IMG/VR virus record: IMGVR_UViG_2526164634_000034 | Location: 1 to 38,867 of that record | Reading direction: 5' to 3' (one strand) | DNA: 38,867 nucleotides | Source of the DNA: a virus | Taxonomy: Duplodnaviria; Heunggongvirae; Uroviricota; Caudoviricetes | Part shown: one piece after another, positions 1 through 38,867 of the stretch | Layout of the letters: each line of letters opens with the position of its first letter | Numbering within the stretch: the first letter of the stretch is position 1 | The notes under the pieces: generated by a model | Databases searched by the model: none | What the model saw: only the letters and a program-made list of their open reading frames with translations | Told to the model about the DNA's origin: nothing | Position numbers and translations under genes: made by a program

Positions 1-9966: not shown

Positions 9967-11238
9967 TTACGGATTACCGAAGAACTGACCGCCCATGTGA
10001 GGGTTAAAGCACACATATGCAGGCAGTAAGTCGAAACGCATTTTTTGCACGTTGGCATCGCCATCTGCGTATTTATGTACGCGGATGGAGAAACCTTCAT
10101 ATGTTGCAACAGCAGAATCAATACTGTGCAGTTTCGGTAGTGGGATAGAGCCAAGTCCACAGAAGAACTTGTTATAGAACAGGTTTGGCTTCATTGTCTG
10201 GCTAGCAGTGCCTACCACAGATACGGCATCGCCTGCCGCTACCTGACGACTTACAGAGTTGTACTGCGGGTTTGTAGTGTCATAAATCGGAACACCAGAA
10301 AGCGTAACCGTCACATCGCCACTGCTGTCTGAATCAGCATCAGCAGTAACCGTTGCTGTGAAGCTAATTGGTGTGGCTCCGTTATACAACGCCTGTTTGG
10401 TCTGCTGTTGCAGCCAGTAGGTATTGGTGAATTTAACCTGATCACCAGCTTTCAGGAAACCTGTAACGCTGGTTGTCGCTCCGGTCAATGTTACAGTGAA
10501 CTGGTATGAGTCTTTAACTGCGTTATAGGTAACAGTTGGCTGTGTTTTGACTGTCAGTGTTCCGCCAAATGCCCCCTGCGTACGAGAGGCAAGCCCATTA
10601 GATATCAGTGCGCGAATGCCGCCAAAATTGGTTGGGATCTGTGCGTTCTCCCATGCAGTACGAACCAATTGATCTGAAGCATGCAAACCAGTCTGCGCAT
10701 CAGCAAGTCGCTGTGCAGACCATGGATCCATTACAGCATAGTTTTCACCTTCATTAACGCCGAGGTCTTTCAGGAAAGATGCCGTCTGCGCAACATCAGA
10801 CCATTTGGTGATTGGAGTATTGGGGCTACCAAGTGACAACGCACCGTTATTCATCATGAAGTGAGCAAGCTCTGTTTCAAGGTCGGTAACGATTCGCTGG
10901 CGAACCGGCGCGAGAATTTCTTCCAGTTGGTTAAGCTTGATCGCTTCCTCCAGTTGCTGATATTCAACAGCAACAGTGATGTAGTTACCTACACGCCCCG
11001 TAGCTTTACCTGAGATCAGGTTGTTTTTATTTTGCCCTGAAATATCACCAGTGGGAGTACGGAGGGATGAGAATTGATGCGGACGTTTAAAGCTAACGCT
11101 ATCGCCAGTGCTGGAGTTGATTTCACCTGCCAGCAACTGACGGTCTACGGTTTTCGCCAGAACTAAATCTGACATAAAACCCGGAAGGAATTTTTTCAGA
11201 ACGATTTGACTGACGTTACTGTCGAGATTGTTAGGCAT
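9967..11238 (-). CDS. Major capsid (coat) protein, Sf6 type
   Basis: 423 aa beginning MPNNLDSNVSQIVLKKFLPGF...; matches the recalled Sf6 coat protein in length and sequence and is unlike P22 coat. Confidence 0.85.
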   Translation of the reverse strand: MPNNLDSNVSQIVLKKFLPGFMSDLVLAKTVDRQLLAGEINSSTGDSVSFKRPHQFSSLRTPTGDISGQNKNNLISGKATGRVGNYITVAVEYQQLEEAIKLNQLEEILAPVRQRIVTDLETELAHFMMNNGALSLGSPNTPITKWSDVAQTASFLKDLGVNEGENYAVMDPWSAQRLADAQTGLHASDQLVRTAWENAQIPTNFGGIRALISNGLASRTQGAFGGTLTVKTQPTVTYNAVKDSYQFTVTLTGATTSVTGFLKAGDQVKFTNTYWLQQQTKQALYNGATPISFTATVTADADSDSSGDVTVTLSGVPIYDTTNPQYNSVSRQVAAGDAVSVVGTASQTMKPNLFYNKFFCGLGSIPLPKLHSIDSAVATYEGFSIRVHKYADGDANVQKMRFDLLPAYVCFNPHMGGQFFGNP

Positions 11239-11249
11239 TTATCTTTTCC

Positions 11250-12134
11250 TTATTCGATTTTTGCGCCGGGGCATAATTTGTTGAATTCGTCTTGTTTCGC
11301 ATCAGCACCGCCACCACGTACTTCCGGCTCTGGCTTGATGGCTTTCTTTGGTTTTGGAGCAAGGCTTACCTGTTTGCTAATCTGCCCCAAGAGGAATGCT
11401 GCGCGAATTGGATCTGTCTCAGCGGCTACACGCTGGCGTAATTGCTGGCTCTTACCTAAGCCATAGGCGAGTAGTTCAGAGCCTTCGTCTGCACAGTGAA
11501 TGATGATTTCCTGCTGAATTGGTGGTAGCTCACTAAGAACAATGGCCTCCATTTCCTGATAATCTTTCACAGGAAGTTTGGCTGCCCGTTGTTTATGCGC
11601 TTCTACCCTTTGCTGGAAACGCTGTTGGTATTCCTGTTGCTGACGTAGTTTTTGTTGCTGCTGCTGTTCGACACGGCCTTTTTTCTCATGCCAATCAGTC
11701 AATGCCTGTTCAAACGCCTGTTCGTCATAATCACACGACTCAAGAGTCGGTTTTGGTGGAATAGCGTCTGGTTGTGGTTGCTGATGTTCCGCTGGCTTGG
11801 CTAATGCTTCCTCAAGCTGGCGGCGCAACTCACGGTTTTCTTTCTGTGTTTCTTTGAAGCCTTTGCGAAGATCTTTCACCCATTGCGGTGCAGGTTGCCC
11901 GTCAATGTGATCATCATCGTCAGCGTTAAGCTGAATTTCTTCATCACCAATACGCAAGGCGTAATCTTCTGGTGTCTCTTCGGTTTTTTCAGGCTCAGTT
12001 GCCACCTCTTTACCGTTGTCATCCTGGCTTTCATTCTCAGGCTGTGACTCTGTTTGGATGATGGTTTCTTCTGCATTTTCCTGTGTTTCAGACAGGTCAA
12101 TAACCTGACCGTCGATGATCAGTTCGTTTTCCAT
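11250..12134 (-). CDS. Scaffolding protein
   Basis: 294-aa acidic, Gln/Glu-rich helical protein between the portal and coat genes. Confidence 0.75.
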   Translation of the reverse strand: MENELIIDGQVIDLSETQENAEETIIQTESQPENESQDDNGKEVATEPEKTEETPEDYALRIGDEEIQLNADDDDHIDGQPAPQWVKDLRKGFKETQKENRELRRQLEEALAKPAEHQQPQPDAIPPKPTLESCDYDEQAFEQALTDWHEKKGRVEQQQQQKLRQQQEYQQRFQQRVEAHKQRAAKLPVKDYQEMEAIVLSELPPIQQEIIIHCADEGSELLAYGLGKSQQLRQRVAAETDPIRAAFLLGQISKQVSLAPKPKKAIKPEPEVRGGGADAKQDEFNKLCPGAKIE

Positions 12135-12965
12135 TGATTACTCCTGGTTAACTCGGCATTAAGTCTGCCGGTGACTGTGGTGGTGACTGGAATTGCTGTT
12201 GTTGTGACTCGGCGACATCTTTCAGAAGGCGTATTGCCTCCATCACTGCTTTGTCATCGATGTTTCTGGCTTGAGCCAGTTTATAGACAGTGTTTGCCTG
12301 ACTCTCCATCGCATCCTGCTGGGCAGTAAATGCTTTGATTTGAGTTTGAGCAGTTTCGTTAGTTGCTTTTTGCGCTTCTGCCTGCGCTGCTACCATTTGC
12401 GCCTGAGCGAGAACCATTTCAGGATTTGGCTGGCTTTGTGCTGCCATTTGCGCCTGTTGAACAATCTGCTGCTCTTTCTCATTGCGTGGTTTTGCAATAC
12501 CAGATATCAGCAGTTGGTTTCGGTTGTACTCTTTGAAGTCATCAAGGCCTTCGCCATCGATATTGTCCAGAATAATACCCTGAATTGCCGGGCGCATTGG
12601 GTCTGTTGGAAGCATAGAGCTAAGGACATTTGTCAGTACAGAAACCGTTGCATCACGTCGTGCTGTGTAGCTTGGTCCAACATCAACCGTCACATCGTAT
12701 CGACCGACAGAAAGGTCATTTAACGCAACAACAGCCCCTGTTTGCCTGTCAACAACCTGTGCGCTCAGGACAGCGATATCATCACTTCCATCTTCGTTAA
12801 CGATGCGCACTTCACGTTCTGAACCGTACACTTCACGCGCCATTGACAGCCATACTTCACCAGCGCGTTTAAGACTTTTCGCCATATTATCCAGATAGAT
12901 AAACGAAGCCATATCTGCTCTGTTCATCAAGTTGTTAACCGTTTCCTGAGCAATATTACTTGGCA

Positions 12966-14294
12966 CTGAGAGATCCCCTCATAATTTCCCCAAAACGTAA
13001 CCATGTGTGAATAGATTTTGAGTAAGCAGGGTTGCAGCCACGAGTGAGTCTTCCCTTGTTATTGTGTAGCCAGAATGCCGCAAAACTTCCATGCCTAAGC
13101 GAACTGTTGAGAGTACGTTTCGATTTCTGACTGTGTTAGCCTGGAAGTGCTTGTCCCAACCTTGTTTCTGAGCATGAACGCCCGCAAGCCAACATGTTAG
13201 TTGAAGCATCAGGGCGATTAGCAGCATGATATCAAAACGCTCTGAGCTGCTCGTTCGGCTATGGCGTAGGCCTAGTCCGTAGGCAGGACTTTTCAAGTCT
13301 CGGAAGGTTTCTTCAATCTGCATTCGCTTCGAATAGATATTAACAAGTTGTTTGGGTGTTCGAATTTCAACAGGTAAGTTAGTTGCTAGAATCCATGGCT
13401 CCTTTGCCGACGCTGAGTAGATTTTAGGTGACGGGTGGTGACAATGAGTCCGTGTCGAGCGCTGATTTTTTCGGCCTTTAGAGCGAGATTTATACAATAG
13501 AATTTGGCATGAGATTGGATTGCTTTTAGTCAGCCTCTTATAGCCTAAAGTCTTTGAGTGACTAGATGACATATCATGTAAGTTGCTGATAGGTTTCCAG
13601 TTTTCCGCTCCTAGGTCTGCATATTGTACTTTTCCTCTTACTCGACTTAACCAGTACCAACCCAGCTTCTCAACGGATTTATACCATGGCACTTTAAAGC
13701 CAGCATCACTGACAATGAGCGGTGTGGTGTTACTCGGTAGAATGCTCGCAAGGTCGGCTAGAAATTGGTCATGAGCTTTCTTTGAACATTGCTCTGAAAG
13801 CGGGAACGCTTTCTCATAAAGAGTAACAGAACGACCGTGTAGTGCGACTGAAGCTCGCAATACCATAAGCCGTTTTTGCTCACGGATATCAGACCAGTCA
13901 ACAAGTACAATGGGCATCGTATTGCCCGAACAGATAAAGCTAGCATGCCAACGGTATACAGCGAGTCGCTCTTTGTGGAGGTGACGATTACCTAACAATC
14001 GGTCGATTCGTTTGATGTTATGTTTTGTTCTCGCTTTGGTTGGCAGGTTACGGCCAAGTTCGGTAAGAGTGAGAGTTTTACAGTCAAGTAAGGCGTGGCA
14101 AGCCAACGTTAAGCTGTTGAGTCGTTTTAAGTGTAATTCGGGGCAGAATTGGTAAAGAGAGTCGTGTAAAATATCGAGTTCGCACATTTTGTTGTCTGAT
14201 TATTGATTTTTGGCGAAACCATTTGATCATATGACAAGATGTGTATCTACCTTAACTTAATGATTTTGATAAAAATCATTAGGGGATTCATCAG
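12966..14294 (-). mobile_element. IS10 (1329 bp) with 9-bp target-site duplication TACTTGGCA
   Basis: Terminal sequences CTGAGAGATCCCCTCATAATTTCCCC (12966..) and ...AATCATTAGGGGATTCATCAG (..14294); identical 9-bp direct repeats at 12957..12965 and 14295..14303. Confidence 0.95.
12979..14187 (-). CDS. IS10 transposase
   Basis: 402 aa, MCELDILHDSLYQFCPELHLKRLNSLTLACHALLDCK..., matching the recalled IS10 (Tn10) transposase. Confidence 0.95.
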   Translation of the reverse strand: MCELDILHDSLYQFCPELHLKRLNSLTLACHALLDCKTLTLTELGRNLPTKARTKHNIKRIDRLLGNRHLHKERLAVYRWHASFICSGNTMPIVLVDWSDIREQKRLMVLRASVALHGRSVTLYEKAFPLSEQCSKKAHDQFLADLASILPSNTTPLIVSDAGFKVPWYKSVEKLGWYWLSRVRGKVQYADLGAENWKPISNLHDMSSSHSKTLGYKRLTKSNPISCQILLYKSRSKGRKNQRSTRTHCHHPSPKIYSASAKEPWILATNLPVEIRTPKQLVNIYSKRMQIEETFRDLKSPAYGLGLRHSRTSSSERFDIMLLIALMLQLTCWLAGVHAQKQGWDKHFQANTVRNRNVLSTVRLGMEVLRHSGYTITREDSLVAATLLTQNLFTHGYVLGKL

Positions 14295-15614
14295 TACTTG
14301 GCATCTGCTGCATGGCCTGACTGCCGCCTGTAACCTCCTGAATATCAGCACTGGTTTGCTGTAGTAATGCAGCCAATGCCTGATTCATAACCGCAGGCTG
14401 TGTATATCCTGCCGGGGTAGCTCCAGCGATAATGTTGCCAGATTTATCTCTCACTTCGCGCAACGGCAAGAACGCTGGGCGTTTCTTGTTGCGAGCCTCC
14501 CAGTGCTTCTCAAGTCCACGAATTTGCTCCATGCCAACTATAGGGATCTGACCGGGGTCTTGCGCTGCAGTATCAGCCAGCATTGAAACCTGAAGGTTGT
14601 ACAAACGCTGTGGATCCATTGCTTTTGCAATGTGCCCTTCGACACGCTCAATGTCATCAATGAACCAGCGTTTTCCATAAACCGGGATGAGGGGGATATG
14701 CTCACCAGGAATACGTCGAGGTTTCTCAAGGAAACCATCACCATCCACTACGGATACATACACACGACGGCGCTTCACTGAGCGCCTTGCCACTTCCTGA
14801 AATCCAGCTATTGCCAGTTCATCTTCAATATCTTCAACCTGATCACTGTCGTATGTTGCAATCTCTCCAGTGATTGGATGTCGATAACTGATGACGTCAA
14901 CAGACTCTTTACGAACTTCGTAATACTTCGCTATGTAAATAACATCTGCACCAAACCAGTTATATTCCCAACTGGTCATAGACGTTACATCCAGAGAAGT
15001 GGGAGGTTTCTTTCCGTATTCAGCCTCATATTTTTCAGGTGACAACGAATACATACAGAACGCCCACAACGCGTCAGATTTGTCGTACTTCTTAGCGTCA
15101 GGGTCAAACCACACAGAGCGCGACGGGTCGTATATTGGTTCAATAGCAATACGCTGACGATCGTCCATGGGGTCGTATTCATTGACCAGCATCGACGCCA
15201 AACGGAAGCAACCGAAACCACCAGTAGCAGCGTCGTCAAATGCATTATCGCAAGCCTCACCGCCATCAGTTTCTTCGTAGTCAGCACGGAACAGACCATT
15301 TAATTTATTGGCTAACTCTTCGCTTGCCTCTCTGTCACCAGGACGAAACTTAACGGTTATTCTGTTATTGCGGTATTCTGCAATGATGCGGTTAAGTTCA
15401 GTTGCTACCTTATTGATTTCAAACTTAGGATACTTCTCGAACTGCTCATCAAGCTTAGTTCCAGCCGCCGTTGCTCCTTCCCATTGACCTCCGGGGACAC
15501 GAGCAAACCTCGTAGCTTCAATGCACTTTTCGCGCACTTCCTTCTGTGGAGAATAGGCGCGGTCAAACCTGAGCATGATCCGCTCATGTTTTTTCTCTAA
15601 TGTCTCTGCCATGT

Positions 15615-17027
15615 TTACCAACCGGAGGATGAGGGAACGTATATTTCTGTTTCTTCGCGGACCAATGCCGGGAAATGCATACACATCATCAGCGCATCAG
15701 CCAGGTTAGGAGATGGAATACCGAGCTTCTGCTTCATTTCGACCTTAGTCATAAGCTCCAGCTTCCCGTTATTATTGAATTTGCGCTGAATCTGAGTCAG
15801 TTCTGCAAACAGCTTCTCCAGCATCTTCTCGCCTATCGCTTCTTTGTCGAAACTCAGCATGTCGTCGGGGTCTGCATACTCACCGTGAACAACCGCCCGA
15901 TATGTCAGATACAGCCTGTCAGCCAGCGCATAATAGAATTGCGCTCGCTTATTGCGGAATACATCGCCAATAGTGCGAACGTTGTCGCCCTGTACTACTT
16001 CATCAGCCCATGCTCCGGCCTGATACGGCGCATCTTCATCGAATGGCGATTCGCTGCCCTTGAACATCGTGGCGGTGATTTTCTTGCCGGAGAACGCTTC
16101 CGTTGTCTGTCTGCGTAGCCCGGCACCAACACCATCACCATCCCACAGGTAGTGGTCAGCGCCGTCTTCAATCGCCAGAGAAGTAGCCCAGTCAGCACCC
16201 TCGTTGATGTCCATCAGCAGACCTTCGGCAATGCGTTTAACTACCGAACCGTGGCGCGATGCGTAACCTTTAGCATCTGGCCCTGTATCTGACGGGTCAT
16301 GTGCAGAAACAACAGCGCCTTTCGCTTTCCATCCGAGTTTCTTGTGCGCATCGGTTGCGGCTTCAAGCCATTCACGTTTGATGATTGCCATATCACTTGC
16401 GCTTACCGGCTCACCAAGCCAGATGTGACGATACAGTGTCGGGTTTCTGCGTTTACACTCTTCCATCTCCAGACGGAGAACTTCAGGAAAGTGCGGGTTG
16501 TCGGTGTAGTTCACCGTCAGCAGACAAATATCATCAGGAGGGTTTACGACGAATCGCTGATAGGTATCGTCGAGGATGTTTTTCGGGTTAAAGCTCACCC
16601 ATATTTCGGAAAACGGCTTGCGGATTGTTGGGATCAGGATATCCCACGATTCCTTTGTTACCGCTTCCGCTTCTTCCACCCAGCAGATATCAATGCCTTC
16701 GAGCGATTTAATCTTCGTCGGGTTGTTTTTGATGCCGTAGAACATGAACTCAGCATTCGTTCCGAGATGACGAATCATGGAACGCTGAATTTCAAACTCA
16801 GCCGAATACCCTTCACGCTCGATGGTATCTTCAAGCAACCGGATTACCGAATCGCTGATACTGTTTTGCAGTTCACGAGCGCAGAGTATGCGCACAGGCT
16901 GCCGACGCGCCGCTTCAACAAGCAGCCTCGCAATTGCCCATGACTTACCGCTACCTCGACCGCCTTTGGCGACTTTGTAGCGATGCGCCTCAATGAACGG
17001 TTCAAAGATAGGATTAATCGAGGTCAT
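15615..17027 (-). CDS. Terminase large subunit
   Basis: 470 aa (Sf6 gp2 size) with Walker A-like KVAKGGRGSGKS near the N-terminus; stop overlaps the portal start. Confidence 0.9.
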   Translation of the reverse strand: MTSINPIFEPFIEAHRYKVAKGGRGSGKSWAIARLLVEAARRQPVRILCARELQNSISDSVIRLLEDTIEREGYSAEFEIQRSMIRHLGTNAEFMFYGIKNNPTKIKSLEGIDICWVEEAEAVTKESWDILIPTIRKPFSEIWVSFNPKNILDDTYQRFVVNPPDDICLLTVNYTDNPHFPEVLRLEMEECKRRNPTLYRHIWLGEPVSASDMAIIKREWLEAATDAHKKLGWKAKGAVVSAHDPSDTGPDAKGYASRHGSVVKRIAEGLLMDINEGADWATSLAIEDGADHYLWDGDGVGAGLRRQTTEAFSGKKITATMFKGSESPFDEDAPYQAGAWADEVVQGDNVRTIGDVFRNKRAQFYYALADRLYLTYRAVVHGEYADPDDMLSFDKEAIGEKMLEKLFAELTQIQRKFNNNGKLELMTKVEMKQKLGIPSPNLADALMMCMHFPALVREETEIYVPSSSGW

Positions 17028-17449
17028 TTTCCGAATAGAGTGCTCATCGGTGATGTTTCAATCTGAATTGCGCCGCCGTCCTTACCGACAAGCTCGTTAG
17101 TTACCTTGTCGCCATACTTACGGGGATTCATTCGGGCCAGCGCCCATTTGCGGGTATCAACGCGAAGTCTTGCCTTTGCCACCTCAGCAGCATCTGGAAT
17201 CGCAGTGTCAGCAATTTCGAATATCTCTTCGAAAATAGAATCAGCTCGCGCCTCAGTTGCCTTCGCGTACTTGTCTCTAAAGTCGTCATGCTCTGACAGC
17301 CAGCGAAATACAGTAGCCTTTGCTGGCATGCCGGGGCGCTTGCAAACCTTAACCAGACTTTCCCCGGAGGCAAGCAGCGCACAGATATCATCAGCCACCT
17401 CCGGCAGGTAATCCGAAGGGCGACCGACATTCTTTTTCTCAGTCGCCAT
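17024..17449 (-). CDS. Terminase small subunit (Sf6 gp1-like)
   Basis: 141 aa immediately upstream of and overlapping the large terminase. Confidence 0.8.
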   Translation of the reverse strand: MATEKKNVGRPSDYLPEVADDICALLASGESLVKVCKRPGMPAKATVFRWLSEHDDFRDKYAKATEARADSIFEEIFEIADTAIPDAAEVAKARLRVDTRKWALARMNPRKYGDKVTNELVGKDGGAIQIETSPMSTLFGK

Positions 17450-17528
17450 ATTGATTATTTCCCTTCTGCTTGCTTATCCCATTCATCGCGGAATTTGGAT
17501 GGGTTGTCGAAACCTTGAGTTGCCATGT

Positions 17529-17771
17529 TTATGCTCCGGTAGTGAACAGGTCTAACACTTCCTTCGATTTACGCACCGCTTCGATAGTGCGGGTCGTGAT
17601 ATCTGAATTAGCGCCACCTGACTGGAAGTGAATTTTAAATAGCTCAAGCTTCAGCTCGTCAGTGCCAATGAACTGAAATGCTTCTTCTGCGGCTGCGTTC
17701 TGGTTCATGACCAGTTTGTAAATCTCTAACTGGAATTTCTGTTCTTCAGTCATGGGAATAATCTCTGCCAT
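17529..17771 (-). CDS. Hypothetical 80-aa protein
   Basis: ORF with plausible spacing upstream of the packaging genes; no recognisable motif. Confidence 0.4.
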   Translation of the reverse strand: MAEIIPMTEEQKFQLEIYKLVMNQNAAAEEAFQFIGTDELKLELFKIHFQSGGANSDITTRTIEAVRKSKEVLDLFTTGA

Positions 17772-18027
17772 TGTTGGCTCCGTTTATCCGTTAAAAGGGA
17801 TATCAGTTAAGTTATCCCGTGCAGGGTATAAGCCATTGTCGAGACCACTCATTGAATGGCCTCTGCAATAACCGATGTCTTTCCATCAGTCCGCCACCAC
17901 AAAGAATCTTTTTTGCCATAAGGCTGGAGGTTCATCTTTCAGTGGCTGCCAGTGTTATTTCCCCACTTACTGGCTTGGGTTGTTTCGCTGTACTGCCGTA
18001 ATGCAAAAACTGGATTAACCTGCGAAA

Positions 18028-18558
18028 TCACACCATTCCGGGCAAATACATTTGCACTTCATTTGCCGCTCTCTCACGTGCAACATGAAGCAATCTTTTT
18101 CGCCCACCAACGCCCCACTTAGCCATTTGGCTTGCGCACTGGCTTATCGCTTTGGTTTCAGTATTGATGATGTGATCGATTCTATTCAGACGGGACATTG
18201 CGCCAACGCCGAGACGGACAACCGTTTTGAAAACTTCATAAACTTCGATTTCAAATTCCGGCTTAATCCATGCTGCATATCTGATTGCCAGAAGTTCAAC
18301 ACCCCACACACCTGGTTCTGCACCACCTTTGATTATTTTAAGTGGCTGAATTTGTTCCAAAGTGCTTTTTTGCACTTTGGCCTCCAGTGCTTTTATGAAG
18401 CGTTTTATCTGCGCGCTACGCAAAAACTGGCTTGGGCGCTGTTGCTCTGTAGCCTCTCCATTTGCAACTGCTGCTGCATGGAGATCGTTTAAGTTGTAGC
18501 GTCCATCCTCATCAACACGAACGGACACACCATTGACAATAACTGTTGGGTACTTCAT
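18028..18558 (-). CDS. KilA-N domain-like protein
   Basis: 176 aa; the N-terminal half has a KilA-N-like pattern (VIVNGVSVRVDEDGRYNLNDLH ... GVWGVELLAIRYAAWIKPEFEIEV). Confidence 0.5.
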   Translation of the reverse strand: MKYPTVIVNGVSVRVDEDGRYNLNDLHAAAVANGEATEQQRPSQFLRSAQIKRFIKALEAKVQKSTLEQIQPLKIIKGGAEPGVWGVELLAIRYAAWIKPEFEIEVYEVFKTVVRLGVGAMSRLNRIDHIINTETKAISQCASQMAKWGVGGRKRLLHVARERAANEVQMYLPGMV

Positions 18559-18705
18559 CAGTAATTACCTTTTAGTGATGAACCTTGTCACACAGGATTC
18601 CGGCCCACAGAAAGGTACCGATCACCAAACCGGCATCCTCAAGGGTCATCCTGAAAGGTTCTGTGTTCATAAGTCGCGCGTGTGAAGCGCGTTTACTGCG
18701 GACAT

Positions 18706-18728
18706 AAAAAAGCCCCGCATCGCGAGGC
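18706..18728 (-). terminator. Rho-independent terminator after the lysis cassette
   Basis: On the minus strand GCCUCGC-GAU-GCGGGGC (one G-U pair) followed by UUUUUUAU, about 35 nt downstream of the Rz stop. Confidence 0.5.
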
Positions 18729-18760
18729 TCATTAAATGGACTTTGTGATTTGCAAAAAAA

Positions 18761-19198
18761 TTATTTCAGGCACTGAGCCCTGATGTACTCCTGCAGGTAG
18801 TTAACCTGCGCGGTTATCCTGTCTATTCCACTTCGGAGACGGTAATAATTGAGTTCAGCATCTGCTGTAAGTCTTGGGCTTTCTCCATCGCCCATGCTGC
18901 TGGCTCCGGTCGTTGACTTTGCACAGGTGGCGGCGACTTGCAGGCGCTTACGACCAGCAGAAACATCAGCACGGAGACTTTCGATAGTCGCGTTAGCATC
19001 AGCAAGCTCCTTTGTGTATCTGGCGTCGAGTTCTGCTACATCACGTTGACGCTTCTGCATGTCAGCGATGATGGATGCGGCCTTATCGCGCTGTTCTTTG
19101 TAGGCGATGGCGTTATCACGGTAATGATTGACCGCCCACGACAGGCAGACGATGATGCAGATAACCAGAGCGGAGATAATCGCGGTTACTCTGCTCAT
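18761..19198 (-). CDS. Rz: Rz i-spanin
   Basis: 145 aa with N-terminal membrane anchor and coiled-coil periplasmic domain; follows the endolysin gene. Confidence 0.9.
18823..19005 (-). CDS. Rz1: Rz1 o-spanin lipoprotein, embedded in Rz in the +1 frame
   Basis: 60 aa with lipobox (LLVVSAC) and a proline-rich mature region; lambda-like embedded arrangement. Confidence 0.85.
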
Positions 19199-19671
19199 AC
19201 CTCAATCTCTCTGACCGTTCCGCCTGCTTCTTTGAATTTTGCAATCAGGCTGTCAGCCTTATGCTCGAACTGACCATAACCAGCACCCGGCAGTGAAGCC
19301 CAGATATTGCTGCAACGGTCAATTGCCTGACGAATATCACCGCGATCAATCATCGGTAAAGCGCCACGCTCTTTAATCTGCTGCAATGCCACAGCGTCCT
19401 GGCTTTTCGGAGAGAAATCTTTCAGGCCAAGCTGCTTACGATAGGCATCCCACCAACGGGAAAGAAGCTGATAACGTCCGGCAGCTGTTGATTTAAGTTT
19501 CGGGTTTAGCGTGACAAGTTTGCGAGGATGATCGGAGTAATCAGTGAATAGCTCTCCGCCAACAATGACGTCATAACCATGATTTCTGGTTTTCTGACGT
19601 CCATTATCAGTTCCCTCTGACCACGCCAGCATATCGAGGAACGCCTTACGTTGATTATTGATTTCCACCAT
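19195..19671 (-). CDS. R: Endolysin (lytic transglycosylase), lambda R
   Basis: 158 aa, [39 protein letters not shown]...; near-identical to recalled lambda R. Confidence 0.95.
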
Positions 19672-19978
19672 CTTCTACTCCGGCTTTTTTAGCAGCGAAG
19701 CGTTTGATAAGCGAACCAATCGAGTCAGTACCGATGTAGCCGATGAACACGCTCGTTATATAAGCGAGATTGCTACTTAGTCCGGCGAAGTCGAGAAGGT
19801 CACGAATGAACCAGGCGATAATGGCGCACATCGTTGCGTCGATTACTGTTTTTGTAAACGCACCGCCATTATACCTGCCGCGAAGGTACGCCATTGCAAA
19901 CGCAAGGATTGCCCCGATGCCTTGTTCCTTTGCCGCGAGAATGGCGGCTAACAGGTCATGTTTTTCTGGCATCTTCAT
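19655..19978 (-). CDS. S: Holin, lambda S (S107/S105 dual start)
   Basis: 107 aa, [39 protein letters not shown]...; matches recalled lambda S including the MKM dual-start motif. Confidence 0.95.
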
Positions 19979-20530
19979 GTCTTACCCCCAGAAGGGGATC
20001 TGTTCAAATTAGGAATTATGGATATGGTCGCTTGAACAAATCCGGGTTACGGTTGATTTGTAACGGGTTTGTTCGTGACCGCATTCATGAGCAAATCTGG
20101 CGTGGATTGCGCCAACAATACATGCCGCTCATATCACGAAGCCCAGCCATTGATGCTGGGTTTTCTTTTTTAAAGCGCACTAGACAACCGTATCCACAGA
20201 GTGTCAGCAATGAGTTGGTTAGGTCTAGTTCTTGGTGGAAGTACGCTTTAAAAAATGGGCTGAGGGTTGTAGCCCAAAATACTTAGGGAATGGTAAGGAT
20301 GAACAACGGTTTTGCTCTGGGTGGATTTGGCTGTGGTGGCCGGCGCTGATCTCCGGCTTGTATACAGGCACCTTGTTCTTCCGAAGCTCTCCTGCGCGCA
20401 TCAGCCTGCGCATTCACCACACCGGAAAGAGCACTCAGTTGTACCGGCCAGTTGTGCCACTAAGAAATGCTTTCGCAGACCGTTAAGCTCTTTGCCAGTT
20501 CTTTAATGCTCTTACCTGTTGTGCAGATAT

Positions 20531-20590
20531 AAAAAATCCCGAAACCGTTGTGCAGGCTCTAACTATTACCTGCGAACTGTTTCGGGATTG
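20531..20590 (-). terminator. tR' terminator
   Basis: Minus-strand hairpin CCCGAAACAG...GGTTTCGGG followed by TTTTTTAT. Confidence 0.8.
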
Positions 20591-20722
20591 CATTTTGCAG
20601 ACCTCTCAGCCTGCGATGGTTGGAGTTCCAGACGATACGTCGAAGTGACCAACTAGGCGGAATCGGTAGTAAGCGCCGCCTCTTTTCATCTCACTACCAC
20701 AACGAGCGAATTAACCCATTGT
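20531..20722 (-). ncRNA. Lambda-type 6S RNA (pR' to tR' leader transcript)
   Basis: The sequence between the pR' -10 and the tR' hairpin matches the recalled lambda 6S region; about 192 nt. Confidence 0.65.
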
Positions 20723-20760
20723 TGGGTCAAATTTACCCAACTTTATTCAAAAAGTCAATA
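20722..20760 (-). promoter_or_regulatory. Late promoter pR' with overlapping qut site
   Basis: Minus strand: -35 TTGACT (20753..20758), 17-bp spacer, -10 TAAATT (20730..20735); matches recalled lambda pR'. Confidence 0.8.
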
Positions 20761-20800
20761 TCATGCCGTTAATATGTTGCCATCCGTGGCAATTATGCTG

Positions 20801-21424
20801 CTAACGTGTGACTGCATTCAAAATGTTGTCTGCGATTGACTCTTCCTTGTGGCATTGCACCACCAGAGCGTCATACAGCGGCTTAACAGTGCGTGACCAG
20901 GTGGGTTGGGTAAGGTTTGGGATTAGCATCGTTACAGCGCGATATGCGGCGCTTGCTGGCATCCTTGAATAGCCGACGCCTTTGCATCTTCCGCATTCTT
21001 TCTCAACAACTCTCCCCCACAGCTCTGTTTTTGATATATCAACCGCACGGCCTGTACCGTGGCAATCTCTACATCTTGCGCCCGGCGTCGCGGCACTACG
21101 GCAATAATCCGCATAAGCGAATGTTGCGAGCACTTGCAGTACCTTTGCCTTAGTATTTCCTTCAAGCTTTGCAATGCCACGGTATTTCCCCGATACCTTG
21201 TGTGCAAATTGCATCAGATAGTTGATAGCCTTTTGTTTGTCGTTCTGGCTGAGTTCATGCTTACCGCAGAATGCAGCCATTCCGAATCCAGCTTGTGATT
21301 GCGCCATCCCCATAGCAGCCATCACATCAGTACCTGAAAGAGAGTCAGAAGCCGTAGCCCGTGGTGAGTCGCTCATCATCGGGCTTTTTGGCGAATGAAA
21401 TTTAGCTACGCTTTCGAGTCTCAC
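20801..21424 (-). CDS. Q: Late antiterminator Q
   Basis: 207 aa, [31 protein letters not shown]...; near-identical to recalled lambda Q. Confidence 0.95.
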
Positions 21425-22086
21425 GCGCCTTCTCCCTGTACCTGAATCAATGTGAGGTTTCCGCAGAACACTGCGCCAGTATCGATATACATCTGGTTGG
21501 CAAATTTGAGTGGTTTCACTGCTGGCGTATGACCAAAGATGAACGTGTCCGCGCCTTTGATTTCTTTCACGATCCCGTCTTGTGAGTTGCTGATTCGTTC
21601 GCGGTTCCAGATTACCTGCTGATGATCAACTGGCTTTCCAAACTCGTATTTATCACAAGGATAATCGGCGTGGCAAATGACATATTTTTTATCTTTGCTC
21701 ACCAGTTCGATGATTAACGGAAGTTCTTCTGCTTTATGGGCAAGAACTTTAGCCAGAGTCTCTTTGTCGTAATCGAGATTAAAGAACCAGCCACCGCCAT
21801 TAAGCAGCCAGTGATTAACGTTTCCACGCTCTGATAAGCCATCAATCATCATTTGCTCATGGTTTCCACGCACAGCTCTGAACCAGGGGAATGTGATTAA
21901 TTCCAGACATTCGACGTTCTCTGTACCGCGATCAACCAAATCGCCAACCGAGATGAGCAGGTCTTTTTTGGTGTCGAATCCAATCGTATCCAGTTTGTTC
22001 ATCAGGTTCGTGTAGCATCCGTGCAGGTCGCCAGCTACCCAAATATTTCGGTATTTGCTGCCATCAATTCTTTCGTAGATATTCAT
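21421..22086 (-). CDS. Ser/Thr protein phosphatase (lambda orf221, NinI)
   Basis: 221 aa with metallophosphatase motifs GDLHG, GDLVDRG, GNHE. Confidence 0.9.
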
Positions 22087-22697
22087 GCAGCCTCACTTCT
22101 GCTGTTTCGCAGGTCTTTGAGTTTCTGTTGGTACTCTGCCTTGATCGCCTTGCACTCTTCGACAGTCCAGCGATGGCGGTTATGGTTTGATTCGATTTCG
22201 TCTACTGCTTCCTGCCTGATGCGGCTAATCAGTTCGACGCGATACGGAACGAGATTTCCGCTTTTGTGCTGGTTGCACACCACGCATTGCTTGTGAATAT
22301 TGCGTTCATCAAATCGGAGTTGAGGTGCCGCAGCAGTTGTCCGGTAATGTCCGGCATCCCACTGAGCAGACGTGAGCGTTCCGCACGAGATACATGGTAA
22401 GTCGCGGTCTCTTTCTCTGATGAAGGCGTTTACGGCTTGTTGGGCTTGTTTAATCCAGTAACTGCGGGGCTTTAAGGCGAGTTTTCGAATCTTAAGTTTA
22501 TCTTTCTGTTTCTGCTCCTCTCGTCGTCGTTTCTTCTCTGCTGCTTTTTCCGCTTTTTCGCGTTCTTTACTTCGTCGTTCGAGTGCTATCTTGGTTCCAC
22601 ACTCTGGAGAGCACCACCACTGATTAGCGAATGCAGGGTGAAACCATTCCCGACATTCATCGTTTTTACATCGTCTTCGCGCTGGTTTAGCCATCAT
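22083..22697 (-). CDS. ninG: NinG (Rap) recombination-associated protein
   Basis: 204 aa, Cys-rich N-terminus; matches recalled lambda NinG. Confidence 0.85.
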
Positions 22698-22899
22698 CTT
22701 CTTCCTCGTGCATCGAGCTATTCGAATCGCTCATCAGCTCTGCACAGCAGTGCTCACACACGTGAACTTCCAGCACATGCAGCTTCTGACCGCAATTAGC
22801 GCACGTTAAAGCCCGCTCGACGCTTTCTTGTTCGTAACTTCGATTTGGGTCAATCACCTTGTATTCCTCGCACGATGTCTTAGCCACCGGATATCCCAC
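22687..22899 (-). CDS. ninF: NinF
   Basis: Contains [43 protein letters not shown]..., matching recalled lambda NinF; the exact start is uncertain. Confidence 0.75.
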
Positions 22900-23036
22900 A
22901 GGTGAGCCGTGTAGTTGAAGGTTTTTACGTCAGATTCTTTTGGGATTGGCTTGCGTTTATTTCTGGAGCGTTTCGTTGGAAGGTATTTGCAGTTTTCGCA
23001 GATGATGTCGGTGAAACTTCGTCGTTGTCGCCTCAT
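22854..23036 (-). CDS. ninE: NinE
   Basis: Internal start [51 protein letters not shown]... matches recalled lambda NinE (60 aa). Confidence 0.8.
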
Positions 23037-23587
23037 GTCGCCCTCCTGACGCCCTGCCCGATCGCCATCAATGCCGCTTTGGATACAGTAGTAAACATTC
23101 GTCGAGGACTGATGAACGGTCGCCAAATCAGCAGCATGGAGCCTTTGCTGTTTCCCTTCTTCTCCAGCCCTGTCGATGGTTCGATAAAATTAATCCGTCC
23201 ATCAGTGATAATGCGAACTTCGTCGACACTCTCCAGAGCCTTGCTGAACCATCCGACTGACATATCCTCTGGCACAAGCATCACTACCGTCTGTCGCTGT
23301 TGTATGCACTGCTCAGCGGCTTTTTCCACCCACGGCCTGATATTGCTGTACGGTGGGTTATTCCAGATTGCACCGTGGCTTATCCACTCAGAATTTAGCG
23401 CGTCGTCGGCCTCAGTTAGCCAGTGAGCGCACAGAGCATTTTTGTCGCTCGCAGCTGAATCCAGCCAGAATCCAAACTCAATATCCAGTGCATCAAAAAG
23501 CCAAAGCGGCGTTTGCCAGCAGTCCTTGTCGTGTGATGGCGTATTTGATTTGATAGTCATGCAGCTCTCCCTTTTCGTTGTGACCAT
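23033..23587 (-). CDS. Phage Dam-like DNA N6-adenine methyltransferase
   Basis: 184-aa ORF with the NPPY catalytic motif ([10 protein letters not shown]), in the nin region where orphan phage methyltransferases occur. Confidence 0.7.
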
Positions 23588-24003
23588 TCATACTCTCGCC
23601 AGGAGTCATCACTCCACCGCACGTTGCGCTCTGAGCCGAACCAGAACATGATTTCGATAAGCTCAGTCATGCTGGCCTTCCGCATTTTGCTGGTACGCAC
23701 GCCAAGCATGACAACGCCACCGTCGATACCAGGCACACTTCGTTGCTCCAGTTTTTTGGTCTTAAGCCACAGGGCAGTGAACAGGTCTTTCCAGTCTTCC
23801 GGCGCCAGCCGTTGACCATGCCATAGCACCTGACGCGAAACATCGTTCAGCATCGGCCACATACGGTCATTCTGCGCTTTGCTGCGCTTGGGTTCTTTAA
23901 CGTGGACTTCGTGGGGTGACTTGTCGTCGATGGGTAGTGAGAGAATGGCGTCTATGGCGTTATTTCTGATTGCTTCGTTGCGAAGCAGAAAGGTTTGCTT
24001 CAT
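23557..24003 (-). CDS. ninB: NinB recombination protein
   Basis: Start set to the internal MKQTFLLRNEAIRNNAIDAILSLP...; ...NDVSRQVLWHG...VRWSDD resembles recalled lambda NinB (146 aa). Confidence 0.8.
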   Translation of the reverse strand: MKQTFLLRNEAIRNNAIDAILSLPIDDKSPHEVHVKEPKRSKAQNDRMWPMLNDVSRQVLWHGQRLAPEDWKDLFTALWLKTKKLEQRSVPGIDGGVVMLGVRTSKMRKASMTELIEIMFWFGSERNVRWSDDSWREYEWSQRKGRAA

Positions 24004-24196
24004 CTCCTGCTCTCCGGTTCCATTTTTCAGCCGCCGCAGCAACTGATGGTGCCCATGCCCCCCTGGCTTCACAGAGGTCACATTCTGCATAGCCCCACAC
24101 ATCAATATTTATTCCGGCCTCAACCCACAGACGAGCATTACCGCCGCAAAACGGACATTCTTTTAGCTTTGGCTGGGTTAATGATAGGTCGCTCAT
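23960..24196 (-). CDS. Lar-like restriction alleviation protein (putative)
   Basis: 78 aa from an internal ATG with AAGGAG 6 nt upstream; KECPFCGG ... C..C Cys pattern typical of Lar-family proteins; overlaps the NinB start by 44 nt. Confidence 0.4.
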   Translation of the reverse strand: MSDLSLTQPKLKECPFCGGNARLWVEAGINIDVWGYAECDLCEARGAWAPSVAAAAEKWNRRAGDEANLSASQRSNQK

Positions 24197-24206
24197 GCTC
24201 ACTCCT

Positions 24207-24422
24207 TCACTTAAAATCCAGACTCCGGATAATTCTGTTGCGCTGAAACTCATTGTTGAGTTTGAACAACCGTCGAAGAACACGGTCACGCGGATAGCGT
24301 CGTGCGGCAGGTGAATGCTCATACAACTCATCAAGCGGCAAACTGGACGATGAACGATACCGATACCAACGCACCAACTCTTCACGAAAATTAGCCCTGA
24401 CAAGCTCAGCTATCGTACTCAT
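24207..24422 (-). CDS. Hypothetical 71-aa protein
   Basis: ORF with GGAGG upstream, in the position lambda uses for ren; no similarity to Ren seen. Confidence 0.45.
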   Translation of the reverse strand: MSTIAELVRANFREELVRWYRYRSSSSLPLDELYEHSPAARRYPRDRVLRRLFKLNNEFQRNRIIRSLDFK

Positions 24423-24448
24423 TTCTTAAAGCCTCCAATTACTCTTCC

Positions 24449-24511
24449 TCAAATAAAAAGGCCTGCGATTACCAGCAGGCCTGTTACAAGCTCAGTGATG
24501 TAGATGGTCAT
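24449..24511 (-). CDS. Tiny 20-aa hydrophobic peptide (MTIYITELVTGLLVIAGLFI), speculative
   Basis: ATG overlaps the helicase stop (TGATG) with AGGAGG about 7 nt upstream; not in the ORF track because of its size. Confidence 0.25.
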   Translation of the reverse strand: MTIYITELVTGLLVIAGLFI

Positions 24512-25947
24512 CAGAATCCTCCTTTCTTCTTGGACTGCGGTTCCTCACGTTCACGGCGGCGCATTTCAGCAGACTGTTGGTCTGTGTCATAAATAGCGCC
24601 ATTTGCCTGAATGCAATACACCGTGCCGGTATTGCCATGACGATTGAGACGAAGGATTAGTTCGGTTTCACCAGGTGGAACACTGTCATCAAAAGCACCT
24701 TCACGATGGATCCCCACCCAATAATCGCAATCCTGTTCAATCTGTCCTGTATCGCGCGAGTCACTTGGTAATGGGCGTTTATTGGTTCGGCTTTCCAATG
24801 CGCGGTTAAGCTGTGTCAGAAGCACAACAACGCAATCAAGCTCTTTGGCAAGGTTCTTCAGTCCTTTGGTGATCATGCCGTAAGCAAGGTCGTTGCGATC
24901 GGCCTTCTCAGCGGTCATTAGTGTCAGGTAATCGACCAGAATCATGCCAACACATCCTTTTTCTCGCTTGATTCGACGGCTTTCACTGACGATTTGAGCC
25001 AGAGATAATCCCGGCGTGTCGTCGATGTAAAGCAGGTCGATTTCACTCAAGCGATTTGCTGTTTCGATCGCCCTGTTGAAGTCACCATCGTAATCACCCT
25101 GATAGCCGTCATCAGCGTCATTTGTCGCTGGAAGGTAAAAAATATTTGGGTTAACACCTGACTTCTGCCCTACCAGTTTTTCCAGTATCTGGTCACCGGG
25201 CATTTCAAGGCTGAACATCAGAGCGGGCTTTTTCTCATGCACTGCGCAGTTGATTGCCATCTGGCTGTATAGCGTCGTTTTCCCCATCTTAGGGCGAGCG
25301 CCAATGACAAACAGAGAGCCTTTCACCAGACCTTTCGGTGACAGCATCCTGTCCAGCGATGGGATCCCTGTGCTCATTCCTCGTTGTTCGCCTGACGGGT
25401 CAAATCGCTTCTCAAGGTCGCTAACCCAGTCTTCCATGACCTCACCAAATGAACGAAGGCCGCGACGCGATCCGGTTTTTGCATGGTCTGTCAGTTGCGT
25501 GAAAATCGCCTGAATAGCTTCGTACTTCTGCGTTGCAGTCATTCCGTTGCGGGAATAGAGCAATTCCGTCGCTTCAGTCATGCGGTTGATGGCGTAGCGT
25601 TCCATTGCGGTTTCACGAACCTGCATTGCATAGGCAACGATGTTTGCTGCGCTTGGCGTGTTCTTTGCGATCTCAGAGATATAAGCAAAACCGCCAACAG
25701 ACGCCGTTAACGATTTACGCTCCAGTTCATCGAAAAGCGTCAGGCCATCTACTGGCTTTTGCTCCCGGTGCATTCTGGTTATTTCTTCGAAAAGGATTTT
25801 GTGTGGTCGGCTGTAAAATGAATCGGGCTTCAGCATCGCCAGAACTTTCTGGACGCGCTCACTGCTGTCATCATCCAGAAGCAATCCACCAATCACCGCC
25901 TGCTCTGCCTCGATGCTATGGGGCGGCGCATAAAAATTATCGGTCAT
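24511..25947 (-). CDS. Replicative DNA helicase (DnaB family, P22 gene 12-like)
   Basis: Walker A (GARPKMGKTT) and DnaB-like N-terminal domain; start set to the ATG (MTDNFYAPPHSIEAEQAVIGG) rather than the upstream GTG. Confidence 0.85.
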   Translation of the reverse strand: MTDNFYAPPHSIEAEQAVIGGLLLDDDSSERVQKVLAMLKPDSFYSRPHKILFEEITRMHREQKPVDGLTLFDELERKSLTASVGGFAYISEIAKNTPSAANIVAYAMQVRETAMERYAINRMTEATELLYSRNGMTATQKYEAIQAIFTQLTDHAKTGSRRGLRSFGEVMEDWVSDLEKRFDPSGEQRGMSTGIPSLDRMLSPKGLVKGSLFVIGARPKMGKTTLYSQMAINCAVHEKKPALMFSLEMPGDQILEKLVGQKSGVNPNIFYLPATNDADDGYQGDYDGDFNRAIETANRLSEIDLLYIDDTPGLSLAQIVSESRRIKREKGCVGMILVDYLTLMTAEKADRNDLAYGMITKGLKNLAKELDCVVVLLTQLNRALESRTNKRPLPSDSRDTGQIEQDCDYWVGIHREGAFDDSVPPGETELILRLNRHGNTGTVYCIQANGAIYDTDQQSAEMRRREREEPQSKKKGGF

Positions 25948-26827
25948 CGTGTTCACCCTCACGAACTTTCAGGTAGGTATTATCGTTAAGCAGGAAATCA
26001 AATCCCTTTTTGTGCCAGACGGTTCCGCGCTGATGGTTTGGGCGCTCTTCGAACATCCATCGGCAATTTTCGCCTACGTAGCTCAAATAATTTCTCCAGT
26101 CCTGCATCGTGAAACCATGCCCGTCAAGCTGTCGGGTTATCACTCCGGCTTTGCGCCAGAACGTTCGGATCTGGTTTTTACGCTTGTCATTCAGTGCGCG
26201 GATTCTTGGCGCTTCAGGAAGGATTTCGTGGTAAGCATCGACAACATCCTGACAGCTAACGGAAGGTTTTTTCTTGTCAGACTTTTTGTCTGCTGTGGCA
26301 CTCTCTAATACGTCAGTATTAGAGATATTATTTATATTATTGTTTATGGACAACCGTTGGACAACCGTTGGACAATCTCCGCTGAGAGCCGCGCCATTAC
26401 TGGTGTTTGCGTTGGACAACCGTTGGACAACCGTTGGACAATTTTTTGCCTGAAAATCGTCATATTTAACGATTGTAAACAGGCTAAATTTCTTCCCCAT
26501 CGAGCAAATATTAAGCATACCTTTCGACTCAAAAGTCCGTAATAAGCTCCGAACTTTGTTGTCTGGGATGAATGTTTCTCTGACCAGCGACGGGCGTCCA
26601 GTTATCATCTGACCGCGATCAACAGTTATCGGACCGATATCCGTATTGACGACAGTAGATTCGTGATTAGCCTTGAGGATTAAGTGAAGCCAAAGATGTA
26701 CTGCCTGAGAGTCCTTATAGAGCCTGCTGTCCATAAACTGGCGGTGTATAGAGACATACCCCATACTGGATGCCTCCTGATGTTGTACAGGGTTATGCCT
26801 GTAATCAGCTAACTTAACGACGCCCAT
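25937..26827 (-). CDS. Replication initiator (lambda O / P22 gene 18-like) containing the origin
   Basis: 296 aa; its central region (CPTVVQRLS repeated) is encoded by the iterons; lies immediately upstream of the helicase gene. Confidence 0.8.
   Translation of the reverse strand: MGVVKLADYRHNPVQHQEASSMGYVSIHRQFMDSRLYKDSQAVHLWLHLILKANHESTVVNTDIGPITVDRGQMITGRPSLVRETFIPDNKVRSLLRTFESKGMLNICSMGKKFSLFTIVKYDDFQAKNCPTVVQRLSNANTSNGAALSGDCPTVVQRLSINNNINNISNTDVLESATADKKSDKKKPSVSCQDVVDAYHEILPEAPRIRALNDKRKNQIRTFWRKAGVITRQLDGHGFTMQDWRNYLSYVGENCRWMFEERPNHQRGTVWHKKGFDFLLNDNTYLKVREGEHDDR
26346..26443. repeat. Origin-of-replication iterons with adjacent AT-rich region
   Basis: Two clusters of three 11-bp direct repeats (GGACAACCGTT x2 + GGACAATCTCC at 26348..26380; GTTGGACAACC x2 + GTTGGACAATT at 26411..26443) next to the AT-rich stretch 26310..26345. 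Confidence 0.75.
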
Positions 26828-26975
26828 GCTTCACTCCTGCTTTGGCTAGTCTGTAAACACCAACAAGGCGCTCTGCGAACGCCATGTTATTTGCTGCGGC
26901 TACCACTAATCCCTCAGGTGAATCAGGGTGTCGAATCTCTTCTTTTTCCTGGTATTTCTTACGACGTTTTGTCAT
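26814..26975 (-). CDS. Small basic hypothetical protein (53 aa)
   Basis: ATG at 26975 with AGGAG 5 nt upstream; stop overlaps the initiator start; not in the ORF track (<60 aa). Confidence 0.3.
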   Translation of the reverse strand: MTKRRKKYQEKEEIRHPDSPEGLVVAAANNMAFAERLVGVYRLAKAGVKHGRR

Positions 26976-27009
26976 AATGACTCCTGTGGATTGATCCAGT
27001 CTTTCTACA

Positions 27010-27291
27010 TCAGGCCTCGAAGAATTCGCCGTTCTTCGGGGCTTTTTCTTTTGTCAGGTAATTGGCAAGCCGCTTAGTCAGCTCAGCCATTTCATCGTCT
27101 TCGATTCCGTATTCCAGAACAGCCAGCATCATGCTTACCTGCGAGAAGAAACCATTCTTCCATCGGCTTACCTGATATTCAGGAACCCCCATTGCTCGAG
27201 CGAATGTCTTCTGCCCCATCAGTGCCAGTTTGTTCAGCAAGGCTGACTCGATGCGAGCCGCTTTCTTGCTTTTAGTTGCAATAGTACCCAT
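27010..27291 (-). CDS. cII: CII-like transcriptional activator
   Basis: 93 aa; ...ARIESALLNKLALMG...VSRWK...SMMLAVLEYGIEDDEMAELTK resembles recalled lambda CII. Confidence 0.8.
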   Translation of the reverse strand: MGTIATKSKKAARIESALLNKLALMGQKTFARAMGVPEYQVSRWKNGFFSQVSMMLAVLEYGIEDDEMAELTKRLANYLTKEKAPKNGEFFEA

Positions 27292-27367
27292 AGATAATTT
27301 CCTTAATTATTAGATAGAGTTGGCTTCGCAAAGAAACGCAAAACCATAGAGATTTGTTTCTGGTAAT

Positions 27368-27399
27368 GCCCTTTTTCAGGGCGGGGATGTGTAAGAGCG
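27368..27399 (-). promoter_or_regulatory. nutR (boxA + boxB)
   Basis: Minus strand reads CGCTCTTAC (boxA) then GCCCTGAAAAAGGGC (boxB), matching recalled lambda nutR, between cro and cII. Confidence 0.8.
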
Positions 27400-27407
27400 T
27401 TAATAAC

Positions 27408-27638
27408 TTAAGCGGCCATTAATTCAGGCCAGATGCTTTCCCAATCAACCGGATGAAGGTCTTTGCGAGTCACTTCACCATTGCTGAACTTCTCAATCAG
27501 AACACAAAGTGCTGCGCCCAATTCATGATTACGGCTAAGTGCTTTCCTCAAATAGCCGATAGAAGTTCCGCACTTGGTGGCAAATTCTCTCTGCTCTTCC
27601 AGTGAAAGGGAGTTCAGATACAAGCGGAGTTCTTCCAT
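27408..27638 (-). CDS. cro: Cro-like repressor
   Basis: 76-aa ORF divergent from cI across the operator region; not lambda-type Cro. Confidence 0.7.
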   Translation of the reverse strand: MEELRLYLNSLSLEEQREFATKCGTSIGYLRKALSRNHELGAALCVLIEKFSNGEVTRKDLHPVDWESIWPELMAA

Positions 27639-27672
27639 TTGCTATCTCCTTCCCGTTGTTGAATAAGATGAG

Positions 27673-27728
27673 TTTACCTGTAGGTAAAAAGCAAATCAAT
27701 ACCCATAGGTTATTTACCGGCAGGTAAT
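27673..27728. promoter_or_regulatory. OR operator region (pR/pRM)
   Basis: Three related 16-17-bp near-palindromes: TTTACCTGTAGGTAAAA (27673..27689), AATACCCATAGGTTATT (27698..27714), TTTACCGGCAGGTAAT (27713..27728), between divergent cro and cI. Confidence 0.7.
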
Positions 27729-27746
27729 CAAAGATAGAATTAAATC

Positions 27747-28433
27747 ATGGATAAATACGAACAAAGACGACTAAGGCTGATAGAGATAAGAGACCGATTC
27801 TGTAATGGAAAGGCCTCAGAGTTGGCTCGTCGAATAGAAAGGGAACCATCATACGTTTCCAGAATGCTGTATCCGGAAGGAAAAAGCGGAAAAAAACGCA
27901 TTGCTGACGATATGATGGAGCTAATTGAAAAATCTTTTAATCTCCCACGCGGATGGATGGACATGCTTGCAGATGGTAAAGCTGGAGCTACGGACCATCT
28001 TGAGTTTGCGGGTAACGTTCGTGCGGGTTTTGTTCCGGTAATTGGTGAAGCCGTTTTGGGAGTTGATGGCTCAGTGGATATGATTGAATTCAGATCCGGT
28101 TGGTTAAGCATCTACAGCGGCGATAAAGATGCTTACGGTCTGAAGGTTAAGGGTGACAGCATGTGGCCAAGGATTCAGTCAGGAGAATATGTTGTTATTG
28201 AACCAAATACGCCAGTACATCCAGGTGATGAAGTCTTTGTAAGGACCAAAGACGGTCACAACATGATAAAGATCATGAACAAAACAAGAGACGGTGATTA
28301 TCAGTTTAGTAGCATAAACAGTGATCACCGCCCAATCACTCTTCCTGTTGAAGAAGTTGATAAAATGCATTTTGTTTCAGCTATTGTGAAACACACCAGG
28401 TACGTAGACCAGGACGATCTGCCAAAAGTTTGA
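27747..28433 (+). CDS. cI: CI repressor (HTH plus LexA-like S24 autoprotease domain)
   Basis: 228 aa; C-terminal domain with catalytic Ser (GDSMWP) and downstream Lys; divergent from cro. Confidence 0.9.
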   Translation: MDKYEQRRLRLIEIRDRFCNGKASELARRIEREPSYVSRMLYPEGKSGKKRIADDMMELIEKSFNLPRGWMDMLADGKAGATDHLEFAGNVRAGFVPVIGEAVLGVDGSVDMIEFRSGWLSIYSGDKDAYGLKVKGDSMWPRIQSGEYVVIEPNTPVHPGDEVFVRTKDGHNMIKIMNKTRDGDYQFSSINSDHRPITLPVEEVDKMHFVSAIVKHTRYVDQDDLPKV

Positions 28434-28447
28434 GGATAAAGCAGCAA

Positions 28448-28744
28448 ATGTTTATACCCGGCATAGTAGTCGCTGTTGTAATCATCTGCTTCATATGGGC
28501 AAAGTTATCTCCTGTAAGCTCTAAGCATACAGCTGAACTCATGAGGAAGAAGCATCTTATACATGAGGCAGAATCGATAATTAAAAAGTTCAAAGGCATG
28601 TCATACGACGACATGTCATCAGAGCAGATTGCTATGTATAAATGCGCCATTGAGCGCCTTGACTACTTAAACGGACTCAAACCCAAACACACCCCAGTAG
28701 AATCAAAATTGCCGCAATGGCCAAGCAATCCAAATAGCTTCTGA
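28448..28744 (+). CDS. Small single-pass membrane protein at the rex position (candidate exclusion factor)
   Basis: 98 aa from ATG 28448 (GAGGA upstream; the track ORF begins at TTG 28430); N-terminal transmembrane helix FIPGIVVAVVIICFIWAKL; co-oriented with cI and followed by a terminator. Confidence 0.5.
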   Translation: MFIPGIVVAVVIICFIWAKLSPVSSKHTAELMRKKHLIHEAESIIKKFKGMSYDDMSSEQIAMYKCAIERLDYLNGLKPKHTPVESKLPQWPSNPNSF

Positions 28745-28755
28745 CATCTCCTTTC

Positions 28756-28778
28756 AGCCCGCAAAGCGGGCTTTTTTA
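28756..28778 (+). terminator. Rho-independent terminator ending the cI operon
   Basis: AGCCCGC-AAA-GCGGGCT followed by TTTTTTAT. Confidence 0.7.
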
Positions 28779-28797
28779 TATCAATCCAAAAAATTAA

Positions 28798-28881
28798 TTA
28801 CCTGAAAATTCAAGCAGGTAAACTCTTACATCAATTTTATTTACCTACAGGTATAGACAGCTGTTTTACCTGCAGGTATAT
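28798..28881. promoter_or_regulatory. OL operator region / pL
   Basis: Repeats of the OR-type motif: TTTACCTACAGGTATAG (28838..28856) and TTTTACCTGCAGGTATAT (28864..28881), plus a spaced variant TTACCTGAAAATTCAAGCAGGTAA (28798..28821). Confidence 0.65.
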
Positions 28882-28922
28882 TTTAGGCCATCAGCAGGAC
28901 GCACTAACCACCATGAAGGTGA

Positions 28923-28953
28923 TGCTCTTAAAAATTAAGCCCTGAAGAAGGGC
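28923..28953 (+). promoter_or_regulatory. nutL (boxA + boxB)
   Basis: TGCTCTTAA...GCCCTGAAGAAGGGC; matches recalled lambda nutL with one boxA substitution (T for C). Confidence 0.85.
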
Positions 28954-29221
28954 AGCATTCAAAGCAGAAGGCTTTGGGGTGTGGTGAAGCCAGCTAGTCA
29001 CTGGCAAGTGCTTACCTACTGTTGAGCGGTGAAGCGCTCCCAACGCTAGCAATAGCGTGGACGAGATGGGGAGCCGCGGGCGATAAGGCCGCCATAACGC
29101 GCACGTTGTCGCATGGAAAAATCGCTGGGGTGCCGGTTATACCCATCCGAATGAGACTCAACAAGCTGGAGCTAGACTACCAGCCACCACACCACCAAAG
29201 CTAACTGACAGGAGAATCCAG

Positions 29222-29548
29222 ATGGATGCACAAACACGCCGCCGCGAACGTCGCGCAGAGAAACAGGCTCAATGGAAAGCAGCAAATCCCCTGTTGGTTG
29301 GGGTAAGCGCAAAACCAGTTAACCGCCCTATTCTCTCGCTGAATCGCAAACCGAAATCACGAGTAGAAAGCGCACTGAATCCGATAGACCTTACGGTGCT
29401 GGCTGAATACCACGAACAGATTGAAAACAACCTGCAACGTATTGAGCGCAAGAATCAGCGCACATGGTACAGCAAACCACGCAGTGAAATGGGTGTGACT
29501 TGTGTTGGTCGCCAGAAAATGAAATTAGGCAGCAAACCACTTATTTGA
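29222..29548 (+). CDS. N: Antiterminator N
   Basis: 108 aa, MDAQTRRRERRAEKQAQWKAANPLLVGVSAKPVNRPILSLNRK... with arginine-rich motif; near-identical to recalled lambda N in its N-terminal two thirds. Confidence 0.95.
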   Translation: MDAQTRRRERRAEKQAQWKAANPLLVGVSAKPVNRPILSLNRKPKSRVESALNPIDLTVLAEYHEQIENNLQRIERKNQRTWYSKPRSEMGVTCVGRQKMKLGSKPLI

Positions 29549-29569
29549 GGTGAGGGTAATGACTCCAAC

Positions 29570-30073
29570 TTATTGATAGTGTTTTATGTTCAGATAATGC
29601 CCGATGACTTTGTCATGCAGCTCCACCGATTTTGAGAACGACAGCGACTTCCGTCCCAGCCGTGCCAGGTGCTGCCTCAGATTCAGGTTATGCCGCTCAA
29701 TTCGCTGCGTATATCGCTTGCTGATTACGTGCAGCTTTCCCTTCAGGCGGGATTCATACAGCGGCCAGCCATCCGTCATCCATATCACCACGTCAAAGGG
29801 TGACAGCAGGCTCATAAGACGCCCCAGCGTCGCCATAGTGCGTTCACCGAATACGTGCGCAACAACCGTCTTCCGGAGCCTGTCATACGCGTAAAACAGC
29901 CAGCGCTGGCGCGATTTAGCCCCGACGTATCCCCACTGTTCGTCCATTTCCGCGCAGACGATGACGTCACTGCCCGGCTGTATGCGCGAGGTTACCGACT
30001 GCGGCCTGAGTTTTTTAAATGGCGGAAAATCGTGTTGAGGCCAACGCCCATAATGCGGGCGGTTGCCCGGCAT
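29570..30073 (-). CDS. insB: IS1 transposase InsB
   Basis: 167 aa, [37 protein letters not shown]... Confidence 0.95.
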
Positions 30074-30267
30074 CCAACGCCATTCATGGCCATATCAATG
30101 ATTTTCTGGTGCGTACCGGGTTGAGAAGCGGTGTAAGTGAACTGCAGTTGCCATGTTTTACGGCAGTGAGAGCAGAGATAGCGCTGATGTCCGGCGGTGC
30201 TTTTGCCGTTACGCACCACCCCGTCAGTAGCTGAACAGGAGGGACAGCTGATAGAAACAGAAGCCAC
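29992..30267 (-). CDS. insA: IS1 InsA
   Basis: 91 aa, [40 protein letters not shown]... Confidence 0.95.
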
Positions 30268-30333
30268 TGGAGCACCTCAAAAACACCATCATACACTAAA
30301 TCAGTAAGTTGGCAGCATCACCTGAGGTGAGAT

Positions 30334-30804
30334 ATGACAAAATCATGGAGAGTACCTTTTCCTGAATCAGAAACTGAACATGATGGAATGCCTGTTTTCT
30401 GGAGATTCCAGGCGACAGTTGAAGAAGATGGGATAAAAATATTCGCACTTCAATATATAGCTTTTCATCAGACAGAGCATTATGCATGGTTGGTTCCTGC
30501 GCATTGGATTGTTAATTTTAAACCAGCACCAAATCAGTGGTTACAGGAATGGAAACAAAGGAGAAATAGATATGCAATTAAGAAAGTAGCAAAAAATGCA
30601 GAAAGATCTTTTGCATTCCCAACGAAGAAACTTGCTATTGAAAGTTTATTGCGCCGGAAGAAATACCATTTAATGAGAATAAAACAAGATTTGGCTGTTG
30701 TATCAACTCTTGTTGATGGGATGAAAAATATTGATACATCAACACCAGATATTGAATATAACTTTGGACACAACCAAGAAACAGAAAATTGGGTATTCTA
30801 CTAG
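30334..30804 (+). CDS. Hypothetical 156-aa protein, first gene after N (ral position)
   Basis: ORF whose Shine-Dalgarno lies inside the IS1 target duplication; AT-rich by eye; no recognisable motif. Confidence 0.55.
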   Translation: MTKSWRVPFPESETEHDGMPVFWRFQATVEEDGIKIFALQYIAFHQTEHYAWLVPAHWIVNFKPAPNQWLQEWKQRRNRYAIKKVAKNAERSFAFPTKKLAIESLLRRKKYHLMRIKQDLAVVSTLVDGMKNIDTSTPDIEYNFGHNQETENWVFY

Positions 30805-30828
30805 GCCGCATAGTCGGCCTTTATTTTT
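30803..30828 (+). terminator. Rho-independent terminator
   Basis: AGGCCG-CATAGT-CGGCCT followed by TTATTTTTGG, immediately after the 156-aa ORF. Confidence 0.55.
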
Positions 30829-30850
30829 GGCATAAATAACAGAGGCTAAC

Positions 30851-31147
30851 ATGGAATTTAAAGGTACTGAAGGTAAATGGGAAATAATGATGGATGGCGA
30901 TGAGATTAAAATCATCCAGGCAGACTCTCTTGAAAATGGCACAGGCTGGCGTTCGTATATTGCAATCTGTGAGGAAGTTCAATGCATTGAAGATGCCAAT
31001 CTAATAGCGGCAGCACCTGACCTTCTCGAAGCACTTCAGTTATTACTTAAGCAAACCAAAAATAGAACAACGACAACATATCCAGAATGGTATGGAGCTG
31101 TTAATAAAGGTCTCGCAGCAATCAGAAAAGCCATAGGTGATGAGTAA
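30851..31147 (+). CDS. Hypothetical 98-aa protein
   Basis: Contains ANLIAAAPDLLEALQ, loosely resembling the NAEFIAAANPATVLALLDE segment of the Ea22-like protein at 37317..38033; preceded by AGGCTAACATGG. Confidence 0.5.
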   Translation: MEFKGTEGKWEIMMDGDEIKIIQADSLENGTGWRSYIAICEEVQCIEDANLIAAAPDLLEALQLLLKQTKNRTTTTYPEWYGAVNKGLAAIRKAIGDE

Positions 31148-31305
31148 TGAATAAGAAATACATCGTTGAAGTTATAGAGCGAGAAACGAAAGAAGTAATT
31201 AAACATTTCGAATTTGATAATTATAGAAAAGCTGACCGCGTAGAAGAAGGATTGTTGCGACAAAGTAATCTCGAAAAATTTGATGTTGTCATGCGATGCG
31301 AATAA
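31147..31305 (+). CDS. Hypothetical 52-aa protein
   Basis: Start overlaps the upstream stop (TAATG); MNKKYIVEVIERETKEVIKHFEFDNYRKADRVEEGLLRQSNLEKFDVVMRCE; not in the ORF track (<60 aa). Confidence 0.35.
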   Translation: MNKKYIVEVIERETKEVIKHFEFDNYRKADRVEEGLLRQSNLEKFDVVMRCE

Positions 31306-31396
31306 GCGCCTATAGCAGATTTACGAGTCTGCTATGTGAGCAATGTCGCTCGTAACTAAACAGGAGCCGACTTGTTCTGATTATTGGAAATCTTCT

Positions 31397-31424
31397 TTGC
31401 CCTCCAGTGTGAGGGCAATTTTTT
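31397..31424 (+). terminator. Rho-independent terminator
   Basis: TTGCCCTC-CAGTGT-GAGGGCAA followed by TTTTTT. Confidence 0.55.
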
Positions 31425-31523
31425 GACGGAGGAAATATGAAATTACGTGTCTGGCATATCCCGCAAGTACCTATGAAGCCGTTCATTGTAGAAGTGGCAA
31501 GTGTTGAAGAGGGTGTTCGCCTG

Positions 31524-33593
<2,070 letters not shown>

Positions 33594-33742
33594 TTATCAG
33601 AGATGGGGCTTACGGATCGCTGGGTAGATTGGTACAGCGAATGCCAATGTTACGACGCCCCACGTAAATATATCGAAAGCCTGAAAGAAGAAACCTCAGC
33701 AGCCTGAGCGCGGATTTGACGCATACAAATTAAGGAGGATAT

Positions 33743-34711
33743 ATGAGTGAAGTAACAGATTTAGTTGTTATTGAAAAAGCAAATGCAATGACTGTATTTC
33801 AGTCTGCCGACCAGATTGAAGAAATCCTTCAAAAGGTTGAACGTGAAGTTATGTCCTTTGTGCCTGATATCACAACGGCAAAGGGCAGAAAGGAGATCGC
33901 TTCTCTGGCGTATAAAGTTGCGCAGACGAAAACATATCTCGATGGTCTTGGCAAAGACCTTGTTGCTGAACTGAAGGAAATTCCAAAGCTAATTGATGCC
34001 AACCGCAAGACAGTGCGCGATCGCCTTGATGAACTGAAAGCCAAGGCGCGCCAGCCTCTTACTGATTATGAGGAAGAACAGGCGCGGATTAAAGCCGAAG
34101 AAGAAGCTAAGGCAGCAGCTGAAGCTCTCGCAAAGCAAATTGAGTCTGACCATGAAATAGCGATTTTGATGGATCGCGAATTTGACCGCCAAAGAGAAGA
34201 GGCAAGACTCAAAGCGGAGCAGGAAAAGCGAGAGCATGAAGAACGCTTAAAAAGAGAAGCTGAAGAGAAAGCCAGAGCAGAAGCCGAAGCAAAGGCAAAA
34301 GCCGAAATTGAAGCAGCAGCAAGGCGAGAAGCAGAAGCTAAGGCCGCAGCGGAACGTGCAGAGCGTGAACGCATTGAAGCCGAGCAACGAGCACAGCGCG
34401 AAGCAAAAGAGGCAGCAGAACGAGCTGAAAGAGAAAAGCAGGCAGCAATTGAAGCAGAACGCAGAAAAGCACAGGAGGAGGCTGAACAAATCCGTCGCGA
34501 TGCTGAAGCAAAAGAGCAAGCCAGAATAGCAGAAGAAAAAAGAATCAAGGACGAAGAAGAGCGTAGAGCAAAGGATAAAGCTCACCGGAAAGACGTAAAT
34601 AACAAAATACTTGCTGACCTTATCAAGGTTGGTGCATCAGAAGATGTTGCTAAAAATATCATAACAGCCATCGTAAAAGGCGAAGTATTCGCAACAAAAA
34701 TAACCTACTAA
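33743..34711 (+). CDS. Hypothetical 322-aa protein with long charged coiled-coil region
   Basis: Structured N-terminal ~100 aa, then about 170 aa of E/A/K/R-rich heptad-like sequence and a short C-terminal domain; preceded by AAGGAGG. Confidence 0.5.
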   Translation: MSEVTDLVVIEKANAMTVFQSADQIEEILQKVEREVMSFVPDITTAKGRKEIASLAYKVAQTKTYLDGLGKDLVAELKEIPKLIDANRKTVRDRLDELKAKARQPLTDYEEEQARIKAEEEAKAAAEALAKQIESDHEIAILMDREFDRQREEARLKAEQEKREHEERLKREAEEKARAEAEAKAKAEIEAAARREAEAKAAAERAERERIEAEQRAQREAKEAAERAEREKQAAIEAERRKAQEEAEQIRRDAEAKEQARIAEEKRIKDEEERRAKDKAHRKDVNNKILADLIKVGASEDVAKNIITAIVKGEVFATKITY

Positions 34712-34735
34712 TAAAACCAACATAAGGAACCACCC

Positions 34736-34867
34736 ATGATTTACGCAATCGCGGGAGGCGCTCGCATGGGTGCCTTCCAACTAAATGAATCTTTACTTGA
34801 ACGAATCACCCGTAAATTACGTGACGGATGGAAAAGAGTTGAGGTCTTATTATGCGCAATGAAATAG
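34736..34867 (+). CDS. cIII: CIII-like FtsH inhibitor
   Basis: 43-aa ORF (not in track) containing ESLLERITRKLRDGWKR, the recalled conserved core of lambda CIII; AAGGAA upstream. Confidence 0.75.
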   Translation: MIYAIAGGARMGAFQLNESLLERITRKLRDGWKRVEVLLCAMK

Positions 34868-35004
34868 CCATCAATCACCAGATGCTTCGTGCTGCACAAA
34901 ACAAAGCAGTAATAGCCAGATTTATTGGTGATTCAAAAATGTGGCTTGAAGCAAATAAAGCGATGAAATCAGCTATCAACCATCCGTGGTATCGCAGGAA
35001 ATGA
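34852..35004 (+). CDS. kil: Kil-like host division inhibitor
   Basis: 50-aa ORF (not in track); AVIARFIGDSKMW resembles recalled lambda Kil (IATFIGDEKMF); GAGG upstream; directly after cIII as in lambda. Confidence 0.55.
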   Translation: MRNEIAINHQMLRAAQNKAVIARFIGDSKMWLEANKAMKSAINHPWYRRK

Positions 35005-35159
35005 GTTTTACAGATAACTGGTCAGACGAAGAATTCATTCGTCAAATGAAAGATTTAATCGGTAACGAAGGAGATATTCATGTCACTTGCAACCACAGTG
35101 AAGGAGAGCAAGTTACAGAGACGCATGTACACGCAGAAAGCTCTCTGGTATCGCCATAA
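35001..35159 (+). CDS. Hypothetical 52-aa protein
   Basis: ORF translationally coupled to kil (ATGA overlap); no recognisable motif. Confidence 0.3.
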   Translation: MSFTDNWSDEEFIRQMKDLIGNEGDIHVTCNHSEGEQVTETHVHAESSLVSP

Positions 35160-35260
35160 TGGCGACCGCGAAGGAATGCGGGTATGCCTTAATTTGTCCC
35201 GAGTCGAAGTATTAAATCAGCGTTATTTCCTTGGGCCATGTCCATTCTGAGAACAATCAT

Positions 35261-35866
35261 ATGAGCAAAGAATTTTACGCAAGACTGGCAGCTATTCAGG
35301 AGAATCTGAACGCGCCAAAGAATCAGTACAACTCATTCGGTAAATATAAATACAGAAGCTGCGAAGACATTCTTGAAGGCGTTAAGCCGCTACTGAATGG
35401 CCTGTTTTTATCAATCAGCGATGAAGTTGTGTTGATTGGTGATCGGTATTACGTGAAAGCCACGGCAACTATTACCGATGGCGAAAACAGTCATACGGCA
35501 ACCGCCCTTGCACGAGAGGAAGAAAGCAAGAAAGGAATGGATTCTGCACAAGTTACTGGAGCTACAAGCTCTTATGCACGCAAGTATTGCCTCAATGGTT
35601 TGTTCGGCATTGATGATGCGAAAGATGCAGATACCGACGAGCATAAACATCAGCAGAACGCAGCAGCAAAGCAATCAAAACCATCACCTACACCTGAACA
35701 GGTTCTAAAAGCATTCACTGACGCAGCATTGCAGAAAAACACCGTGGAAGAGCTTAAACAGGCGTTCGCCAAAGCGTGGAAGATGCTCGAAGGCACACCG
35801 GAGCAGCACAAAGCGCAGGACGTTTACAACATCAGACGAGACGAATTAGAAGGAGCTGCTGCTTAA
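35261..35866 (+). CDS. erf: Erf single-strand annealing recombinase
   Basis: From the internal ATG: MSKEFYARLAAIQENLNAPKNQYNSFGKYKYRSCEDILEG..., matching recalled P22 Erf. Confidence 0.8.
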   Translation: MSKEFYARLAAIQENLNAPKNQYNSFGKYKYRSCEDILEGVKPLLNGLFLSISDEVVLIGDRYYVKATATITDGENSHTATALAREEESKKGMDSAQVTGATSSYARKYCLNGLFGIDDAKDADTDEHKHQQNAAAKQSKPSPTPEQVLKAFTDAALQKNTVEELKQAFAKAWKMLEGTPEQHKAQDVYNIRRDELEGAAA

Positions 35867-36247
35867 TGGCACATTCGATTACTGTAAGACTAAACAAGCC
35901 CGCAAGAGAGTTTCAGGCCGGGGAAAATATCGGATTCAACATCCGTGCTGGCGTTCAGTATTACGATCGCCAGACAAAAAAGAAAGAATGGACAAACTAC
36001 AGCGCCGTTGTATTTGCCAAGCCGGGAGCCAAGCGGATTACTACCGTAGTGTTCTTGTTGAAGGTGGCATTGTGGAAATTACCGGAGAAACATCAGGGTT
36101 GATGTTTATCAGGGGCAAAATGGTCAATCAATCACTCTTGAATTACTGAATGCAAAGATTGGATTTGCAACTTCAGGAAACAGCCAACAGCAGCAAAGTA
36201 GCAATCATCAAAATCATCCTGTATACGACGATTCCATCCCATTCTGA
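35866..36247 (+). pseudogene. SSB-like gene apparently disrupted by two -1 frameshifts
   Basis: Frame 1 (35866..36102) encodes an OB-fold-like N-terminus; frame 0 continues QADYYRSVLVEGGIVEITGE; frame 2 ends in an SSB-type acidic tail ...PVYDDSIPF (stop 36245..36247). Confidence 0.5.
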
Positions 36248-36270
36248 TTTAGAAAAATAAGGATTTAATT

Positions 36271-36567
36271 ATGCCGGCGCCTCTGTATGGTGCGGATGAC
36301 CCGCGCCGCTGTTCCGGCAATTCCGTATCGGAGGTGCTGGATAAATTCAGAAAAAACTACGATCGAATAATGTCTCTACCGCAGGAAACGAAAGAGGAAA
36401 AGGAATTTCGCTATTGTATATGGCTTGCAGAGAAAGAAGAACGCAAGCGAATTTACCAGACATCAATCCGACCATTCCGCAAAGCCACATATACCCACTT
36501 CCCTGAATATATCGACCCGCGCCTGCGTAATTACCGCTCACGCTATGGCGCTATCAGTAATGACTGA
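36271..36567 (+). CDS. Abc2-like protein (putative anti-RecBCD)
   Basis: 98 aa starting [22 protein letters not shown]...; position after erf matches P22 abc genes; sequence match to Abc2 is from uncertain recall. Confidence 0.45.
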
Positions 36568-36575
36568 GGAATTTA

Positions 36576-36742
36576 CCATGAGAGGACTTGCATACAATCC
36601 CGGCATTCTTCCGGCAGAAATGATTATTCGCCAACGCGTAAAGCCAATGCCATCGAGAGAGGAATTGCTTAAGAGAAATAGTTTCGGTTCTGTTAATGAC
36701 AACAAATGTCTGAATGCGATGTGGCGGAGTGGGAAGAAATGA
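36576..36742 (+). CDS. Hypothetical 55-aa protein
   Basis: Internal ATG with GAGG upstream, after the abc2-like stop; the longer track ORF (36425..) overlaps the upstream gene. Confidence 0.35.
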
Positions 36743-37320
36743 AACAAATGACACTAATTGAGATGGATGGTTTTCTGAAAGGTGAATGCATCCCACGAGA
36801 TTTAAAGGTTAACGAAACAAACGCTGAATATCTTGTCCGTAAGTTCGGTGAACTTGAATCAAAACTAGAAACGGCGTTGCGGGAGTGTCGTTCTGCTGGA
36901 ATCACGATTGATAACCTTGAGGCCAAGTGCGCGGCGCTGGTAGCGGAGAGTGCGGGGATGAAGAAGTTCTGCAAAGACGCTGCATTCGATGCCGATTACG
37001 AAGCAGAGCTAGGTATGGAGCGTGGTGGATTCAGTGATGCGCTTAACGAAATCAAAACCCCAGCCACCGATGCTTTCCTGGCTGAAGTGAAGACTGAAGC
37101 ACGCAAGGAAGGCGCTTACTTTGTGGCGAACAGAATGCTGGCTGCCTGGGAAGCCGGTTTTATTGATGATACTGCGAAGAACGCAGCGGATATTGCCCGG
37201 ATGATTCTTACCTCAACTGAGTTTATGGCTAATGCACCGGAAGGAGATTTTGACCGCTCATTCTCTGATGGCGTTCTCGAAGATATCGCCGCCCAGCTTC
37301 GCAAAGGAGGCAACCAGTGA
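36739..37320 (+). CDS. Hypothetical 193-aa protein
   Basis: Start set to the ATG overlapping the upstream stop (ATGA); no recognisable motif. Confidence 0.5.
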
Positions 37321-38033
37321 GCAATATTGACTATCAGGCACTGCGTGAAAAGGCAGAGAAAGCAACGAGTGGTGTGTGGTCGCTAGAATATGGAGAGGAG
37401 AGATTTGATGCTGGTGATGCGCTAATTCATCGTGAAGTTGTTGGATATCTTCCCATTTGCAGAATTGAAGGAGCGCATCCTGAAAGCGGTTTCGATGAAG
37501 ATTTCCAAATGGAACAGCAGGCCAATGCTGAATTCATCGCCGCAGCCAATCCGGCTACCGTGCTGGCACTACTGGATGAACGGGAAAGGAACCAGCAATA
37601 CATCAAATCCCGCGACCAGGAGAACGAGGATATTGCGCTAACGGTAGGGAAGCTGCGCGTTGAGCTGGAAGGCAAAGACAGCAAAATAGCCAATCTTACC
37701 GCCGAACGCGATGCTCTTCGTGAAGGTGAGATGGGCGACGCTAGGCATAGCAACACACGGGCCGCAGCTGATATCTACTTCCAACTGGTCGAGGAGTGCG
37801 AAATTCCTGCTGGCGGTTCTCTGGTCGAGTACGTTGACGATATGCGCGAGAAGCTGGAAGCCGCAGAGAAGCGCATAGCAGAACTGGAGGAGCGGGAAAT
37901 ACTGCTCCCGGAACGTAGCAGCATGCTTCATCGAACAGATTTTCACGATGATTACCAAACGGTAATGGCATACAAAGTTTCTGAAGTCATCGATGCAATC
38001 CGCGCTACTGGCATTCGCATCAAAGGAGAGTGA
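37317..38033 (+). CDS. Ea22-like protein
   Basis: GTG start with AAGGAGG upstream; ALLDERERNQQYIKSRDQENEDIALTVGKLRVELE and C-terminal ...GIRIKGE match recalled lambda Ea22. Confidence 0.8.
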   Translation: MSNIDYQALREKAEKATSGVWSLEYGEERFDAGDALIHREVVGYLPICRIEGAHPESGFDEDFQMEQQANAEFIAAANPATVLALLDERERNQQYIKSRDQENEDIALTVGKLRVELEGKDSKIANLTAERDALREGEMGDARHSNTRAAADIYFQLVEECEIPAGGSLVEYVDDMREKLEAAEKRIAELEEREILLPERSSMLHRTDFHDDYQTVMAYKVSEVIDAIRATGIRIKGE

Positions 38034-38035
38034 TA

Positions 38036-38271
38036 TGGCAACTTTGAAAAAAGAAGATCGTTTTACCAAAAAACAAATCGCCGAGGCAAAAATCCTCGAT
38101 AACAACGGAACCTACTTCATCAACGGTTCCATTCTTCCAGTTTATATCAATGAGGATGGAGACACTTACCTTATTGAAGAGTACGAAAAAGGCGAGCCGA
38201 GCGAACACCTCATTAAAGATTTGTTCGCGGATGGCGTTATTGTTGCGGTTAATCCAATCGGATACAACTGA
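38036..38271 (+). CDS. Hypothetical 78-aa protein
   Basis: ATG with AAAGGAGAG upstream; MATLKKEDRFTKKQIAEAKILDNNGTYFINGS... Confidence 0.45.
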
Positions 38272-38281
38272 GGCATAATTT

Positions 38282-38587
38282 ATGACCACTTTCACCGACA
38301 AAGAACTGATTAAAGAAATCAAAGAGCGTATCAGCAGCCTGGACGTTCGAGACAATATTGAGCGCCGTGCTTATGAAATCGCACTCCTATCTCTGGAAGT
38401 AGAACCAGATGAACGCGAAGCTTATGAATTATTCATGGAAAAGCGTTTCGGTGACTTAGTAGATCGTCGGAGAGCAAAAAACGGCGATAACGAATACATG
38501 GCATGGGATATGACTCTCGGTTGGATCGTCTGGCAGCAACGAGCTGGTATCCATTTTTCAACAATGTCACAGCAAGAGGTGAAATAA
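38282..38587 (+). CDS. Hypothetical 101-aa protein
   Basis: ORF with GAGG upstream; no recognisable motif. Confidence 0.5.
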   Translation: MTTFTDKELIKEIKERISSLDVRDNIERRAYEIALLSLEVEPDEREAYELFMEKRFGDLVDRRRAKNGDNEYMAWDMTLGWIVWQQRAGIHFSTMSQQEVK

Positions 38588-38675
38588 TGGAGCCATACAG
38601 CCTCACACTCGATGAGGCCTGTACATATCTGATAGATCCGCTATATGGCGGTTTCTTTTTGCCTGGAGAATTAAG

Positions 38676-38867
38676 ATGACCGATACCAGCCTGATTCCTG
38701 AGAAAGAAGTGATGAACAAGCTCGGTGTTTCATCACGTCAGACAATCTGGAACTATACCAAACGGCACGGATTTCCGAAGCCAGTCAGAACCCACCCCAA
38801 ATCATACCTTCGTGAAGCTGTTGAAGGGTGGATTCTTAACGGTGGCGTTAATCAGAAATGCTCCTGA
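38676..38867 (+). CDS. xis: Excisionase / AlpA-family HTH protein (putative Xis)
   Basis: 63 aa with ...KLGVSSRQTIWNYTKRHGFPKPV...W pattern typical of Xis/AlpA proteins; at the distal end of the pL operon where xis-int is expected; stop is the last codon of the window. Confidence 0.55.
   Translation: MTDTSLIPEKEVMNKLGVSSRQTIWNYTKRHGFPKPVRTHPKSYLREAVEGWILNGGVNQKCS

Follow-up and report, generated by a model that had tools for sequence, protein, structure and literature searches.

The locus described here raises three linked questions, namely which gene has been cut by the insertion sequence in the late operon of this prophage, how long ago this happened, and whether the prophage can still make virions. 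The window (the whole stretch of 38,867 nucleotides of viral DNA that was analysed) provides the material for an answer to each. It is highly probable that the portal gene of this Sf6-like (Lederbergvirus-type) prophage was very recently hit by an element of the IS10-Left (ISVsa5) type, and that the insertion blocks the formation of infectious particles.

The split portal gene

The gene split by IS10 is that of the portal protein. It occupies the position in the late operon typical of P22-like portals, between the large terminase (terL, 15615–17027) and the scaffold (11250–12134), with the coat gene at 9967–11238; all of these are on the minus strand. Two fragments of the gene remain. The 5′ fragment (14257–15612, minus strand) consists of codons 1–439 followed by 12 codons from the IS (TDESPNDFYQNH) and then a stop, and matches positions 2–404 of the 594 in the Pfam P22_portal model (PF16510; E = 3e-118). 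The 3′ fragment (12148–12966, minus strand) holds codons 437–708 as an ORF of 272 amino acids with a GTG start, and matches positions 400–594 of the same model (E = 3.2e-55), end to end with the match of the 5′ fragment.

The target duplication spans portal codons 437–440, and the portal frame continues only as far as codon 439. The portal product is now 451 amino acids long, with residues 1–439 kept and the last 269 residues lost. At the other junction ATG437 is changed to an in-frame GTG (12966–12964), and it is because this GTG is in frame that the 272-residue ORF appears in ORF finders and in the source annotation. An exact-product look-up with the 451-residue truncated portal found no record, since the source annotation starts this gene later and gives it 439 amino acids. 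For the purposes of annotation both portal fragments and the transposase are to be read as a single disrupted gene.

The sequence-only reading had claimed that IS10 splits the portal gene, and that a continuous ORF of 708 codons would return once the element and one duplication were removed. Both claims are borne out by excision in silico, translation and alignment to the Sf6 and P22 portals, which gives a full-length collinear match. With 12966–14303 (the element and one repeat) deleted, 15612 to 12148 on the minus strand becomes a single ORF, exactly 708 codons long. The restored protein shares 706 of 708 residues with the gp3 portal of Sf6 (PDB 7SFS chain M) over residues 1–708 (1581 bits). 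Against P22 portal structures the E-values are about 1e-94, with residues 6–697 aligned to 3LJ5 (E = 8e-95). At the nucleotide level 11 differences separate the restored gene from Sf6 gene 3, nine of them synonymous and two not, and the restored gene is free of frameshifts and stops. Among complete E. coli genomes 220 have an uninterrupted gene that matches the restored ORF, at up to 99.9% identity.

The element and its relation to the two IS10 copies of Tn10

The element occupies 12966–14294 on the minus strand (1329 bp), with its outside end at 14294 and its inside end at 12966, and its transposase is co-directional with the portal gene. It is annotated by PGAP as belonging to the ISVsa5 family and by NCBI as an IS4-like element of the ISVsa5 family. 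It is flanked by two identical 9-bp copies of TACTTGGCA, at 12957–12965 on the left and 14295–14303 on the right, and the distance between them is exactly 1329 bp, as expected for IS10. The first bases of the element (CTGAGAGATCCCC) are those of the inside end and the last (GGGGATTCATCAG) those of the outside end. IS10 is recognized by imperfect terminal inverted repeats that begin CTGA; here the 23-bp repeats of the outside end (14272–14294) and the inside end (12966–12988) match at 17 of 23 positions.

The duplication is most unlikely to be fortuitous, as the chance identity of two given flanking 9-mers is about 4e-6 (4^-9). Shuffling predicts 0.34 occurrences of the 9-mer in the window, and only three are present. 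In Sf6 it is present as a single copy (3144–3152) at the point where the two flanks of the window abut, and it is also single in the empty-site relatives described below.

Only one long ORF is found in the element, that of the transposase (12979–14187, minus strand), which encodes 402 amino acids without an internal stop and matches the Pfam family DDE_Tnp_1 (PF01609; E = 1.5e-24). Overlapping its start on the plus strand (14180–14249) and pointing outward to the outside end is RNA-OUT, the antisense regulator of transposase translation (Rfam RF00240). This match covers the full model (1–70) and scores 97.3 bits, where the gathering score is 41; it is the sole Rfam match in the whole window and is located as expected for IS10. 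Both ends also carry a GATC, at 14225–14228 towards the outside end (IS positions 67–70) and at 12972–12975 within the inside-end repeat (IS positions 1320–1323). The GATC sites at the ends of IS10 are Dam sites with a regulatory role. The length, ends, transposase ORF, RNA-OUT and the identity to a reference copy given below thus confirm the earlier description of a complete 1329-bp IS10, as the flanks do that of perfect 9-bp duplications; the transposase, also described as intact, is so as regards its reading frame.

The preferred target core of IS10 we take to be GCTNAGC, with the consensus NGCTNAGCN. The 9-mer at the insertion site agrees with this assumed core at only four of six positions, and 81 of the 2119 9-mers of the restored gene score equally well or better. 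Judged by these matches the site is best classed as a permitted IS10 target, not a hotspot.

A search of plasmid records identified a copy identical at all 1329 positions, at 36132–37460 of plasmid R100 (NC_002134.1). R100 contains two copies of IS10, of which this one adjoins gltS/jemA and the other adjoins a tetD-like gene. The naming of the tetD-side copy as IS10-Right leans in part on an outside-end sequence that we take to be that of IS10-Right. The gene order of Tn10 has been published as jemA ... tetD, IS10-right (PMC5571418). Because the element matches the jemA-side copy of R100, and in view of this published order, it is assigned to IS10-Left. IS10-Right, which is the usual meaning of plain 'IS10', was rejected on alignment with both R100 copies, there being 15 nucleotide differences from it (1314 of 1329 identical) and none from IS10-Left. 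Six of the 15 differences fall in the first 107 bp, at positions 24, 25, 27, 47, 83 and 107, the last being the base immediately 5′ of the ATG. At the protein level the transposase differs from that of IS10-Right at four residues (V266I, L381S, A389T and A398V). In comparison to IS10-Right, the classical active IS10 of Tn10, the element is therefore equal in length and organization and different in sequence. With the IS10-Left of Tn10 it shares the same 1329 bases, terminal repeats, 402-residue transposase, RNA-OUT and 9-bp duplication, but it is solitary and lies in a prophage late gene, whereas the Tn10 copy is the arm of a transposon.

The transposase of IS10-Left has been described as inactive or weakly active (PMC11148124; PMC5571418), so that this copy may have been moved by the transposase of another IS10 in the cell. 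Solitary IS10-Left insertions do arise in laboratory strains (PMC11481808), and many solitary copies 100% identical to the present element are found in plasmids and E. coli chromosomes. The insertion adds a further example from the field of this type, long called defective, as a fresh solitary insertion.

Source record, empty-site relatives and the age of the insertion

The window corresponds to positions 4579–43445 of contig AIHD01000047.1 in the E. coli draft assembly GCA_000250275.2 (record position = 4578 + window position), to which it is 100% identical over window positions 1–17855 and 20334–38867. The prophage has dacD on its tailspike/acyltransferase side and sbcB on its integrase side. 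The integrase is full length (392 amino acids) and lies directly outside the window.

The same prophage region without the element is present in other sequenced members of the lineage. In GCA_053258055.1 all 12011 of 12011 bases equal those of the excised window, and in contig 93 of the Logan assembly ERR180821 16488 of 16489 do, the lone difference being at window position 6383. The empty site is represented by the 30-mer GAGCAATATTACTTGGCATCTGCTGCATGG. As the excised window equals these siblings but for 0–1 bases, the natural allele is recovered exactly on excision, and the insertion must be very young. The IS10 insertion is thus very recent, in a lineage whose other sequenced members keep an intact portal gene. 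It had been noted from the sequence that the insertion looks recent, and the identity of the element to the reference at 1329 of 1329 positions, the perfect duplications and the siblings with no and one difference agree with this. Since the assemblies with and without the insertion are 0–1 bases apart over 12–16 kb, they form a natural isogenic pair in which the effect of a portal knockout could be seen.

The interrupted portal arrangement is absent from all 5426 complete E. coli genomes examined, and an exact search with the left-junction 37-mer gave zero matches in the genome_contigs, viral_contigs and metagenome_contigs collections. The whole insertion is seen in only one deposited assembly, and IS10, including IS10-Left, is able to transpose in laboratory E. 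coli into propagated DNA (PMC11481808; PMC11148124). It could be argued from this that the element is an artefact absent from the prophage in living cells, having arisen by mis-assembly of a repeat or by a hop during laboratory propagation or cloning. We regard this as very unlikely. The 67-kb contig comes from whole-genome shotgun sequencing and has chromosomal DNA to either side of the prophage, and the perfect 9-bp duplication is the mark of a real transposition, not of mis-joined contigs. In addition, contig SRR125865_256 from a separate Logan assembly starts 27 bp inside the inside end of IS10, crosses into the 3′ portal fragment and continues for 8.4 kb without a mismatch to the window. 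As it crosses the inside-end junction, this junction is supported by reads from SRR125865, a set that may or may not underlie the deposited assembly GCA_000250275.2. The presence of IS1 and IS100 with perfect duplications in the same prophage suggests IS activity in the host, and a hop during storage would still be a real insertion. A genuine and recent transposition into the prophage remains the preferred explanation.

Consequences for the prophage

Loss of the C-terminal part of the portal almost certainly stops the prophage from making infectious particles, a prediction drawn from the genetics of the P22 portal and from its domain map. In P22, coat and scaffold form shells without portal, and DNA packaging and tail attachment fail. 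In the prophage the portal dodecamer would similarly be non-working, while coat and scaffold should still be able to form shells. The terminase would be left without a docking site, and therefore no DNA would be packaged and no tail attached; with both of these steps failing, induction would lead to lysis of the host without infectious particles. As regards the domain map, the P22 portal has a crown (residues 495–504), which contacts the scaffold, and a C-terminal barrel (PMC13386823). The 269 residues lost from the interrupted portal include the segments that would be equivalent to both. For reversion the element would have to be excised precisely between the 9-bp repeats, an event expected to be rare.

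The downstream late genes would probably still be transcribed following induction, as terminators do not stop RNA polymerase modified by Q. Little polarity is expected under such Q antitermination, and the transposase gene has the same direction as the late operon. A promoter and terminator scan of 12100–14500 found zero promoter-like sites and a single weak terminator-like hairpin, below the number in shuffled sequence, and is uninformative on polarity.

The junction at the inside end does offer a way in which the rest of the portal might be made. The in-frame GTG lies exactly at codon 437 and has the motif GAGGGG 8 nt upstream of it, within the inside end of IS10, and the stretch in which the break falls (TGGSQAMQQMPSN) is rich in Gly, Ser and Gln and may form a loop. 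Two-piece portals are without precedent to our knowledge. Outward-reading promoters have been reported near the inside end of IS10 (PMC11481808). A portal assembled from two chains, residues 1–439 with the 12-residue tail and residues 437–708 started from the junction GTG, would leave the prophage viable. Such a functional split portal is scarcely credible, however, as the break is inside the conserved P22_portal core, at about position 400 of the 594 in the model, and the N-terminal fragment would bear a foreign tail of 12 residues. The same GTG behind GAGGGG, together with the reported outward promoters, means that a C-terminal fragment could be expressed on its own. One can imagine that this takes place in the uninduced lysogen and that the fragment, with its crown and barrel, poisons the assembly of superinfecting Sf6-like phages by disturbing the portal ring or the assembly of ejection proteins, which would make the broken gene an accidental defence factor. 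This would be a very long shot, and the expression of any working or interfering C-terminal fragment is judged unlikely. The portal gene is better regarded as a simple knockout.

The remainder of the prophage appears to be in good order. The sequence-only reading held the rest of the morphogenesis module to be intact, and the comparison with Sf6 upholds this, since all 13 of the other head and tail genes align over their full length without a frame break. Among them are terS and terL, the scaffold and coat genes, and the homologues of Sf6 genes 6–13. The tailspike retains its head-binding domain and differs from that of Sf6 only in the receptor-binding part, and it is adjoined in the prophage by an O-antigen acyltransferase. 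The holin, endolysin, Rz/Rz1 and replication genes are likewise full length. On the P22 reasoning above, the prophage is to be scored as particle-deficient despite a seemingly complete gene set.

Two further insertion sequences lie in the early-left region, both of them outside the morphogenesis module. IS1 (29555–30322) has a perfect 9-bp duplication (TGAGGTGAG) that overlaps the stop codon of an N-like antiterminator gene. IS100 (31526–33479), with a perfect 5-bp duplication (CTGAT), splits a small early-left ORF. An exact-product look-up with the 34-residue stub of this ORF found no record, and the IS100-truncated product is on record only for the source assembly GCA_000250275.2. These two insertions, the IS10-Left identity, the source record and the empty-site twins that date the event all go beyond the sequence-only reading.

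With three independent IS insertions in one prophage, and an independent IS2 in a portal gene of the same type in E. coli strain 600, it may be asked whether the IS10 insertion has been selected as a domestication, being kept because a block on particle formation benefits the host or a cargo gene such as the O-antigen acyltransferase. This seems improbable. With the replication and lysis genes intact an induced cell should still die, giving no obvious gain to the host, and the 0 or 1 substitutions relative to the empty-site siblings leave too little time for selection to show. Moreover, only one IS-interrupted copy is seen among the best 25 of the 220 complete genomes with a matching portal, which looks like sporadic decay. 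Both the element and the gene are known and the knockout is predictable; the insertion is routine prophage decay by IS.

The comparison with Sf6 (AF547987.1; PDB 7SFS) places this decay in a wider setting. The prophage shares with Sf6 the gene order terS, terL, portal, scaffold and coat, but in Sf6 the portal gene, equivalent to the restored ORF of 708 codons, is uninterrupted. It is a mosaic relative, with about 96–97% identity in the structural genes; its tailspike receptor domain, immunity region and Q gene differ from those of Sf6. Sf6 carries an insertion of its own, an IS911 in gene 54 (ninG), but that gene is dispensable and the phage is viable; the equivalent site in the prophage is empty. 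The IS2 in the prophage of E. coli strain 600 (NZ_CM167659.1) also interrupts a portal gene of this type, but neither the element nor its position is the same as here. Thus, with IS911 in Sf6, IS2 in strain 600 and three elements here, IS insertions are common in this Sf6-like phage family.

The junction between IS10 and the portal gene

The insertion of IS10 has a direct effect on the reading frame of the interrupted portal gene. At the junction (window 12964-12966) the ATG codon of portal Met437 is converted into an in-frame GTG, which results in an open reading frame of 272 amino acids. The inside end of IS10 contains the motif GAGGGG, which lies 8 nt 5' of the junction GTG. This predicted ORF is called as a gene in the annotation of the source assembly.

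IS1 and IS100 in the early-left region

The early-left region contains two further complete elements. The first, a 768 bp IS1 (29555-30322), is bounded by 9-bp target duplications at 29546-29554 and 30323-30331, both copies of which (TGAGGTGAG) are perfect. The element entered the N-like antiterminator gene (29222..29548, plus strand) at its stop codon, and the transposase genes of IS1 are opposed in orientation to the leftward early operon. The second is an IS100 of the IS21 family (1954 bp, 31526-33479) that encodes an IstA of 340 amino acids and an IstB of 260 amino acids, and is flanked by a perfect 5 bp duplication, CTGAT, at 31521-31525 and 33480-33484. A small ORF of the early-left region, with its start at 31437, is broken by IS100, and the shortened product of this ORF is recorded for the source assembly alone.

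IS elements and decay in related genomes

Different IS elements have gathered at different places across the related genomes. Shigella phage Sf6 carries IS911 in ninG (Sf6 32876-34124), whereas the corresponding site in the window, at approximately 22594-22596, is empty and ninG is intact. In E. coli strain 600 (NZ_CM167659.1, locus 1501-4963) the same Sf6-type portal gene is split by IS2, which is an independent insertion in another E. coli prophage; in RefSeq this gene is annotated as two partial portal pseudogenes. In a further relative (GCA_012807755.1, locus 11840-12871) the gene called as 'portal' encodes a 343-amino-acid fusion that contains both P22_portal and tail-needle domains, and this relative lacks the genes for scaffold, coat and head completion. 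The arrangement resembles the outcome of an internal deletion, which would have inactivated the morphogenesis module in another way.

Tail needle and tailspike

The tail-needle gene (6902-7855, minus strand) encodes a protein of 317 amino acids, compared with 282 in Sf6 (approximately 81% identity with 35 gap positions). In the protein-position index this protein occurs in only 4 contigs, and the gene is a rare mosaic variant. The tailspike gene (41-2026, minus strand) combines an Sf6/P22-type head-binding domain (residues 17-134) with a different β-helix receptor domain. Its true start is likely to be Met17 at window position 1978. The N-terminal head-binding part shares approximately 78% identity with Sf6, and for the remainder no sequence match was found in the PDB. 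Identical copies of the tailspike protein are present in at least 8 other contigs.

Follow-up and report, generated by a model that had tools for sequence, protein, structure and literature searches.

Accessory genes of a probably late operon stretch in a P22-like prophage, and a conserved non-coding block between them

We analysed the interval between the Rz gene and the small terminase gene of the window, by which we mean the whole stretch of 38,867 nucleotides. Read on the minus strand, this interval probably belongs, as an accessory segment, to the late operon of a prophage that is P22-like (Lederbergvirus-type; Table 1). An earlier, sequence-only reading had described a KilA-N-like protein gene and an 80-aa ORF in an accessory interval at the junction of a lambda-type lysis module and an Sf6-type terminase module, and this layout is borne out: both ORFs lie between Rz and the small terminase gene, the latter matches the Sf6 terminase family, and a near-identical E. 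coli locus in RefSeq carries a lambda-family holin, a GH24 lysozyme and a lysis protein. Both genes are oriented like S-R-Rz and terS-terL, and near-identical copies of them are frequent in E. coli and Salmonella prophages, where RefSeq labels them 'KilA-N domain-containing protein' and 'DUF2560 family protein'. Both are already known, matching named ORFs of P22, Sf6 and HK620; as a finding in its own right their presence is of little consequence, since both are known and nearly unchanged in many prophages.

Table 1. Features of the interval and its borders, listed in the direction of the minus strand.
Feature	Position	Strand	Basis or remark
Rz gene	18761-19198	minus	Pfam Phage_lysis 4.5e-36
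Terminator-like hairpin GAGCCTCGCGATGCGGGGCTT + T run	18703-18730	minus	upstream edge of the KilA-N module
32-aa ORF, remnant of a UPF_BP1 ORF	18572-18670	minus	PHROG match 1.4e-22, phrog_16173
KilA-N protein gene, 176 aa, ATG start	18028-18558	minus	ORF and Pfam KilA-N
Conserved non-coding core block, 126 nt	17874-17999	minus	conservation across loci, no coding signature
DUF2560 proximal leader	17772-17873	minus	two predicted hairpins, DUF2560 ribosome-binding site, short ORFs
DUF2560 gene, 80 aa, ATG start	17529-17771	minus	ORF and Pfam DUF2560
23-aa ORF MATQGFDNPSKFRDEWDKQAEGK	17455-17526	minus	adjoins small-terminase start
Sf6-type small terminase subunit gene, downstream boundary	17024-17449	minus	Pfam Sf6_terminase 2.2e-44; phrog_1482 1.4e-66

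The 176-aa protein matches the Pfam KilA-N family (PF04383) at 64.8 bits, far over the gathering cut-off of 23.8 (E 7.3e-18; residues 9-113, profile positions 6-104 of 107), and phrog_129 at 1.6e-60, confirming the KilA-N assignment of the earlier reading. It has 458 homologues and is conserved full-length across many Enterobacterales genera, and comparison of its gene with homologous loci gave dN/dS values of 0.05-0.11 at dS of up to 0.52. The 80-aa ORF matches Pfam DUF2560 (PF10834) over the complete profile (E 1.3e-43, 147.4 bits, cut-off 25; residues 5-76, profile positions 1-72 of 72), with dN/dS of 0.02-0.23 at dS of up to 0.74. By these ratios both the KilA-N gene and the DUF2560 gene are under purifying selection. 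Because dN/dS is low and homologues number in the hundreds, we regard both ORFs as genuine genes and not as chance ORFs.

Following the KilA-N domain, the 176-aa protein ends in a helical hairpin that is itself conserved (roughly residues 120-171), and the tail motif S..A..M..WG.GGRK..L....Q..LPG is kept in 26 diverse homologues. HkbK of phage HK620, whose Pfam domains are KilA-N and ORF11CD3, aligns with the protein end to end (E 6e-17, identity 26%), its ORF11CD3 segment falling on our tail. The Pfam ORF11CD3 profile (PF10549) gave no match at E <= 0.1 to either the whole protein or its C-terminal 66 aa, and hhalign of the protein against P22 Rha reached no significance; a local ORF11CD3 profile, made from the tails of 13 proteins encoded in the same genomic slot, matched 26/26 family members in one register (residues ~138-175), weakly, at 1-9 bits. 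Taken as a set, these alignments suggest that the tail is ORF11CD3-like.

Other searches with this protein were less productive. Pfam at E <= 1 gave none of the ANT/KilAC, AntA or P22_AR_N/C domains, and the NCBIfam profiles gave no relevant match. The best hit among PDB sequences in a profile search was a marginal one to the MarR-family protein TcaR (E 9e-4), solved structures were matched by the window ORFs at no more than a marginal level in sequence, and an AF2 model built from a shallow alignment has a low pLDDT of 46.7. Published statements that KilA-N domains bind DNA are themselves mostly based on inference (Iyer et al. 2002, cited by PMC8585504), and the regulatory or anti-repressor-like role that the earlier reading put forward would be an extrapolation from the domain family alone.

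The KilA-N gene sits in a swap-prone slot that directly follows Rz. Across 83 contigs, this slot was occupied by a pRha gene in 36 (43%), a KilA-N gene in 17 (20%), a MUG113/T5orf172 gene in 8 and a Tad2-like gene in 4, and was empty, with Rz directly adjoining, in 6; a DNA-binding-domain architecture is common to most occupants (53/83). The particular allele found here is of the SE1/ST104/ST64B type (91-95% identical), and homology with the SE1/ST104-type module begins at the terminator-like hairpin (window 17824-18728, query 425-1329). Among 97 related contigs with the same downstream non-coding block, just 13% carry this allele, and ST64B, a non-P22-like phage, has the same allele in the same place, between Rz and the packaging genes. 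On this distribution, the KilA-N gene is exchangeable cargo in a variable slot, and the proposal that the interval is a cargo locus holds for it. The proposal fails for the 80-aa ORF, which recurs upstream of both P22-type and Sf6-type terminases with 96-99% identity to named phage proteins. Given their shared slot and common tail, the slot proteins are probably functional analogues of Rha, and the post-Rz slot of P22-like phages would be a site of interchangeable Bro-network proteins.

The same slot could also be viewed as an anti-defence hotspot, with the KilA-N protein serving late in infection as a counter-defence or anti-satellite factor that would neutralise host immunity or manipulate a satellite or a rival prophage. 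High allelic turnover of this kind is typical of arms-race loci, and P22 Ant is a Bro-network anti-repressor. Tad2-like (Thoeris anti-defence 2) genes occupy the slot in the 4/83 contigs mentioned and in phage Louie, where the slot gene is annotated 'anti-CRISPR', yet matches the Pfam Tad2-like family at 9.4e-27; Bro-network proteins more widely include anti-repressors (domain list, PMC10111431). However, the KilA-N protein has no similarity to known anti-defence proteins, and the DNA-binding-domain architecture shared by 53/83 occupants is unlike anti-defence folds, so that we consider such a role doubtful.

The 80-aa protein is 96-99% identical to P22/BTP1 Orf80, Sf6 gp67 and HK620 HkbM. It is acidic, with a net charge of about -5 (counted by hand from the sequence), and its AF2 model consists of four helices (pLDDT 79). 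An exhaustive profile search with DUF2560 showed the family to be very small and to lack informative fusions, and a literature search on DUF2560 returned nothing relevant. Presence of the gene is variable, at about 48%, yet it is the commonest occupant; in SE1/ST64T, 'Orf-118' results from a deletion that brings DUF2560 into one reading frame with a 35-aa ORF. By this pattern of recurrence, DUF2560 is a lineage gene, not junction cargo. In P22, Sf6, HK620, BTP1 and the window, it adjoins the terminase genes on their upstream side, directly 5' of terS, the 23-aa ORF always adjoins the terS start, and expression of BTP1 orf80 correlates best with that of terS/terL (r 0.91). This would suit a DNA-packaging accessory factor that works with the small terminase, perhaps jointly with the 23-aa ORF; we judge this improbable. 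Published work describes orf80 as dispensable in P22.

Several smaller ORFs surround the two genes. The match of the 32-aa ORF covers profile positions 23-54 of 63 in phrog_16173; its UPF_BP1 counterpart is an annotated 54-aa ORF whose start has been removed here by a 4-nt deletion, and 3/3 substitutions among four sequences are non-synonymous. Judged from these changes, it is probably no functional gene here. The 23-aa ORF lies directly 5' of the small-terminase start with three different terminase types, and occurs as two alleles in 33 loci, with synonymous differences within a conserved core. The DUF2560 proximal leader, which diverges by 3.4% over 70 loci, holds a 22-aa ORF (17784-17852) resembling P22 'orf25' and the distal end of a 35-aa ORF (17812-17919). 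The 35-aa ORF was rejected as a gene, having no synonymous excess, no Shine-Dalgarno sequence and no PHROG match, as were plus-strand ORFs of 47 aa and 60 aa over the block, where no frame has a synonymous excess.

We then considered when the two genes might be expressed. A crude sigma-70 consensus scan, which would miss weak or activator-dependent promoters, found no promoter-like site between Rz and the KilA-N gene and none in the gap before DUF2560, and promoter-like matches in the region were at chance level (5 versus 4.8 expected). The predicted terminator hairpin, with a 9-bp stem of which 6 pairs are GC, followed by TTTTTAT, lies 30 nt 3' of the Rz stop and is conserved both in SE1 and UPF_BP1 and in a prophage of E. 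coli. It is the only strong minus-strand terminator-like site (18730-18710), and lies upstream, not downstream, of the KilA-N gene. The leader upstream of the holin has TTGACT-17-TAAATT and a tR'-like hairpin, which we take to resemble the lambda pR'/6S RNA/tR' region. In RNA-seq of prophage BTP1, which is a proxy in which the slot gene is Rha and not KilA-N, rha has a median of 10 TPM (r 0.94-0.95 with S/R/Rz) and orf80 a median of 19 TPM, with pid and cI at medians of 149 and 162 (supplement of PMC7067206); the moron pid is about 10-fold over the slot gene rha and orf80. By analogy with BTP1, both genes resemble late genes of the lytic cycle that the phage can do without, and not cargo for lysogenic conversion, and are unlikely to be prophage-expressed morons; in that second sense, the cargo proposal is made improbable by the promoter scan, the upstream position of the hairpin and the low, late-type expression of BTP1 rha and orf80.

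A moron reading, in which both genes would serve lysogenic conversion from the prophage and the KilA-N protein, for example, would act like BstA in abortive infection or superinfection exclusion, can draw on three observations. The KilA-N gene is variably present at one site, as morons are (13% of block-bearing contigs); BstA, from the P22-like prophage BTP1, is a defence protein with a KilA-N-like N-domain (PMC8585504); and P22/BTP1 have a true moron, pid, in the corresponding region (PMC3573128). However, neither gene showed a promoter of its own together with a downstream terminator in the crude scan, the KilA-N gene points in the direction of the late operon, unlike the divergent pid, and expression of BTP1 rha and orf80 is of lytic type, unlike that of pid or cI. 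The 176-aa protein is also far from the 307-aa BstA, whose C-domain it lacks and to which its similarity is undetectable (BLASTP E 2.6, hhalign probability 0.3), and a PADLOC scan of four ORFs gave no match at E <= 1. A defence role was rejected on the PADLOC and BstA comparisons, and we find the moron reading very improbable. That the ORFs are functionless, decaying hitch-hikers spread by recombination at the module junction would suit the highly mosaic region and the dispensability of orf80 in P22, but is hardly credible given strong purifying selection on the two genes (dN/dS of 0.02-0.23, with dS reaching 0.74), full-length conservation of the KilA-N protein across genera and ORFs that are intact in most matched genomes.

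The reading we favour, and think likely, is that these are two late accessory genes of known families, transcribed in a Q-dependent manner and dispensable for basic phage growth. It combines gene reality, family membership, slot variability and the lack of promoter-like sites, as observed here, with late-type expression of BTP1 orf80 and rha and dispensability of P22 orf80 from the literature on close relatives; what we infer is Q-dependent transcription at this locus, binding of the protein to DNA, and whatever regulatory or anti-repressor-like activity it may have. Once Q has brought about antitermination, the late transcript would include both genes. The 176-aa protein would be a member of the domain-shuffling 'Bro network', made of KilA-N and a short ORF11CD3-type hairpin tail, and since it shares its slot and two-part layout with P22 Rha and HK620 HkbK, it may represent one allelic form of a late accessory function that is tied to this position. 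Its N-domain most likely binds DNA, and its tail may mediate self-association or contact with a partner, such that the protein would act at a late lytic stage, and not in the lysogen, its target being DNA of the host, of a co-resident prophage or of a satellite. Our best guess for it, based on sequence, is a late-expressed Bro-network DNA-binding accessory protein. The 80-aa DUF2560/Orf80 product would be a small acidic four-helix protein recurring just upstream of the terminase genes of this lineage.

The most constrained feature of the region is neither gene; it is an unannotated non-coding block between them, common to P22, HK620, Sf6 and HK022. Over 115 distinct loci it diverges by 1.8%, making it more conserved than either gene, and it occurs in 163 GenBank phage records. 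It is common to phages with differing genes on both sides, and is ~98% identical in P22-like podoviruses and HK97/HK022-like siphoviruses despite swapped flanking genes. No reading frame in the block shows a coding signature, and the window holds no second copy.

A search of Rfam gave a match to Proteo-phage-1 (RF03044) at 17944-18015 that is below threshold (23.0 bits versus a gathering score of 42; E 0.5 on 4 kb, 0.04 on 321 nt); by comparison, a genuine member reaches 79.3 bits. The block's most invariant part, AAGCCAGUAAGUG...AAAUAACACUGGCAGCC, corresponds to the most conserved stretches of the motif, and both lie in late-operon intergenic DNA in sense orientation. In contrast, the motif's second hairpin is absent from the block, and genuine members are found between NinG/NinB and holin/terminase genes, whereas the block lies downstream of the lysis genes. 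The minimum free energy of 17772-18027 is low (z = -3.75), but structural support for the block is weak even so, because its 5' hairpin is not kept in the UPF_BP1 variant. For a candidate pseudoknot pairing (GCCAGU/ACUGGC), we found a single compensatory difference, CCAGU/ACUGG in the window versus CCGGU/ACCGG in the genuine motif, which is only suggestive as support; thirteen loci have the mismatching combination of ACCGG with CCAGU.

In distant phages, the genuine motif follows NinG and precedes the holin, where Q/pR' would be expected, and the ranked family matches of the ORFs upstream of it included no recognisable Q family. This arrangement suggests a function in the elongation, antitermination or processing of late transcripts. 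We propose, tentatively and with more doubt than confidence, that the block is a functional cis-acting element of lambdoid late operons and a divergent relative of Proteo-phage-1, a name of which a full-text literature search found no mention. In a weaker variant of this proposal, the block would be the target of the Rha/KilA-N + ORF11CD3 proteins, whose genes always lie immediately upstream of it. Tools for experiments on it exist in P22, HK620, Sf6 and HK022.

Among known systems, the closest to the KilA-N gene are HK620 HkbK (KilA-N + ORF11CD3) and P22/BTP1 Rha (Phage_pRha + ORF11CD3), which occupy the same slot, after Rz/Rz1 and before the block and Orf80, and likewise combine an N-terminal DNA-binding domain with a ~55-aa tail ending in ...Q..(I/L)PG(L/M). 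They differ in that the N-domain of Rha is unrelated to that of the window protein, and that HkbK is only 26% identical to it. P22 Orf80, Sf6 gp67 and HK620 HkbM are orthologues of the window's DUF2560 protein, of the same length and in the same place upstream of the terminase genes; in the window, however, a 23-aa ORF follows DUF2560, in the place held by hkbN/gp68/orf59c in HK620/Sf6/P22, and no pid precedes it. In P22, the moron pid (Cenens et al. 2013, PMC3573128) is flanked by the conserved block/orf25 and by orf80, a position from which it follows that the lysis-to-terminase region of P22-like phages accepts accessory inserts. It is transcribed divergently from a promoter of its own, has a terminator to itself and reaches high expression in carrier cells and lysogens (PMC3573128), whereas pid is missing from the window and neither of the two genes there shows these hallmarks. 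BstA is likewise a P22-like prophage protein with a KilA-N-type N-terminal domain, but differs in length, C-domain, place (next to the repressor) and lysogenic expression. Compared with these systems, and by analogy with BTP1, the two genes of the window would behave like late lytic genes and not like lysogenic-conversion cargo.

The prophage under study is P22-like and lies in reverse orientation, with its late operon on the minus strand, and between its lysis genes and terminase it carries two ORFs that are genuine genes. The finding is real yet ordinary: both genes had been catalogued before, and the accessory stretch in which they lie is a known part of the late operon in P22-like phages. 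ORF calling returned both with the boundaries proposed in the sequence-only reading, whose KilA-N guess for the 176-aa product was borne out (Pfam KilA-N, residues 9-113, E 7.3e-18), while Pfam DUF2560 covers the 80-aa product over its whole length (E 1.3e-43). The junction was also as described, with lysis genes upstream and an Sf6-type small terminase downstream. The lambda-type label is consistent with the late leader downstream of Q, which looks near-identical to the lambda region of pR' (TTGACT-17-TAAATT), 6S RNA and tR'; the terminator scan did not list its long hairpin resembling tR', which ends in ATTTTTTAT at about 20535.

Positions of features in the window and in compared loci
Feature	Sequence	Position	Strand	Basis
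Q	window	20801-21424	-	ORF call + Pfam/PHROG
Late leader	window	19979-20800	-
Holin	window	19655-19978	-	ORF call + Pfam/PHROG
Lysozyme	window	19195-19671	-	ORF call + Pfam/PHROG
Rz	window	18761-19198	-	ORF call + Pfam/PHROG
Terminator-like hairpin	window	18703-18730	-
32-aa remnant ORF	window	18572-18670
176-aa ORF (KilA-N)	window	18028-18558	-	Pfam KilA-N
Conserved block, core	window	17874-17999	-
35-aa ORF	window	17812-17919	-
80-aa ORF (DUF2560)	window	17529-17771	-	Pfam DUF2560
23-aa ORF	window	17455-17526	-
Small terminase, Sf6-type	window	17024-17449	-	ORF call + Pfam/PHROG
Large terminase	window	15615-17027	-	ORF call + Pfam/PHROG
Conserved block	P22 (L004)	about 1668-1800
Conserved block	BTP1 (L368)	39249-39374
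Conserved block	HK022 (L370)	1801-1926
Tad2-like gene	Louie (L003)	639-1109
Orf-118	SE1 (L007)	2387-2743
Proteo-phage-1	L076	3154-3233	-

The whole 1.4-kb locus occurs in 54 complete E. coli genomes at ~98-99% identity, under the RefSeq names 'KilA-N domain-containing protein' and 'DUF2560 family protein'. Conservation, on which the earlier proposal hinged, extends to 458 KilA-N and 89 DUF2560 homologues, and codon-level comparison with homologous loci gave low dN/dS for both genes (KilA-N 0.05-0.11, dS up to 0.52; DUF2560 0.02-0.23, dS up to 0.74). The KilA-N protein is conserved at full length in Salmonella, Escherichia, Klebsiella, Enterobacter, Citrobacter, Serratia, Dickeya, Pectobacterium and Plesiomonas, and one 99%-identical cluster holds 614 member sequences. 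The window allele is 91-95% identical to the genes of Salmonella phages SE1, ST104, MG40 and ST64B; in ST64B, which is not P22-like, it likewise follows holin, endolysin and Rz and precedes the packaging genes.

Beyond the KilA-N domain, the protein's tail (residues ~116-176) shows equal conservation, with the motif S..CA..M..WG.GGRK..L....Q..LPG and two helices predicted by a low-confidence model. HK620 HkbK, encoded in the same slot (the site after Rz, directly upstream of a conserved non-coding block), combines KilA-N with Pfam ORF11CD3, and P22 Rha combines Phage_pRha with ORF11CD3. HkbK aligns end to end with the window protein, tail included (E 6e-17), and a local profile of slot-protein tails matched 26/26 window-family members weakly and in one register. 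The Pfam ORF11CD3 model itself did not match; from the HkbK alignment, the register-consistent matches and the absent Pfam match we call the tail ORF11CD3-like. KilA-N, pRha and ORF11CD3 all belong to a domain-swapping 'Bro network' (PMC10111431).

Slot content varies among phages. IMG/VR and GenBank yielded 125 loci that share the block following the KilA-N gene; in the 97 with long enough flanks, the window KilA-N allele stands upstream in only 13% and P22-type DUF2560 downstream in ~48%. Immediately upstream of the block, 83 IMG/VR contigs carry Phage_pRha (36, 29 of these with ORF11CD3), KilA-N (17), MUG113/T5orf172 (8), Rz itself (6) or a Tad2-like gene (4), and 12 show no Pfam match there. 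The phage Louie slot gene is annotated 'anti-CRISPR protein', yet is Tad2-like (Thoeris anti-defence 2). Because Tad2-like genes share the slot in other phages, a counter-defence or anti-satellite role for the KilA-N gene is a less likely alternative.

Both genes are co-oriented with the late operon. Neither the interval from Rz to the start of the KilA-N gene nor the gap ahead of DUF2560 gave a promoter-like site in a consensus scan, and the number of matches across the region was that of chance (5 found against 4.8 expected). On the minus strand the scan gave a single strong hairpin of intrinsic-terminator type (18730-18710), followed by a T run, within the late operon and 30 nt past the Rz stop. 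SE1, UPF_BP1 and E. coli prophages keep it together with the KilA-N module; an annotated 54-aa ORF spans it in UPF_BP1, of which the window has only a remnant. In lambdoid phages, Q-modified polymerase passes terminator sites at which other transcription stops, and the hairpin after Rz would be expected to act likewise.

Expression was assessed in published RNA-seq of a BTP1 lysogen across 17 conditions, which covers orthologous orf80 and the slot analogue, the BTP1 slot allele being rha rather than KilA-N. There rha (median 10 TPM) correlates with S, R and Rz (r 0.94-0.95) and orf80 (median 19 TPM) with terS and terL (r 0.91); medians were 149 TPM for pid (maximum 1110) and 162 TPM for cI, and neither rha nor orf80 is marked highly expressed in lysogeny (PMC7067206 and supplement). 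This low expression, tracking the late genes, argues against the cargo locus suggested earlier, in the sense of a prophage-expressed one. We read the pair as a dispensable KilA-N protein of the Bro network, expressed late and predicted to bind DNA, together with the lineage gene orf80; confidence in the expression class is moderate, and in the molecular role low.

An exhaustive profile search among 1.84 billion proteins found only 66 DUF2560 cluster representatives, nearly all stand-alone proteins of 75-90 aa. ST64T, SE1 and ST104 carry a second allele class (42% identity). A packaging helper role for DUF2560 seems quite improbable, since the P22-type allele is found ahead of small terminases of the P22 type and of the Sf6 type alike, and so shows no co-variation with the packaging module, and since orf80 is dispensable in P22, where a derivative with a CamR cassette in place of orf25, pid and orf80 is viable. 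BstA-like defence was rejected (no similarity to BstA, no PADLOC match, unfitting position and expression logic), and purifying selection on both genes rules out pure junk.

Several small ORFs adjoin DUF2560. The 23-aa ORF (MATQGFDNPSKFRDEWDKQAEGK) lies right against the start of the small terminase and matches no PHROG; its two alleles, found in 33 loci, always lie directly upstream of terS, of three types. The second allele (MSAEGFNNPSKFRDEWDSSVKSK) shows synonymous differences in the conserved core. The ORF probably encodes a real micro-protein or serves as a leader for translational coupling. The 35-aa ORF begins inside the block and in the window has no ribosome-binding site and no coding-like substitution pattern. 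A short deletion joins it in frame to DUF2560 in SE1/ST64T 'Orf-118', as in Salmonella phage SF6 (P0122, 118 aa), and such fusions occur in both DUF2560 allele classes. HK97, HK544, mEpX2 and HK446 retain only the first 27-28 DUF2560 codons (93-100% identity), near the right end and downstream of the block, which looks like a recombination scar or shared junction sequence.

The two genes are separated by a 256-bp gap that is more than featureless spacer. Its fold is more stable than shuffles (z = -3.75), and its 126-nt core differs from the window by a mean of 1.8% across 115 distinct loci, compared with 8.2% at third and 2.1% at first and second codon positions of adjacent DUF2560. No coding signature was found in any frame on either strand, synonymous changes making up 19-37% of the total. 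Upstream the block is joined to flanks of at least four kinds, and downstream to at least five different continuations. Kept overall at ~98% identity, it is present (identity of 90% or above) in 163 phage records of GenBank, including P22, Sf6, HK620, BTP1, ST64T, epsilon34 and HK97/HK022-like siphoviruses (HK544 100%, HK022 96%); in genomes inspected it lies between the lysis and packaging ends. Candidate roles for the block are a cis-acting element of the late transcript, a site for protein binding and a recombination 'boundary sequence'.

The most invariant 46 nt weakly resemble the conserved core of the Rfam RNA motif Proteo-phage-1; the Rfam model scored 23 bits on the block, under the gathering score of 42, with one hairpin missing, and the 5' hairpin is not kept in one variant sequence. 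Genuine Proteo-phage-1 loci were gathered by sequence pattern (L129-L247); the one locus checked in Rfam, L076, scored 79 bits. Across 40 diverse viral contigs the motif lies downstream of NinG (22 loci) and NinB (12 loci), with holins and terminases following it, and no Q-type antiterminator is among the families listed for the 150 ORFs upstream. Lambdoid phages carry Q/pR' between NinG/NinB and holin, so Proteo-phage-1, in that place, may act as the leader of the late operon or in antitermination.

The 80-aa protein has orthologues at 96-99% identity in P22 Orf80, Sf6 gp67, HK620 HkbM and BTP1_063. Unlike the window, which is without pid, P22 and BTP1 hold this divergently transcribed moron at a second insertion point, located after the block and before orf80.

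Follow-up and report, generated by a model that had tools for sequence, protein, structure and literature searches.

Lysis cassettes of lambdoid phages have been described as interchangeable modules, and the late antiterminator Q of P22, epsilon34, and Para1 is 98–99% identical to lambda Q; the qut of epsilon34 is likewise identical (PMC2629481). Among described phages, three bear most directly on the stretch of DNA analysed here (the window: 38,867 nucleotides, the IMG/VR virus record IMGVR_UViG_2526164634_000034). The P22-like podovirus HK620 (NC_002730) shares with the window a lambda-type Q (97.6% amino acid identity), pR'/qut, S (99.1%), and R (100%), with P22-like genes 3, 2, and 1 behind the lambda-like lysis genes, a DUF2560 gene (hkbM) before the small terminase, and a tR'-to-S spacer that is 99.3% identical and includes both a tRNA-shaped element and the terminator "tQ." However, HK620 carries its own 377-bp sequence in place of the lambda 6S/tR' leader, another Rz allele (54.5% amino acid identity), a different KilA-N gene, and rus/ninH rather than ninG/ninI upstream of Q. 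Shigella phage Sf6 (NC_005344) matches the window in its virion module (96.4%), S (100%), R (98.1%), Rz (97.2%), type of Rz1, Sf6_terminase small subunit, ninG, ninI, and DUF2560 gene; the S-R-Rz-Rz1 cassette as a whole is 94.6% identical at the DNA level over window positions 20095–18768. Sf6 differs in its phage-21-type Q, promoter, and terminator, in the tRNA-Asn and tRNA-Thr genes between Q and S, and in having ninH and no KilA-N gene; it also carries IS911 in ninG, whereas the window has IS10 in its portal gene instead. Lambda (NC_001416, 42.1–46.1 kb) resembles the window at 95–99% DNA identity in ninE-G, ninI, Q, pR', qut, 6S, tR', S, R, and Rz codons 1–30, but has another tR'-to-S spacer, another C-terminal part of Rz, and another Rz1, as well as ninH, bor after Rz, and unrelated virion genes.

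Comparison with these phages indicates that the region very probably holds the late-gene switch, together with the lysis cassette, of a temperate P22-like phage (Lederbergvirus) or of such a prophage, and that it was built by repeated lambdoid recombination. It is a patchwork of an ordinary, well-documented phage kind, with a lambda-type late switch and lysis cassette ahead of Sf6/P22-type virion genes. The features are listed below by descending coordinate; the functions given for Q, pR', and the lysis genes are those predicted from sequence.

22083–22697, minus strand: ninG, 204 aa, lambda-type (98.5% amino acid and 99.0% DNA identity to lambda NinG)
21421–22086, minus strand: ninI Ser/Thr phosphatase, 221 aa, lambda/Sf6-type (94.6% amino acid and 95.4% DNA identity to lambda NinI; Pfam Metallophos)
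20801–21424, minus strand: Q late antiterminator, 207 aa, lambda specificity type (98.6% amino acid and 96.6% DNA identity to lambda Q)
20718–20758, minus strand: putative pR' late promoter with Q-binding region and pause element (promoter scan; alignment to lambda, IME10, HK446, and HK620)
20531–20723, minus strand: 6S-type leader and tR' intrinsic terminator, 193 nt, 3 mismatches against lambda
19985–20504, minus strand: HK620/HK633-type spacer, taking the place of the lambda spacer
20332–20436, minus strand: tRNA-shaped structured RNA element (conserved leader 20436–20422, 90-nt core 20421–20332; fold prediction)
20250–20275, minus strand: terminator-like hairpin and T-run (GGGCU...AGCCCAUUUUUU), equivalent to the late terminator "tQ" annotated in HK620 and mapped through the 99% alignment
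19655–19978, minus strand: S holin/antiholin (99.1% amino acid and 98.8% DNA identity to lambda S; 100% amino acid identity to Sf6; Pfam PF05106, Phage_holin_3_1)
19195–19671, minus strand: R endolysin, lambda-type transglycosylase, 158 aa (98.7% amino acid and 95.0% DNA identity to lambda R; 100% amino acid identity to HK620 R)
18761–19198, minus strand: Rz i-spanin, 145 aa, chimeric (57.8% amino acid identity to lambda, 97.2% to Sf6; Pfam Phage_lysis, 124 bits)
18823–18999, minus strand: Rz1 o-spanin lipoprotein, 58 aa, lipobox VSAC, Sf6-type (Pfam Rz1, 72.7 bits)
18700–18730, minus strand: intrinsic-terminator-like hairpin and T-run directly after Rz, common to IME10 and HK446
18028–18558, minus strand: KilA-N domain accessory gene, 176 aa (Pfam KilA-N)
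17529–17771, minus strand: DUF2560 gene, hkbM-like, 80 aa (Pfam DUF2560, 147 bits)
17024–17449, minus strand: small terminase, Sf6 type, start of the virion module (Pfam Sf6_terminase)
15615–17027, minus strand: large terminase (Pfam Terminase_3; 93–100% identity to Sf6 and HK620)

Window positions 23039–20505, comprising ninE to ninG, ninI, Q, pR', qut, the 6S leader, and tR', are 95–99% identical to lambda DNA. The ninG stop overlaps the ninI start (ATGA at 22086–22083); ninH is absent, with the gap in every reference falling exactly at the ninH position. Q scores 192.6 bits against Pfam PF03589 (Antiterm; cut-off 26.7) and has 15% amino acid identity to Sf6 Q. Its 5' end is a mosaic breakpoint, at which Sf6 homology stops (21422) and HK620 homology begins (21423); this ninI/Q boundary carries a misc_recomb feature in the lambda record. 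Within pR', the −35 (TTGACT, 20758–20753) and −10 (TAAATT, 20735–20730) hexamers are the same as those of lambda, with a predicted +1 at 20723. Four substitutions separate this promoter region from that of lambda; three also occur in HK620 and HK446, including two in the −35/−10 spacer (the Q-binding region). The fourth is a G to A change in the putative −10-like pause hexamer (AACAAT at 20723–20718, +1 to +6; AACGAT in lambda), which keeps A2 and T6; this change is rare, being absent from 11 further lambda-type pR' copies at the loci compared and present in one IMG/VR contig only. From the pR' −35 through the T-run of tR', the DNA is 97.4% (222/228) identical to lambda, with the tR' hairpin (approximately 20588–20537) and T6 run (20536–20531) conserved. 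Q, pR' with its Q-binding region and pause hexamer, and the leader ending in tR' thus appear to make up a lambda-type Q antitermination module.

Beyond tR', lambda similarity gives way to that of HK620. Positions 20504–20096 (409 bp) are 99.3% identical to HK620 and 42.8% to lambda, the latter amounting to no homology; the following ~115 bp 5' of S (20095–19979) are 99% identical to HK620 and 73% to lambda. The left junction of the spacer falls within a 19-nt stretch common to lambda and HK620 (20523–20505). No tRNA genes were detected in the window by ARAGORN, although Sf6 and phage 21 carry tRNA genes in this spacer.

The lysis genes follow in the order S, R, Rz/Rz1. S has a Met-Lys-Met dual start, with candidate S107 and S105 starts at 19978 and 19972, as expected of a class I holin. 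R returned no Pfam match at E ≤ 0.001, and its family membership was therefore assigned by identity to lambda R; its translation keeps Glu19, which we take to be the catalytic residue. Rz is itself composite: codons 1–30 are 95.6% identical to lambda DNA and common to all phages compared, while the remainder, at 59.9% DNA identity to lambda, is the allele of Sf6, IME10, and HK446. The breakpoint (~19107) is accompanied by a 21-nt indel and falls where the Sf6 record places its "bsq7 boundary sequence." Because lambda identity stops there, most of Rz and all of Rz1 belong to the Sf6/IME10/HK446 allele. Rz1 lies wholly inside Rz at a frame offset of 199 nt (+1 frame), giving the embedded two-component spanin architecture, and its identity to Sf6 Rz1 is ~95% over the shared part.

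The original prediction located a lambda-type late-control and lysis module at 18761–21424; Q, S, R, and Rz/Rz1 are all found within that span, encoded by the minus strand. It also held Q, pR', qut, 6S, and tR', together with S, R, and Rz/Rz1, to be essentially identical to lambda. With Q, S, R, and the late-control parts at 95–99% DNA identity (95.0–98.8%), these are close to lambda rather than identical. The same description does not extend to the spanin genes, for which the lambda allele was tested and not found: amino acid identity to lambda is 57.8% for Rz and 37% for Rz1.

Downstream of the lysis genes, the KilA-N gene is 92–95% identical at the DNA level to UPF_BP1, SE1, ST104, and PS119 and has no match in lambda, IME10, HK620, Sf6, or HK446. 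The adjoining DUF2560 region (18001–17531) is 93–100% identical to HK620, Sf6, IME10, and HK446. The first ~150 nt of the small terminase gene are 76–78% identical to Sf6 and HK620, and the remainder 91–100%. The terminases, portal, and downstream genes, arranged in P22 order, identify a P22-like (Lederbergvirus) virion module of the Sf6 subgroup. The portal gene is split by IS10, a 1329-bp element with the ends CTGAGAGATCCCCTCATAATTT and CTGATGAATCCCCTAATGATTTT and a 9-bp target duplication (identical 9-mers TACTTGGCA, 1338 bp apart). The element encodes its transposase as a 402-aa ORF (12979–14187) and matches the Rfam model of the RNA-OUT antisense RNA with 97.3 bits at 14180–14249; excision in silico restores a 708-aa portal.

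With the portal split, the present phage copy probably cannot make virions, and it may therefore be a decaying prophage. That the module is also an inert remnant in such a defective prophage, its switch and lysis cassette no longer working, would accord with the interrupted portal, the missing ninH, and the rare change in the pause hexamer. This is unlikely, however: Q, S (with its dual start), R (with Glu19), Rz, and Rz1 (with its lipobox) are full length and share 97–100% identity with their counterparts in viable phages, neither the promoter hexamers nor the terminator is damaged, and the IS10 insertion looks recent, since its ends and target duplication are perfect and its removal restores the complete portal.

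An identity plot against six references places at least seven breakpoints between 21424 and 17449, with the best match alternating among references; they are expected to lie near 21423, 20505, ~19985, ~19107, ~18770, ~18001, and ~17530–17450. The nin-Q-pR'-tR' segment is lambda-type and the tR'-to-S spacer HK620-type; S, R, and Rz codons 1–30 are the version common to lambda, HK620, Sf6, IME10, and HK446; the remainder of Rz and the whole of Rz1 are Sf6-type; and the KilA-N gene is of the Salmonella P22-like phage type. Breakpoints lie at gene ends or at short sequences common to the parental types, a pattern typical of exchange among lambdoid phages.

These data uphold the general idea first proposed for this DNA, of a lambdoid mosaic with lambda-type Q/pR'/tR', S, and R ahead of a P22/Sf6-type virion module; the Sf6/P22-like character assigned to the structural genes also stands, with Sf6 96.4% identical over 71% of window positions 1–19500 and a small terminase of the Pfam Sf6_terminase family. 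However, the original prediction envisaged a single sharp junction, between 17.5 and 18.7 kb, at which an unbroken lambda segment running from Q to Rz/Rz1 met the Sf6-type virion module; the alignments contradict this history, which is very improbable. Lambda is a good match over 22200–19086, and the accessory genes at 18.6–17.5 kb do differ from those of Sf6. The identity plot against lambda and Sf6, which had been suggested as a check, bears out high lambda identity over most segments, but that identity is absent at 20504–20096 and falls to 59.9% over the rest of Rz. The supposedly unbroken block is thus interrupted by the HK620-type spacer (20504 to ~19985) and is over by ~19107, inside Rz; Rz1 is not of the lambda type; and at least seven breakpoints are spread over 21.4–17.4 kb in place of a single one. 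The interval from 17.5 to 18.7 kb is no clean join, being itself patchwork, with a Salmonella P22-like KilA-N gene next to a DUF2560 gene common to HK620, Sf6, IME10, and HK446. Furthermore, Sf6 shares both S-R-Rz-Rz1 (94.6%) and the DUF2560 region (93–100%), so the linkage exists in Sf6 too, and a published phage thus already combined this lysis cassette with Sf6-type virion genes.

That the mosaic is a chimera, made when reads of co-resident lambdoid prophages were assembled or binned together, deserves hardly any credence. Several prophages with nearly the same Q-S-R cassette are often present in one E. coli or Shigella genome (median 2 and maximum 15 matching places per E. coli genome), and such repeats invite mis-joins. 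However, all junctions fall at a gene boundary or in a short sequence common to both parental types, no reading frame is broken, not even in the chimeric Rz and the Rz1 embedded in it, the junction types recur in independently sequenced phages (spacer: HK620 and HK633; Rz: Sf6, IME10, and HK446), and the 9-bp IS10 target duplication is clean.

As the late switch and lysis cassette of a recombinant P22-like phage, the region would be expected, from its near-identity to lambda, to work as follows. Bound to its site in pR', Q would load onto an RNA polymerase that the −10-like hexamer, immediately past the start, has caused to pause; the Q-modified polymerase would then read through tR' and the HK620-type hairpin. 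Transcription would proceed through S (holin/antiholin), R (transglycosylase), Rz/Rz1 (spanin), and the accessory genes, and would continue into the terminase and virion genes.

Within the region, it is the spacer that deserves attention, for its covariation-supported RNA element. The element lies on the sense strand of the late operon, inside the HK620-type spacer, and occurs as a single copy in the window. Here the core is closed by the stem UGUGGUG/CACCACA, which encloses in turn the hairpin GCGCA-GGCUGA-UGCGC, a variable arm, and a second hairpin, GCCGG-AGAUCAGCG-CCGGC. Across the family, a core of ~50 nt is very strongly conserved, comprising a 7-bp closing stem and the hairpins GCGCA-GGCUGA-UGCGC and GCCGG-AGAUCAGCR-CCGGC, whose loops are mutually complementary (GCUGA/UCAGC); a hypervariable insert of 6–178 nt stands in place of the tRNA anticodon arm. 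Covariation supports all three stems and is neutral on a possible kissing contact between the two loops; a leader-trailer pairing that lengthens the closing stem is present in some variants only and is inconsistent. Hundreds of phages and prophages of diverse Proteobacteria carry the element (viral contigs yield 137 unique variants, and 111 species genomes have it), with the core conserved to the nucleotide among phages of Gamma-, Beta-, and Alphaproteobacteria. One variant occurs in 852 of the 5426 complete E. coli genomes, and the element is also present on HK620, P1-like plasmids, and T1-like Klebsiella phages; the lambda spacer has a decayed relic only (44844–44904).

The element resembles a tRNA in its cloverleaf-like form, its 7-bp closing stem, its D-arm-sized hairpin (4–5 bp stem, 6–8 nt loop), and a T-arm-like hairpin set directly against the closing stem's 3' strand. 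Unlike a tRNA, it has the variable insert rather than an anticodon arm of fixed size, and its 3' hairpin loop, 9 nt long, does not have the T-loop sequence. ARAGORN reported no tRNA in the window, and the Rfam tRNA model passed over the element both there and at 10 other loci, though it detects neighbouring true tRNAs. Of 47 cases with a tRNA gene close by, 45 have gene and element in the same orientation; only ~10% of copies of the element lie within 400 nt of a tRNA gene. The element is like the T4 stable RNAs rnaC and rnaD in being a small non-tRNA RNA able to sit in phage tRNA clusters; these were rejected as relatives, having no sequence similarity to it by eye.

No family in Rfam 15 accounts for the element, in searches of the window at the gathering threshold, of the spacer at E ≤ 10, and of 10 other loci; the sole weak match is a resemblance to the rydB hairpin over 18 nt (17.7 bits; cut-off 50). 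The element is without annotation in RefSeq, and its core sequence had no match in the full-text literature searched. The HK022 put antiterminator RNA was set aside as a model by comparison of descriptions, put being described as two stems with no closing stem. In EPEC prophages, the Pas sRNAs are located at a comparable place close to the lysis genes, but are described as Hfq-type and terminator-ended; this distinction, also drawn from descriptions, covers the RNA element and not the 82 nt between it and "tQ." A retron noncoding RNA was rejected because neither a reverse transcriptase nor any other conserved neighbour gene was found near the element. An inverted repeat at the DNA level, or MITE, was rejected because the stems on the sense strand accept G-U and not A-C, and because the two arms differ in spacing.

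We tentatively suggest, with somewhat less than even confidence, that the spacer RNA belongs to a family of structured RNAs carried by phages that is widespread and, it appears, undescribed, built perhaps on a tRNA-shaped scaffold. As a working guess, host tRNA-processing enzymes might excise the element from long phage transcripts or tRNA operons; the phage-specific variable arm could then be the active part (a decoy, guide, or sponge), with the near-invariant core as a handle for a conserved host partner. If truly undescribed, the element would represent a new and abundant class of phage RNA, for which HK620, P1-like plasmids, and T1-like Klebsiella phages would be tractable test systems.

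In other respects, every segment and every junction type of the region is already present in published phages. HK446 and HK633 (both HK97-like) and IME10 (P22-like) carry the Q-pR'-S-R-Rz cassette at 94–97% DNA identity; HK446 and IME10 also have the same Rz/Rz1 allele and the terminator after Rz, and HK633 has the HK620-type spacer. HK446 and HK633 differ in their siphovirus (HK97-type) head and tail genes, and none of the three has the segment combination of the window. That exact combination was not recorded among the phages or E. coli genomes searched: the best phage coverage of the region is 73% at 96.1% identity (IME10), no phage record covers 80% or more, and the best E. coli chromosome reaches 90% coverage at 97.6% identity. 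The arrangement is nonetheless already known, because the same cassette occurs on HK620, IME10, HK633, and HK446 and in prophages of most E. coli genomes, matches to the module being present in 5129 of the 5426 complete genomes. A practical lesson is that a "lambda-like" label can conceal allele switches within genes, as in Rz, and swapped noncoding spacers. The mosaic itself adds little that is new and is another example of lambdoid modular exchange, as described for HK97/HK022, HK620, Sf6, and epsilon34.

Likeness to lambda was assessed by comparing the window with lambda 40000-48502 and with the corresponding regions of IME10, HK620, Sf6, and HK446, using an identity plot in 100-bp steps drawn from blastn alignments, as well as per-feature global alignments and protein comparisons. 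The late-control, lysis, and terminase genes of the region all lie on the minus strand:

Late-control, lysis, and terminase region of the window
22697-22083, minus strand, ninG
22086-21421, minus strand, ninI
21424-20801, minus strand, Q (Pfam Antiterm)
between Q and S, non-coding stretch of 822 nt
19978-19655, minus strand, S (Pfam Phage_holin_3_1)
19671-19195, minus strand, R
19198-18761, minus strand, Rz (Pfam Phage_lysis)
18999-18823, minus strand, Rz1, embedded in the +1 frame of Rz (Pfam Rz1)
18730-18700, minus strand, terminator-like hairpin after Rz
18558-18028, minus strand, KilA-N gene (Pfam KilA-N)
17771-17529, minus strand, DUF2560 gene (Pfam DUF2560)
17449-17024, minus strand, small terminase (Pfam Sf6_terminase)
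17027-15615, minus strand, large terminase (Pfam Terminase_3)

DNA identity to lambda in global alignments is 99.0% for ninG, 95.4% for ninI, 96.6% for Q, 97.4% from the pR' −35 through the tR' T-run, 98.8% for S, 95.0% for R, and 95.6% for Rz codons 1-30; at the protein level, Q, S, and R are 98.6%, 99.1%, and 98.7% identical. Protein comparisons also indicate that S keeps the Met-Lys-Met dual start and R keeps Glu19, and that Rz1 has the lipobox VSAC and a proline-rich mature part. The original prediction described everything from Q to Rz/Rz1 as essentially identical to lambda. The comparison bears this out for Q, pR'-tR', S, and R (95.0-98.8% DNA identity), with a gap at the tR'-to-S spacer and a loss of identity inside Rz, so that most of Rz and all of Rz1 are excluded; even the well-matched parts diverge from lambda by 1-5%, making the wording too strong. 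That observation is partly confirmed. The accompanying interpretation, a lambda-type block joined to Sf6/P22-like structural genes at one sharp junction (17.5-18.7 kb), is partly supported: the small terminase and the Sf6 virion module, which is of the same type, agree with it as to the structural genes, but similarity to lambda is already over at ~19107, and there are several switches, not one.

At least seven breakpoints occur within 4 kb. Sf6 homology ends precisely where Q starts (21422), since Sf6 carries a phage-21-type Q (15% amino acid identity), and HK620 homology starts there; the ninI/Q boundary is also marked by a misc_recomb feature in the lambda record. Matches to lambda, IME10, and HK446 all end at 20505/20504, ~27 nt past the tR' T-run. 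From there, 409 bp (20504-20096) show no homology to lambda and are 99.3% identical to HK620 and HK633; a further ~115 bp, reaching almost to the start of S, have 73% identity to lambda versus 99% to HK620. The lambda-to-HK620 switch lies inside a 19-nt stretch, CACAACAGGTAAGAGCATT, common to both phages. All six phages agree in Rz through codon ~30, past which lambda and HK620 stand apart from the window, Sf6, IME10, and HK446, with a 21-nt length difference. DNA identity of Rz to lambda is 59.9% after this point; the whole Rz protein is 57.8% identical to lambda, as against 97.2% to Sf6, and Rz1 is 37% identical to lambda versus ~95% to Sf6. The corresponding point in the Sf6 record is annotated "bsq7; boundary sequence".

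The Sf6 match ends at the Rz stop codon (~18770), and past Rz the IME10 and HK446 matches run on through the terminator, to 18707 and 18648. The stretch 18728-17520 matches Salmonella P22-like phages (UPF_BP1, 92%; SE1, ST104, and PS119, ~95% in the KilA-N part), and 18001-17531 is common to HK620, Sf6, IME10, and HK446 at 93-100% identity. The first ~150 nt of the small terminase are 76-78% identical to Sf6/HK620, and the remainder 91-100%.

Several small differences in gene content were also observed. ninH is cleanly absent from the window, where ATGA (22086-22083) forms the end of ninG and the start of ninI; lambda, Sf6, IME10, and HK446, unlike the window, have ninH (184 bp) between these genes. 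In the accessory region, the minus strand carries an ORF for a 32-aa hydrophobic peptide (MNTEPFRMTLEDAGLVIGTFLWAGILCDKVHH; 18670-18572) ahead of KilA-N, and a 23-aa ORF (MATQGFDNPSKFRDEWDKQAEGK; 17527-17456) in the place held by hkbN in HK620 and Sf6.

The late promoter pR' has the lambda −35 (TTGACT, 20758-20753) and −10 (TAAATT, 20735-20730), with a start site by alignment at 20723 (lambda 44587) and a 193-nt leader to the tR' T-run (20536-20531) that differs from lambda 6S RNA by three mismatches. Of four substitutions relative to lambda in the promoter and qut region, three also occur in HK620 and HK446, both viable phages. The fourth falls in the −10-like pause hexamer (20723-20718), which reads AACAAT in place of lambda AACGAT. 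This variant is rare: none of the 11 other lambda-type pR' copies in the loci compared has it, and elsewhere it occurs only in one IMG/VR contig (L333), 97% identical to the window over Q-tR'. In lambda, this hexamer acts in sigma70-dependent pausing, and AACAAT is nearer to the −10 consensus than AACGAT. Judging from near-identity to lambda, Q-modified polymerase would here read through both tR' and the downstream HK620-type hairpin "tQ" (20275-20250), and transcription would go on into S, R, and Rz/Rz1, and then the virion genes.

The HK620-type spacer between tR' and S contains a tRNA-shaped RNA element (20436-20332, minus strand), present in the window as a single copy. A 104-bp stretch (20435-20332) is 99% identical in the unrelated coliphage swi2 and the Klebsiella phages ZCKP8 and SopranoGao; a more sensitive search matched 164 phage records, with both ends conserved and the middle variable. 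The late-operon sense strand folds computationally as a cloverleaf, with a closing stem (UGUGGUG/CACCACA), a first hairpin (GCGCA-GGCUGA-UGCGC), a variable arm, and a 3' hairpin (GCCGG-AGAUCAGCG-CCGGC) directly against the 3' strand of the closing stem. The core (~50 nt) is near-invariant and the middle arm hypervariable; the loops of the two hairpins are complementary (GCUGA/UCAGC).

All three stems of the element covary. For the covariation sets, each half was found by similarity to the consensus, and the middle was removed before alignment. In the viral set, five pairs of the two hairpin stems changed on both sides (16 cells); the observed covariation score was reached by none of 500 shuffles, and 98.1% of cells are paired, versus 25-53% with partners slid. 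In the genome set, the two outer closing-stem pairs, both left free by the search pattern, covary (pair 1: GC 29, AU 7, UA 5, CG 2; pair 2: UA 33, GC 5, CG 3, AU 2). Where only one side of a pair changes, the result is nearly always G-U, an indication that this strand is the one read as RNA. The loop-loop pairing shows no variation on both sides, so covariation speaks neither for nor against it.

Two exact-pattern scans combined identified at least 137 distinct variants in IMG/VR; among the matches listed, the middle spans 6 to 178 nt (median 73), and the shortest variant, at 56 nt, is no more than a three-way junction. One scan for the exact 22-nt core returned 111 stretches of DNA from species-representative genomes, covering Enterobacterales, Aeromonas, Pseudomonas, many Betaproteobacteria, some Alphaproteobacteria, and a few MAGs of other phyla. 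The mEp460-type variant appears in 852 of 5426 complete E. coli genomes; none of the 12 records listed has an annotated feature under the match, and no RefSeq annotation of the element was seen in them. No constant neighboring gene was found among the loci compared. The element recurs downstream of a cI-like repressor, in the interval from a Q gene (of three different types) to the lysis genes, and beside tRNA genes: directly after tRNA-Asn and tRNA-Thr in a P1-like plasmid, and directly before tRNAs in swi2 and ZCKP8. A tRNA gene lies within 400 nt in only ~10% of copies; of 47 such tRNAs, 45 share the strand of the element. In some variants (loci L114, from IMG/VR, and L243, from a Geobacteraceae MAG), the variable arm has an apparent tRNA D-arm and T-arm (GCTCAATCGGTAGAGC ... 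CTGGTTCGATTCCAG) and looks like a tRNA-like unit nested in the scaffold.

No Rfam 15 family covers the element, ARAGORN makes no call on it, and its core sequence had no match in the literature searched, though it may be described elsewhere under another name. The lambda tR'-to-S spacer (lambda 44844-44904; 4845-4905 of the lambda locus L001) holds a decayed relic, in which a 16-nt leader (CAGTGCTCTTTCCGTT) is identical, GTGCTGAAT stands where the element has GTGGTGAAT, the first hairpin is gone, and the second is degraded (ACCGGAAGCAGAACCGGATCACCA). The E. coli K-12 sRNA RydB (1714-1781 of the rydB locus L334) has a hairpin (GCCGGAGAUAAGCGCCGG) that agrees with the element's 3' hairpin at 17 of 18 nt and, as in the element, is followed by the 3' strand of a closing stem, with no other likeness. 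This could mark RydB as a distant or degenerate relative, or it could be chance.

Two further features of the spacer were observed. The 82 nt from the element to the "tQ" hairpin and U-run (20331-20250) could be a separate terminator-ended small RNA freed by processing, akin by description to the Hfq-type Pas sRNAs near EPEC prophage lysis genes. On the plus strand, antisense to the late operon, GAAGCCCAGCCATTGATGCTGGGTTTT (20138-20174) forms a strong hairpin that resembles a terminator and is followed by CTTTTTT; it has a weak isrJ-like Rfam match (17.8 bits, E=1.5), and no obvious gene lies upstream of it on the plus strand.

The portal gene is interrupted by an insertion sequence:

IS10 in the portal gene
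12966-14294, IS10 (1329 bp), splitting the portal gene
12957-12965 and 14295-14303, 9-bp target duplication (TACTTGGCA)
12979-14187, transposase ORF (402 aa)
14180-14249, RNA-OUT match (97 bits)

In silico excision of IS10 restores a 708-aa portal. The phage copy in the window is probably able to lyse its host and, because the portal gene is split in this way, probably defective for virion assembly.

The arrangement of the lysis and late-control cassette with the virion module is not new. Matches to the 4.1-kb region occur in 5129 of 5426 complete E. coli genomes, 84 of them with at least 80% coverage. No record with the exact combination of segments was found among the phage records and complete E. 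coli genomes searched, as is expected for lambdoid mosaics. The stated finding is a known kind of lambdoid mosaic and therefore of low novelty; the embedded RNA element may be the sole new item of the region. Sf6 has an S-R-Rz-Rz1 cassette beside the same virion module, HK620 has lambda-type Q, pR', qut, S, and R ahead of P22-like genes 3, 2, and 1, and HK446 and HK633 carry the same cassette on HK97-type siphovirus genomes. According to the epsilon34 genome paper (PMC2629481), lambda Q is 98-99% identical to the Q proteins of P22, epsilon34, and Para1, the qut of epsilon34 is identical, and lysis cassettes are interchangeable.

Follow-up and report, generated by a model that had tools for sequence, protein, structure and literature searches.

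The short hydrophobic reading frame behind a prophage helicase gene is a truncated copy of the lambdoid ninA/tR2 element

The short reading frame that begins on the stop codon of the DnaB-like helicase gene in this prophage (20 codons plus TGA on the minus strand, 24511..24449, encoding MTIYITELVTGLLVIAGLFI) does not represent a novel peptide gene but the ninA frame of lambdoid phages, an element that is already known, and its presence in the window (the whole 38,867-nt stretch of DNA analyzed in this study) is real but ordinary. The first-pass annotation had interpreted the frame as a possible membrane peptide, of the kind represented by type I toxins or regulators of membrane proteins, translationally coupled to the helicase gene. 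Part of this interpretation stands, since the frame is a conserved and named small ORF (ninA). There is no backing here for a stand-alone gene for a membrane peptide, a type I toxin or a regulator of membrane proteins. The hydrophobic core of the peptide is the tR2 terminator hairpin and its U-tract read in frame, a feature inside the ORF that had been overlooked. It is likely that this 63-nt frame, the prophage's copy of the ninA/tR2 element, functions mainly as a terminator, a spacer and a ribosome relay.

The ORF is present where it was first described, and it is placed for translational coupling to the upstream replication gene. Its ATG (24511..24509) shares one base (A) with the helicase stop codon TGA (24513..24511) in the overlap TGATG, and a Shine-Dalgarno sequence AGGAGG (24523..24518) is found within the last helicase codons, 6 nt before the ATG where approximately 7 nt had been reported. 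The helicase gene (24511..25962, minus strand) encodes a DnaB-like replicative helicase of 483 aa (phrog_19, E=3e-137). The peptide had been called entirely hydrophobic, which slightly overstates its character; it is mostly hydrophobic (GRAVY 2.02), but T2, Y4, T6, E7 and T10 are polar, with GRAVY values of 1.2 over codons 1-10 and 2.84 over codons 11-20. The caution previously attached to the ORF, that very short frames arise by chance, was justified: the surrounding 5 kb is overlapped by 82 ORFs that are 20 aa or longer, so a length of 20 codons is not in itself beyond chance. What exceeds chance is the conservation of the ninA block, which had been proposed earlier as one of the checks on the ORF. 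A BLAST search with the 81-nt block recovered 421 phage records at 90% identity or higher, from phages of Escherichia, Salmonella and Shigella and one Klebsiella phage, and the block, starting exactly at the ATG, was present in 1810 of the 5426 complete E. coli genomes, with a maximum of 5 copies in a genome and roughly 2600 copies overall. This conservation is explained at least as well by functions at the RNA and DNA levels as by a functional peptide.

The identity of the frame as ninA is supported by the PHROG profile phrog_5907, a family without an assigned function, where residues 1-20 of the window peptide align to profile positions 1-20 of 27 (E=6e-13); no family match for the peptide was found in Pfam or NCBIfam. 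Knowledge of the ninA/tR2 element dates from the early 1980s, and annotations of it are widespread; the phage records describe the same block in three different styles: as 'ninA', as 'terminator tR2 / similar to phage lambda', and, in Sf6, as 'bsq6; boundary sequence'. The name ninA is used in P22 (26 aa), HK620 (27 aa), Sf6 (gene 45) and Nil2, while NCBI PGAP leaves the block unannotated in the RefSeq E. coli genomes listed. The ninA genes of P22, HK620, Sf6, phage 21 and Nil2 have the same start codon and the same TGATG or ATGA overlap with the upstream gene, and the window frame shares the first 20 residues of the family, including a V at position 9 that P22 and HK620 also have. In lambda, where the frame is usually unannotated, it extends from an ATG overlapping the ren stop codon (ATGA) to a TGA overlapping the ninB ATG (ATGA) and encodes MTIYITELITGLLVIAGLFIWGRGKS.

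The tR2 stem-loop (AGGCCTGC / TGGTAATC / GCAGGCCT; 24482..24459, minus strand), recognized by a terminator scan, by folding and by identity to lambda, encodes peptide residues 10-18. Its stem is a perfect, GC-rich 8-bp helix, and its predicted fold (-15.7 kcal/mol, z=-3.5) was not equaled by any of 200 shuffled sequences. The U-tract (TTTTATTT; 24458..24451) extends the final T of the stem and encodes L-F-I; together with that final stem base it reads TTTTTATTT (24459..24451), directly after the stem. The stem-loop and U-tract are base-for-base the same as the copies in lambda, P22, HK620 and Sf6. Codons 11-20 (GLLVIAGLFI) coincide with the hairpin and U-tract, and the hydrophobicity of this stretch therefore follows from the in-frame reading of tR2, which alone accounts for the core; the core is most likely a by-product of the terminator and not a helix designed for the membrane. 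Of the two remaining frames through tR2, one contains a stop codon and the other is open, reading RPAGNRRPFYL. The in vivo termination efficiency of the lambda tR2 sequence is approximately 0.9 (Li et al., PMC4824070), and in the absence of N, transcription from pR that has passed tR1 'completely stops at tR2' (PMC7084815). The window tR2 is predicted to terminate transcription based on its identity to lambda, with the sequence after the U-tract differing between the two; the first two differences fall immediately after the U-tract (TTTGG GGG in lambda compared to TTTGA GGA in the window).

The surroundings of the element are also those of lambda tR2, which occupies the same site in the pR operon, between the replication genes and the nin genes. 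In the window, the early-right operon on the minus strand runs in the order cII, a 53-aa gene, an O-like initiator, the helicase, ninA/tR2, a 71-aa DUF7301 protein, a Lar-like protein, NinB, a Dam methylase, a NinE-like protein, NinG, NinI and Q, an arrangement that is canonical for lambdoid phages. The gene following ninA (24207..24422, minus strand) was identified by PF23975 (E=4e-26) and phrog_1785. Upstream in the same operon is a nutR boxB identical to that of lambda (GCCCTGAAAAAGGGC; 27368..27382, minus strand), with 0 such matches expected by chance, and the lambda apparatus for N/nut antitermination is completed by an exact lambda boxB at nutL (28939-28953, plus strand, by motif match) and an N-like antiterminator gene (29222..29548, plus strand; phrog_271, E=1e-26), with cI annotated at 27747-28433. 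The window copy thus has every sequence and positional feature of lambda tR2, namely the stem-loop, the U-tract and a location in a pR operon with N and nut. The upstream gene differs, being a DnaB-type helicase gene in the window, as in HK620 and Sf6, and ren in lambda.

Comparison of 120 tR2-type copies with the ninA 5' block, collected from IMG/VR and reference phages, indicates which parts of the element are kept. The conserved 5' block (codons 2-10; 24483..24508, minus strand) forms the left part of a mosaic boundary sequence and is almost the same in copies that follow 8 or more unrelated upstream genes, including ren, the HK620-type helicase gene, P22 gene 12 and VT2-Sakai orf28. The left edge of homology is exactly the ATG and the right edge is a few bases past the U-tract, and the genes flanking the block on either side are unrelated and occur in many combinations. 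In each upstream context the preceding stop codon overlaps (ATGA, TGATG) or abuts (TAA|ATG) the ninA ATG, and all 8 contexts have a GGAG-, GAGG- or GGGG-type motif 6-10 nt before the ATG. On the downstream side there are at least 6 different junctions, and the ninA stop codon overlaps or abuts the next start codon in approximately 95% of the copies (ATGA, GTGA, GTGGCTGA, TAAATG). The nin region, whose genes, including ninA, are described as nonessential and are packed with ATGA overlaps (PMC8022706), is characterized in the statement of Kroger & Hobom (1982) cited there as a 'chain of interlinked genes'.

Three unrelated strong hairpins with U-tracts are found approximately 30 nt after the same 5' block. 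In addition to tR2, there is an HK97-type hairpin (GGGGCTATTTACACAGTAGCCCC followed by T6; -12.6 kcal/mol) in 108 IMG/VR copies (e.g., HK97 itself, positions 601-699 of the locus retrieved, and phage Gally), and a further type (CCTCCGGC-ATA-GCCGGAGG-TTTTT; -15.5 kcal/mol), designated L373, in a single contig. The HK97 form, which was turned up by a tblastn search of phages with a 26-aa NinA, is represented by HK97 gp56 (32 aa, MTIYITELITGAIYTVALFYWIKNEGDPDGHR), located after the HK97 helicase gene; its 5' 31 nt and first 11 residues are identical to those of the window, it has a hairpin and U-tract at the same distance, and its frame runs on to overlap the next gene. It differs in its hairpin (GGGGCTA...TAGCCCC), in its core (GAIYTVALFYW, still fairly hydrophobic) and in having an acidic tail. 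The L373-type hairpin reads as NILRHSRRFFR, which is basic and non-hydrophobic (GRAVY -1.05). Within the tR2 type, the commonest stem variant (GGC to GGT, 14 contigs) is synonymous and also leaves the stem paired, through a G.U wobble. What the slot after the 5' block retains is a terminator. A contig scan with a degenerate-loop pattern (GGCCTGC-N8-GCAGGCCTTTT) recovered unrelated terminators in many phyla and the real element in 2 of 120 loci. Copies that had appeared to contain the hairpin without the 5' part of ninA were considered as a terminator-only form and rejected, as they result from the insertion of an HNH endonuclease gene (203 aa) inside ninA, past codon 10 and ahead of the tR2 hairpin. 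This insertion occurs in several Stx phages and IMG/VR contigs (e.g., 12203-12922 of locus L091, and 1-660 of L249 from phage SH2026Stx1), where it makes the HNH stop codon abut the terminator hairpin and leaves a 34-aa hydrophobic fusion ORF (MTIYITELIAWLSLLMVLTVYIIKYILYANKKTN).

The window copy is a truncated nonsense allele of ninA. It resembles the other members in its phrog_5907 match and in its TGATG with AGGAGG, arranged as in HK620 and Sf6, but its product is 20 aa, compared to the usual 24-32 aa, and it no longer ends on the start codon of the next gene. The difference arises from a TGG to TGA change (W21*; 24449..24451), accompanied by GGG to GGA, at a codon that specifies Trp in nearly all other tR2-type copies; 118 of the 120 copies run on to 24-31 aa. 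The normal allele with the same downstream gene continues as ...FIWGRVIGGFKK, giving a 30-aa product that ends in ...GGFKK with ATGA on the DUF7301 start codon, while the TGA in the window leaves an untranslated gap of 26 nt before the next ATG. W21* would break the proposed relay to DUF7301, and that gene would have to rely on its own Shine-Dalgarno sequence (GGAGG, 24432..24436, 9 nt before its ATG). The W21* allele is rare: one other copy was identified among the 119 tR2-type copies from outside the window, and in E. coli there were 3 full-length matches at 100% identity among the matches listed, with 15 of 1787 matching records in the band of 99% identity or higher. The TGA allele is found behind the helicase gene in the window and behind ren in one of these E. 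coli genomes, and has therefore been moved by recombination across the block.

The main function of the element is proposed to be at the RNA level, with tR2 ending pR transcripts beyond the replication genes except where N has modified RNA polymerase at nutR. As the window holds both N and lambda-type nut sites, nutR is where N would load in order to read through tR2. The 5' block may act as a spacer. In lambda, tR2 is almost abolished by a stop codon a few bases upstream, masking occurs only below approximately 27-30 nt, termination is maximal beyond approximately 30 bp, and at short distances the natural upstream sequence of lambda outperforms random sequence (PMC4824070). The distance from the helicase stop codon to the hairpin's first base is 28 nt in the window (24510..24483) and 25 nt in lambda, which fits a spacer role, such that a ribosome terminating on the helicase gene would not mask tR2. 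On transcripts antiterminated by N, the same frame would most probably use termination-reinitiation to hand ribosomes across tR2, so that they move on from the replication gene into the nin genes within that region's ATGA chain, and the 3' tail (GGGGGAGAGG) also serves, by its sequence, as the Shine-Dalgarno sequence of ninB-type downstream genes. In addition, this short block may be a recombination joint between mosaic modules (bsq6). With every part of the ORF having a job at the nucleic acid level, the peptide may be a by-product, and we infer that it has no function of its own. In the window, the frame would end right after the U-tract and the relay to DUF7301 would be cut, with GGAGG allowing independent initiation.

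Translation of ninA itself is consistent with published work on lambda. The lambda ninA start site is reported to be active in PMC4824070, with citation of Kroger & Hobom (1982) and Liu et al. (2013), and the reporter study itself found it 'not weak'; mutating the ninA ribosome binding site or AUG restored the levels of an upstream reporter, while ninA translation lowers tR2 efficiency by only approximately 10%, and ribosomes on terminated transcripts meet no ninA stop codon (PMC4824070). The reporter result indicates that initiation occurs, which argues against a chance ORF that is never translated and is present only because the terminator is there. Such an explanation could draw on the abundance of 20-codon ORFs by chance, the lack of PGAP annotation in the E. 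coli genomes listed and the fact that one of the other two tR2 frames is also open; however, the ATG, the Shine-Dalgarno-like motif and the stop/start overlap recur behind at least 8 different genes, and the frame is open through three different hairpins, making this explanation very improbable. A less remote alternative is that the block is kept mainly as a recombination boundary sequence for module swaps among lambdoid phages, with the ORF and its overlaps being incidental. Exactly this block is the bsq6 of Sf6, and it shares with the bsq boundary sequences a short conserved block with non-homologous modules on both sides; the homology edges are sharp, the flanking genes are unrelated in many combinations, and the occurrence of the rare TGA allele behind both the helicase gene and ren implies exchange across the block. 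This explanation nevertheless leaves the presence of three different hairpin terminators in the same slot unaccounted for, along with the recurrent start/stop overlaps and upstream Shine-Dalgarno motifs in unrelated contexts. It is a possible explanation, if a doubtful one, and since it is compatible with the terminator explanation, it is not a true alternative to it.

The remaining alternatives assign a function to the peptide. NinA could be a genuine small membrane protein acting in trans (a toxin, exclusion factor or membrane-protein regulator), with the terminator merely sharing its sequence, and the active lambda start site described in the works cited above is in its favor. In the tR2-type set, 8 of the 11 distinct variants in codons 2-10 were synonymous compared to an expected 26% (p=0.0015), and none were at the second codon position, a bias that hints at amino acid constraint and counts against the terminator, spacer and relay explanation. 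However, the bias was not replicated in a second, independent set consisting of the 108 HK97-type copies, which have the same 5' block and a different hairpin (2 of 9 variants synonymous). When the sets were pooled, 8 of 17 variants were synonymous (p=0.049) and changes at the first, second and third codon positions numbered 8:1:8 (chi-square p=0.056), these counts representing variants and not phylogenetically independent events. Because the bias of the first set is absent from the HK97-type set, peptide-level selection is not claimed here; the evidence for it is weak to marginal, leaving it unproven. Changes at the second position are nearly absent and the replacements are conservative (mostly I/V/L/M swaps, as well as T/A), which hints that such selection may act. 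In intact alleles, moreover, the hydrophobic stretch is followed by a basic tail (WGRGK-type), a layout shared with real single-pass micro-proteins, and the replacement hairpin of the HK97 type still reads as fairly hydrophobic; both features favor a membrane protein over the terminator-based explanation, which is further weakened by the fact that several downstream genes have their own Shine-Dalgarno sequence, so that a relay may be unneeded. On the other side, alleles that break the ORF are in circulation, including W21* (in the window and other genomes), E7* and a 1-nt deletion lineage of 5 copies (both within the HK97-type set) and the HNH insertion, and the L373-type peptide lacks hydrophobicity altogether. 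Furthermore, ninA is situated in a region that is described as nonessential and is removed by the nin5 deletion (PMC8022706, PMC3349717), it belongs to no Pfam or NCBIfam family and to a PHROG without an assigned function, and any product of terminated transcripts would be tagged for rescue because the frame has no stop codon there (PMC4824070). Taken with the lack of evidence for an antisense RNA in the scans, these findings make a membrane protein acting in trans unlikely. Somewhat more unlikely is a combined explanation in which NinA is a real micro-protein whose sequence is tuned to work both as a terminator and as a helix that inserts into the membrane and carries a basic tail, having a trans role at the host membrane, or in which ninA translation tunes read-through of tR2. 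Such a micro-protein would be made only from N-antiterminated transcripts, since terminated transcripts contain no ninA stop codon, and the W21* allele of the window would then be a natural loss-of-tail variant.

The suggestion of a type I toxin was examined separately and rejected, as the ORF has no independent transcription unit and the scans provided no evidence of an antisense RNA. The ORF sits between overlapping genes of an operon and contains the terminator of that operon. No Rfam match at E<=1 was found within 24000-25000, and a consensus scan of 10 kb yielded 13 promoter-like matches compared to 11.7 expected by chance. The only one of these able to read antisense through the ORF (24206-24233, plus strand) was a weak consensus match (9/12). 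The likeness of ninA to toxins and micro-proteins of the Hok, TisB, Ibs and Ldr types is limited to size and hydrophobicity; unlike these, ninA has no promoter of its own, forms a bridge between genes within an operon and has a sequence dictated by a terminator.

The tR2 terminator, the nin region and the ATGA gene chain belong to textbook lambda biology, and the element is present in approximately one third of complete E. coli genomes, and the comparative data provide only marginal evidence either way regarding the function of the NinA peptide. The case carries a caution for annotation, since a short "transmembrane-like" ORF can be an intrinsic terminator read in frame: the GC-rich palindrome gives G, A and L, and the T-run gives F, I and L, so a terminator can read as a transmembrane segment.

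Several other features were observed in the course of this study. The junction between tR2 and DUF7301 was found in approximately 300 complete E. coli genomes, based on matches to at least 80% of a 67-nt query that reaches only the DUF7301 start codon. In a contig titled Pseudomonas sp. 30_B (L177, approximately 510-620), the ninA/tR2 block and the start of ninB are identical to lambda over the approximately 100 nt examined, which is likely to reflect contamination of the assembly with lambda DNA rather than a Pseudomonas prophage. In the window, a strong plus-strand 14-bp hairpin with a T-run (27012-27044) lies antisense to the 3' end of cII (27291..27010), at a site that we take to correspond to the terminator of the lambda oop antisense RNA. 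In its structural half, the window is Sf6/HK620-like (i.e., a P22-like prophage), and these structural genes are accompanied by an N-like gene and by boxB sequences at nutR and nutL that match lambda exactly, a typical lambdoid mosaic. The P22-like portal gene is split on the minus strand into an ORF matching profile positions 3-420 (15684..14257) and an ORF matching positions 414-671 (12966..12148), and between the two halves is an IS10-like insertion with an RNA-OUT (14180-14249, plus strand; Rfam, 97 bits) and a 402-aa DDE transposase ORF (14187..12979). Because the portal gene is split by this insertion, the prophage is probably defective.

What the first reader, a model, noticed from the sequence alone, without database searches (positions are those of the whole stretch)
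26310..26443. Iteron-type replication origin embedded in the initiator gene
Two triplets of 11-bp direct repeats flank a ~40-bp spacer and adjoin an AT-rich stretch, all inside the O-like gene. The iterons encode the repeated CPTVVQRLS peptide of the initiator. This is a lambda-like ori arrangement but with different iteron sequence, so replication specificity is probably distinct from lambda.
Basis: seen in the sequence. Interest (0 to 1): 0.35.

Follow-up and report, generated by a model that had tools for sequence, protein, structure and literature searches.

The report
Known phage replication origin inside initiator gene
The repeats are real and are almost certainly the replication origin of this P22-like (Sf6/HK620-type) phage, sitting inside its own initiator gene, but the same element is already annotated as a putative origin in phages Sf6, HK620 and L, so the finding is correct but ordinary.

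Summary
Observation confirmed. Two identical 30-nt blocks (26347-26376, 26413-26442) each hold three 11-bp units. Read on the coding (minus) strand the units are TTGTCCAACGG, in clusters 26409-26441 and 26343-26375, 66 bp apart. All of it lies in the part of the 296-aa initiator gene that encodes a predicted disordered linker.

DNA-level selection is clear:
- The 11-bp period is out of frame.
- Third-codon identity is 90-92% in the iterons against 49% in the flanking domains.
- Relatives keep the 3+3/66-bp layout with different units, and the unit core tracks the N-terminal domain, not the C-terminal one.
- The palindrome is kept through compensatory changes (8 of 10 pairs).

The initiator is not a lambda O homologue: it has no PF04492 match, unlike P22 gp18. 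The iterons are direct repeats one helical turn apart, not lambda/P22-type 19-20-bp dyads. The partner is a DnaB-family helicase.

The element matches the rep_origin annotated in Sf6 (2 mismatches in 96 nt) and the 11-bp repeats described for phage L. I found no experimental proof. Novelty: already known. Interest is low.

The parts
25937..26827 (-). Replication initiator gene (296 aa; 'O'/gp18-like of the Sf6/L type). AlphaFold predicts a folded N-terminal winged-helix domain at aa 24-128, a disordered linker at aa 129-188 and a folded C-terminal domain at aa 189-296.
   Evidence: ORF. PHROG 345 'replication initiation O-like', E 5.8e-85. 99% identical to Sf6 gene 43 and HK106/mEp234 'O'. AlphaFold model. 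Weak fold matches to winged-helix proteins, all with E above 0.01.
26409..26441 (-). Upstream iteron cluster: three 11-bp units on the coding strand (TTGTCCAACGG, TTGTCCAACGG, TTGTCCAACGC). It encodes aa 130-140 (CPTVVQRLSNA).
   Evidence: Third-codon identity among six relatives is 92%.
26376..26408 (-). 33-bp G+C-richer spacer (58% GC) between the clusters. It keeps the clusters 66 bp (6 x 11, 22 codons) apart. Its sequence is variable among relatives.
26343..26375 (-). Downstream (A+T-proximal) iteron cluster: TTGTCCAACGG, TTGTCCAACGG, TTGTCCAtaaa. It encodes aa 152-162.
   Evidence: Third-codon identity 90%.
26326..26346 (-). 21-nt A+T tract (95% A+T, A-rich on the coding strand), the presumed DNA-unwinding element. 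It encodes part of the Asn/Ile-rich INNNINNI stretch.
   Evidence: The length is constant at 21 nt in relatives (24 nt in the HK620 type). Third-codon identity 90.5%.
26302..26325 (.). Perfect palindrome TCTCTAATAC-tgac-GTATTAGAGA (10-bp arms, 4-nt centre), the counterpart of the 12+4+12 palindrome of ori-lambda.
   Evidence: Seven sequence variants in relatives; 97.3% of cells paired; 8 of 10 pairs changed on both sides; slid controls at most 54%. Lambda counterpart.
24511..25947 (-). DnaB-family replicative helicase (P22 gp12 type), the presumed partner loaded at the origin. Its ATG at 25947 overlaps the initiator's 3' end by 11 nt.
   Evidence: TIGR03600 phage_DnaB, E 6e-175. Pfam DnaB and DnaB_C. 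Start inferred from the Sf6 gene 44 coordinates and the sequence.

Best explanation
This is the phage's origin of theta replication, placed inside the gene of its own initiator. The steps below are inferred by analogy with lambda O/ori-lambda and SPP1 gp38/oriL; none was shown here.

1. After transcription from the early-right promoter, the initiator's N-terminal winged-helix domain binds the 8-bp cores TGTCCAAC. These recur every 11 bp, about one helical turn, in two triplets 66 bp apart, so the bound proteins line up on one face of the DNA and form a higher-order complex.
2. The complex strains and opens the adjacent 21-nt A+T tract.
3. The initiator's C-terminal domain brings the phage's own DnaB-type helicase, encoded immediately downstream, to the opened DNA. 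No lambda-P-type loader is involved.
4. Host primase and polymerase then take over.

The conserved 10+4+10 palindrome just beyond the A+T tract is part of the origin. Most likely it acts as a DNA-level dyad (a hairpin or cruciform, or a symmetric binding site) that bounds or helps the opening.

Shown here: the anatomy, the nucleotide-level constraint, the co-variation of iterons with the N-terminal domain, and the compensatory conservation of the palindrome.
For: 1. Non-random, unique array: four exact 11-mers and an exact 30-nt duplicate; the core occurs only here.
2. DNA-level selection: the 11-bp period is out of frame within each triplet. Third-codon identity among six relatives is 90-92% in the iterons and 90.5% in the A+T tract, against 49% in both folded domains. 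In about 80 near-identical IMG/VR copies and in Sf6, variation falls mainly in the spacer and in the 3 nt between cores.
3. Conserved architecture with changed sequence: phage L, HK620/HK022, a Klebsiella phage, Enterobacter phage CobraSix and 13 prophage loci all have 3+3 units 66 bp apart at the same codons, with at least five different units. A distant Pseudomonas relative has five phased 11-bp units, an A-rich tract and a dyad.
4. Specificity module: every relative with an N-domain at least 73% identical shares TGTCCAAC, even when the C-domain is only 56% identical. Every relative with an N-domain at most 48% identical has a different core, even when the C-domain is 98% identical, as in HK620.
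5. Position: the iterons, A+T tract and palindrome all lie in DNA encoding the predicted disordered linker, aa 129-188. In lambda the same three elements occupy codons 117-168 of O.
6. The order iterons, A-rich tract, palindrome with a 4-nt centre is the same as in ori-lambda.
7. The palindrome co-varies: 8 of 10 pairs changed on both sides, 0 of 500 shuffles reach the score, and there are no G-T pairs.
8. The gene is followed by an overlapping phage DnaB-family helicase gene.
9. Sf6, HK620 and L records annotate this place as rep_origin. Per the L paper, citing Hilliker 1981, whole-region (but not single-gene) substitution between L and P22 suggests that the L origin lies within the 18-12 region (PMC8022706).
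Against: - There is no experimental test of origin activity or of initiator binding for this iteron type in any paper I could search. All database annotations say 'putative'.
- The initiator has no significant Pfam or NCBIfam family, so its DNA-binding mode is inferred from a predicted fold with only weak PDB matches (E at least 0.013).
- Natural variants with one or three 66-bp modules exist, so the two-triplet layout is not strictly required. At least one one-module copy sits in a degraded prophage.
- The role of the palindrome is unknown even in lambda.
Confidence: 0.85

Rival explanations
1. The repeats are initiator-binding sites whose main role is regulatory (autoregulation, titration or handcuffing of the initiator, or a replication-fork barrier as proposed for SPP1 oriR), and initiation takes place elsewhere.
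For: Iteron arrays in plasmids and SPP1 oriR do have such roles (SPP1 review PMC6316719). The number of modules varies from 1 to 3 in nature, as expected for a dosage-type element.
Against: The array is joined at fixed spacing to an A+T tract and a dyad, exactly as in the proven ori-lambda. No second cluster of cores exists in the 38.9-kb window. No DnaA boxes or other origin-like feature were seen. Substitution data cited for phage L point to its origin lying within the 18-12 region.
Confidence: 0.07
2. The repeat is only a coding duplication of a 22-residue linker peptide (CPTVVQRLS...) with no cis-acting function.
For: The two clusters are in frame (66 bp = 22 codons) and give a repeated peptide. 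Expansion and contraction by whole 22-codon modules occurs.
Against: Within each triplet the 11-bp unit is read in three frames, so protein repetition cannot explain it. Third-codon positions are 90-92% conserved, against 49% in the folded domains. The peptide lies in a predicted disordered linker and differs completely between lineages, while the 3+3/11-bp/66-bp DNA geometry is kept.
Confidence: 0.02
3. For the palindrome only: it acts at the RNA level, either as an intrinsic terminator for transcripts antisense to the initiator gene (hairpin followed by a T-rich tail on the + strand) or as an mRNA hairpin, rather than as a DNA element of the origin.
For: The consensus scan calls 26302-26325 plus TATTATTTAT a terminator-like site on the + strand. 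The phage L record carries predicted terminators on that strand at the same place. Base-pair co-variation fits an RNA stem as well as a DNA dyad.
Against: The stem is weak (3 G-C pairs in 10). None of the 110 pair cells is G-U, although RNA stems usually tolerate wobble pairs. Lambda has a palindrome with a 4-nt centre, and P22 a shorter dyad (6-bp arms, 2-nt centre), at the equivalent place of their origins. No Rfam family matches.
Confidence: 0.15

Closest known systems
Putative origins annotated in Shigella phage Sf6 (AF547987, rep_origin 28385-28480), Salmonella phage L (MW013503, 31650-31726; PMC8022706) and, with a different unit, coliphages HK620 and HK022
   Same: Same gene, same codons and same 3+3 x 11-bp layout. 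The Sf6 feature maps exactly onto window 26347-26442 with 2 mismatches in 96 nt, both between cores. Phage L's published unit TGTCCAACGGA has the same 8-bp core.
   Different: Nothing essential. HK620 and HK022 share the C-terminal half of the protein, the A+T tract and the palindrome, but have a 48%-identical N-domain and the unit TTACCAGCA(A/G)A. The annotations cover only the repeats, not the A+T tract or the palindrome.
ori-lambda within gene O (four iterons, A+T-rich tract, 28-bp palindrome)
   Same: The origin lies inside the initiator gene, in the linker-coding middle. The order iterons, A-rich tract, palindrome with a 4-nt centre runs in the direction of transcription. The iterons and N-domain form a specificity module and the C-domain forms a partner module.
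   Different: - Lambda units are 18-19 bp with internal dyad symmetry, spaced 20/24/23 bp. Here they are 11-bp direct repeats without conserved dyad symmetry, in two triplets.
- The initiator N-domain is not PF04492.
- The partner is a phage DnaB-type helicase, not the P loader for host DnaB.
- The A+T tract is 21 nt, against about 41 nt in lambda.
P22 ori within gene 18
   Same: Same genome position in a closely related phage type (Lederbergvirus). The partner is a DnaB-type helicase (gene 12). The C-terminal domains are weakly similar (25% identity, E 2e-4 pairwise).
   Different: The P22 gp18 N-domain is a true lambda-O homologue (PF04492 E 7e-38; 43% identity to O). Its four roughly 20-bp iterons have lambda's 20/24/23 spacing. 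The window's iterons and N-domain are of another kind.
Bacillus phage SPP1 gp38 (replisome organiser) and oriL inside gene 38
   Same: - This is the only experimentally studied protein with detectable similarity to the window's N-domain (tblastn E 9e-6 over aa 20-127).
- Relatives weakly match PF09681 (23 of 34).
- gp38 binds direct repeats next to an A+T-rich unwinding element inside its own gene and works with a DnaB-family helicase (PMC6316719).
   Different: - SPP1 needs a separate loader (gp39) and has a second origin copy (oriR). Neither is seen here.
- The similarity is below Pfam's threshold for the window protein itself.
- The host is Gram-positive.

Membership tests
Sf6/L-type 11-bp-iteron putative origin (P22-like and HK022-like phages) | Located at the same codons of an orthologous initiator gene that is followed by a DnaB-type helicase gene | tested here: met
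   The gene is 99% identical to Sf6 gene 43. The Sf6 rep_origin maps to window 26347-26442. Helicase.
Sf6/L-type 11-bp-iteron putative origin (P22-like and HK022-like phages) | Six 11-bp direct repeats with core TGTCCAAC in two triplets 66 bp apart | tested here: met
   Published unit for phage L in PMC8022706.
Sf6/L-type 11-bp-iteron putative origin (P22-like and HK022-like phages) | Supports initiator-dependent replication | not testable with these tools
   I found no experimental report. The annotations say 'putative'.
Lambda-type origin / Phage_rep_O initiators (lambda, P22, 434, Stx phages) | Initiator N-terminal domain belongs to Pfam PF04492 (Phage_rep_O) | tested here: not met
   Lambda O and P22 gp18 score E 6e-36 and 7e-38. 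The window protein and 33 relatives have no hit. hhalign family profile against lambda O gives probability 0.2.
Lambda-type origin / Phage_rep_O initiators (lambda, P22, 434, Stx phages) | Iterons are roughly 19-bp units with internal dyad symmetry spaced 20-24 bp | tested here: not met
   Lambda and P22 both show four 20-nt units spaced 20/24/23 bp. The window has 11-bp direct repeats. Relatives' units show no conserved dyad.
Lambda-type origin / Phage_rep_O initiators (lambda, P22, 434, Stx phages) | Origin inside the initiator gene, with iterons followed by an A+T-rich tract and a palindrome | tested here: met
Lambda-type origin / Phage_rep_O initiators (lambda, P22, 434, Stx phages) | Partner is a lambda-P-type loader that recruits host DnaB (lambda proper) | tested here: not met
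   The downstream gene is a DnaB-family helicase (TIGR03600 E 6e-175), as in P22.
Phage replisome organiser (SPP1 gp38, PF09681) with intragenic origin | N-terminal domain homologous to Phage_rep_org_N | tested here: inconclusive
   tblastn to SPP1 gene 38 gives E 9e-6. PF09681 is hit by 23 of 34 relatives (best E 1.9e-5) but not by the window protein. PHROG 'DnaD-like helicase loader' families hit aa 18-186 (E 1e-23 to 8e-10). Fold matches are only generic winged-helix proteins, E at least 0.013.
Phage replisome organiser (SPP1 gp38, PF09681) with intragenic origin | Direct repeats plus an A+T-rich unwinding element within the organiser's own gene | tested here: met
   SPP1 description in PMC6316719.
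Phage replisome organiser (SPP1 gp38, PF09681) with intragenic origin | Separate helicase-loader gene between organiser and helicase, and a second origin copy | tested here: not met
   The initiator and helicase genes overlap with nothing between them. There is no other cluster of cores in the window.

The most novel reading that the evidence does not exclude
This origin family may work with a geometry different from the lambda O-some. Monomeric winged-helix domains would bind 11-bp direct repeats in helical register, in 1-3 interchangeable 66-bp modules. The 10+4+10 dyad, 21 nt beyond the last iteron, is kept through compensatory changes in at least seven sequence variants and is paralleled in lambda and P22. 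It may be an obligatory structural element of lambdoid origins, for example a hairpin or cruciform that marks where the helicase is loaded or limits the opening. To my knowledge its role has never been defined, and such structures may also be what defence systems like Lamassu sense at phage origins (bioRxiv 10.1101/2025.04.02.646746).
Probability: 0.3. Interest if true: 0.4.

Novelty: already known. Interest (0 to 1): 0.2.

Why it matters
The element defines where, and with what specificity, this common group of E. coli, Shigella and Salmonella temperate phages starts replication. That matters for annotating prophages, for building phage-derived replicons and for predicting which phages can complement or interfere with each other. 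The family gives a clean natural series: at least five iteron specificities sit on one scaffold and exchange with the N-terminal domain by recombination at the origin itself. This could be used to study how initiator-DNA specificity evolves. The finding itself adds nothing that the Sf6, HK620 and L annotations did not already state. The co-varying palindrome and the 1/2/3-module polymorphism are small additions.

Tried and rejected
- Lambda O homology: rejected. No PF04492 hit; hhalign probability 0.2.
- P22 ori as the closest model: rejected. P22 gp18 is lambda-O-like with dyad iterons.
- NCBIfam and PDB sequence searches for the initiator: nothing significant.
- Foldseek against PDB: only weak generic winged-helix matches, including staphylococcal plasmid RepA N-domain entries 4pql and 4pt7 at E about 0.1. 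I did not take these as evidence of membership.
- DnaA boxes: none in the whole window.
- A second origin or extra initiator sites: none.
- Rfam families around the origin: none.
- Promoter-like hits inside the iterons (TGGACA...GACAAT): dismissed as by-products of the repeat sequence.
- ssDNA folding of the whole origin (z = -4.1): it reflects the palindrome and partial self-complementarity of this particular iteron. Relatives' iterons lack that dyad, so I did not interpret it further.
- Literature searches for an experimental test of this origin type found none.
- The viral-contig scan with the family alignment returned only near-identical copies. The diversity came from genome contigs and the phage collection.

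Full report
CONTEXT. The window is a P22-like (Lederbergvirus, Sf6/HK620-like) temperate phage. Long stretches are 96-97% identical to Sf6, HK620 and related coliphages.

The early-right operon runs on the minus strand:
- cI-like repressor, 27747-28433 (+)
- cro-like gene, 27408-27638 (-)
- cII, 27010-27291 (-)
- a 53-aa ORF, 26814-26975 (-)
- the 296-aa initiator, 25937-26827 (-)
- a DnaB-family helicase, 24511-25947 (-)

These assignments rest.

The 11-mer TGGACAACCGT occurs exactly four times in 38.9 kb, all within 26347-26434. A 30-nt block is duplicated without mismatch at 26347-26376 and 26413-26442, 66 bp start to start.

On the coding strand the units read TTGTCCAACGG:
- Upstream cluster, 26409-26441: TTGTCCAACGG, TTGTCCAACGG, TTGTCCAACGC.
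- Downstream cluster, 26343-26375: TTGTCCAACGG, TTGTCCAACGG, TTGTCCAtaaa.

The 8-bp core TGTCCAAC is found nowhere else in the window. The repeated peptide CPTVVQRLS (aa 130-138 and 152-160) is confirmed.

The A+T-rich stretch is real. GC falls to 22% around 26300-26349, and 26326-26346 is 95% A+T.

- The spacer is 33-36 bp, not about 40.
- The last unit is partial.
- A perfect 10+4+10 palindrome (TCTCTAATAC tgac GTATTAGAGA on the coding strand, 26302-26325) directly follows the A+T tract and was missed.

2. IT IS SELECTED AS DNA, NOT AS PROTEIN.

An 11-bp unit is read in three different frames within a triplet, so peptide repetition cannot explain the period.

I compared six relatives that share the core but have diverged elsewhere: the window, phage L, and prophages of Escherichia sp., Serratia marcescens, S. 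symbiotica and Pluralibacter. Third-codon-position identity is:

| Region | Third-codon identity |
|---|---|
| N-terminal domain | 49% |
| C-terminal domain | 49% |
| Upstream iteron cluster | 92% |
| Downstream iteron cluster | 90% |
| A+T tract | 90.5% |

In about 80 near-identical IMG/VR copies, and in Sf6, the differences fall mostly in the spacer and in the three bases between cores.

An AlphaFold model built on a 34-sequence alignment gives a folded N-domain (aa 24-128), a disordered linker (aa 129-188, pLDDT below 50) and a folded C-domain (aa 189-296). The iterons (aa 130-162), the A+T tract (about aa 161-167) and the palindrome (aa 168-176) all lie in linker-coding DNA. That is the part of the gene where a cis element costs the protein least.

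3. RELATIVES KEEP THE ARCHITECTURE AND CHANGE THE SEQUENCE.

tblastn and a scan of one genome per species gave relatives down to 23% identity. All enterobacterial ones have three plus three units, 66 bp apart, at the same codons. The units differ:

| Source | Unit |
|---|---|
| Window, Sf6, L, Serratia, Pluralibacter | TGTCCAAC + 3 variable nt |
| HK620, HK022 | TTACCAGCA(A/G)A |
| Klebsiella, Raoultella, Brenneria | (T/A/G)TGCCAACA(G/A)A |
| Enterobacter phage CobraSix, Kosakonia | TGTCCAGCC(G/A)N |
| Leclercia, Silvania | TTACCA units, 12-bp period |

A Pseudomonas phage (Orisa02) has five phased 11-bp AACCAGCAGTG-like units, an A-rich tract and a dyad.

The core follows the N-terminal domain. 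All relatives with an N-domain at least 73% identical to the window's share TGTCCAAC, even when the C-domain is only 56% identical. All relatives with an N-domain at most 48% identical have another core, even when the C-domain is 98% identical, as in HK620. This is the classic lambdoid specificity module, with the mosaic joint at the origin itself.

4. THE PALINDROME IS A CONSERVED ELEMENT.

Seven sequence variants were found. All have 9-10-bp perfect arms and a 4-nt centre, and all start 21 nt (24 nt in the HK620 type) after the last iteron.

On an 11-sequence alignment, 97.3% of cells pair and 8 of 10 pairs have changes on both sides. No shuffle of 500 reaches the co-variation score, and sliding the partner drops pairing to 31-54%. 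There are no G-T pairs. This mildly favours a DNA dyad over an RNA stem.

Lambda has a 12+4+12 palindrome about 41 nt after its last iteron, beyond an A-rich tract. P22 has a shorter dyad in the same place. The tripartite order iterons, A-rich tract, dyad is therefore shared by origins whose iterons and initiator N-domains are unrelated.

5. WHAT IT IS NOT.

Lambda O and P22 gp18 both match Pfam Phage_rep_O (E about 1e-36). They are 43% identical in the N-domain and carry four roughly 20-nt dyad iterons with identical 20/24/23 spacing.

The window's initiator and 33 relatives have no such match. A profile comparison with lambda O finds nothing (probability 0.2).

The N-domain is instead distantly similar to:
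- the SPP1 gp38 replisome organiser (tblastn E 9e-6);
- Pfam PF09681, hit by 23 of 34 relatives, best E 1.9e-5;
- PHROG families named DnaD-like.

Its predicted fold gives only generic, weak winged-helix matches.

The C-domain is weakly similar to that of P22 gp18 (E 2e-4). This fits a shared partner, the phage DnaB-type helicase (TIGR03600).

So 'O-like' is true of role and position but not of the DNA-binding domain.

6. MECHANISM (inferred from lambda and SPP1).

- The winged-helix N-domains bind the cores spaced one helical turn apart and assemble on the two triplets.
- The adjacent A+T tract opens.
- The C-domain delivers the phage helicase, without a P-type or DnaC-type loader.
- Host primase and polymerase follow.

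No DnaA box occurs anywhere in the window (0 found, about 4 expected), and there is no second cluster of cores.

7. KNOWN OR NEW.

The Sf6 GenBank record annotates rep_origin 28385-28480 as 'putative; repeat region reminiscent of the phage lambda origin; similar to phage HK620'. This maps exactly onto window 26347-26442, with two mismatches that both lie between cores. HK620 and L carry the same annotation.

I found no experimental demonstration for this origin type. The finding is therefore a correct rediscovery of an annotated putative origin.

Small additions from this work:
- the compensatory conservation of the palindrome;
- the codon-position evidence for DNA-level selection;
- the tracking of the core by the N-domain;
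- the non-O nature of the DNA-binding domain;
- natural 1-, 2- and 3-module variants (274, 296 and 318 aa). The two-module form is by far the commonest: at least 80 IMG/VR contigs, against two one-module and one three-module contigs.

VERDICT. My confidence that it is the replication origin is about 0.85. Interest is 0.2.

Noticed in passing
L103:1501-2457 (three modules), L106:1501-2325 (one module), L111, L112, L113; the window has two modules: The 66-bp module (one iteron triplet plus spacer, 22 codons) varies in copy number among otherwise about 99% identical genes, giving proteins of 274, 296 and 318 aa. The one-module copy in S. flexneri 8401 lies in a prophage whose immunity region is replaced by an IS4 transposase. 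An L-type one-module protein (P0097, 277 aa) also exists.
   Followed up: partly
window 26302-26325; L006, L007, L010, L012, L107, L108, L109 at the equivalent place: The 10+4+10 palindrome downstream of the A+T tract is kept through compensatory changes in seven sequence variants. It does not strictly follow either the iteron type or the C-domain type: for example TCTCTTCTAC occurs with both TGCCAAC and TGTCCAAC iterons. Its function is unknown.
   Followed up: partly
L016:2492-3418 and L017:2492-3418 (Leclercia and Silvania prophages): In this lineage the iteron period is 12 bp (TTACCA cores, 3+3) instead of 11 bp, so the units are in frame (NYQ-PNYQ-EDYQ) and the gene is 9 codons longer.
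   Followed up: no
window 27012-27054 (+ strand): There is a strong terminator-like hairpin (14 pairs) plus a T-run, antisense to the 3' end of cII. It sits at the position of the oop terminator annotated in P22 and conserved among lambdoid phages (PMC3349717).
   Followed up: no
window 25937-25947: The initiator's stop codon and the helicase's ATG overlap by 11 nt, which suggests translational coupling. The ORF listing extends the helicase ORF to a GTG at 25962, but the Sf6 annotation and the ATG at 25947 give 478 aa.
   Followed up: partly
whole window: There is no match to the DnaA-box consensus TTWTNCACA on either strand (about 4 expected by chance).
   Followed up: no
window 25937-26330 compared with L004 and L005 (HK620, HK022): There is a mosaic joint at the origin. 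From the A+T tract onward HK620 and HK022 are about 98% identical to the window at protein level, whereas upstream (N-domain plus iterons) they are 48% identical. The window's first 22 residues (MGVVKLADYRHN...) also differ from the MSNISNLAEAREARR... start of L, HK620 and CobraSix.
   Followed up: partly
window 26376-26397: The first half of the inter-cluster spacer (coding strand AAACACCAGTA...) keeps a CCA(G) in the 11-bp phase, and it is partly conserved across iteron types (HK620 has AAGCCAGCAAT, 8 of 11 matches to its own unit). It may be a degenerate fourth unit.
   Followed up: no
window 7529-7652 and 34255-34338: Tandem Repeats Finder lists a 42-nt x 3 array and a 6-nt x 14 (AGAAGC) array far from the origin. 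I did not examine them.
   Followed up: no
L022 (Catenulispora yoronensis contig, 501 bp): A 501-bp contig in an actinomycete assembly encodes a 57%-identical match to the enterobacterial initiator's C-domain. It is probably assembly contamination.
   Followed up: no

Follow-up and report, generated by a model that had tools for sequence, protein, structure and literature searches.

mEp043-type cI, cro and operators beside a lambda-type N gene: a known and common natural combination of early control modules

The region between positions 27368 and 29548 of the window (the whole stretch of 38,867 nucleotides that was analysed) is very probably the early control region of a lambdoid prophage lying in reverse orientation, in which an mEp043-type immunity cassette and a lambda-type N system of differing ancestry have been joined at promoter and gene boundaries. 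The combination of mEp043-type cI, cro and operators with lambda-type N is known, catalogued and common in nature. The hybrid pointed out in the preliminary description is not an unusual arrangement, since coliphage mEp043 c-1 (GenBank, 2012) already pairs the same cI, cro and operators with the same nut sites and a lambda-type N. Window positions 27000-29553 were 99.0% identical to this phage at the DNA level; at that identity the match covered 98% of positions 27000-29600, with matching annotation. The limits of the region were exact, 27368 being the outer end of nutR boxB and 29548 the final base of the stop codon of N. The features of the region and its borders are given below.

27010..27291, minus strand: cII-like activator gene (93 aa; Pfam Phage_CII, 103 bits; phrog_191)
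27266-27279, plus strand: CII-binding/pRE motif TTGCN6TTGC, annotated in mEp043 at the equivalent position
27368..27399, minus strand: nutR, with boxA CGCTCTTAC (27391-27399) and boxB GCCCTGAAAAAGGGC (27368-27382)
27408..27638, minus strand: gene in the cro position, of non-lambda type (76 aa)
27671..27699, minus strand: putative pR (-35 TTGATT, 17-nt spacer, -10 TAAACT), its spacer and -10 overlapped by OR1
27673..27688, no strand: OR1, TTTACCTGTAGGTAAA; only central position 9 is variable among relatives
27698..27713, no strand: OR2, a weak match, AATACCCATAGGTTAT; centre 25 bp from OR1 and at about -41.5 from the predicted pRM start; only the centre varies
27713..27728, no strand: OR3, TTTACCGGCAGGTAAT; centre 15 bp from OR2; overlaps the pRM -35
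27713..27740, plus strand: putative pRM (TTTACC, 16-nt spacer, TAGAAT; promoter scan 9/12)
27747..28433, plus strand: cI repressor gene (228 aa), with an mEp043-type N-terminal DNA-binding domain and a 933W/H-19B-type S24 C-terminal domain
28448..28744, plus strand: 98-aa ORF in the rex position, co-oriented with cI (phrog_10450, function unknown, 7.8e-55; hypothetical in mEp043)
28756..28779, plus strand: intrinsic-terminator-like hairpin (AGCCCGC-AAA-GCGGGCT, then a run of T) closing the cI operon
28798..28821, no strand: split inverted repeat TTACCTG-N10-CAGGTAA, with operator half-sites 12 bp apart instead of 2
28840..28855, no strand: OL2, TTTACCTACAGGTATA; overlaps the pL -35
28854..28882, plus strand: pL (TAGACA, 17-nt spacer, TATATT; promoter scan 10/12), also annotated in mEp043
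28865..28880, no strand: OL1, TTTACCTGCAGGTATA; overlaps the pL spacer and -10; centre 25 bp from OL2
28890..29221, plus strand: N leader, with lambda-like ends that include the N ribosome-binding site
28923..28953, plus strand: nutL, with boxA TGCTCTTAA (28923-28931) and boxB GCCCTGAAGAAGGGC (28939-28953)
29222..29548, plus strand: N antiterminator gene (108 aa; Pfam N36, 92 bits against a cut-off of 25; phrog_271)
29555..30322, minus strand: IS1 (768 bp; Pfam InsA and IS1 transposase), inserted immediately behind the stop codon of N

The CI protein was 100% identical to that of mEp043, and by sequence the immunity type is that of mEp043, as both the CI DNA-binding domain and the operator half-sites are identical. 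The N-terminal domain matched the repressor families phrog_5736 and phrog_4, Peptidase_S24 was found at 63.9 bits (Pfam cut-off 23.3), and Ser138 in the motif GDSM was invariant in the alignment with the CI proteins of lambda, 933W and H-19B. With an S24 domain, a catalytic serine and an N-terminal DNA-binding domain, CI would be an autocleaving repressor of the LexA/CI type; its catalytic lysine, which we infer together with the cleavage site, is probably K175. A PDB sequence search with CI returned no relative at E up to 0.01. Among Escherichia and Enterobacteria records, the listed matches to the N-terminal domain at this E limit were all mEp043, CharmingMan, SfV/cdtI-like phages and their relatives. 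The immunity types proposed for comparison in the preliminary description (HK97, HK022, phi80, 21 and 434) were all absent from the phage records sharing this domain at the same limit.

The closest characterised relatives of CI were the repressors of the Shiga-toxin phages 933W and H-19B, with 49-50% identity overall (E 2e-70 to 3e-79), and the mEp043 record annotates its CI as 933W-repressor-like. An immunity specificity of 933W or H-19B, carried by a 933W-type cassette, could be read from these matches. However, the identity was concentrated from about residue 85 on, with a poorly aligning N-terminal part, and a tblastn search with CI residues 1-86 (E up to 0.01) found neither phage. Moreover, no TTTACCT-RY-AGGTAAA sites occurred in the annotated 933W operators or in the H-19B control region, and the Cro of the window was unrelated to that of 933W and barely related to that of H-19B. 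The 933W or H-19B immunity type was rejected, given the unrelated CI N-terminal domain and the different operators, and this reading is extremely unlikely. CI itself is a domain mosaic.

The product of the gene in the cro position was assigned to phrog_35, a transcriptional repressor family (7.5e-16), and was related to the 'antirepressor protein Cro' of PDB entries 8co2/8c7k (E 2e-10), with a Pfam YdaS_toxin match under the cut-off; no significant similarity to lambda Cro or 933W Cro was found. As a small putative DNA-binding protein encoded by the first gene of pR, divergent from cI across OR, it would be a Cro-type lytic repressor. A Pfam search with the 98-aa ORF returned no family. On inspection of its translation, the hydrophobic stretch IPGIVVAVVIICFIW close to the N-terminus may be a membrane segment.

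Five 16-bp palindromes of the form TTTACCT-RY-AGGTAAA were found in the two control regions, three in OR and two in OL. A search of the whole window with TTACCTNNAGGTAA, allowing up to two mismatches, gave five matches against 0.92 expected, a number reached in none of 100 shuffles, and four of the five lay inside the two control regions. The additional, weaker site of these regions at 27698-27713 (OR2) was backed by geometry and by comparison with relatives. Furthermore, OR1-OR2 repeated OL2-OL1 in inverted orientation. Across related immunity regions, variation was seen at 0 of 69 half-site positions, at 8 of 10 central positions and at 16 of the 141 remaining intergenic positions; the Fisher tests (P = 1.7e-9 for central against half-site positions and 0.0017 for half-site against other positions) were made on columns that are phylogenetically non-independent. 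Throughout the mEp043-type operators, half-site positions were identical and differences were confined to the central bases.

The putative pR matched 8 of 12 consensus positions, a value under the promoter-scan threshold, so it was missed by the scan and is regarded as a candidate promoter; its layout is like that of pL, where OL1 ends inside the -10. The -10 of the putative pRM ends 6 nt before the cI ATG (27747), and therefore the mRNA of cI would have little or no leader, like in lambda. For pL, the predicted transcript start at 28890 was mapped via the HK544 annotation.

These operators bear out the preliminary description, which had called them non-lambda palindromes and had taken CI and Cro not to be lambda-like. 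Identity to lambda CI was limited to 31% over just 55 aa around the S24 catalytic motif, the only common ground of the two proteins, and the OR DNA did not align with lambda. Sites of the TATCACCGC type were absent from the window and present in the surveyed lambda-type loci. The imm-lambda type, defined by 17-bp TATCACCGC-type operators and by CI and Cro homologous to those of lambda, was rejected on the unalignable OR and the dissimilar Cro. That the operators and cI might turn out to be lambda-type after all on alignment, the outcome that the preliminary description had named as contradicting it, has next to no probability.

OR2 matches the palindrome weakly and has one base pair in common with OR3, and for these reasons it is uncertain whether both sites are occupied simultaneously; this geometry is kept in phage CharmingMan despite a different CI C-terminal domain. 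In the split repeat at 28798-28821, which may be a third OL element, the gap between the half-sites exceeds that of the operators by exactly 10 bp, about one helical turn. These half-sites were invariant in 20 OL variants, which says little because most of the flanking DNA was likewise invariant. Since OR2 and OR3 abut, OL has two canonical sites and a split repeat, and the central R-Y varies in every operator among relatives, the mEp043-type switch might be wired unlike that of lambda, with mutually exclusive occupancy of OR2 and OR3 or with a long-range element replacing OL3. This reading is put forward tentatively and seems unlikely.

On the antitermination side, nutL boxB, nutR boxA (9/9) and nutR boxB were identical to lambda, nutL boxA matched at 8 of 9 positions, and the spacer between nutR boxA and boxB had two substitutions (alignment with lambda 38242-38359). 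From the pL start (28890) to about 28986, the window differed from lambda by two substitutions, at 28906 (A for G) and 28923 (T for C), and by one extra G. The first ~254 nt of N showed four differences from lambda, and residues 1-86 of the protein only K65E and S69N, with an identical arginine-rich motif, while 13 of the last 22 residues matched. Thus, the near base-for-base match to lambda claimed earlier held for nutL, for nutR and for roughly the first four fifths of N, and failed at the N 3' end. The C-terminal allele of the window was the commonest one, occurring in 41 of the surveyed loci. With an arginine-rich motif of the boxB-binding kind and nut sites downstream of pL and of cro, the system would be of the lambda N/nut type.

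The N leader, 332 nt in the window against roughly 220 nt in lambda, has a long lambda-like closing stem, in which about 28970-28986 pairs with 29185-29201, around a centre (about 28987-29181) that is unrelated to lambda and makes it about 110 nt longer. In predicted folds, the leaders of the window and of lambda had the same outer architecture (z-score of the window, -5.15), and the boxB hairpin appeared in the fold. A permissive Rfam scan of 27250-29600 gave chance-level matches only, and therefore no described RNA family covers the long leader. The same leader is present in HK544, HK633 and mEp043.

A total of 152 sequences holding the lambda nutL core were surveyed, and the DNA just upstream was sorted by operator class. 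At least five classes were found, namely 434-type, lambda-type, mEp043-type and two others, with 434-type ACAA-N6-TTGT operators upstream of pL in 60 of the 152 loci. Both nutL boxA alleles were found with every operator class, and each of the well-sampled classes had several N C-terminal alleles and leader lengths. These results support the view that immunity and antitermination modules are exchanged independently and assort freely in nature, because operator classes vary upstream of nutL, homology starts at the pL start and the boxA T allele spans the classes. The independent exchange of antitermination system and repressor specificity proposed in the preliminary description is in line with this result. 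The survey illustrates that lambdoid mosaics recombine at functional boundaries, here the start of the pL transcript and the ends of cro and N, and that even cI is built from exchangeable domains. Lambdoid mosaicism with junctions at functional boundaries is a principle established for decades and found in textbooks.

The T at the first base of nutL boxA, noted earlier as one substitution relative to lambda, is confirmed at 28923 and is the sole difference from lambda within the nutL boxes; it could be read as a functionally meaningful private mutation that weakens or changes the recruitment of Nus factors. However, the allele TGCTCTTAA was the commoner one in IMG/VR, present in 91 viral contigs against 58 for the C allele, and it occurred with all five immunity classes, which makes such a mutation very improbable. 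The boxA of the E. coli rrn operons begins TGCTCTTTAACAA, and therefore T is the form used in the host's own Nus-dependent antitermination.

The cI, cro, cII and N genes and the 98-aa ORF were all full-length, and the operators, promoters and nut sites were all intact. The prophage that hosts the module resembles Sf6/HK620 and is defective: the portal gene is interrupted by IS10, IS1 follows N, and farther into the early-left region there is an IS21-family element, so that the module may no longer control a productive lytic cycle. With three IS elements in the prophage, and an IS1 that could influence the remainder of the pL operon, the control region might be taken as a nonfunctional relic of a decaying prophage, its intact look reflecting recent decay. 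Against this reading, which seems rather improbable, stand the full-length genes, the intact sites and the 99% identity of the block to a plaque-forming phage. In defective prophages, a resident repressor is often retained, as it continues to confer immunity and keeps toxic early genes silent.

IS1 bounds the control module and is not part of it. The 9 bp duplicated at its target, TGAGGTGAG, take in the TGA stop of N. The N-IS1 junction was absent from the GTDB species-representative genomes and was covered by no complete E. coli genome in RefSeq. The match to mEp043 stops at window position 29553, and therefore the window and mEp043 seem to diverge where N ends; an exact search did not locate the empty IS1 target site in mEp043. 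Rfam at the gathering threshold found nothing in the whole window except the IS10 RNA-OUT. Furthermore, at least 80% of the query stretch 27300-29560 was present in 52 of 5,426 complete E. coli genomes, where the closest copy of the control module was 98.9% identical.

DNA binding by CI and Cro, cooperativity, promoter use and antitermination in the window would follow by homology. By analogy with lambda, the LexA-like CI would bind as dimers to the 16-bp TTTACCT-RY-AGGTAAA operators, and the site pairs 25 bp apart (OR1-OR2 and OL1-OL2) would cover pR and pL and switch lytic transcription off. OR2, with its centre about 41.5 bp upstream of the cI start, would be placed for activation of pRM, and OR3, overlapping the pRM -35, would repress this promoter. 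Cro, made from pR, would use the same operators in the opposite sense, and SOS-induced self-cleavage of CI via the S24 domain would lead to prophage induction. The pL and pR transcripts would then carry nutL and nutR with lambda-identical boxB hairpins; the arginine-rich RNA-binding motif of N is the same as in lambda N, and therefore N should bind boxB. Together with host Nus factors on boxA, N would allow RNA polymerase to read through terminators. Under this scheme, the host is predicted to be immune to phages of mEp043 immunity and not to lambda, 434, 933W or H-19B. The region can be annotated with confidence as an immunity cassette of the mEp043 type joined to a lambda-type N/nut system.

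Compared with known systems, mEp043 c-1 (JQ182734 / NC_019706; genus Aguilavirus) has cII, nutR, cro, OR, cI, the 98-aa ORF, the terminator, OL/pL, nutL, the long N leader and N in the same order as the window. It differs in its taxonomy line, which gives another genus (Aguilavirus), and in the central bases of OL1 and OL2. Moreover, the structural genes of the window are Sf6/HK620-like, of the P22 type, and after N the window has IS1 and other genes. In replication, a Phage_rep_O gene and an ES18 gp61-like gene are annotated in mEp043 c-1, while the replication ORFs of the window have O-like and DnaB-type domains. None of the papers listed as mentioning mEp043 gives a biochemical description of its operators or repressor. 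In lambdoid phages, cI and cro are described as being co-transferred as a unit, and mEp043 c-1 is among the annotated model phages (bioRxiv 10.1101/2022.06.30.498228); a passage of PMC11893012, citing Kameyama 1999, gives 19 immunity groups for the lambdoid mEp phages.

In phage CharmingMan, the CI N-terminal domain is 80.6% identical to that of the window and the C-terminal domain is lambda-like; its operators belong to the same site family, with the same 25-bp and 15-bp spacings and a strong site at the OR2 spacing. The annotated operator pairs of 933W are about 24-25 bp apart, resembling the spacing in the window, whereas the N/nut systems of 933W and H-19B differ from that of the window.

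As in the window, the nut sites of lambda follow pL and cro, and both have the same ribosome-binding site for N and the same stem closing the leader. In contrast, the cro, operators, cI and rex position of lambda between the nut sites are all unrelated to those of the window. HK544 and HK633, wild lambda-like phages from Hong Kong, are 98.4-98.8% identical to the window from 28889 onward, over pL(+1), nutL, the long leader and the N allele. The homology to HK544 and lambda begins at the annotated pL +1 of HK544 (window 28890), and HK544 is annotated with lambda-type cI, cro and operators, unlike the window. The same principle is found where 434-type immunity lies next to lambda-type N, with a foreign cI/cro/operator cassette between lambda-type nutL and nutR, although operator sequence and repressor differ from those of the window. 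This arrangement of 434-type immunity beside lambda-type N is the basis of the classical lambda imm434 hybrids.

Read on the + strand, positions 27000-29560 presented the layout of the lambda early region in reversed orientation relative to the lambda map.

Features of the early region (window coordinates)
27010-27291 (-): cII
27368-27399 (-): nutR
27408-27638 (-): cro-position gene
108 bp between the cro-position gene and cI: first control region
27747-28433 (+): cI
28448-28744 (+): 98-aa ORF
28756-28772: terminator-like hairpin
Between that hairpin and nutL: second control region, holding pL
28923-28953: nutL
332 nt: N leader
29222-29548 (+): N

The range initially proposed for a hybrid immunity region (27368-29548) had exact ends: the outer edge of boxB in nutR on one side and the stop codon of N on the other. 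The 98-aa ORF (28448-28744) occupied the rex position between cI and the terminator and belonged to phrog_10450, a phage family of unassigned function, while no Pfam family matched it. Hydrophobic residues clustered close to the N-terminus suggest a membrane protein, so that the ORF is a candidate for an exclusion or accessory gene expressed in the lysogen.

The antitermination side was aligned with lambda 34400-39800. From the pL transcript start (ATCAGCAGG, 28890) to about 28986, two substitutions and one extra G were found. The nutL boxB was identical to that of lambda, and boxA read TGCTCTTAA instead of CGCTCTTAA, the single first-base substitution that the preliminary description had noted. 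In nutR, neither boxA nor boxB differed from lambda, and the spacer between them carried two substitutions. The N gene differed at four positions in its first ~254 nt, residues 1-86 carried only K65E and S69N, and the Pfam N36 boxB-binding peptide scored 92 bits. Thus, the almost base-for-base match to lambda claimed for N and both nut sites held for nutL, nutR and N residues 1-86, but not for the last 22 residues of N, of which 13 were identical.

The centre of the N leader (~28987-29181), unmentioned in the preliminary description, was unrelated to its lambda counterpart, exceeded it by about 110 nt and was rich in G+C (0.54-0.57). Both leader ends were retained and pair into a long closing stem, one arm with an extra G and the other with an extra C, which looks like a compensating pair. 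The predicted fold of the entire leader was much more stable than those of shuffled sequences (z -5.15), and no Rfam family matched it. In lambda, translation of N is controlled by RNase III processing and N autoregulation; conservation of the outer stem suggests that this type of control is retained. As six main length classes of leader (107 to 265 nt by our measure) were found among loci with lambda-type nutL, the replaced centre seems to be filler that is tolerated.

The palindrome TTACCTNNAGGTAA, allowing up to two mismatches, matched five times in the window against 0.92 expected, a number reached in none of 100 shuffles, and four of the five matches fell within the two control regions. 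Together with OR DNA that gave no alignment with lambda, this agreed with the claim of non-lambda palindromic operators.

Predicted operators and promoters
27673-27688: OR1
27698-27713: OR2, weaker
27713-27728: OR3, abutting OR2
28840-28855: OL2
28865-28880: OL1
pL: TAGACA, 17 nt, TATATT; spacer and -10 overlapped by OL1
pR (predicted from the sequence, weaker, pL-like): TTGATT, 17 nt, TAAACT; overlapped by OR1
pRM-like promoter: -10 ending 6 nt before the cI ATG; -35 overlapped by OR3

The centre-to-centre spacing was 25 bp for both OR1-OR2 and OL1-OL2, the former pair being an inverted copy of the latter, and the OR2 centre lay ~41.5 bp upstream of the cI ATG. Upstream of OL2, a split inverted repeat (TTACCTG-N10-CAGGTAA, 28798-28821) carried operator half-sites 12 bp apart instead of 2, the additional 10 bp being about one helical turn; its half-sites were constant in 20 variants, the sole variable base (28814) lying in the gap. 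Two operator-like sequences ~9 kb distant, near the window end, TTACCAAACGGTAA (37952-37965) and TACCAAACGGCA (38756-38767), probably match by chance or belong to another repeat.

By homology, CI dimers would occupy OR1-OR2 and OL1-OL2 cooperatively, blocking pR and pL, while pRM would be activated by CI at OR2 and limited through OR3; Cro made from pR would bind these sites too, with the opposite order of preference. RecA-stimulated self-cleavage of CI through its S24 domain, in which Ser138 is conserved, would induce the prophage. Once pL and pR fired, N would bind the boxB hairpin of both nut sites and, together with Nus factors on boxA, render RNA polymerase terminator-resistant.

Two exact-pattern scans of IMG/VR gave 149 loci with lambda-type nutL, 23 of which, in addition to the window, had operators of the immunity class of coliphage mEp043 c-1 (mEp043-type). 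Among their distinct control-region variants, none of 69 half-site positions varied, compared to 8 of 10 central positions and 16 of 141 (11%) other intergenic positions; Fisher P-values were 1.7e-9 (central vs. half-site) and 0.0017 (half-site vs. other), indicative only, the columns being phylogenetically non-independent. The central dinucleotide (27680-27681, 27705-27706, 27720-27721, 28847-28848 and 28872-28873) was purine-pyrimidine in every operator, and the weak OR2 followed the same pattern of variation as the others. Between close relatives, these dinucleotides were much more variable than the DNA around them.

The structural half of the window was Sf6/HK620-like, that is, P22-type, and the replication ORFs adjoining cII encoded an O-like initiator domain and DnaB-type helicase domains. 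The prophage is defective. Within 12148-15684, an IS10 (transposase 12979-14187, - strand; RNA-OUT 14180-14249, 97 bits) interrupts the P22-type portal gene, leaving two ORFs that correspond to profile positions 2-404 and 400-594, so particles cannot be made. Directly 3' of the N stop codon lay an IS1 (29555-30322, 768 bp, insA/insB on the - strand), whose 9-bp target duplication TGAGGTGAG includes the TGA stop of N; this junction was not found in complete E. coli RefSeq genomes or GTDB species representatives. The third IS, an IS21-family element (31592-33393, - strand; istA 340 aa, istB 260 aa), was in the early-left region. A 661-aa ORF (41-2026) occupied the position of the P22-type tailspike gene; its distal part (within 1-1640) matched neither Sf6 nor HK620 nor any other of the best structural relatives, which suggests a different receptor-binding domain if it is a tailspike.

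When 27000-29600 was compared with phage genomes by megablast, mEp043 c-1 matched 98% of the query at 99.0% identity, and its annotation agreed (CII, an 'antirepressor' for the cro-position gene, repressor, hypothetical protein, putative PL and N). The two CI proteins were 100% identical. The non-lambda character ascribed to CI and Cro was borne out, as CI shared only 31% identity with lambda CI, within a 55-residue segment surrounding the S24 catalytic motif, and Cro had no significant similarity to lambda Cro. A tblastn survey with the DNA-binding domain (CI residues 1-86, E up to 0.01) found 100% identity in mEp043 only, 80.6% in phage CharmingMan and ~39% in SfV/cdtI/Stx2c-type repressors, with no match in lambda, P22, 933W, H-19B or the immunity types proposed for comparison (434, 21, phi80, HK97 and HK022). 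The Mexican lambdoid collection, to which mEp043 belongs, was divided by cross-immunity into 19 lambdoid immunity groups (Kameyama et al. 1999, as cited in PMC11893012); mEp043 later served as an annotated model phage in work showing co-transfer of cI and cro as a unit (bioRxiv 10.1101/2022.06.30.498228).

A total of 152 sequences holding the lambda nutL core were classed by the sequence immediately preceding the pL start, revealing at least five operator classes: 434-type (60), lambda-type (35), GTAC-type (26), mEp043-type (24) and TGTGAT-type (6). Both boxA alleles were found with every class, the T allele being commoner than the C allele of lambda (91 vs. 58 IMG/VR contigs), and in each well-sampled class there were several alleles of the N C-terminus and several leader-length classes. 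The N C-terminal allele of the window was the commonest (41 loci), that of lambda being rarer (8 loci). In HK544, whose operators are lambda-type, homology to the window starts at 28889/28890, the annotated pL +1. Of 5,426 complete E. coli genomes, 1,676 matched part of the query 27300-29560 and 52 carried at least 80% of it. Therefore, the interpretation that antitermination and repressor specificity were exchanged independently is right; such exchange is the normal state of lambdoid phages, and the region is an already known one, in which immunity of the mEp043 type adjoins an N system of the lambda type.

After mEp043, the closest characterised repressors were those of H-19B and 933W (49-50% identity, mostly from about residue 85 onward, the CI C-terminal domain). 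Their operators differ from those of the window, and their Cro proteins show little or no relationship to that of the window. The window cI (27747-28433) combines an mEp043-type N-terminal domain with a 933W/H-19B-type C-terminal domain. In CharmingMan, the C-terminal domain attached to the similar N-terminal domain is lambda-like; the OR of this phage has the same site family with the same 25-bp and 15-bp spacings, and its OL has two sites. Therefore, cI is itself a domain mosaic (27747-28433 in the window; 1492-2166 in sequence L155), and the operator type follows the N-terminal domain, as the operator geometry shared with CharmingMan indicates.

Follow-up and report, generated by a model that had tools for sequence, protein, structure and literature searches.

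Which function could be encoded by a 98-aa open reading frame (ORF) that directly follows the repressor gene of a lambdoid prophage? This question is raised by the stretch of DNA analyzed here in full (38,867 nucleotides, IMG/VR record IMGVR_UViG_2526164634_000034; hereafter the window), whose immunity region is lambdoid, with its map orientation reversed. The minus strand of this region contains cII (27010-27291) and cro (27408-27638), and the plus strand a cI-type repressor gene (27747-28433) for a 228-aa protein with an S24-peptidase C-terminal domain (Pfam Peptidase_S24, E=1.4e-17; phrog_4, transcriptional repressor). This cI is of the mEp043 immunity type and constitutes the first gene of the putative cI-ORF operon. 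As the original prediction had stated, the 98-aa gene (28448-28744, plus strand; ATG at 28448, TGA at 28742-28744) lies directly 3' of cI and is co-oriented with it, its ATG being found 14 nt past the cI stop codon. That stop codon is overlapped by a Shine-Dalgarno sequence, GAGGA (28432-28436, plus strand; evident from direct reading), 11 nt ahead of the ORF ATG.

Upstream of cI, a consensus scan points to a putative PRM-like promoter (TTTACC-16-TAGAAT; 27713-27740, plus strand), which overlaps an OR operator. The OR repeats between cro and cI (27673-27687 and 27713-27727) share the palindrome of the OL copies. Since only 7 nt separate the end of the -10 hexamer TAGAAT from the cI ATG, the cI mRNA may well lack a leader, like that of lambda. 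Downstream, the cI-ORF unit is closed by a Rho-independent terminator (28756-28779, plus strand), which corresponds to lambda timm. Its 7-bp stem with six G-C pairs (28756-28772) begins 12 bases past the ORF stop codon and is followed by TTTTTT. The prediction of a strong intrinsic terminator at this place is borne out by its folding energy (-12.6 kcal/mol, z=-2.65; 0 of 200 shuffles fold as well), and its sequence is unchanged across all 31 copies of the locus that we compared. Further downstream follow a wider inverted repeat of the OL region (28799-28822, plus strand) and the OL operators TTTACCT(A/G)CAGGTATA (28840-28855 and 28865-28880, plus strand). The operators overlap a pL-like promoter (28854-28882, plus strand; 10/12 consensus matches in the scan), at which the mEp043 annotation has a putative PL. 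The first gene of the pL operon encodes a lambda-type antitermination protein N (29222-29548, plus strand; Pfam N36, E=1.5e-26), annotated as such in mEp043 and many other phages. The order of cro, OR, cI-ORF-terminator, OL-pL and N, together with the shared operators, places the ORF in the lambda rex position, as had been proposed.

The consensus scan finds no promoter-like site between cI and the ORF. Because the two genes are separated by only 14 nt, with no such site between them and a terminator only after the ORF, it is reasonable to infer that the ORF is transcribed with cI in the lysogen. An antisense promoter-like site within the ORF (28604-28577) is within chance expectation.

A short frame of this kind might of course be spurious, a non-coding spacer between cI and the terminator. 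The frame is short and AT-rich (41.8% GC), its Shine-Dalgarno spacing of 11 nt is long, and PGAP leaves it without annotation in RefSeq E. coli genomes. However, the frame is open in 31 of 31 copies, which represent 11 haplotypes and include 28 IMG/VR contigs, phage mEp043 and one E. coli chromosome. All of these copies start with either ATG or GTG, and 12 of the 19 polymorphic sites of the ORF fall on the third codon position. The most divergent haplotype differs from the ORF by seven synonymous and three conservative non-synonymous changes (dN/dS 0.10), with a dN/dS of 0.11 for cI in the same haplotype pair. Homologues of 27-43% identity retain the length, the transmembrane (TM) helix and the motifs described below, and the AlphaFold2 (AF2) model is confident. 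The ORF is a real gene under purifying selection as strong as that on cI, and the spurious-ORF reading, which we hold to be extremely improbable, is effectively refuted. An antisense ORF at 28381-28650 (minus strand) was rejected, as it gains stop codons in the divergent haplotype. With regard to the start of the gene, the mEp043 record PV340537 annotates a TTG at 28430 (104 aa). This is less likely than a start at 28448, which agrees better with the RefSeq annotation of mEp043, with the conserved N-terminus of the family, M-(Y/F)-I-(P/S), and with the alternation of ATG and GTG among the copies.

Annotation practice has kept this gene out of sight. At positions 3702-3998 of the locus extracted from NZ_CP073981.1 (L003), as well as in 51 other E. 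coli genomes, PGAP/RefSeq lists only the S24 peptidase and no 98-aa gene. RefSeq thereby omits the cI-linked gene, which makes it invisible to most defense-gene surveys; surveys based on annotation would miss the family. The mEp043 records name the 98-aa product a hypothetical protein. We found no published mention of the gene in the literature on mEp043, on genes downstream of lambdoid cI and on the mEp phage collection. The original description of the gene as undescribed thus holds for its function only: the sequence had already been deposited as the mEp043 hypothetical protein and grouped in phrog_10450. This "unknown function" family is matched over the full length (E=7.8e-55, residues 1-98 versus positions 1-98 of the 98-position profile) and evidently holds only close mEp043-type members.

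The predicted single N-terminal TM helix is recovered as the segment FIPGIVVAVVIICFIWAKL (residues 2-20; 28451-28507, plus strand), which is the sole hydrophobic segment of the protein (mean Kyte-Doolittle hydropathy 2.53). No charge is present N-terminal of this segment, and four Lys/Arg are found within the next 25 residues. The same holds for all full-length family members, in which the TM segment is located at the extreme N-terminus, no charge precedes it, and three to seven Lys/Arg follow within 25 residues. According to the positive-inside rule, this bias predicts an Nout-Cin anchor, with the remaining ~78 residues located in the cytoplasm. A classical signal peptide is unlikely: the hydrophobic core lacks a positive residue on its N-terminal side, and the helix is unbroken to residue 47.

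The AF2 model, based on an alignment of 22 sequences (mean pLDDT 84, pTM 0.63), begins with one long helix (residues 4-47), which extends beyond the membrane; a loop leads from it to another helix (residues 58-75) and an ordered C-terminal tail, and the modeled fold is a generic helical hairpin. Conserved motifs include S-W/Y-x-x-M in the loop, C-A-I-E-R-L in the second helix and an invariant W-P in the C-terminal tail. C66, A67, L71, W91 and P92 are invariant within the family, and K34, I38, E40, A41, V44, S52, W53, M56, Q60, R70, L74 and K78 nearly so. The claim that the protein contains no recognizable domain withstood profile as well as structure searches. Scans of Pfam, NCBIfam and PADLOC gave no meaningful match for the 98-aa protein (0 families of PADLOC-DB v2 defense profiles at E<=10), and Pfam gave only scattered sub-threshold matches for all 22 family members. 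Against PDB sequences, a profile search found nothing better than designed helical filaments (E=0.86), and Foldseek returned no significant match for the AF2 model in its viral and PDB libraries.

The range of the gene is narrow. Queried as a single protein against GTDB species representatives, it matches one Escherichia species only. A word-indexed protein search gave only near-identical sequences, whereas phmmer, run exhaustively against 1.84 billion representatives, reached remoter ones (about eight true relatives), to which a profile search added further members. Apart from mis-called N-terminal extensions, all members measure 97-114 aa and have the TM helix and the motifs in common. The main new result of this analysis is that they form a small enterobacterial family which occupies two fixed genomic positions.

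The first position is that of clade A, which comprises the window type and two relatives of 43% identity and is found directly behind a mEp043-type cI (84-100% identity) in 33 of 33 loci. The 2.2-kb immunity segment of the window is 99.1% identical to that of coliphage mEp043, a lambda-like siphovirus. The virion module of the window is P22-like, with a tailspike carrying the P22 head-binding domain (41-2026), a Sf6-type needle, gp10, a P22 coat protein, and gp16-, gp20- and gp7-type ejection proteins at 2450-6444. The presence of one cassette in a siphovirus and in the window's P22-like podovirus indicates that cI and the ORF travel as a unit between differing virions. They were never found apart: the cassette occurs in 52 of 5,426 complete E. 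coli genomes, with both genes present in 52 of 52, as well as in 30 IMG/VR and reference loci, and the two 43%-identical relatives follow cI genes of 84-85% identity.

Such absolute linkage to one cI type would also be expected of an accessory to the lysis-lysogeny decision, expressed with cI from PRE/PRM, for example a membrane-tethered modulator of FtsH/HflKC (and hence of CII/CIII turnover) or a modulator of prophage induction. FtsH acts at the membrane in the lambda CII/CIII control, and the 98-aa protein is predicted to anchor its cytoplasmic domain there. Nevertheless, it bears no similarity to CIII or any regulator, and the distant relatives are found elsewhere. Clade B lies far from the immunity region, beside gene 16 and flanked by variable sequence, and one phage has two paralogs, one in each slot. 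We consider a role in the lysis-lysogeny decision quite unlikely.

Clade B, which shares 27-37% identity with the window protein, always occurs in P22-like phages or prophages (phages N7 and HZ41, 24 IMG/VR contigs and several assemblies). The gene immediately faces the 3' end of ejection gene 16 in convergent orientation, with mnt or the tailspike gene on its other side. In complete E. coli genomes, the N7-type gene-16 end is accompanied by a clade-B gene in 60 of 60 records, and in 19 of these homology ends 18 nt upstream of the clade-B start codon. This pairing and the upstream homology break identify gene 16 and the clade-B gene as a conserved block between mosaic junctions. The identities of gp16 and of the neighboring family member fall together (~100%/99%, 85-87%/66%, 69%/72% and 35%/45%, respectively), and their tight linkage may be mere adjacency. 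Each of the two clades is present in about 1% of complete E. coli genomes. Both paralogs are present on IMG/VR contig 2563366933_000009, a single phage contig of 38 kb: the clade-A copy lies behind cI and is 100% identical to the window protein (locus L005, 4001-4294), and the clade-B copy lies beside gene 16 and is 98% identical to the N7 type (locus L057, 3929-4246). This co-occurrence would be expected for exclusion genes of different specificities.

Two further loci deserve mention. In a Logan contig of SRR10692002 (L032, 5001-5345), the 114-aa member P0009 has a truncated ejection module of the P22 type (gp7 plus a short gp20) on one flank and T6SS Hcp and Tlde1-domain genes on the other; the locus looks like a prophage remnant. 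In a P22-like prophage (L033, 2554-2886, plus strand), a 110-aa protein encoded directly upstream of a clade-B member resembles phrog_6324 and, to a lesser degree, families of holins and hemolysins; it may be another small membrane moron of the gene-16 slot.

P22 carries its sieA, and E. coli HS its type-B sieA, at exactly the position and in the orientation of clade B. Type A and type B SieA are absent from the window and from 65 loci in tblastn searches with the P22 and HS1 SieA queries, and none of the genes neighboring clade B is SieA-like. The absence of these SieA types from the 65 loci indicates that the family replaces SieA in the gene-16 slot. The sieA gene itself is present in only 22 of 66 P22-like phages (PMC10883804). 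In the window, the immI/sieA interval (2027-2449), which separates the tailspike gene from gene 16, contains only a gene for a 97-aa Mnt/Arc-like protein (2067-2360, plus strand; phrog_795); ant, arc and sieA are all missing, as is a clade-B paralog. Altogether, the family sits in both prophage sites of lysogen-expressed anti-phage genes, the cI-N interval and the sieA slot.

The window prophage itself is almost certainly defective, in view of three insertion sequences. An IS1 element (29570-30267, minus strand) interrupts the pL operon ~20 nt past the N stop codon; its InsB-like 167-aa ORF (29570-30073) and InsA-like 91-aa ORF (29992-30267) were identified by reading their translations. An IS21-family element (31592-33393, minus strand) is inserted in the early-left region and antisense to it, with ORFs for an IstB-like protein (260 aa; Pfam IstB_IS21, E=7.7e-112) and an IstA-like protein (340 aa; rve and HTH). 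Between these two elements, three co-oriented early-left ORFs of 156, 98 and 52 aa are found (30334-31305, plus strand), two of which had no match in a Pfam scan. The P22-type portal gene (12148-15684, minus strand) is split by an IS4-like DDE transposase gene (12979-14187) into an N-terminal part (14257-15684, profile positions 2-404) and a C-terminal part (12148-12966, profile positions 400-594).

Despite these insertions, cI and the 98-aa gene are intact. Persistence in an inactivated prophage is a trait one might expect of a lysogenic-conversion moron that is directed at the host (envelope stress, transport or colonization fitness) or of a nearly neutral passenger, and many of the morons that occupy such slots lack a phage-related phenotype. 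A role of this kind nonetheless appears unlikely to us: selection on the gene is as strong as on cI, the family recurs specifically in two classical exclusion slots, and its range is narrow and phage-bound, chromosomal homologues being confined to prophages in the contexts that we read.

Because the family is placed in both slots, has kept its membrane anchor and replaces SieA, we favor superinfection exclusion, namely that the gene encodes an inner-membrane factor which is expressed by the lysogen and blocks incoming phage DNA. Judged from sequence, we assign this reading a probability of roughly 40%, and an anti-phage function of some kind seems to us somewhat more likely than not. In the lysogen, the 98-aa protein would be made from the repressor operon, of which its gene is the second cistron, with transcription proceeding from PRM/PRE through cI and the ORF to the terminator. 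With a presumably periplasmic N-terminus of one residue, a single TM helix and a helical hairpin of ~78 residues that is predicted to be cytoplasmic, it might interfere at the point where the DNA-delivery apparatus of an incoming phage crosses or opens the inner membrane. In the case of P22-like phages, the apparatus met there would be the conduit of the ejection proteins gp7, gp20 and gp16. The superinfecting genome would thus be kept out and the lysogen would survive.

The anti-phage idea of the original prediction is strengthened because distant members hold the sieA slot of P22 in SieA's stead and because the cI-N interval is a documented mosaic hotspot of defense genes, which shares the highly active promoter of the repressor (PMC8585504). 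As evidence, position nevertheless counts as guilt by association only, given that the cI-N and immI regions also house genes unrelated to defense. Further points that speak against exclusion are the generic fold, the lack of homology to known exclusion or defense proteins, the long Shine-Dalgarno spacing and the missing PGAP calls. In addition, the soluble domain, if cytoplasmic as predicted, is less obviously suited to block a periplasmic conduit, although the conserved SieA motif is predicted to be cytoplasmic too. We speculate that the family as a whole could act on the DNA-delivery conduit (gp16-type or the siphovirus equivalent) at the cytoplasmic side of the inner membrane, with paralogs of differing specificity in both classical slots, behind cI and beside gene 16, and could represent a minimal single-helix replacement for the multi-pass SieA. 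This fuller version is tentative and, in all its parts together, somewhat unlikely.

If the family does exclude phages, it would provide a minimal and tractable tool (~100 aa, one TM helix) for the study of DNA passage through the inner membrane, a step that is still poorly understood in P22-like and lambda-like phages alike. The adjacency to gene 16 and the co-divergence with it suggest escape mutants as a direct route to the target. Should the family lack an anti-phage role, the finding is an ordinary one and adds a further conserved moron to those already known. An unknown moron behind cI would not surprise the specialist; it is the link between two slots and the substitution of SieA that give a specific and cheaply testable hypothesis.

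Among known systems, the position of the gene recalls RexAB and BstA. Lambda rexA and rexB share its slot, being located 3' of cI, co-oriented with it and followed by a terminator before OL/pL, and RexAB also includes a membrane-protein component. RexAB, however, consists of two genes, for the sensor RexA and the multi-pass RexB, in contrast to the single ORF found here between cI and the terminator. RexB contains four TM helices and the 98-aa protein one, and neither PADLOC nor PHROG gave a Rex match for the latter. The bstA gene likewise lies directly downstream of cI in lambdoid and P22-like prophages and has its own terminator, and BstA is highly expressed in lysogens (PMC8585504). It is, however, a far larger, cytoplasmic abortive-infection protein that localizes to phage replication sites, unlike the small membrane-anchored protein described here, to which it is unrelated in sequence (no shared Pfam or PADLOC match).

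The cI-N interval holds RexAB in lambda and BstA in BTP1, both of which are abortive-infection systems co-transcribed with cI (PMC8585504), and the same slot might therefore house an effector of the Rex kind. The cytoplasmic domain of such an effector would sense infection, oligomerize and depolarize or permeabilize the inner membrane, so that the infected cell would die or be arrested before phages are released. This scheme is compatible with a protein that has one TM helix and a long amphipathic helix, as well as with the resemblance of one clade-B neighbor to small holin- or hemolysin-like proteins (phrog_6324/689). Yet no partner sensor gene is present, a single TM helix offers no channel-like fold, PADLOC gives no match at E<=10, and clade B occupies the slot of injection blockers rather than that of abortive-infection genes. 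We regard abortive infection as an improbable alternative to the exclusion of incoming DNA.

In its presumed mode of action the protein is closer to two inner-membrane systems. P22 SieA (types A, B and C) is prophage-encoded and resides in the inner membrane; clade-B relatives occupy its slot between genes 16 and 9, whereas the window gene lies behind cI and not in immI. In SieA, a motif FxRYPxEAxxFNK is conserved and predicted to be cytoplasmic (PMC10883804), and the conserved soluble part of the 98-aa protein is likewise predicted to face the cytoplasm. SieA differs in its 164-212 aa and several TM helices (98-114 aa and one helix in the family). The two are not homologous (hhalign probability 1.8%), phrog_7745 (SieA-like) gave no match, and a regular-expression search for the motif had no match in any of the 22 family members. 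Gp15 of HK97, which reportedly blocks the entry of phage DNA at the inner membrane, resembles the 98-aa protein in its very small size, its one N-terminal TM helix and its charged helical tail. It is a moron with its own terminator, but measures 62 aa and is encoded inside the tail-gene cluster, as opposed to the immunity or immI (gene-16) regions of the family, and it is not homologous to them (hhalign probability 0.3%). The 98-aa gene may well work like SieA or HK97 gp15, as a small inner-membrane blocker of DNA entry. Combining a SieA- or gp15-like mode with the position of RexAB and BstA, and belonging to none of these groups, it would represent a protein family that is new, in a functional class that is already known.

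Follow-up and report, generated by a model that had tools for sequence, protein, structure and literature searches.

A complete IS1 element separates the antitermination gene N from the first accessory gene of the pL operon in a P22-like prophage, and both neighboring coding sequences are undamaged: N keeps its stop codon, and the downstream 156-aa gene keeps its ribosome-binding site. We proposed, with a probability of roughly 0.8, that the whole picture reflects a single IS1 insertion whose partial polarity is relieved by N, in the course of routine prophage decay. IS1 inserted once into the 9-bp linker that holds the stop codon and the ribosome-binding site between N and the first pL accessory gene, and both signals were kept because staggered cleavage and repair doubled these 9 bp. 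Positions below refer to the window, that is, the whole 38,867-bp stretch of DNA that was analyzed.

A Complete IS1 Element with a Perfect Target Duplication

The IS1 element occupies 29555–30322 (768 bp) on the minus strand, as delimited by its length and its inverted repeats, and its transposase genes are antisense to pL transcription. Its ends carry the inverted repeats of IS1, GGTAATGACTCC... and GGTGATGCTGCC..., which match at 18 of 23 positions (IRR at 29555–29577 and IRL at 30300–30322; in full, GGTAATGACTCCAACTTATTGAT and GGTGATGCTGCCAACTTACTGAT). On the minus strand, insA (91 aa; 29992–30267) matched the N-terminal part of the NCBIfam model transpos_IS1 (1.8e-25) and carries an IS1/IS1595 zinc-binding domain, and the insB' frame, a 167-aa ORF at 29570–30073, matched the C-terminal part of the same model (6.4e-42). 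The A6C frameshift motif TTAAAAAAC is intact at 30018–30010, and a −1 shift at this motif produces an uninterrupted InsAB' transposase of 232 aa. Over 771 aligned bases, it shares 99.7% identity with the IS1 annotated in phage P1. Thus, the features by which the IS1 family is recognized were all found here: a length of ~768 bp with ~23-bp imperfect inverted repeats beginning GGT(A/G)ATG, consecutive insA and insB' that a −1 frameshift at A6C fuses, near-identity to reference IS1 copies, and a target-site duplication, typically of 9 bp.

By megablast against complete genomes, thousands of E. coli records gave matches, and the majority of these must be copies of IS1; the identity bands of those matches refer to the whole 2.3-kb query and not to IS1 alone. 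The matching places numbered 11 per genome (median), and related copies carry an IS1A family annotation in E. coli genomes. Judged by these features, the inserted IS1 is an apparently transposition-competent copy of ordinary enterobacterial IS1. It resembles IS1A/IS1R of E. coli, Shigella, and phage P1 in its 768 bp, its termini, its insA/insB' A6C frameshift, and its 9-bp duplication, and the element itself shows no difference from them; only its insertion site was not found elsewhere. A consensus scan also detected a promoter-like site in IRL (CTGCCA-16-TATGAT; 30288–30315, minus strand), which points towards N in the antisense direction and which we take to be the IS1 insA promoter pIRL. 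The promoter of insA is a weak one, and InsA represses it.

Both IS1 ends are directly abutted by a perfect 9-bp duplication, TGAGGTGAG, at 29546–29554 and 30323–30331. This 9-mer is present just twice in the 38,867-bp window, both times beside IS1, and the chance of a 9/9 match at one fixed position is ~4e-6. The first three bases of the left copy are the TGA stop codon of N (29546–29548), and the remainder of this copy holds a Shine-Dalgarno sequence that is now orphaned; the right copy provides GAGGTGA upstream of the ATG of the 156-aa gene at 30334, which lies 3 nt past the repeat. The preliminary description had reported a 768-bp IS1 between 9-bp repeats, with the left repeat overlapping the N stop codon and the right repeat supplying the Shine-Dalgarno sequence of the 156-aa ORF; its coordinates proved exact to the base, and the ribosome-binding site is indeed duplicated.

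The Uninterrupted Junction and the Linker That Received IS1

The preliminary description had suggested that the ancestral junction between N and the downstream ORF be sought in relatives lacking IS1. We carried out this check with a reconstructed empty site, obtained in silico by removing IS1 and one repeat copy from the window, as the query. At least 80% of this empty site is present in about 100 complete E. coli genomes. The prophage of E. coli 90-9281 and phage vB_EcoP-683R2 read ...CCACTTATTTGAGGTGAGATATGACAAAATCATGG... without interruption, with a single copy of the 9-mer, and the window differs from their junction by exactly IS1 plus 9 bp. In accordance with this, the two flanks of the window overlap by exactly 9 nt when aligned to the 90-9281 prophage. 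The annotated N and 156-aa genes of E. coli O128:H27 90-9281 lie 8 nt from each other, and vB_EcoP-683R2, which has the same uninterrupted junction, is an isolated Lederbergvirus. These relatives confirm the junction that was presumed to be ancestral.

The linker itself, TTATTTGAGGTGAGATATG and its variants, was observed after N at 29540–29554 and 30323–30336 of the window and at loci L001 (the 90-9281 prophage) and L004–L016 (the last being vB_EcoP-683R2). It recurs in phage CurroJimenez after an extra 54-aa gene. Its stop-plus-Shine-Dalgarno form, TGAGGTGAG(A/C)..., is conserved behind two different N alleles and precedes five or more unrelated genes, and the other occupants of the slot after N include Ral, Nmad5, DUF7167, and DUF7446 proteins. 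The linker therefore looks like a mosaic boundary sequence of a hypervariable accessory-gene slot after N, and, since it is common to varied downstream genes and N alleles, IS1 appears to have landed in the mosaic boundary of this slot.

The Insertion Appears Recent and Private to Its Lineage

A megablast of the locus detected the same IS1 junction in none of 5,426 complete E. coli genomes and 50,697 phage records, and exact scans of GTDB species representatives, JGI metagenomes, and IMG/VR did not recover the exact left junction. A degenerate scan that allowed either IS1 orientation at the same linker gave no match, and neither did junction scans for the two other insertions of this prophage, those of IS100 and IS10. 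Three candidates for the same IS1 insertion were rejected: in two of them (H1 and H2) IS1 lies in rexA, and in the third (H10) it lies upstream of N, between the repressor gene and a hypothetical gene. Because the repeat copies are identical, the IS1 is 99.7% identical to the P1 copy, and the junction is absent from the collections, these sequence comparisons suggest that the insertion is recent and lineage-private; the collections may lack the source lineage.

An Intact pL–nutL–N Region Precedes IS1

The early region upstream of the insertion includes a repressor gene of the LexA/S24 type (27747–28433). The position of rexAB, between the repressor gene and pL, is filled by a 104-aa gene of phrog_10450 (28430–28744), for which PADLOC gave no match and which is followed by a strong terminator-like hairpin at 28756–28772. 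Amid repeated operator-like palindromes of the TACCTGCAGGTA type, a consensus scan located a pL-like sigma-70 promoter on the plus strand (TAGACA-17-TATATT; 28854–28882; 10 of 12 matches), and this was the sole plus-strand promoter-like site in 28400–31600. The region of the transcript start aligns with lambda downstream of oL.

The nutL site (28923–28953, plus strand) was identified by alignment to the annotated Nutl of lambda and consists of boxA, TGCTCTTAA (28923–28931), and boxB, GCCCTGAAGAAGGGC (28939–28953). BoxB is identical to that of lambda and folds into a 5-bp stem with a 5-nt loop (−9.4 kcal/mol), and boxA matches at 8 of 9 positions, the first base being different. This first base (28923) is T in the window, C in lambda, and G in the 90-9281 prophage, and is thus variable among otherwise near-identical nutL sites. 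A boxA followed by a boxB hairpin between pL and N is the arrangement of the lambda-type N/nut system. The untranslated leader between nutL and N (28990–29185) is ~120 nt longer than that of lambda, with an unrelated middle part; the same segment was also found in the E. coli 90-9281 prophage. A 60-aa ORF is present in the leader at 29022–29204, and a hypothetical annotation stands at the corresponding position of CurroJimenez.

The N gene (29222–29548, plus strand; 108 aa) belongs to phrog_271 and matched Pfam N36 at 1.5e-26. Its product aligns over residues 1–108 with the lambda N protein of the antitermination complex in PDB 6gov (E 3.5e-58), and this full-length alignment bears out the earlier claim that N is intact. 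Together with the N36 match, it covers the N-terminal arginine-rich motif and the NusA- and RNAP-binding regions of a lambda-type N protein, and the sequence diverges from lambda N only in the last ~25 residues. An identical 108-aa N was recorded in 80 blocks of a public collection and is thus common among public assemblies. The efficiency of antitermination could differ from that of lambda, given these C-terminal ~25 residues and the boxA base.

Transcription from N to the Distal pL Genes

Downstream of N, the orphaned Shine-Dalgarno sequence meets an ATG inside IRR and opens a 5-codon mini-ORF (MTPTY*; 29559–29576, plus strand), which, as read from the sequence, may be translated. The ~750 nt of plus-strand RNA beyond this mini-ORF contains no evident translated frame, with stops in all frames of the three-frame translation, and its C/G ratio is 1.2–1.56 over ~360 nt (29589–29949), a C-rich segment. 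The 156-aa gene (30334–30804, plus strand; 35.5% GC) is intact and matched phrog_1636 over its full length (1.9e-111). Searches of this gene against Pfam, NCBIfam, and PADLOC gave no match, its only family being this PHROG, and it is annotated as hypothetical in the 90-9281 prophage, in vB_EcoP-683R2, and in a further locus (L015). A scan placed the first intrinsic-terminator-like site downstream of N, a hairpin with a U-tract, at 30803–30820 on the plus strand; its predicted fold is modest (−9.6 kcal/mol; z −1.6). The 156-aa gene is one of three small low-GC genes (156, 98, and 52 aa; PHROGs 1636, 1273, and 6949) that lie in 30334–31305, between N and a tL2A-like terminator at 31397–31418. 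A homolog of the 98-aa gene with the same length and position, at locus L005, carries Phage_P22_Y8K6 (PF27050).

In the lysogen, where pL is repressed, the insertion would be phenotypically silent. After induction, unmodified polymerase that passes N would meet the ~750 nt of partly C-rich RNA that lacks an evident translated frame and would largely be terminated by Rho within IS1; termination is expected there because a C-rich RNA without an evident frame is a Rho-type substrate. The 156-aa gene probably now needs N for its transcription; in the ancestral arrangement it lay before the first terminator-like hairpin and could have shared a transcript with N. Once enough N is present to load at nutL, the modified complex would read through IS1 and later through IS100, a second element in the same operon. 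Thus, we proposed that delayed-early expression (cIII, kil, erf, and abc) would be reduced and delayed but not abolished, and that it would be hypersensitive to weakness in N or in the Nus factors.

The polarity of IS1 is Rho-dependent, and relief of IS polarity by N is a principle established since the 1970s; its classical demonstration is reportedly that of Adhya, Gottesman and de Crombrugghe (1974), 'Release of polarity in E. coli by gene N of phage lambda'. N antitermination processively overcomes Rho-dependent termination (PMC3526286). Direct precedent from genetics comes from lambda r14 and r32, whose insertion elements enhance termination; both nevertheless form plaques on wild-type hosts and show only a hypersensitivity to nus mutations (PMC4807359). 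The extent of read-through that we would expect at IS1 is taken from this lambda genetics. The preliminary description had been correct that IS1 separates all downstream pL genes from pL/nutL, but the functional implication that it drew, a strong polarity, was overstated, because the pL operon is transcribed by N-modified polymerase, with a pL-like promoter, nutL, and N all intact upstream.

Alternative Explanations of the Insertion

A hard polar block would give IS1 a much larger effect. It would end essentially all pL transcription after N, so that induction would fail to express the 156-aa gene, cIII, kil, erf, abc, and the distal genes, and the prophage would be locked in. IS1 insertions are classically polar in either orientation, the RNA across the element is C-rich and lacks an evident translated frame, and IS100 comes next, 1.2 kb further along; the two elements in series could add up to a strong residual polarity even with N. 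However, pL, nutL, and N are intact upstream, and Shigella phage Sf6 tolerates IS911 upstream of its essential Q gene. The lambda evidence bears on both sides, since the r14 and r32 insertions do enhance termination and yet these phages plate on wild-type hosts (PMC4807359), and N counters the Rho-dependent termination on which such a block would depend (PMC3526286). We therefore regarded a hard block as unlikely, and partial polarity relieved by N as the better account.

The main effect might instead fall on N itself, if the N message had acquired a different 3' end or stability or if the insA promoter in IRL produced antisense RNA; either change would lower N and weaken antitermination phage-wide. 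The promoter-like site in IRL does face N, but the insA promoter is, as described above, weak and InsA-repressed, and the N coding sequence and the 6 nt after its stop codon are unchanged. The precedent comes from plasmid pAA2 of EAEC, in which IS1A just downstream of aggR lowers the aggR transcript and its deletion raises it (PMC8595720). At the IS1 locus described here such an effect is conjectural, and we considered it distinctly unlikely as the main consequence of the insertion.

It is also conceivable, though in our view improbable, that IS1 and IS100 have been kept by selection as a 'grounding' lesion. N would stay intact, the excision functions and those delayed-early pL genes that are toxic, such as kil, would be damped or delayed, and the 156-aa gene would have passed from N-independent immediate-early to N-gated expression. 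If this were true, the conserved post-N linker would be a preferred target of insertions of this kind.

The ends of IS1 can combine with adjacent DNA into hybrid promoters, and TTGGCA-N18-TATGAC is readable across IRL and its flank; nevertheless, a role of IS1 as a mobile promoter that drives the 156-aa gene from the repressed prophage was rejected as very improbable, since the consensus scan found no plus-strand promoter-like site inside IS1 or at its junction, and the −10 of the sole hybrid candidate contains the ATG of the gene itself, so that a transcript would start inside the coding sequence without a ribosome-binding site. A misplaced IS1 copy from repeat resolution during assembly, for which the multicopy nature of IS1 in E. 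coli and Shigella gives an opening, was rejected as extremely improbable, because a perfect 9-bp target duplication is a signature of real transposition that misassembly does not make, and IS10 and IS100 in the window are likewise flanked by correct duplications, of 9 and 5 bp.

Comparison with Known Insertions

Lambda r14 is reportedly an IS1 insertion in cII and r32 an IS2 insertion in the cII-O region, both in the pR operon. Those insertions thus lie in pR and at least r14 is said to disrupt a gene, whereas the present insertion is in pL and strictly intergenic, with both neighbors and the ribosome-binding site kept. The likeness is that an early operon carries an IS beyond its nut site; in lambda, N largely overrides the termination that the IS adds and growth becomes hypersensitive to nus defects (PMC4807359), and both would be expected for the prophage described here. 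A natural case closer in phylogeny is Shigella phage Sf6, a close Lederbergvirus relative, whose N-dependent early operon has taken up IS911 in ninG, upstream of Q. The IS911 of Sf6 interrupts a coding sequence and the phage is viable, whereas here the IS is intergenic and the prophage has been inactivated separately, by IS10 in the portal gene. The aggR locus of pAA2 is similar in that IS1 lies just past the stop codon of a regulatory gene, carries predicted Rho-dependent terminators, and modulates the upstream transcript (PMC8595720); however, aggR is a plasmid virulence regulator without antitermination and the effect was measured, whereas the corresponding effect on N is a conjecture.

The locus stays within known behavior, combining a known element, its usual 9-bp duplication, a prophage region known to be insertion-tolerant, and a regulatory system that has long been known to suppress IS polarity. 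The value of this locus lies mainly in annotation, as a clean, gene-sparing IS1 insertion in the N-proximal accessory slot of a lambdoid pL operon; with transcript data, it would also offer a natural test of how well N-modified polymerase crosses IS1 and IS100 in series.

A P22-Like Prophage in Probable IS-Driven Decay

The window comprises most of a P22-like prophage of the Sf6/HK620 type (Lederbergvirus). Nucleotide identity to Sf6 is 96–97% across 1644–17449, from the terminase to the ejection-protein genes, apart from the interruption by IS10. The genes follow the Sf6-type order of terminase, portal, scaffold, coat, ejection proteins, and tailspike, the tailspike carries a P22 head-binding domain, and the lambdoid early region includes ERF, Abc2, Ea22, cIII, and kil. 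On this sequence evidence, IS1 entered a P22/Sf6/HK620-like prophage of E. coli or Shigella.

Two further insertions were identified, which with IS1 give this defective prophage three IS elements, including one within the portal gene. IS10 (1329 bp; 12966–14294) is flanked by the 9-bp duplication TACTTGGCA (span 12957–14303), encodes a 402-aa transposase of the IS4 family, and carries RNA-OUT at 14180–14249 (Rfam). This was the only hit of an Rfam scan of the whole window, in which no tRNAs were found. The essential morphogenesis genes are thus not all intact, and, because IS10 splits the portal gene, the prophage cannot make virions as it stands. IS100 (IS21 family; 1954 bp; 31526–33479), with istA and istB on the minus strand and a 5-bp duplication of CTGAT, splits a 103-aa P22 gp17-family gene (31437–33708), and its excision in silico restored a full-length PF17420 match (5e-55). 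The preliminary description had correctly assigned IS1 to the pL operon but had missed both the portal knockout by IS10 and the presence of IS100 in the same operon. Since IS10 has already destroyed the portal gene, the most suitable view of IS1, one of the three elements in this degrading prophage, is that of a step in IS-driven decay and not of a regulatory device. A candidate for the same IS100 insertion (H71) was rejected, as its IS100 lies in ral and not in the gp17-family gene. Independent IS100 insertions were observed nearby in other E. coli prophages, for example in ral of strain 2018-05-5CC.

Follow-up and report, generated by a model that had tools for sequence, protein, structure and literature searches.

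Three small AT-rich genes lie downstream of the antiterminator gene N in a 38,867-nt stretch of viral DNA (the whole of the stretch analysed, hereafter the window; IMG/VR virus record IMGVR_UViG_2526164634_000034). Their position raises the question of whether this part of the early leftward (pL) operon encodes functions that are directed against the host and its defences, or whether the genes were acquired for another purpose. The window is a P22-like lambdoid prophage with a tailspike, DNA-transfer proteins, a P22-type portal, a LexA-type repressor and Erf, and its replication genes are O-like and DnaB-like. An earlier note on this DNA had described three co-oriented ORFs of 156, 98 and 52 aa, the last two translationally coupled, and had suggested that they may act in anti-restriction, anti-defence or exclusion. 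All three ORFs were recovered at the positions given below, and the coupling is apparent as an overlap of the ORF2 stop and the ORF3 start. The region contains the following features, in order of position:

28923-28953, + strand: nutL (boxA CGCTCTTAA, boxB GCCCTGAAGAAGGGC; sequence and hairpin), which loads N onto pL transcripts
29222-29548, + strand: lambda-type antiterminator N, 108 aa (PF11438 N36, E 1.5e-26; phrog_271)
29546-29554, no strand: left 9-bp IS1 target-site duplication TGAGGTGAG, which contains the N stop codon and the ORF1 Shine-Dalgarno
29555-30322, - strand: complete IS1, 768 bp, with insA/insB, inverted repeats and Pfam matches to InsA and the IS1 transposase
30323-30331, no strand: right IS1 target-site duplication TGAGGTGAG, read from the sequence
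30334-30804, + strand: ORF1, 156 aa (phrog_1636), in module 1
30803-30828, + strand: intrinsic-terminator-like hairpin (30803-30820) and T run, -9.6 kcal/mol, overlapping the ORF1 stop
30851-31147, + strand: ORF2, 98 aa (phrog_1273; precomputed Pfam PF27050 on its homologues)
31147-31305, + strand: ORF3, 52 aa (phrog_6949), its start overlapping the ORF2 stop (TAATG)
31311-31336, + strand: stable 11-bp hairpin with no T run just 3' of ORF3, -16.3 kcal/mol, z = -2.3, in module 2
31397-31424, + strand: intrinsic-terminator-like hairpin (31397-31418) with an 8-bp stem and TTTTTT, -13.2 kcal/mol, upstream of gene 17
31437-31525, + strand: 5' part of a P22-type gene 17 (PF17420, E 1.9e-13)
31526-33479, - strand: IS100-like element of the IS21 family, 1954 bp, with istA/istB, inverted repeats and Pfam matches to IstB and rve
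33485-33707, + strand: 3' part of gene 17, continuing the frame cut by the IS100-like element

Judged by the conserved homologues that each of them has, ORF1, ORF2 and ORF3 are real genes. Each matched a PHROG profile over its full length (ORF1, phrog_1636, E 1.9e-111; ORF2, phrog_1273, E 3.5e-31; ORF3, phrog_6949, E 3.2e-40), and all three profiles represent phage protein families of unknown function. The AT-richness, which had been noticed by eye, was borne out by a sliding-window calculation: the 972-bp interval has a GC content of 36.9%, compared to a mean of 47.7% (sd 2.9, z = -3.8), and is the lowest among the 665 windows of 972 bp taken from the whole stretch outside the IS elements. 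The GC content at third codon positions was likewise low in the three ORFs (26-30%, versus 45% in N). The interval differs in GC from its flanks and its products showed no homology to known proteins of unrelated function, so that both findings which could have refuted the suggestion of the earlier note failed to appear. Overall, genes like these three are widespread in E. coli prophages, where they have already been catalogued as hypothetical, and the position they occupy is a known accessory hotspot.

The cassette had been described as lying immediately after N. This holds for the ancestral, IS-free junction, which was found as an exact empty site in 68 related loci including H-19B and the E. 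coli H5 prophage, but not for the present copy, where the 768-bp IS1 intervenes. The insertion lies in the 8-nt spacer between N and ORF1, with insA/insB antisense to pL transcription; once it was removed in silico, the ORF1 ATG stood 8 nt past the N TGA with its Shine-Dalgarno within the duplicated 9-mer. None of the fetched loci of ORF1-carrying phages has an IS1 between N and ORF1, and in E. coli H5 the three-gene arrangement is complete without it and annotated as hypothetical proteins. Among the complete E. coli RefSeq genomes, none matched at least 80% of positions 29150-31700 in one place and none, therefore, carries both IS junctions as they stand in the window. As a mere guess, the number of insertion elements might fit a Shigella host. 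The natural IS1 insertion between N and ORF1 is the only novelty of the present copy. Upstream of N, we take the boxA and boxB at 28923-28953 to be the lambda nutL sequence; the boxB was also detected as a hairpin on the - strand.

The earlier note had also placed a terminator after each unit of the cassette, and hairpins with T runs were indeed found at 30803-30820 and 31397-31418, although the count of terminator-like hairpins in the region (4 found versus 3.1 expected from shuffled sequence) is not above expectation. They are credible as terminators because they are placed at module ends and are conserved at recombination junctions; H-19B retains the segment containing the 31397-31424 terminator ahead of its gene 17. 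In the IS-free arrangement, the hairpin at 30803-30820 is the first terminator past N, and it marks the junction between two modules. A scan for sigma-70-like consensus sites found no promoter on the + strand between 30323 and 31436, and the IS-free spacer of 8 nt leaves no room for one between N and ORF1. The lack of a promoter of their own argues that the three ORFs are early-lytic genes of the pL operon rather than classic morons. The description of the cassette as moron-like thus holds for its base composition and 3' terminators and not for the promoter, as far as consensus sites on the + strand are concerned.

The prophage itself is defective, since an IS10-like element (RNA-OUT 14180-14249; transposase 12979-14187) splits the portal gene and the IS100-like element splits gene 17. 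The latter element is flanked by a 5-bp duplication, CTGAT (31521-31525 and 33480-33484), and its excision in silico restored a gene 17 reading frame of 103 aa; in the P22 record, gene 17 is annotated as allowing growth on a Fels-2 lysogen. Insertion elements are commonly polar, and only N-modified transcription would read through IS1. By analogy, the IS1 of the present copy would impose polarity on all three ORFs. As ORF1 is uncoupled from N by IS1 and the prophage is dead, the cassette in the present copy is probably an intact but idle passenger. The earlier note had overlooked both the IS1 and the IS100-like element that interrupts gene 17, as well as the mosaic of two modules.

Comparison with related phages shows that the cassette is composed of two independently mobile modules joined at the terminator hairpin. 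Module 1 consists of ORF1 and its terminator and travels with the last ~50 nt of the lambda-type N gene, while module 2 consists of the coupled ORF2 and ORF3 with a terminator on either side. H-19B and many Stx phages share positions 29496-30812 (the 3' ~50 nt of N, ORF1 and part of the terminator) and then 31338-31525 (the gene 17 leader and gene 17) and carry neither ORF2 nor ORF3. Phage APC_JM3.2 shares 30803-31424 (622 bp) at 99.2% identity, comprising the hairpin, ORF2, ORF3 and the second terminator, and there the module is preceded by an unrelated gene of 207 aa instead of ORF1. The H-19B segment ends, and the APC_JM3.2 segment starts, at the hairpin, which identifies it as the join. 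The same mosaicism was seen among 83 viral-contig loci containing ORF1: N lies upstream in 77 of them, adjoining ORF1 or separated from it by one to three small ORFs, and several different genes follow ORF1 (20 loci have a DUF2528-like gene there, 10 have gene 17, 9 have cIII and 8 have ORF2).

ORF1 is present in 86 phage records, mostly of Stx-converting phages, and is 97-99% identical across E. coli phages; in H-19B the gene is unannotated. When a profile was searched against 1.84 billion representative proteins, the family grew to approximately 88 proteins of ~140 aa (phrog_13631, phrog_25384). Their genes belong to early regions, surrounded by further small genes, and one distant homologue was found directly 3' of a Cro-like HTH gene; none of the ~88 proteins has a known function, and their gene neighbourhoods were uninformative. 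A scan of species-representative genomes yielded seven loci, in E. coli, Rosenbergiella, Brenneria and Pectobacterium. In the Pectobacterium and Brenneria prophages the homologues (57-62% identity) adjoin xis-int instead of N, and the linkage to N is therefore not obligatory. The protein is basic (pI 9.3, rising to 10.8 for residues 66-130), and the very basic helical region at its centre would fit a partner that is a nucleic acid or an acidic protein. Pfam and profile searches revealed no DNA- or RNA-binding domain in it, and its AlphaFold2 model, built with the family alignment, was unreliable (pLDDT 60.5). A three-strand sheet followed by a helix, together with an “RFAF-TKE-A” motif, had brought to mind an AP2-like or integrase-arm-like DNA-binding fold, for which no profile support appeared.

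ORF2 is acidic (pI 4.5) and contains a conserved motif, EDANLIAAAPDLLEAL, that varies little or not at all among 32 homologues, nearly all of which have a precomputed assignment to PF27050. Alignment identifies it as a distant homologue of P22 orf78, with 37.5% identity over the C-terminal 48 aa (E 3.8e-4; tblastn against the P22 24-17 region), and both features of the orf78 family, the LIAAAP(D/E)LLEAL motif and the C-terminal AAIxKALG tail, are present. In the AlphaFold2 model (pLDDT 69.8), only a C-terminal helical hairpin was confident. ORF3 was found in three phages only (APC_JM3.2, mEp043 and mEp213), always just 3' of an ORF2-family gene, while ORF2-family genes elsewhere are paired with several unrelated small downstream ORFs. 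It is 100% identical to ATN92755.1 of APC_JM3.2, which is orf149 (UDP0149) of the library of Silas et al.

Searches for function gave little. Pfam and NCBIfam scans of the three ORFs returned nothing meaningful, with no toxin or antitoxin matches, and PADLOC returned a chance-level match to Cas1 (E 0.018). No known enzyme family was matched and no membrane span was predicted. Sequence searches of the PDB with ORF1 and ORF2 singly, and with a 33-member profile of the ORF1 family, gave chance matches only, and fold searches with the weak models of ORF1 and ORF2 gave nothing significant. Remote homology and structure prediction, which the earlier note had proposed as a check, thus yielded family assignments and no fold. 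Searches of the literature for the PHROG identifiers, PF27050 and the LIAAAPDLLEA motif found no papers, and a general search turned up only the screen of Silas et al. and descriptive genome papers. The screen (bioRxiv 10.1101/2023.04.06.535777; Nat Commun 2025, PMC12373910) used a library of 200 accessory genes that includes orf149. Neither paper names orf149, and hence ORF3, among the counter-defence genes or the triggers of cell death (10.1101/2023.04.06.535777; PMC12373910), and per-gene scores were not found. According to the same work, orf184 and ral share an accessory region (10.1101/2023.04.06.535777), and in mEp213, ORF3 lies ~1 kb from orf184. Phage phi345 carries ORF1, and in the paper describing it the reported DefenseFinder matches are limited to anti-RM methyltransferases, Ral and Gam. 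The anti-restriction, anti-defence or exclusion role that had been proposed is a reasonable one and the argument from position holds, but the analysis found no evidence of such an activity: family, structure and fold searches gave no match, and orf149 is not among the genes with a reported phenotype.

Our best explanation is that the three ORFs form a promoterless accessory cassette in the early-left operon of a defective P22-like lambdoid prophage, filling the slot between N and gene 17. Because ORF1 lies ahead of the first terminator, it would be produced from the same immediate-early transcript as N, while ORF2 and ORF3 lie behind that terminator and so would depend on N, module 2 being reached only by N-antiterminated transcription and hence delayed-early. 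With no promoter of its own, an orientation shared with pL and nutL upstream, the cassette would be expected to stay off in the lysogen and to be expressed soon after infection or induction. Ral, Gam, Kil, cIII and gp17, all encoded in the same operon, act by binding host factors. Given that the ORFs match no enzyme family and have no membrane span, binding to a macromolecule would be their most likely mode of action, the target most likely being a host or competitor molecule met early in lytic growth. Counter-defence or host takeover would result, by analogy with Ral, Gam and gp17. We consider the chances of this early-lytic host-interaction or counter-defence reading, taken as a whole, to be about evenly balanced; anti-defence specifically is plausible, and less probable than the whole.

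An alternative explanation, which we regard as rather unlikely, is that the genes, like cIII and kil, modulate phage development rather than counter host immunity, acting on transcription or antitermination, on the lysis-lysogeny decision, or on replication or recombination. ORF1 would be the main candidate, as a nucleic-acid-binding regulator made together with N. Its linkage to N is tight in E. coli phages (~50 nt of N, the 8-nt spacer, 77 of the 83 loci), its core is very basic and helical (pI 10.8), a distant homologue directly follows a Cro-like HTH gene, and its near invariance (97-99%) would be unusual in a true arms-race gene, as such genes usually vary. However, ORF1 is missing from many lambdoid phages including lambda and P22, which places it outside the core programme; its homologues in other genera stand at the xis-int end of the operon, and none of the searches detected a DNA- or RNA-binding domain in it. 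A different possibility is that the genes are true morons, expressed from the prophage and protecting the lysogenic host against other phages by exclusion or defence, like sieB, rexAB and cor. The AT-rich, foreign composition and the terminators around each unit are the classic signature of such genes, and sieB fills the same slot in P22. We nevertheless find this distinctly improbable, since the scan of the + strand found no promoter-like site in either module or immediately ahead of it, the 8 nt between the N stop and the ORF1 start could not accommodate one, and the ORFs, in contrast to P22 sieB with its own promoter on the opposite strand, are co-oriented with pL, a promoter that is repressed in the lysogen. 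Neither membrane spans nor a PADLOC defence-family match were found.

The small size and overlap of ORF2 and ORF3, and the occurrence of ORF3 only beside an ORF2-family gene (APC_JM3.2, mEp043, mEp213), could also point to an addiction module or a toxin-antitoxin-like pair, which would stabilise the prophage or abort infection. This we judge very improbable: ORF2-family genes take several unrelated small partners, or the DUF551-like orf87 in P22, there is no toxin-antitoxin or defence family match and no promoter belonging to the pair, and the screen of Silas et al., in which many E. coli strains carried ORF3 by itself, does not name it as lethal (10.1101/2023.04.06.535777). We also entertain, as a tentative and rather unlikely extension of the preferred early-lytic reading, that ORF1 may define a new immediate-early effector family enriched in Stx phages, and that an ORF2-family gene with its variable partner may constitute a swappable counter-defence unit. 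ORF1, co-transcribed with N before any antitermination, would then act through its basic helical core, neutralising either a host defence or a host factor for transcription or termination during the first minutes after infection or induction.

In lambdoid phages, the position after N is a recognised hotspot where anti-restriction and exclusion genes gather, and most of its occupants are unnamed. ORF1 is nearly unchanged in many Stx1 and Stx2 phages and its position suggests that it is synthesised simultaneously with N; its target, if known, could be relevant to the way in which Shiga-toxin phages achieve infection or induction in a new host. What the finding offers is three testable candidate genes, and it does not amount to a discovery.

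Among known systems, morons in the sense of Juhala and Hendrix combine a gene with a promoter and a terminator and are inserted between the core genes of a phage. The cassette has in common with them a deviant base composition, 3' terminators, insertion between conserved genes and horizontal mobility, but morons have their own promoter, whereas none was detected in the cassette, which lies inside an early lytic operon and has the same orientation. It contains no opposite-strand, self-promoted gene like P22 sieB, and the features of a SieB-type gene (a + strand promoter, a hydrophobic span, a PADLOC match) are absent, the GRAVY values of the products ranging from -0.27 to -0.83. Homology to SieB was found neither by Pfam nor by tblastn against the P22 24-17 region; for Ral, the three ORFs gave no match in Pfam or NCBIfam and the same tblastn yielded none to ral. 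They resemble ral in their location, lying in the pL operon between N and gene 17. The earlier note had assigned the cassette to the slot of ral and sieB, and, for the ancestral arrangement, this is corroborated by the annotated P22 record, in which the interval from gene 24 (the N analogue) to gene 17 holds sieB/esc, ral, orf78 and orf87, and sieB lies on the opposite strand and has an annotated promoter.

The closest parallel to the slot as a whole is this P22 interval, together with the lambda region from N to cIII that contains ral and sieB: both belong to the same operon and carry small non-essential genes. The flanks of the P22 slot are those seen here, with an N analogue upstream and gene 17 downstream, and its pL-transcribed genes have the same orientation; the interval between N and gene 17 is filled here by ORF1, ORF2 and ORF3. 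P22 orf78 shares the AAP(E/D)LLEAL...AAI(G/R)KALG region with ORF2 and, similar to ORF2, is followed by an overlapping small ORF (the DUF551-like orf87 in P22), while ORF1 and ORF3 have no counterpart in P22. The closest parallel to module 1 is the N-proximal hypothetical protein of 156 aa in H-19B, PA28, Stx2 phage 86 (orf57) and Bas106 (gp42), which is 97-99% identical to ORF1 and occupies the same position after N with the same terminator. In those phages the next gene is gene 17, cIII or a DUF2528-like gene, whereas here it is followed by ORF2 and ORF3.

The ORF1 module (ORF1, 156 aa, 30334-30804, together with its terminator) brings along ~50 nt from the very end of a lambda-type N gene, including in phages with an unrelated N. 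This relic, found in the window at 29496-29548, corresponds to positions 2451-2503 of H-19B (L004), in which it lies directly after the stop of that phage's own N. Its presence in H-19B and other phages therefore places a recombination boundary within the 3' end of N. The ORF1 homologue of Pectobacterium and Brenneria prophages (57-62% identity; L085 and L086, both at 4001-4477) immediately precedes xis-int instead of being the first gene after N, which means that the ORF1 family moves between both ends of the early-left operon.

The second module (ORF2, 98 aa, 30851-31147; ORF3, 52 aa, 31147-31305) was also found in other arrangements. Residues 4-52 of ORF2, its N-terminal half, have counterparts of 45-55% identity in Klebsiella, Salmonella, Proteus and Escherichia phages with large genomes (H67-H74; ~63-172 kb, mostly ~145 kb). 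In some E. coli homologues, the C-terminal half of ORF2 is kept but joined to another N-terminal half. The point of change is the LIAAAPDLLEAL motif, and this pattern of sequence matches suggests domain shuffling there. In mEp213 (L099), two N-type antiterminator genes are annotated in one operon (2144-2476 and 3629-3901), one of them HK244-like and the other HK620-like, and they flank an ORF2-family gene and ORF3. The ORF3 stop in the window is directly followed by one further feature:

31311-31336: 11-bp hairpin without a T run (-16.3 kcal/mol, z = -2.3)

This hairpin falls inside a 622-bp segment that phage APC_JM3.2 shares at 99.2% identity, and it could act in processing or stability.

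Three different IS elements are present in this one prophage, IS1 and two that each interrupt a P22-type gene, the portal gene and gene 17; the gene after gene 17 is listed with them:

12148-15684: portal gene, split into 12148-12966 and 14257-15684 (both PF16510)
12979-14187: transposase (402-aa DDE) of the IS10-like element inside the portal gene, with Rfam RNA-OUT at 14180-14249 (97 bits)
31521-33484: IS100-like element of the IS21 family in gene 17 (1954 bp, istA/istB, 5-bp duplication CTGAT)
33743-34711, plus strand: 322-aa gene after gene 17 (phrog_1376)

Because the IS10-like element interrupts the portal gene, the prophage cannot make virions. Excision of the IS100-like element from the gene 17 sequence restored an intact 103-aa gp17. 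A load of three IS elements would be in keeping with a Shigella-like host; among complete E. coli RefSeq genomes, none had at least 80% of window positions 29150-31700 matched in one place. The phrog_1376 gene, a 'TolA-like cell envelope biogenesis protein' in other annotations, is similar to Sf6 gene 33. Its excess of A over T is extreme (AT skew as high as 0.74, especially at 34000-34600), which suggests a low-complexity charged repeat region.

The cI-like repressor is adjoined on its downstream side by another gene:

28430-28744, plus strand: 104-aa ORF (phrog_10450, function unknown), whose TTG start overlaps the repressor stop

This ORF has a hydrophobic N-terminal stretch, FIPGIVVAVVIICFIW. 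In lambda, the place after the repressor is occupied by rexAB. As a possible exclusion gene expressed in the lysogen, the 104-aa ORF is a stronger candidate than the ORF1-3 cassette.

Follow-up and report, generated by a model that had tools for sequence, protein, structure and literature searches.

The window (i.e., the whole 38,867-nt stretch of DNA that we analyzed) was a P22/Sf6-like (Lederbergvirus-type) E. coli prophage, in which the minus strand carried the structural, lysis, nin, and replication genes and the plus strand carried the early-left operon. The early-left operon included a recombination module consisting of erf, a gene for a protein resembling single-stranded DNA-binding protein (SSB), and abc2. 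As shown in Table 1, the two outer genes of the module were intact, and the counterpart of erf was annotated as Erf in phages HK97, Sf101, and HK633. The TAA stop codon of erf (35864 to 35866) overlapped the ATG start codon of the SSB-like gene (35866 to 35868) to form the sequence TAATG (35864 to 35868), and the start codon was preceded by the Shine-Dalgarno sequence AAGGAG at 35850 to 35855. A preliminary description of this DNA had proposed that the N-terminal segment of the SSB-like gene was coupled to erf via TAATG, and the overlap agreed with that proposal.

The SSB-like gene was distributed over three reading frames. Frame 1, which began at the ATG, encoded MAHSITV...AVVFAKPGA followed by the out-of-frame residues KRITTVVFLLKVALWKLPEKHQG and a stop codon at 36100 to 36102. 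The 78-aa open reading frame (ORF) thus ended at 36102, as had been described previously. The second frame encoded QADYYRSVLVEGGIVEITGE, and the third frame encoded NIRVDVYQGQNGQSITLELLNAKIGFATSGNSQQQQSSNHQNHPVYDDSIPF (NIRVDVYQGQ...HPVYDDSIPF), which was followed by a TGA stop codon at 36245 to 36247. Two frame changes were needed to reach the DDSIPF end from the ATG at 35866, just as the preliminary description had read the gene from the sequence. In the case of the third-frame segment, we found no usable start codon that gave an ORF of at least 25 aa. This segment carried a linker rich in Q, S, and N residues and a C-terminal tip of the SSB type.

Table 1. Features of the SSB-like locus and of the surrounding prophage
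Feature	Coordinates	Strand	Basis
IS10, 1,329 bp, 402-aa DDE transposase, in the portal gene	12966..14294	-	9-bp duplication TACTTGGCA
IS1, 768 bp, six bases after the N gene, early-left operon	29555..30322	-	9-bp duplication TGAGGTGAG
IS21-family element, istA (340 aa) and istB (260 aa), early-left operon	~31526..33479	-	Terminal inverted repeats
erf, intact, 201-aa Erf-family single-strand annealing protein	35261..35866	+	Pfam PF04404 ERF, E = 2e-44
Expression signals of the SSB-like gene (Shine-Dalgarno sequence and TAATG)	35850..35868	+	Sequence
SSB-like ORF as it stands, 78 aa (55 native and 23 out-of-frame residues)	35866..36102	+	EHX43659.1
Ancestral segment 1, codons 1 to 54 and two bases of codon 55, ATG frame	35866..36029	+	Alignments A1, A3
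Deletion 1, one G missing between 36029 and 36030	36029..36030	+	Alignments A1, A3
Ancestral segment 2, codons 56 to 75 (QADYYRSVLVEGGIVEITGE), -1 frame relative to the ATG	36030..36089	+	Alignments
Deletion 2, AAA run (AAAA in all intact homologues)	36088..36090	+	Alignments
Ancestral segment 3, codons 76 to 127 (NIRVDV...DDSIPF) and TGA, third frame	36089..36247	+	
abc2, intact, 98-aa anti-RecBCD protein, last gene of the erf-ssb-abc2 module	36271..36567	+	Pfam PF11043, E = 2e-60

In megablast searches, the region matched many lambdoid and P22-like phages at 95 to 99% identity, and the gene order erf, SSB-like gene, abc2 was also found in HK97, Sf101, HK633, and the prophage of E. coli EC102. 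The SSB-like genes of Sf101 (gp26), HK633 (gp35), and the EC102 prophage (WP_016063330) were each a single 384-nt ORF encoding a 127-aa protein that ended in DDSIPF. DNA alignments to these intact homologues confirmed that the window copy carried two 1-bp deletions, as had been suspected, and the 127-aa length of the single-frame homologues spoke against the alternative that the 78-aa frame 1 product was the real protein. When we used tblastn, the intact homologues matched segment 1 at 96 to 98% identity in frame 1 and segment 3 at 96 to 100% identity in frame 2. The 385 nt of the gene in the window were 99.5% identical to the EC102 allele, and the two sequences differed solely by two gaps; there were no substitutions, and the agreement of the three frames with the intact gene is thus not a coincidence.

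Deletion 1 had been placed near 36025 to 36035 in the preliminary description and was located within that range, at 36029/36030. It turned GGAGCGCAAGC into GGAGCCAAGC in a GCGC context that lacked a homopolymer run, and an indel scan revealed it against all five relatives that covered the site. The other deletion had been placed near 36090 to 36100. There was indeed a missing base in this area, and the affected A run (36088 to 36090) was located at the lower edge of the proposed range rather than inside it. The window had the forms GAGCCAAG and GGAGAAAC at the two sites, whereas the undeleted forms were GAGCGCAAG and GGAGAAAAC. The deletions were 58 nt apart, and each shifted the reading frame by one.

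When both bases were restored, the translation was a 127-aa protein that exactly matched the protein of phage HK446, which was present on 200 contigs. The repaired protein had an E value of 1e-75 in the homologue search, and the DNA identity of the whole gene to its gp40 homologues was 96 to 99.5%. Thus, the intact protein belonged to the HK97 gp40 family. A functional member of this family would be expected to have a single uninterrupted ORF of about 123 to 134 aa that ends in a [DE][DE]x[IP]PF tip, and the window copy had no such ORF. Because two frame changes were needed and the ORF halted at 36102, we concluded that the window copy was a pseudogene rather than a functional member of the family.

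We found no Pfam family for the intact homologue, even at E values of up to 1, or for the 78-aa product. The relationship of the intact protein to SSBs was therefore tested through PHROGs, structure prediction, and a fold search. The intact protein matched PHROG 44, which is described as "single strand DNA binding protein," with an E value of 2e-27. The TIGR00621 score of the intact homologue was 15 bits, which was below the cutoff of 53.95, and the only match in a profile search of the PDB was the SSB 4dam, which was likewise below threshold (E = 0.27). Prophages of Escherichia, Salmonella, Citrobacter, Cronobacter, Serratia, and further genera accounted for the 320 relatives found in the homologue search, none of which had a precomputed Pfam domain. 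In alignment A2, an N-terminal domain of some 100 residues and the C-terminal tip were conserved, and the linker between them, which was rich in Q, P, S, and N residues, was variable. The tip was kept across the family as DDSIPF in the short forms and as DDDIPF in longer forms of 138 to 181 aa. E. coli SSB also ends in DDDIPF. A comparison with the E. coli SSB sequence in hhalign gave a probability of 50%.

The structural work was done with an intact homologue (P0001) that shared 98% identity with the repaired protein, and the model and the fold search therefore describe the intact homologue rather than the broken copy. The AlphaFold2 model (pLDDT of 83 and pTM of 0.70) was predicted to contain a beta-barrel, one helix, and a disordered tail, with residues 107 to 127 modeled at low confidence, which was consistent with disorder. 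When the model was compared to the PDB with Foldseek, the best 50 matches consisted entirely of SSBs, whether bacterial or mitochondrial, and PriB proteins; the best E value was 7e-5, the TM scores were 0.4 to 0.55, and the structural alignments had 10 to 18% identity. Remote homology and the predicted SSB-type OB fold supported the view that the intact family is SSB-like. Hence, the SSB-like assignment made in the preliminary description stood with respect to the PHROG 44 match, the predicted fold, and the DDSIPF tip, and it fell short with respect to the Pfam and TIGRFAM thresholds. A 2025 Genome Research paper (PMC12315714) had already given HK97 gp40 the name "SSB-1b" because of its predicted fold, and the paper also noted that the lambdoid Rec-module SSBs, including the gp40 family, were without experimental study. 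Single-stranded DNA (ssDNA) binding and oligomerization of the gp40-type protein are putative, and the "SSB" label is one that we infer.

Among the 51 phage and 581 E. coli records that we compared, none shared the window's frameshifts; the relatives whose annotation was read were mostly single ORFs. The exact pattern of deletion 1 was absent from species-representative genomes and from IMG/VR, and the exact pattern of deletion 2 was absent from IMG/VR. Independent frameshifts of the same gene were found in HF4s, P0086 (L011), P0122, P0054, and P0043. The frameshift in P0122 was a 1-bp deletion located 7 nt upstream of deletion 1, and the frameshift in P0086 (L011, 3001 to 3285) was a 1-bp deletion located 4 nt upstream of deletion 2. 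In addition, the exact 94-aa product that would be expected from deletion 2 alone (P0124) was present on two Logan contigs. The separate frameshifts in other lineages suggested that the gene is lost now and then. Broken alleles were rare beside thousands of intact ones, and the two largest clusters of homologues had 1,653 and 392 members. The gene was found in 579 of 5,426 complete E. coli genomes, and, in a spread sample of 60 records, nearly all alignments preserved its length. At least one complete E. coli genome (H157) and several other E. coli records aligned over 388 nt rather than 387 nt, and they may share a +1 variant that is found in HK97.

The prophage contained additional lesions. 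The portal gene was split by an insertion sequence that we take to be IS10 on the basis of its ends, its length, and its transposase (the Pfam match shows a DDE_Tnp_1 transposase alone), and the alignment to the portal homologue ended at residue 464 of 732. The split portal by itself would leave the prophage unable to form particles. Two further elements, IS1 and an IS21-family element with approximate boundaries that were set by its terminal inverted repeats, were located upstream of erf-ssb-abc2, and both are probably polar on the module. With three IS insertions and point frameshifts, the prophage is defective and decaying. Beyond the right end of the window, the DEC12D sequence continued with an integrase gene followed by sbcB.

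Three further features were observed elsewhere in the prophage. At 22081 to 22083, about 187 bp that included ninH were absent between the ninG-like and phosphatase genes relative to Sf6 and EC102; either a deletion or a mosaic variant could account for this difference. The 661-aa tailspike (41 to 2026, minus strand) was matched by the tailspikes of Sf6 and vB_EcoP-683R2 only near the 5' end of the gene (window positions 1644 to 1994, with 87 to 91% DNA identity); no phage closely matched the receptor-binding part, which suggests that the O-antigen specificity is a different one. Finally, the gene at 33743 to 34711, located immediately upstream of cIII, kil, and erf, encoded a 322-aa protein with a high content of E, A, K, and R residues. 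In relatives, the protein is called "TolA protein" or "Gam antitoxin," and its long low-complexity region accounted for many spurious antisense ORFs.

The preliminary description had left it open whether the missing bases were deletions or assembly errors. If they were errors, the DEC12D gene would be truly intact and both gaps would be artefacts of a draft sequence. The source of the window was indeed a draft whole-genome shotgun contig, one lesion was located within a short A run, and two errors 58 nt apart could mark a locally poor region. However, an exact look-up of the 78-aa product identified GenBank entry EHX43659.1, [quoted passage not shown] and this product requires both deletions because its C-terminal PEKHQG-stop crosses the shortened A run. 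The product was encoded on a 67-kb contig (AIHD01000047.1) of the DEC12D assembly GCA_000250275.2, on a 40-kb contig (JBNDCX010000039.1) of assembly GCA_053258055.1, and on a 2-kb Logan contig of run SRR125865. All three contigs were 100% identical to the window over the shared stretches, and none of them restored a single frame. Their structures differed: the 67-kb contig spanned IS copies, and the 40-kb contig (L009) broke exactly where the IS21-family element ended, starting at window position 33482, just beyond that element. The two GenBank assemblies were 100% identical over 12.6 kb and may come from a single strain or clone; it is therefore conceivable that they share a systematic error. 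The identical double lesion in three assemblies of unlike contig structure and the GCGC context of deletion 1, which offers no homopolymer, argued against such an error. In addition, when the window was scanned for indels against six relatives and for frameshifts by tblastn with all of their ORFs, with about 30 kb of phage DNA aligned, only two disrupted phage genes were identified, the SSB-like gene and the IS10-split portal gene. As the rest of the phage genes were unshifted, the assembly was not generally indel prone. We therefore judged an assembly error to be improbable and the two deletions to be real with high likelihood, a judgment that draws on the recurrence of the double lesion in two GenBank assemblies and a Logan reassembly. 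A different way to rescue the gene would be programmed recoding, in which two -1 ribosomal frameshifts or transcriptional slippage would restore a full-length SSB-like protein. Both needed shifts were in the same direction (-1), and the downstream frames retained perfect homologue sequence and the C-terminal tip. However, there was no X XXY YYZ heptamer in the incoming frame from -30 to +12 nt of either site, where the longest run was 3 nt. None of the homologues in the records compared shared the frameshifts, the closest E. coli match (EC102) lacked both gaps, and the failure to find the deletion patterns in IMG/VR, or that of deletion 1 in species-representative genomes, pointed the same way. 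The perfect downstream sequence can be explained by the recency of the lesions, given the absence of substitutions relative to the EC102 allele. Programmed frameshifting was rejected because there was no slippery site and because the shifts were unconserved among the homologues; in our estimation, it has next to no chance of being correct.

The spacing of the deletions raised the question of whether they arose neutrally. Under uniform neutral decay, with about 30 kb otherwise unshifted, the chance that two indels would fall in the same gene was about 1%, and the chance that they would fall within 58 nt of each other was 0.4%. Thus, the clustering is unlikely under that model. A non-neutral or single-event origin would be selection in the lysogen against a phage SSB made harmful by its host-like tip, or one error-prone repair tract, in place of two independent neutral hits. 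In support of such an origin, the two -1 deletions clustered in a gene and prophage that had no substitutions in the one and no other frameshifts in the other, independent frameshifts in P0122 and P0086 were located within 4 to 7 nt of the window's sites, and the deletion 2-only product existed. In contrast, the rarity of broken alleles and the preserved length of the gene in the spread sample of complete E. coli genomes did not fit this origin, and the frameshifts of other lineages were scattered along the whole gene. Moreover, the gene would already have been killed by the first hit, and the second would add no advantage. A 1% coincidence is also unremarkable in a genome-wide scan that selects oddities. 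We considered a non-neutral or single-event origin to be highly improbable as an explanation of the locus. The specific proposal that the clustered deletions reflect one error-prone repair event, or lysogen selection against a host-like C-terminal tip that competes for SSB partners, was likewise speculative, and we gave it little credence. If it were true, the scattered frameshifts (HF4s, the HK97 C-terminal variant, P0086, P0122, and P0124) would represent recurrent adaptive inactivation.

The locus is very probably an HK97 gp40-type SSB ("SSB-1b") gene that became a pseudogene recently, through two independent 1-bp deletions, in the middle of the erf-ssb-abc2 module of the DEC12D prophage. 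As the frames read, translation starts at the ATG at 35866, yields 55 native residues followed by 23 nonsense residues, and stops at 36102. The product would lack the second half of the OB fold (i.e., the strands past residue 55 in the model) and the DDSIPF tip, and we infer that it is nonfunctional. Specifically, it would presumably be unable to bind ssDNA or to recruit SSB partner proteins. From what is known of the family, the intact protein would coat ssDNA and aid Erf annealing, and its SSB-like tip would engage host SSB-interacting proteins. Loss of the gene fits the relaxed selection that would be expected in a prophage that is presumably unable to make particles or to express its early-left operon in the normal way.

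This is an ordinary pseudogene, and both the kind of event and the SSB-1b family are already known. The practical value of the result is annotation correction only, and no new mechanistic question is raised. EHX43659.1, which is a hypothetical protein in GenBank, should be marked in the database as a frameshifted HK97 gp40-type SSB pseudogene. As the gp40-type SSB family is without a Pfam model, neither the function nor the pseudogene status is recognized by automatic pipelines. The locus is also a clean example of early prophage decay, in which IS insertions and frameshifts are present and substitutions are not yet present.

When compared to known systems, the SSB-like gene was most similar to the genes of the HK97 gp40/Sf101 gp26/HK446 family, which occupy the same slot between erf and abc2 and have the same overlapping start. 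The window copy differed from them by its two private 1-bp deletions and its truncated 78-aa product. The reference HK97 gp40 gene (L001, 1167 to 1556) was itself a variant, with a +1 insertion near the 3' end that replaced DDSIPF with DDSNPILI. In the case of bacterial SSB (PF00436, TIGR00621), the likeness consisted of the predicted SSB/PriB-type OB fold, the disordered linker, and the DDSIPF tip, whereas the intact gp40-type protein was shorter (127 aa compared to 178 aa) and the sequence similarity was marginal. In phage Sf6, the same slot of the module was occupied by a canonical SSB gene (gp27, "SSB-1"), which directly followed erf and was itself followed by an "endonuclease" gene (gp26) and then abc2; this position also supported the SSB identity of the intact family. 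The closest parallels to the event itself were in HF4s and Brookers. In HF4s (L002, 1161 to 1556), an A was lost from an A6 run at the equivalent of window positions 35975 to 35980, and the gene was annotated as "ssb protein" together with a small ORF. The SSB-1 gene of Brookers is another frameshifted SSB pseudogene (PMC12315714). As in the window, 1-bp indels split the SSB gene of the recombination module in both phages, but the sites differed, and the window carried two lesions.
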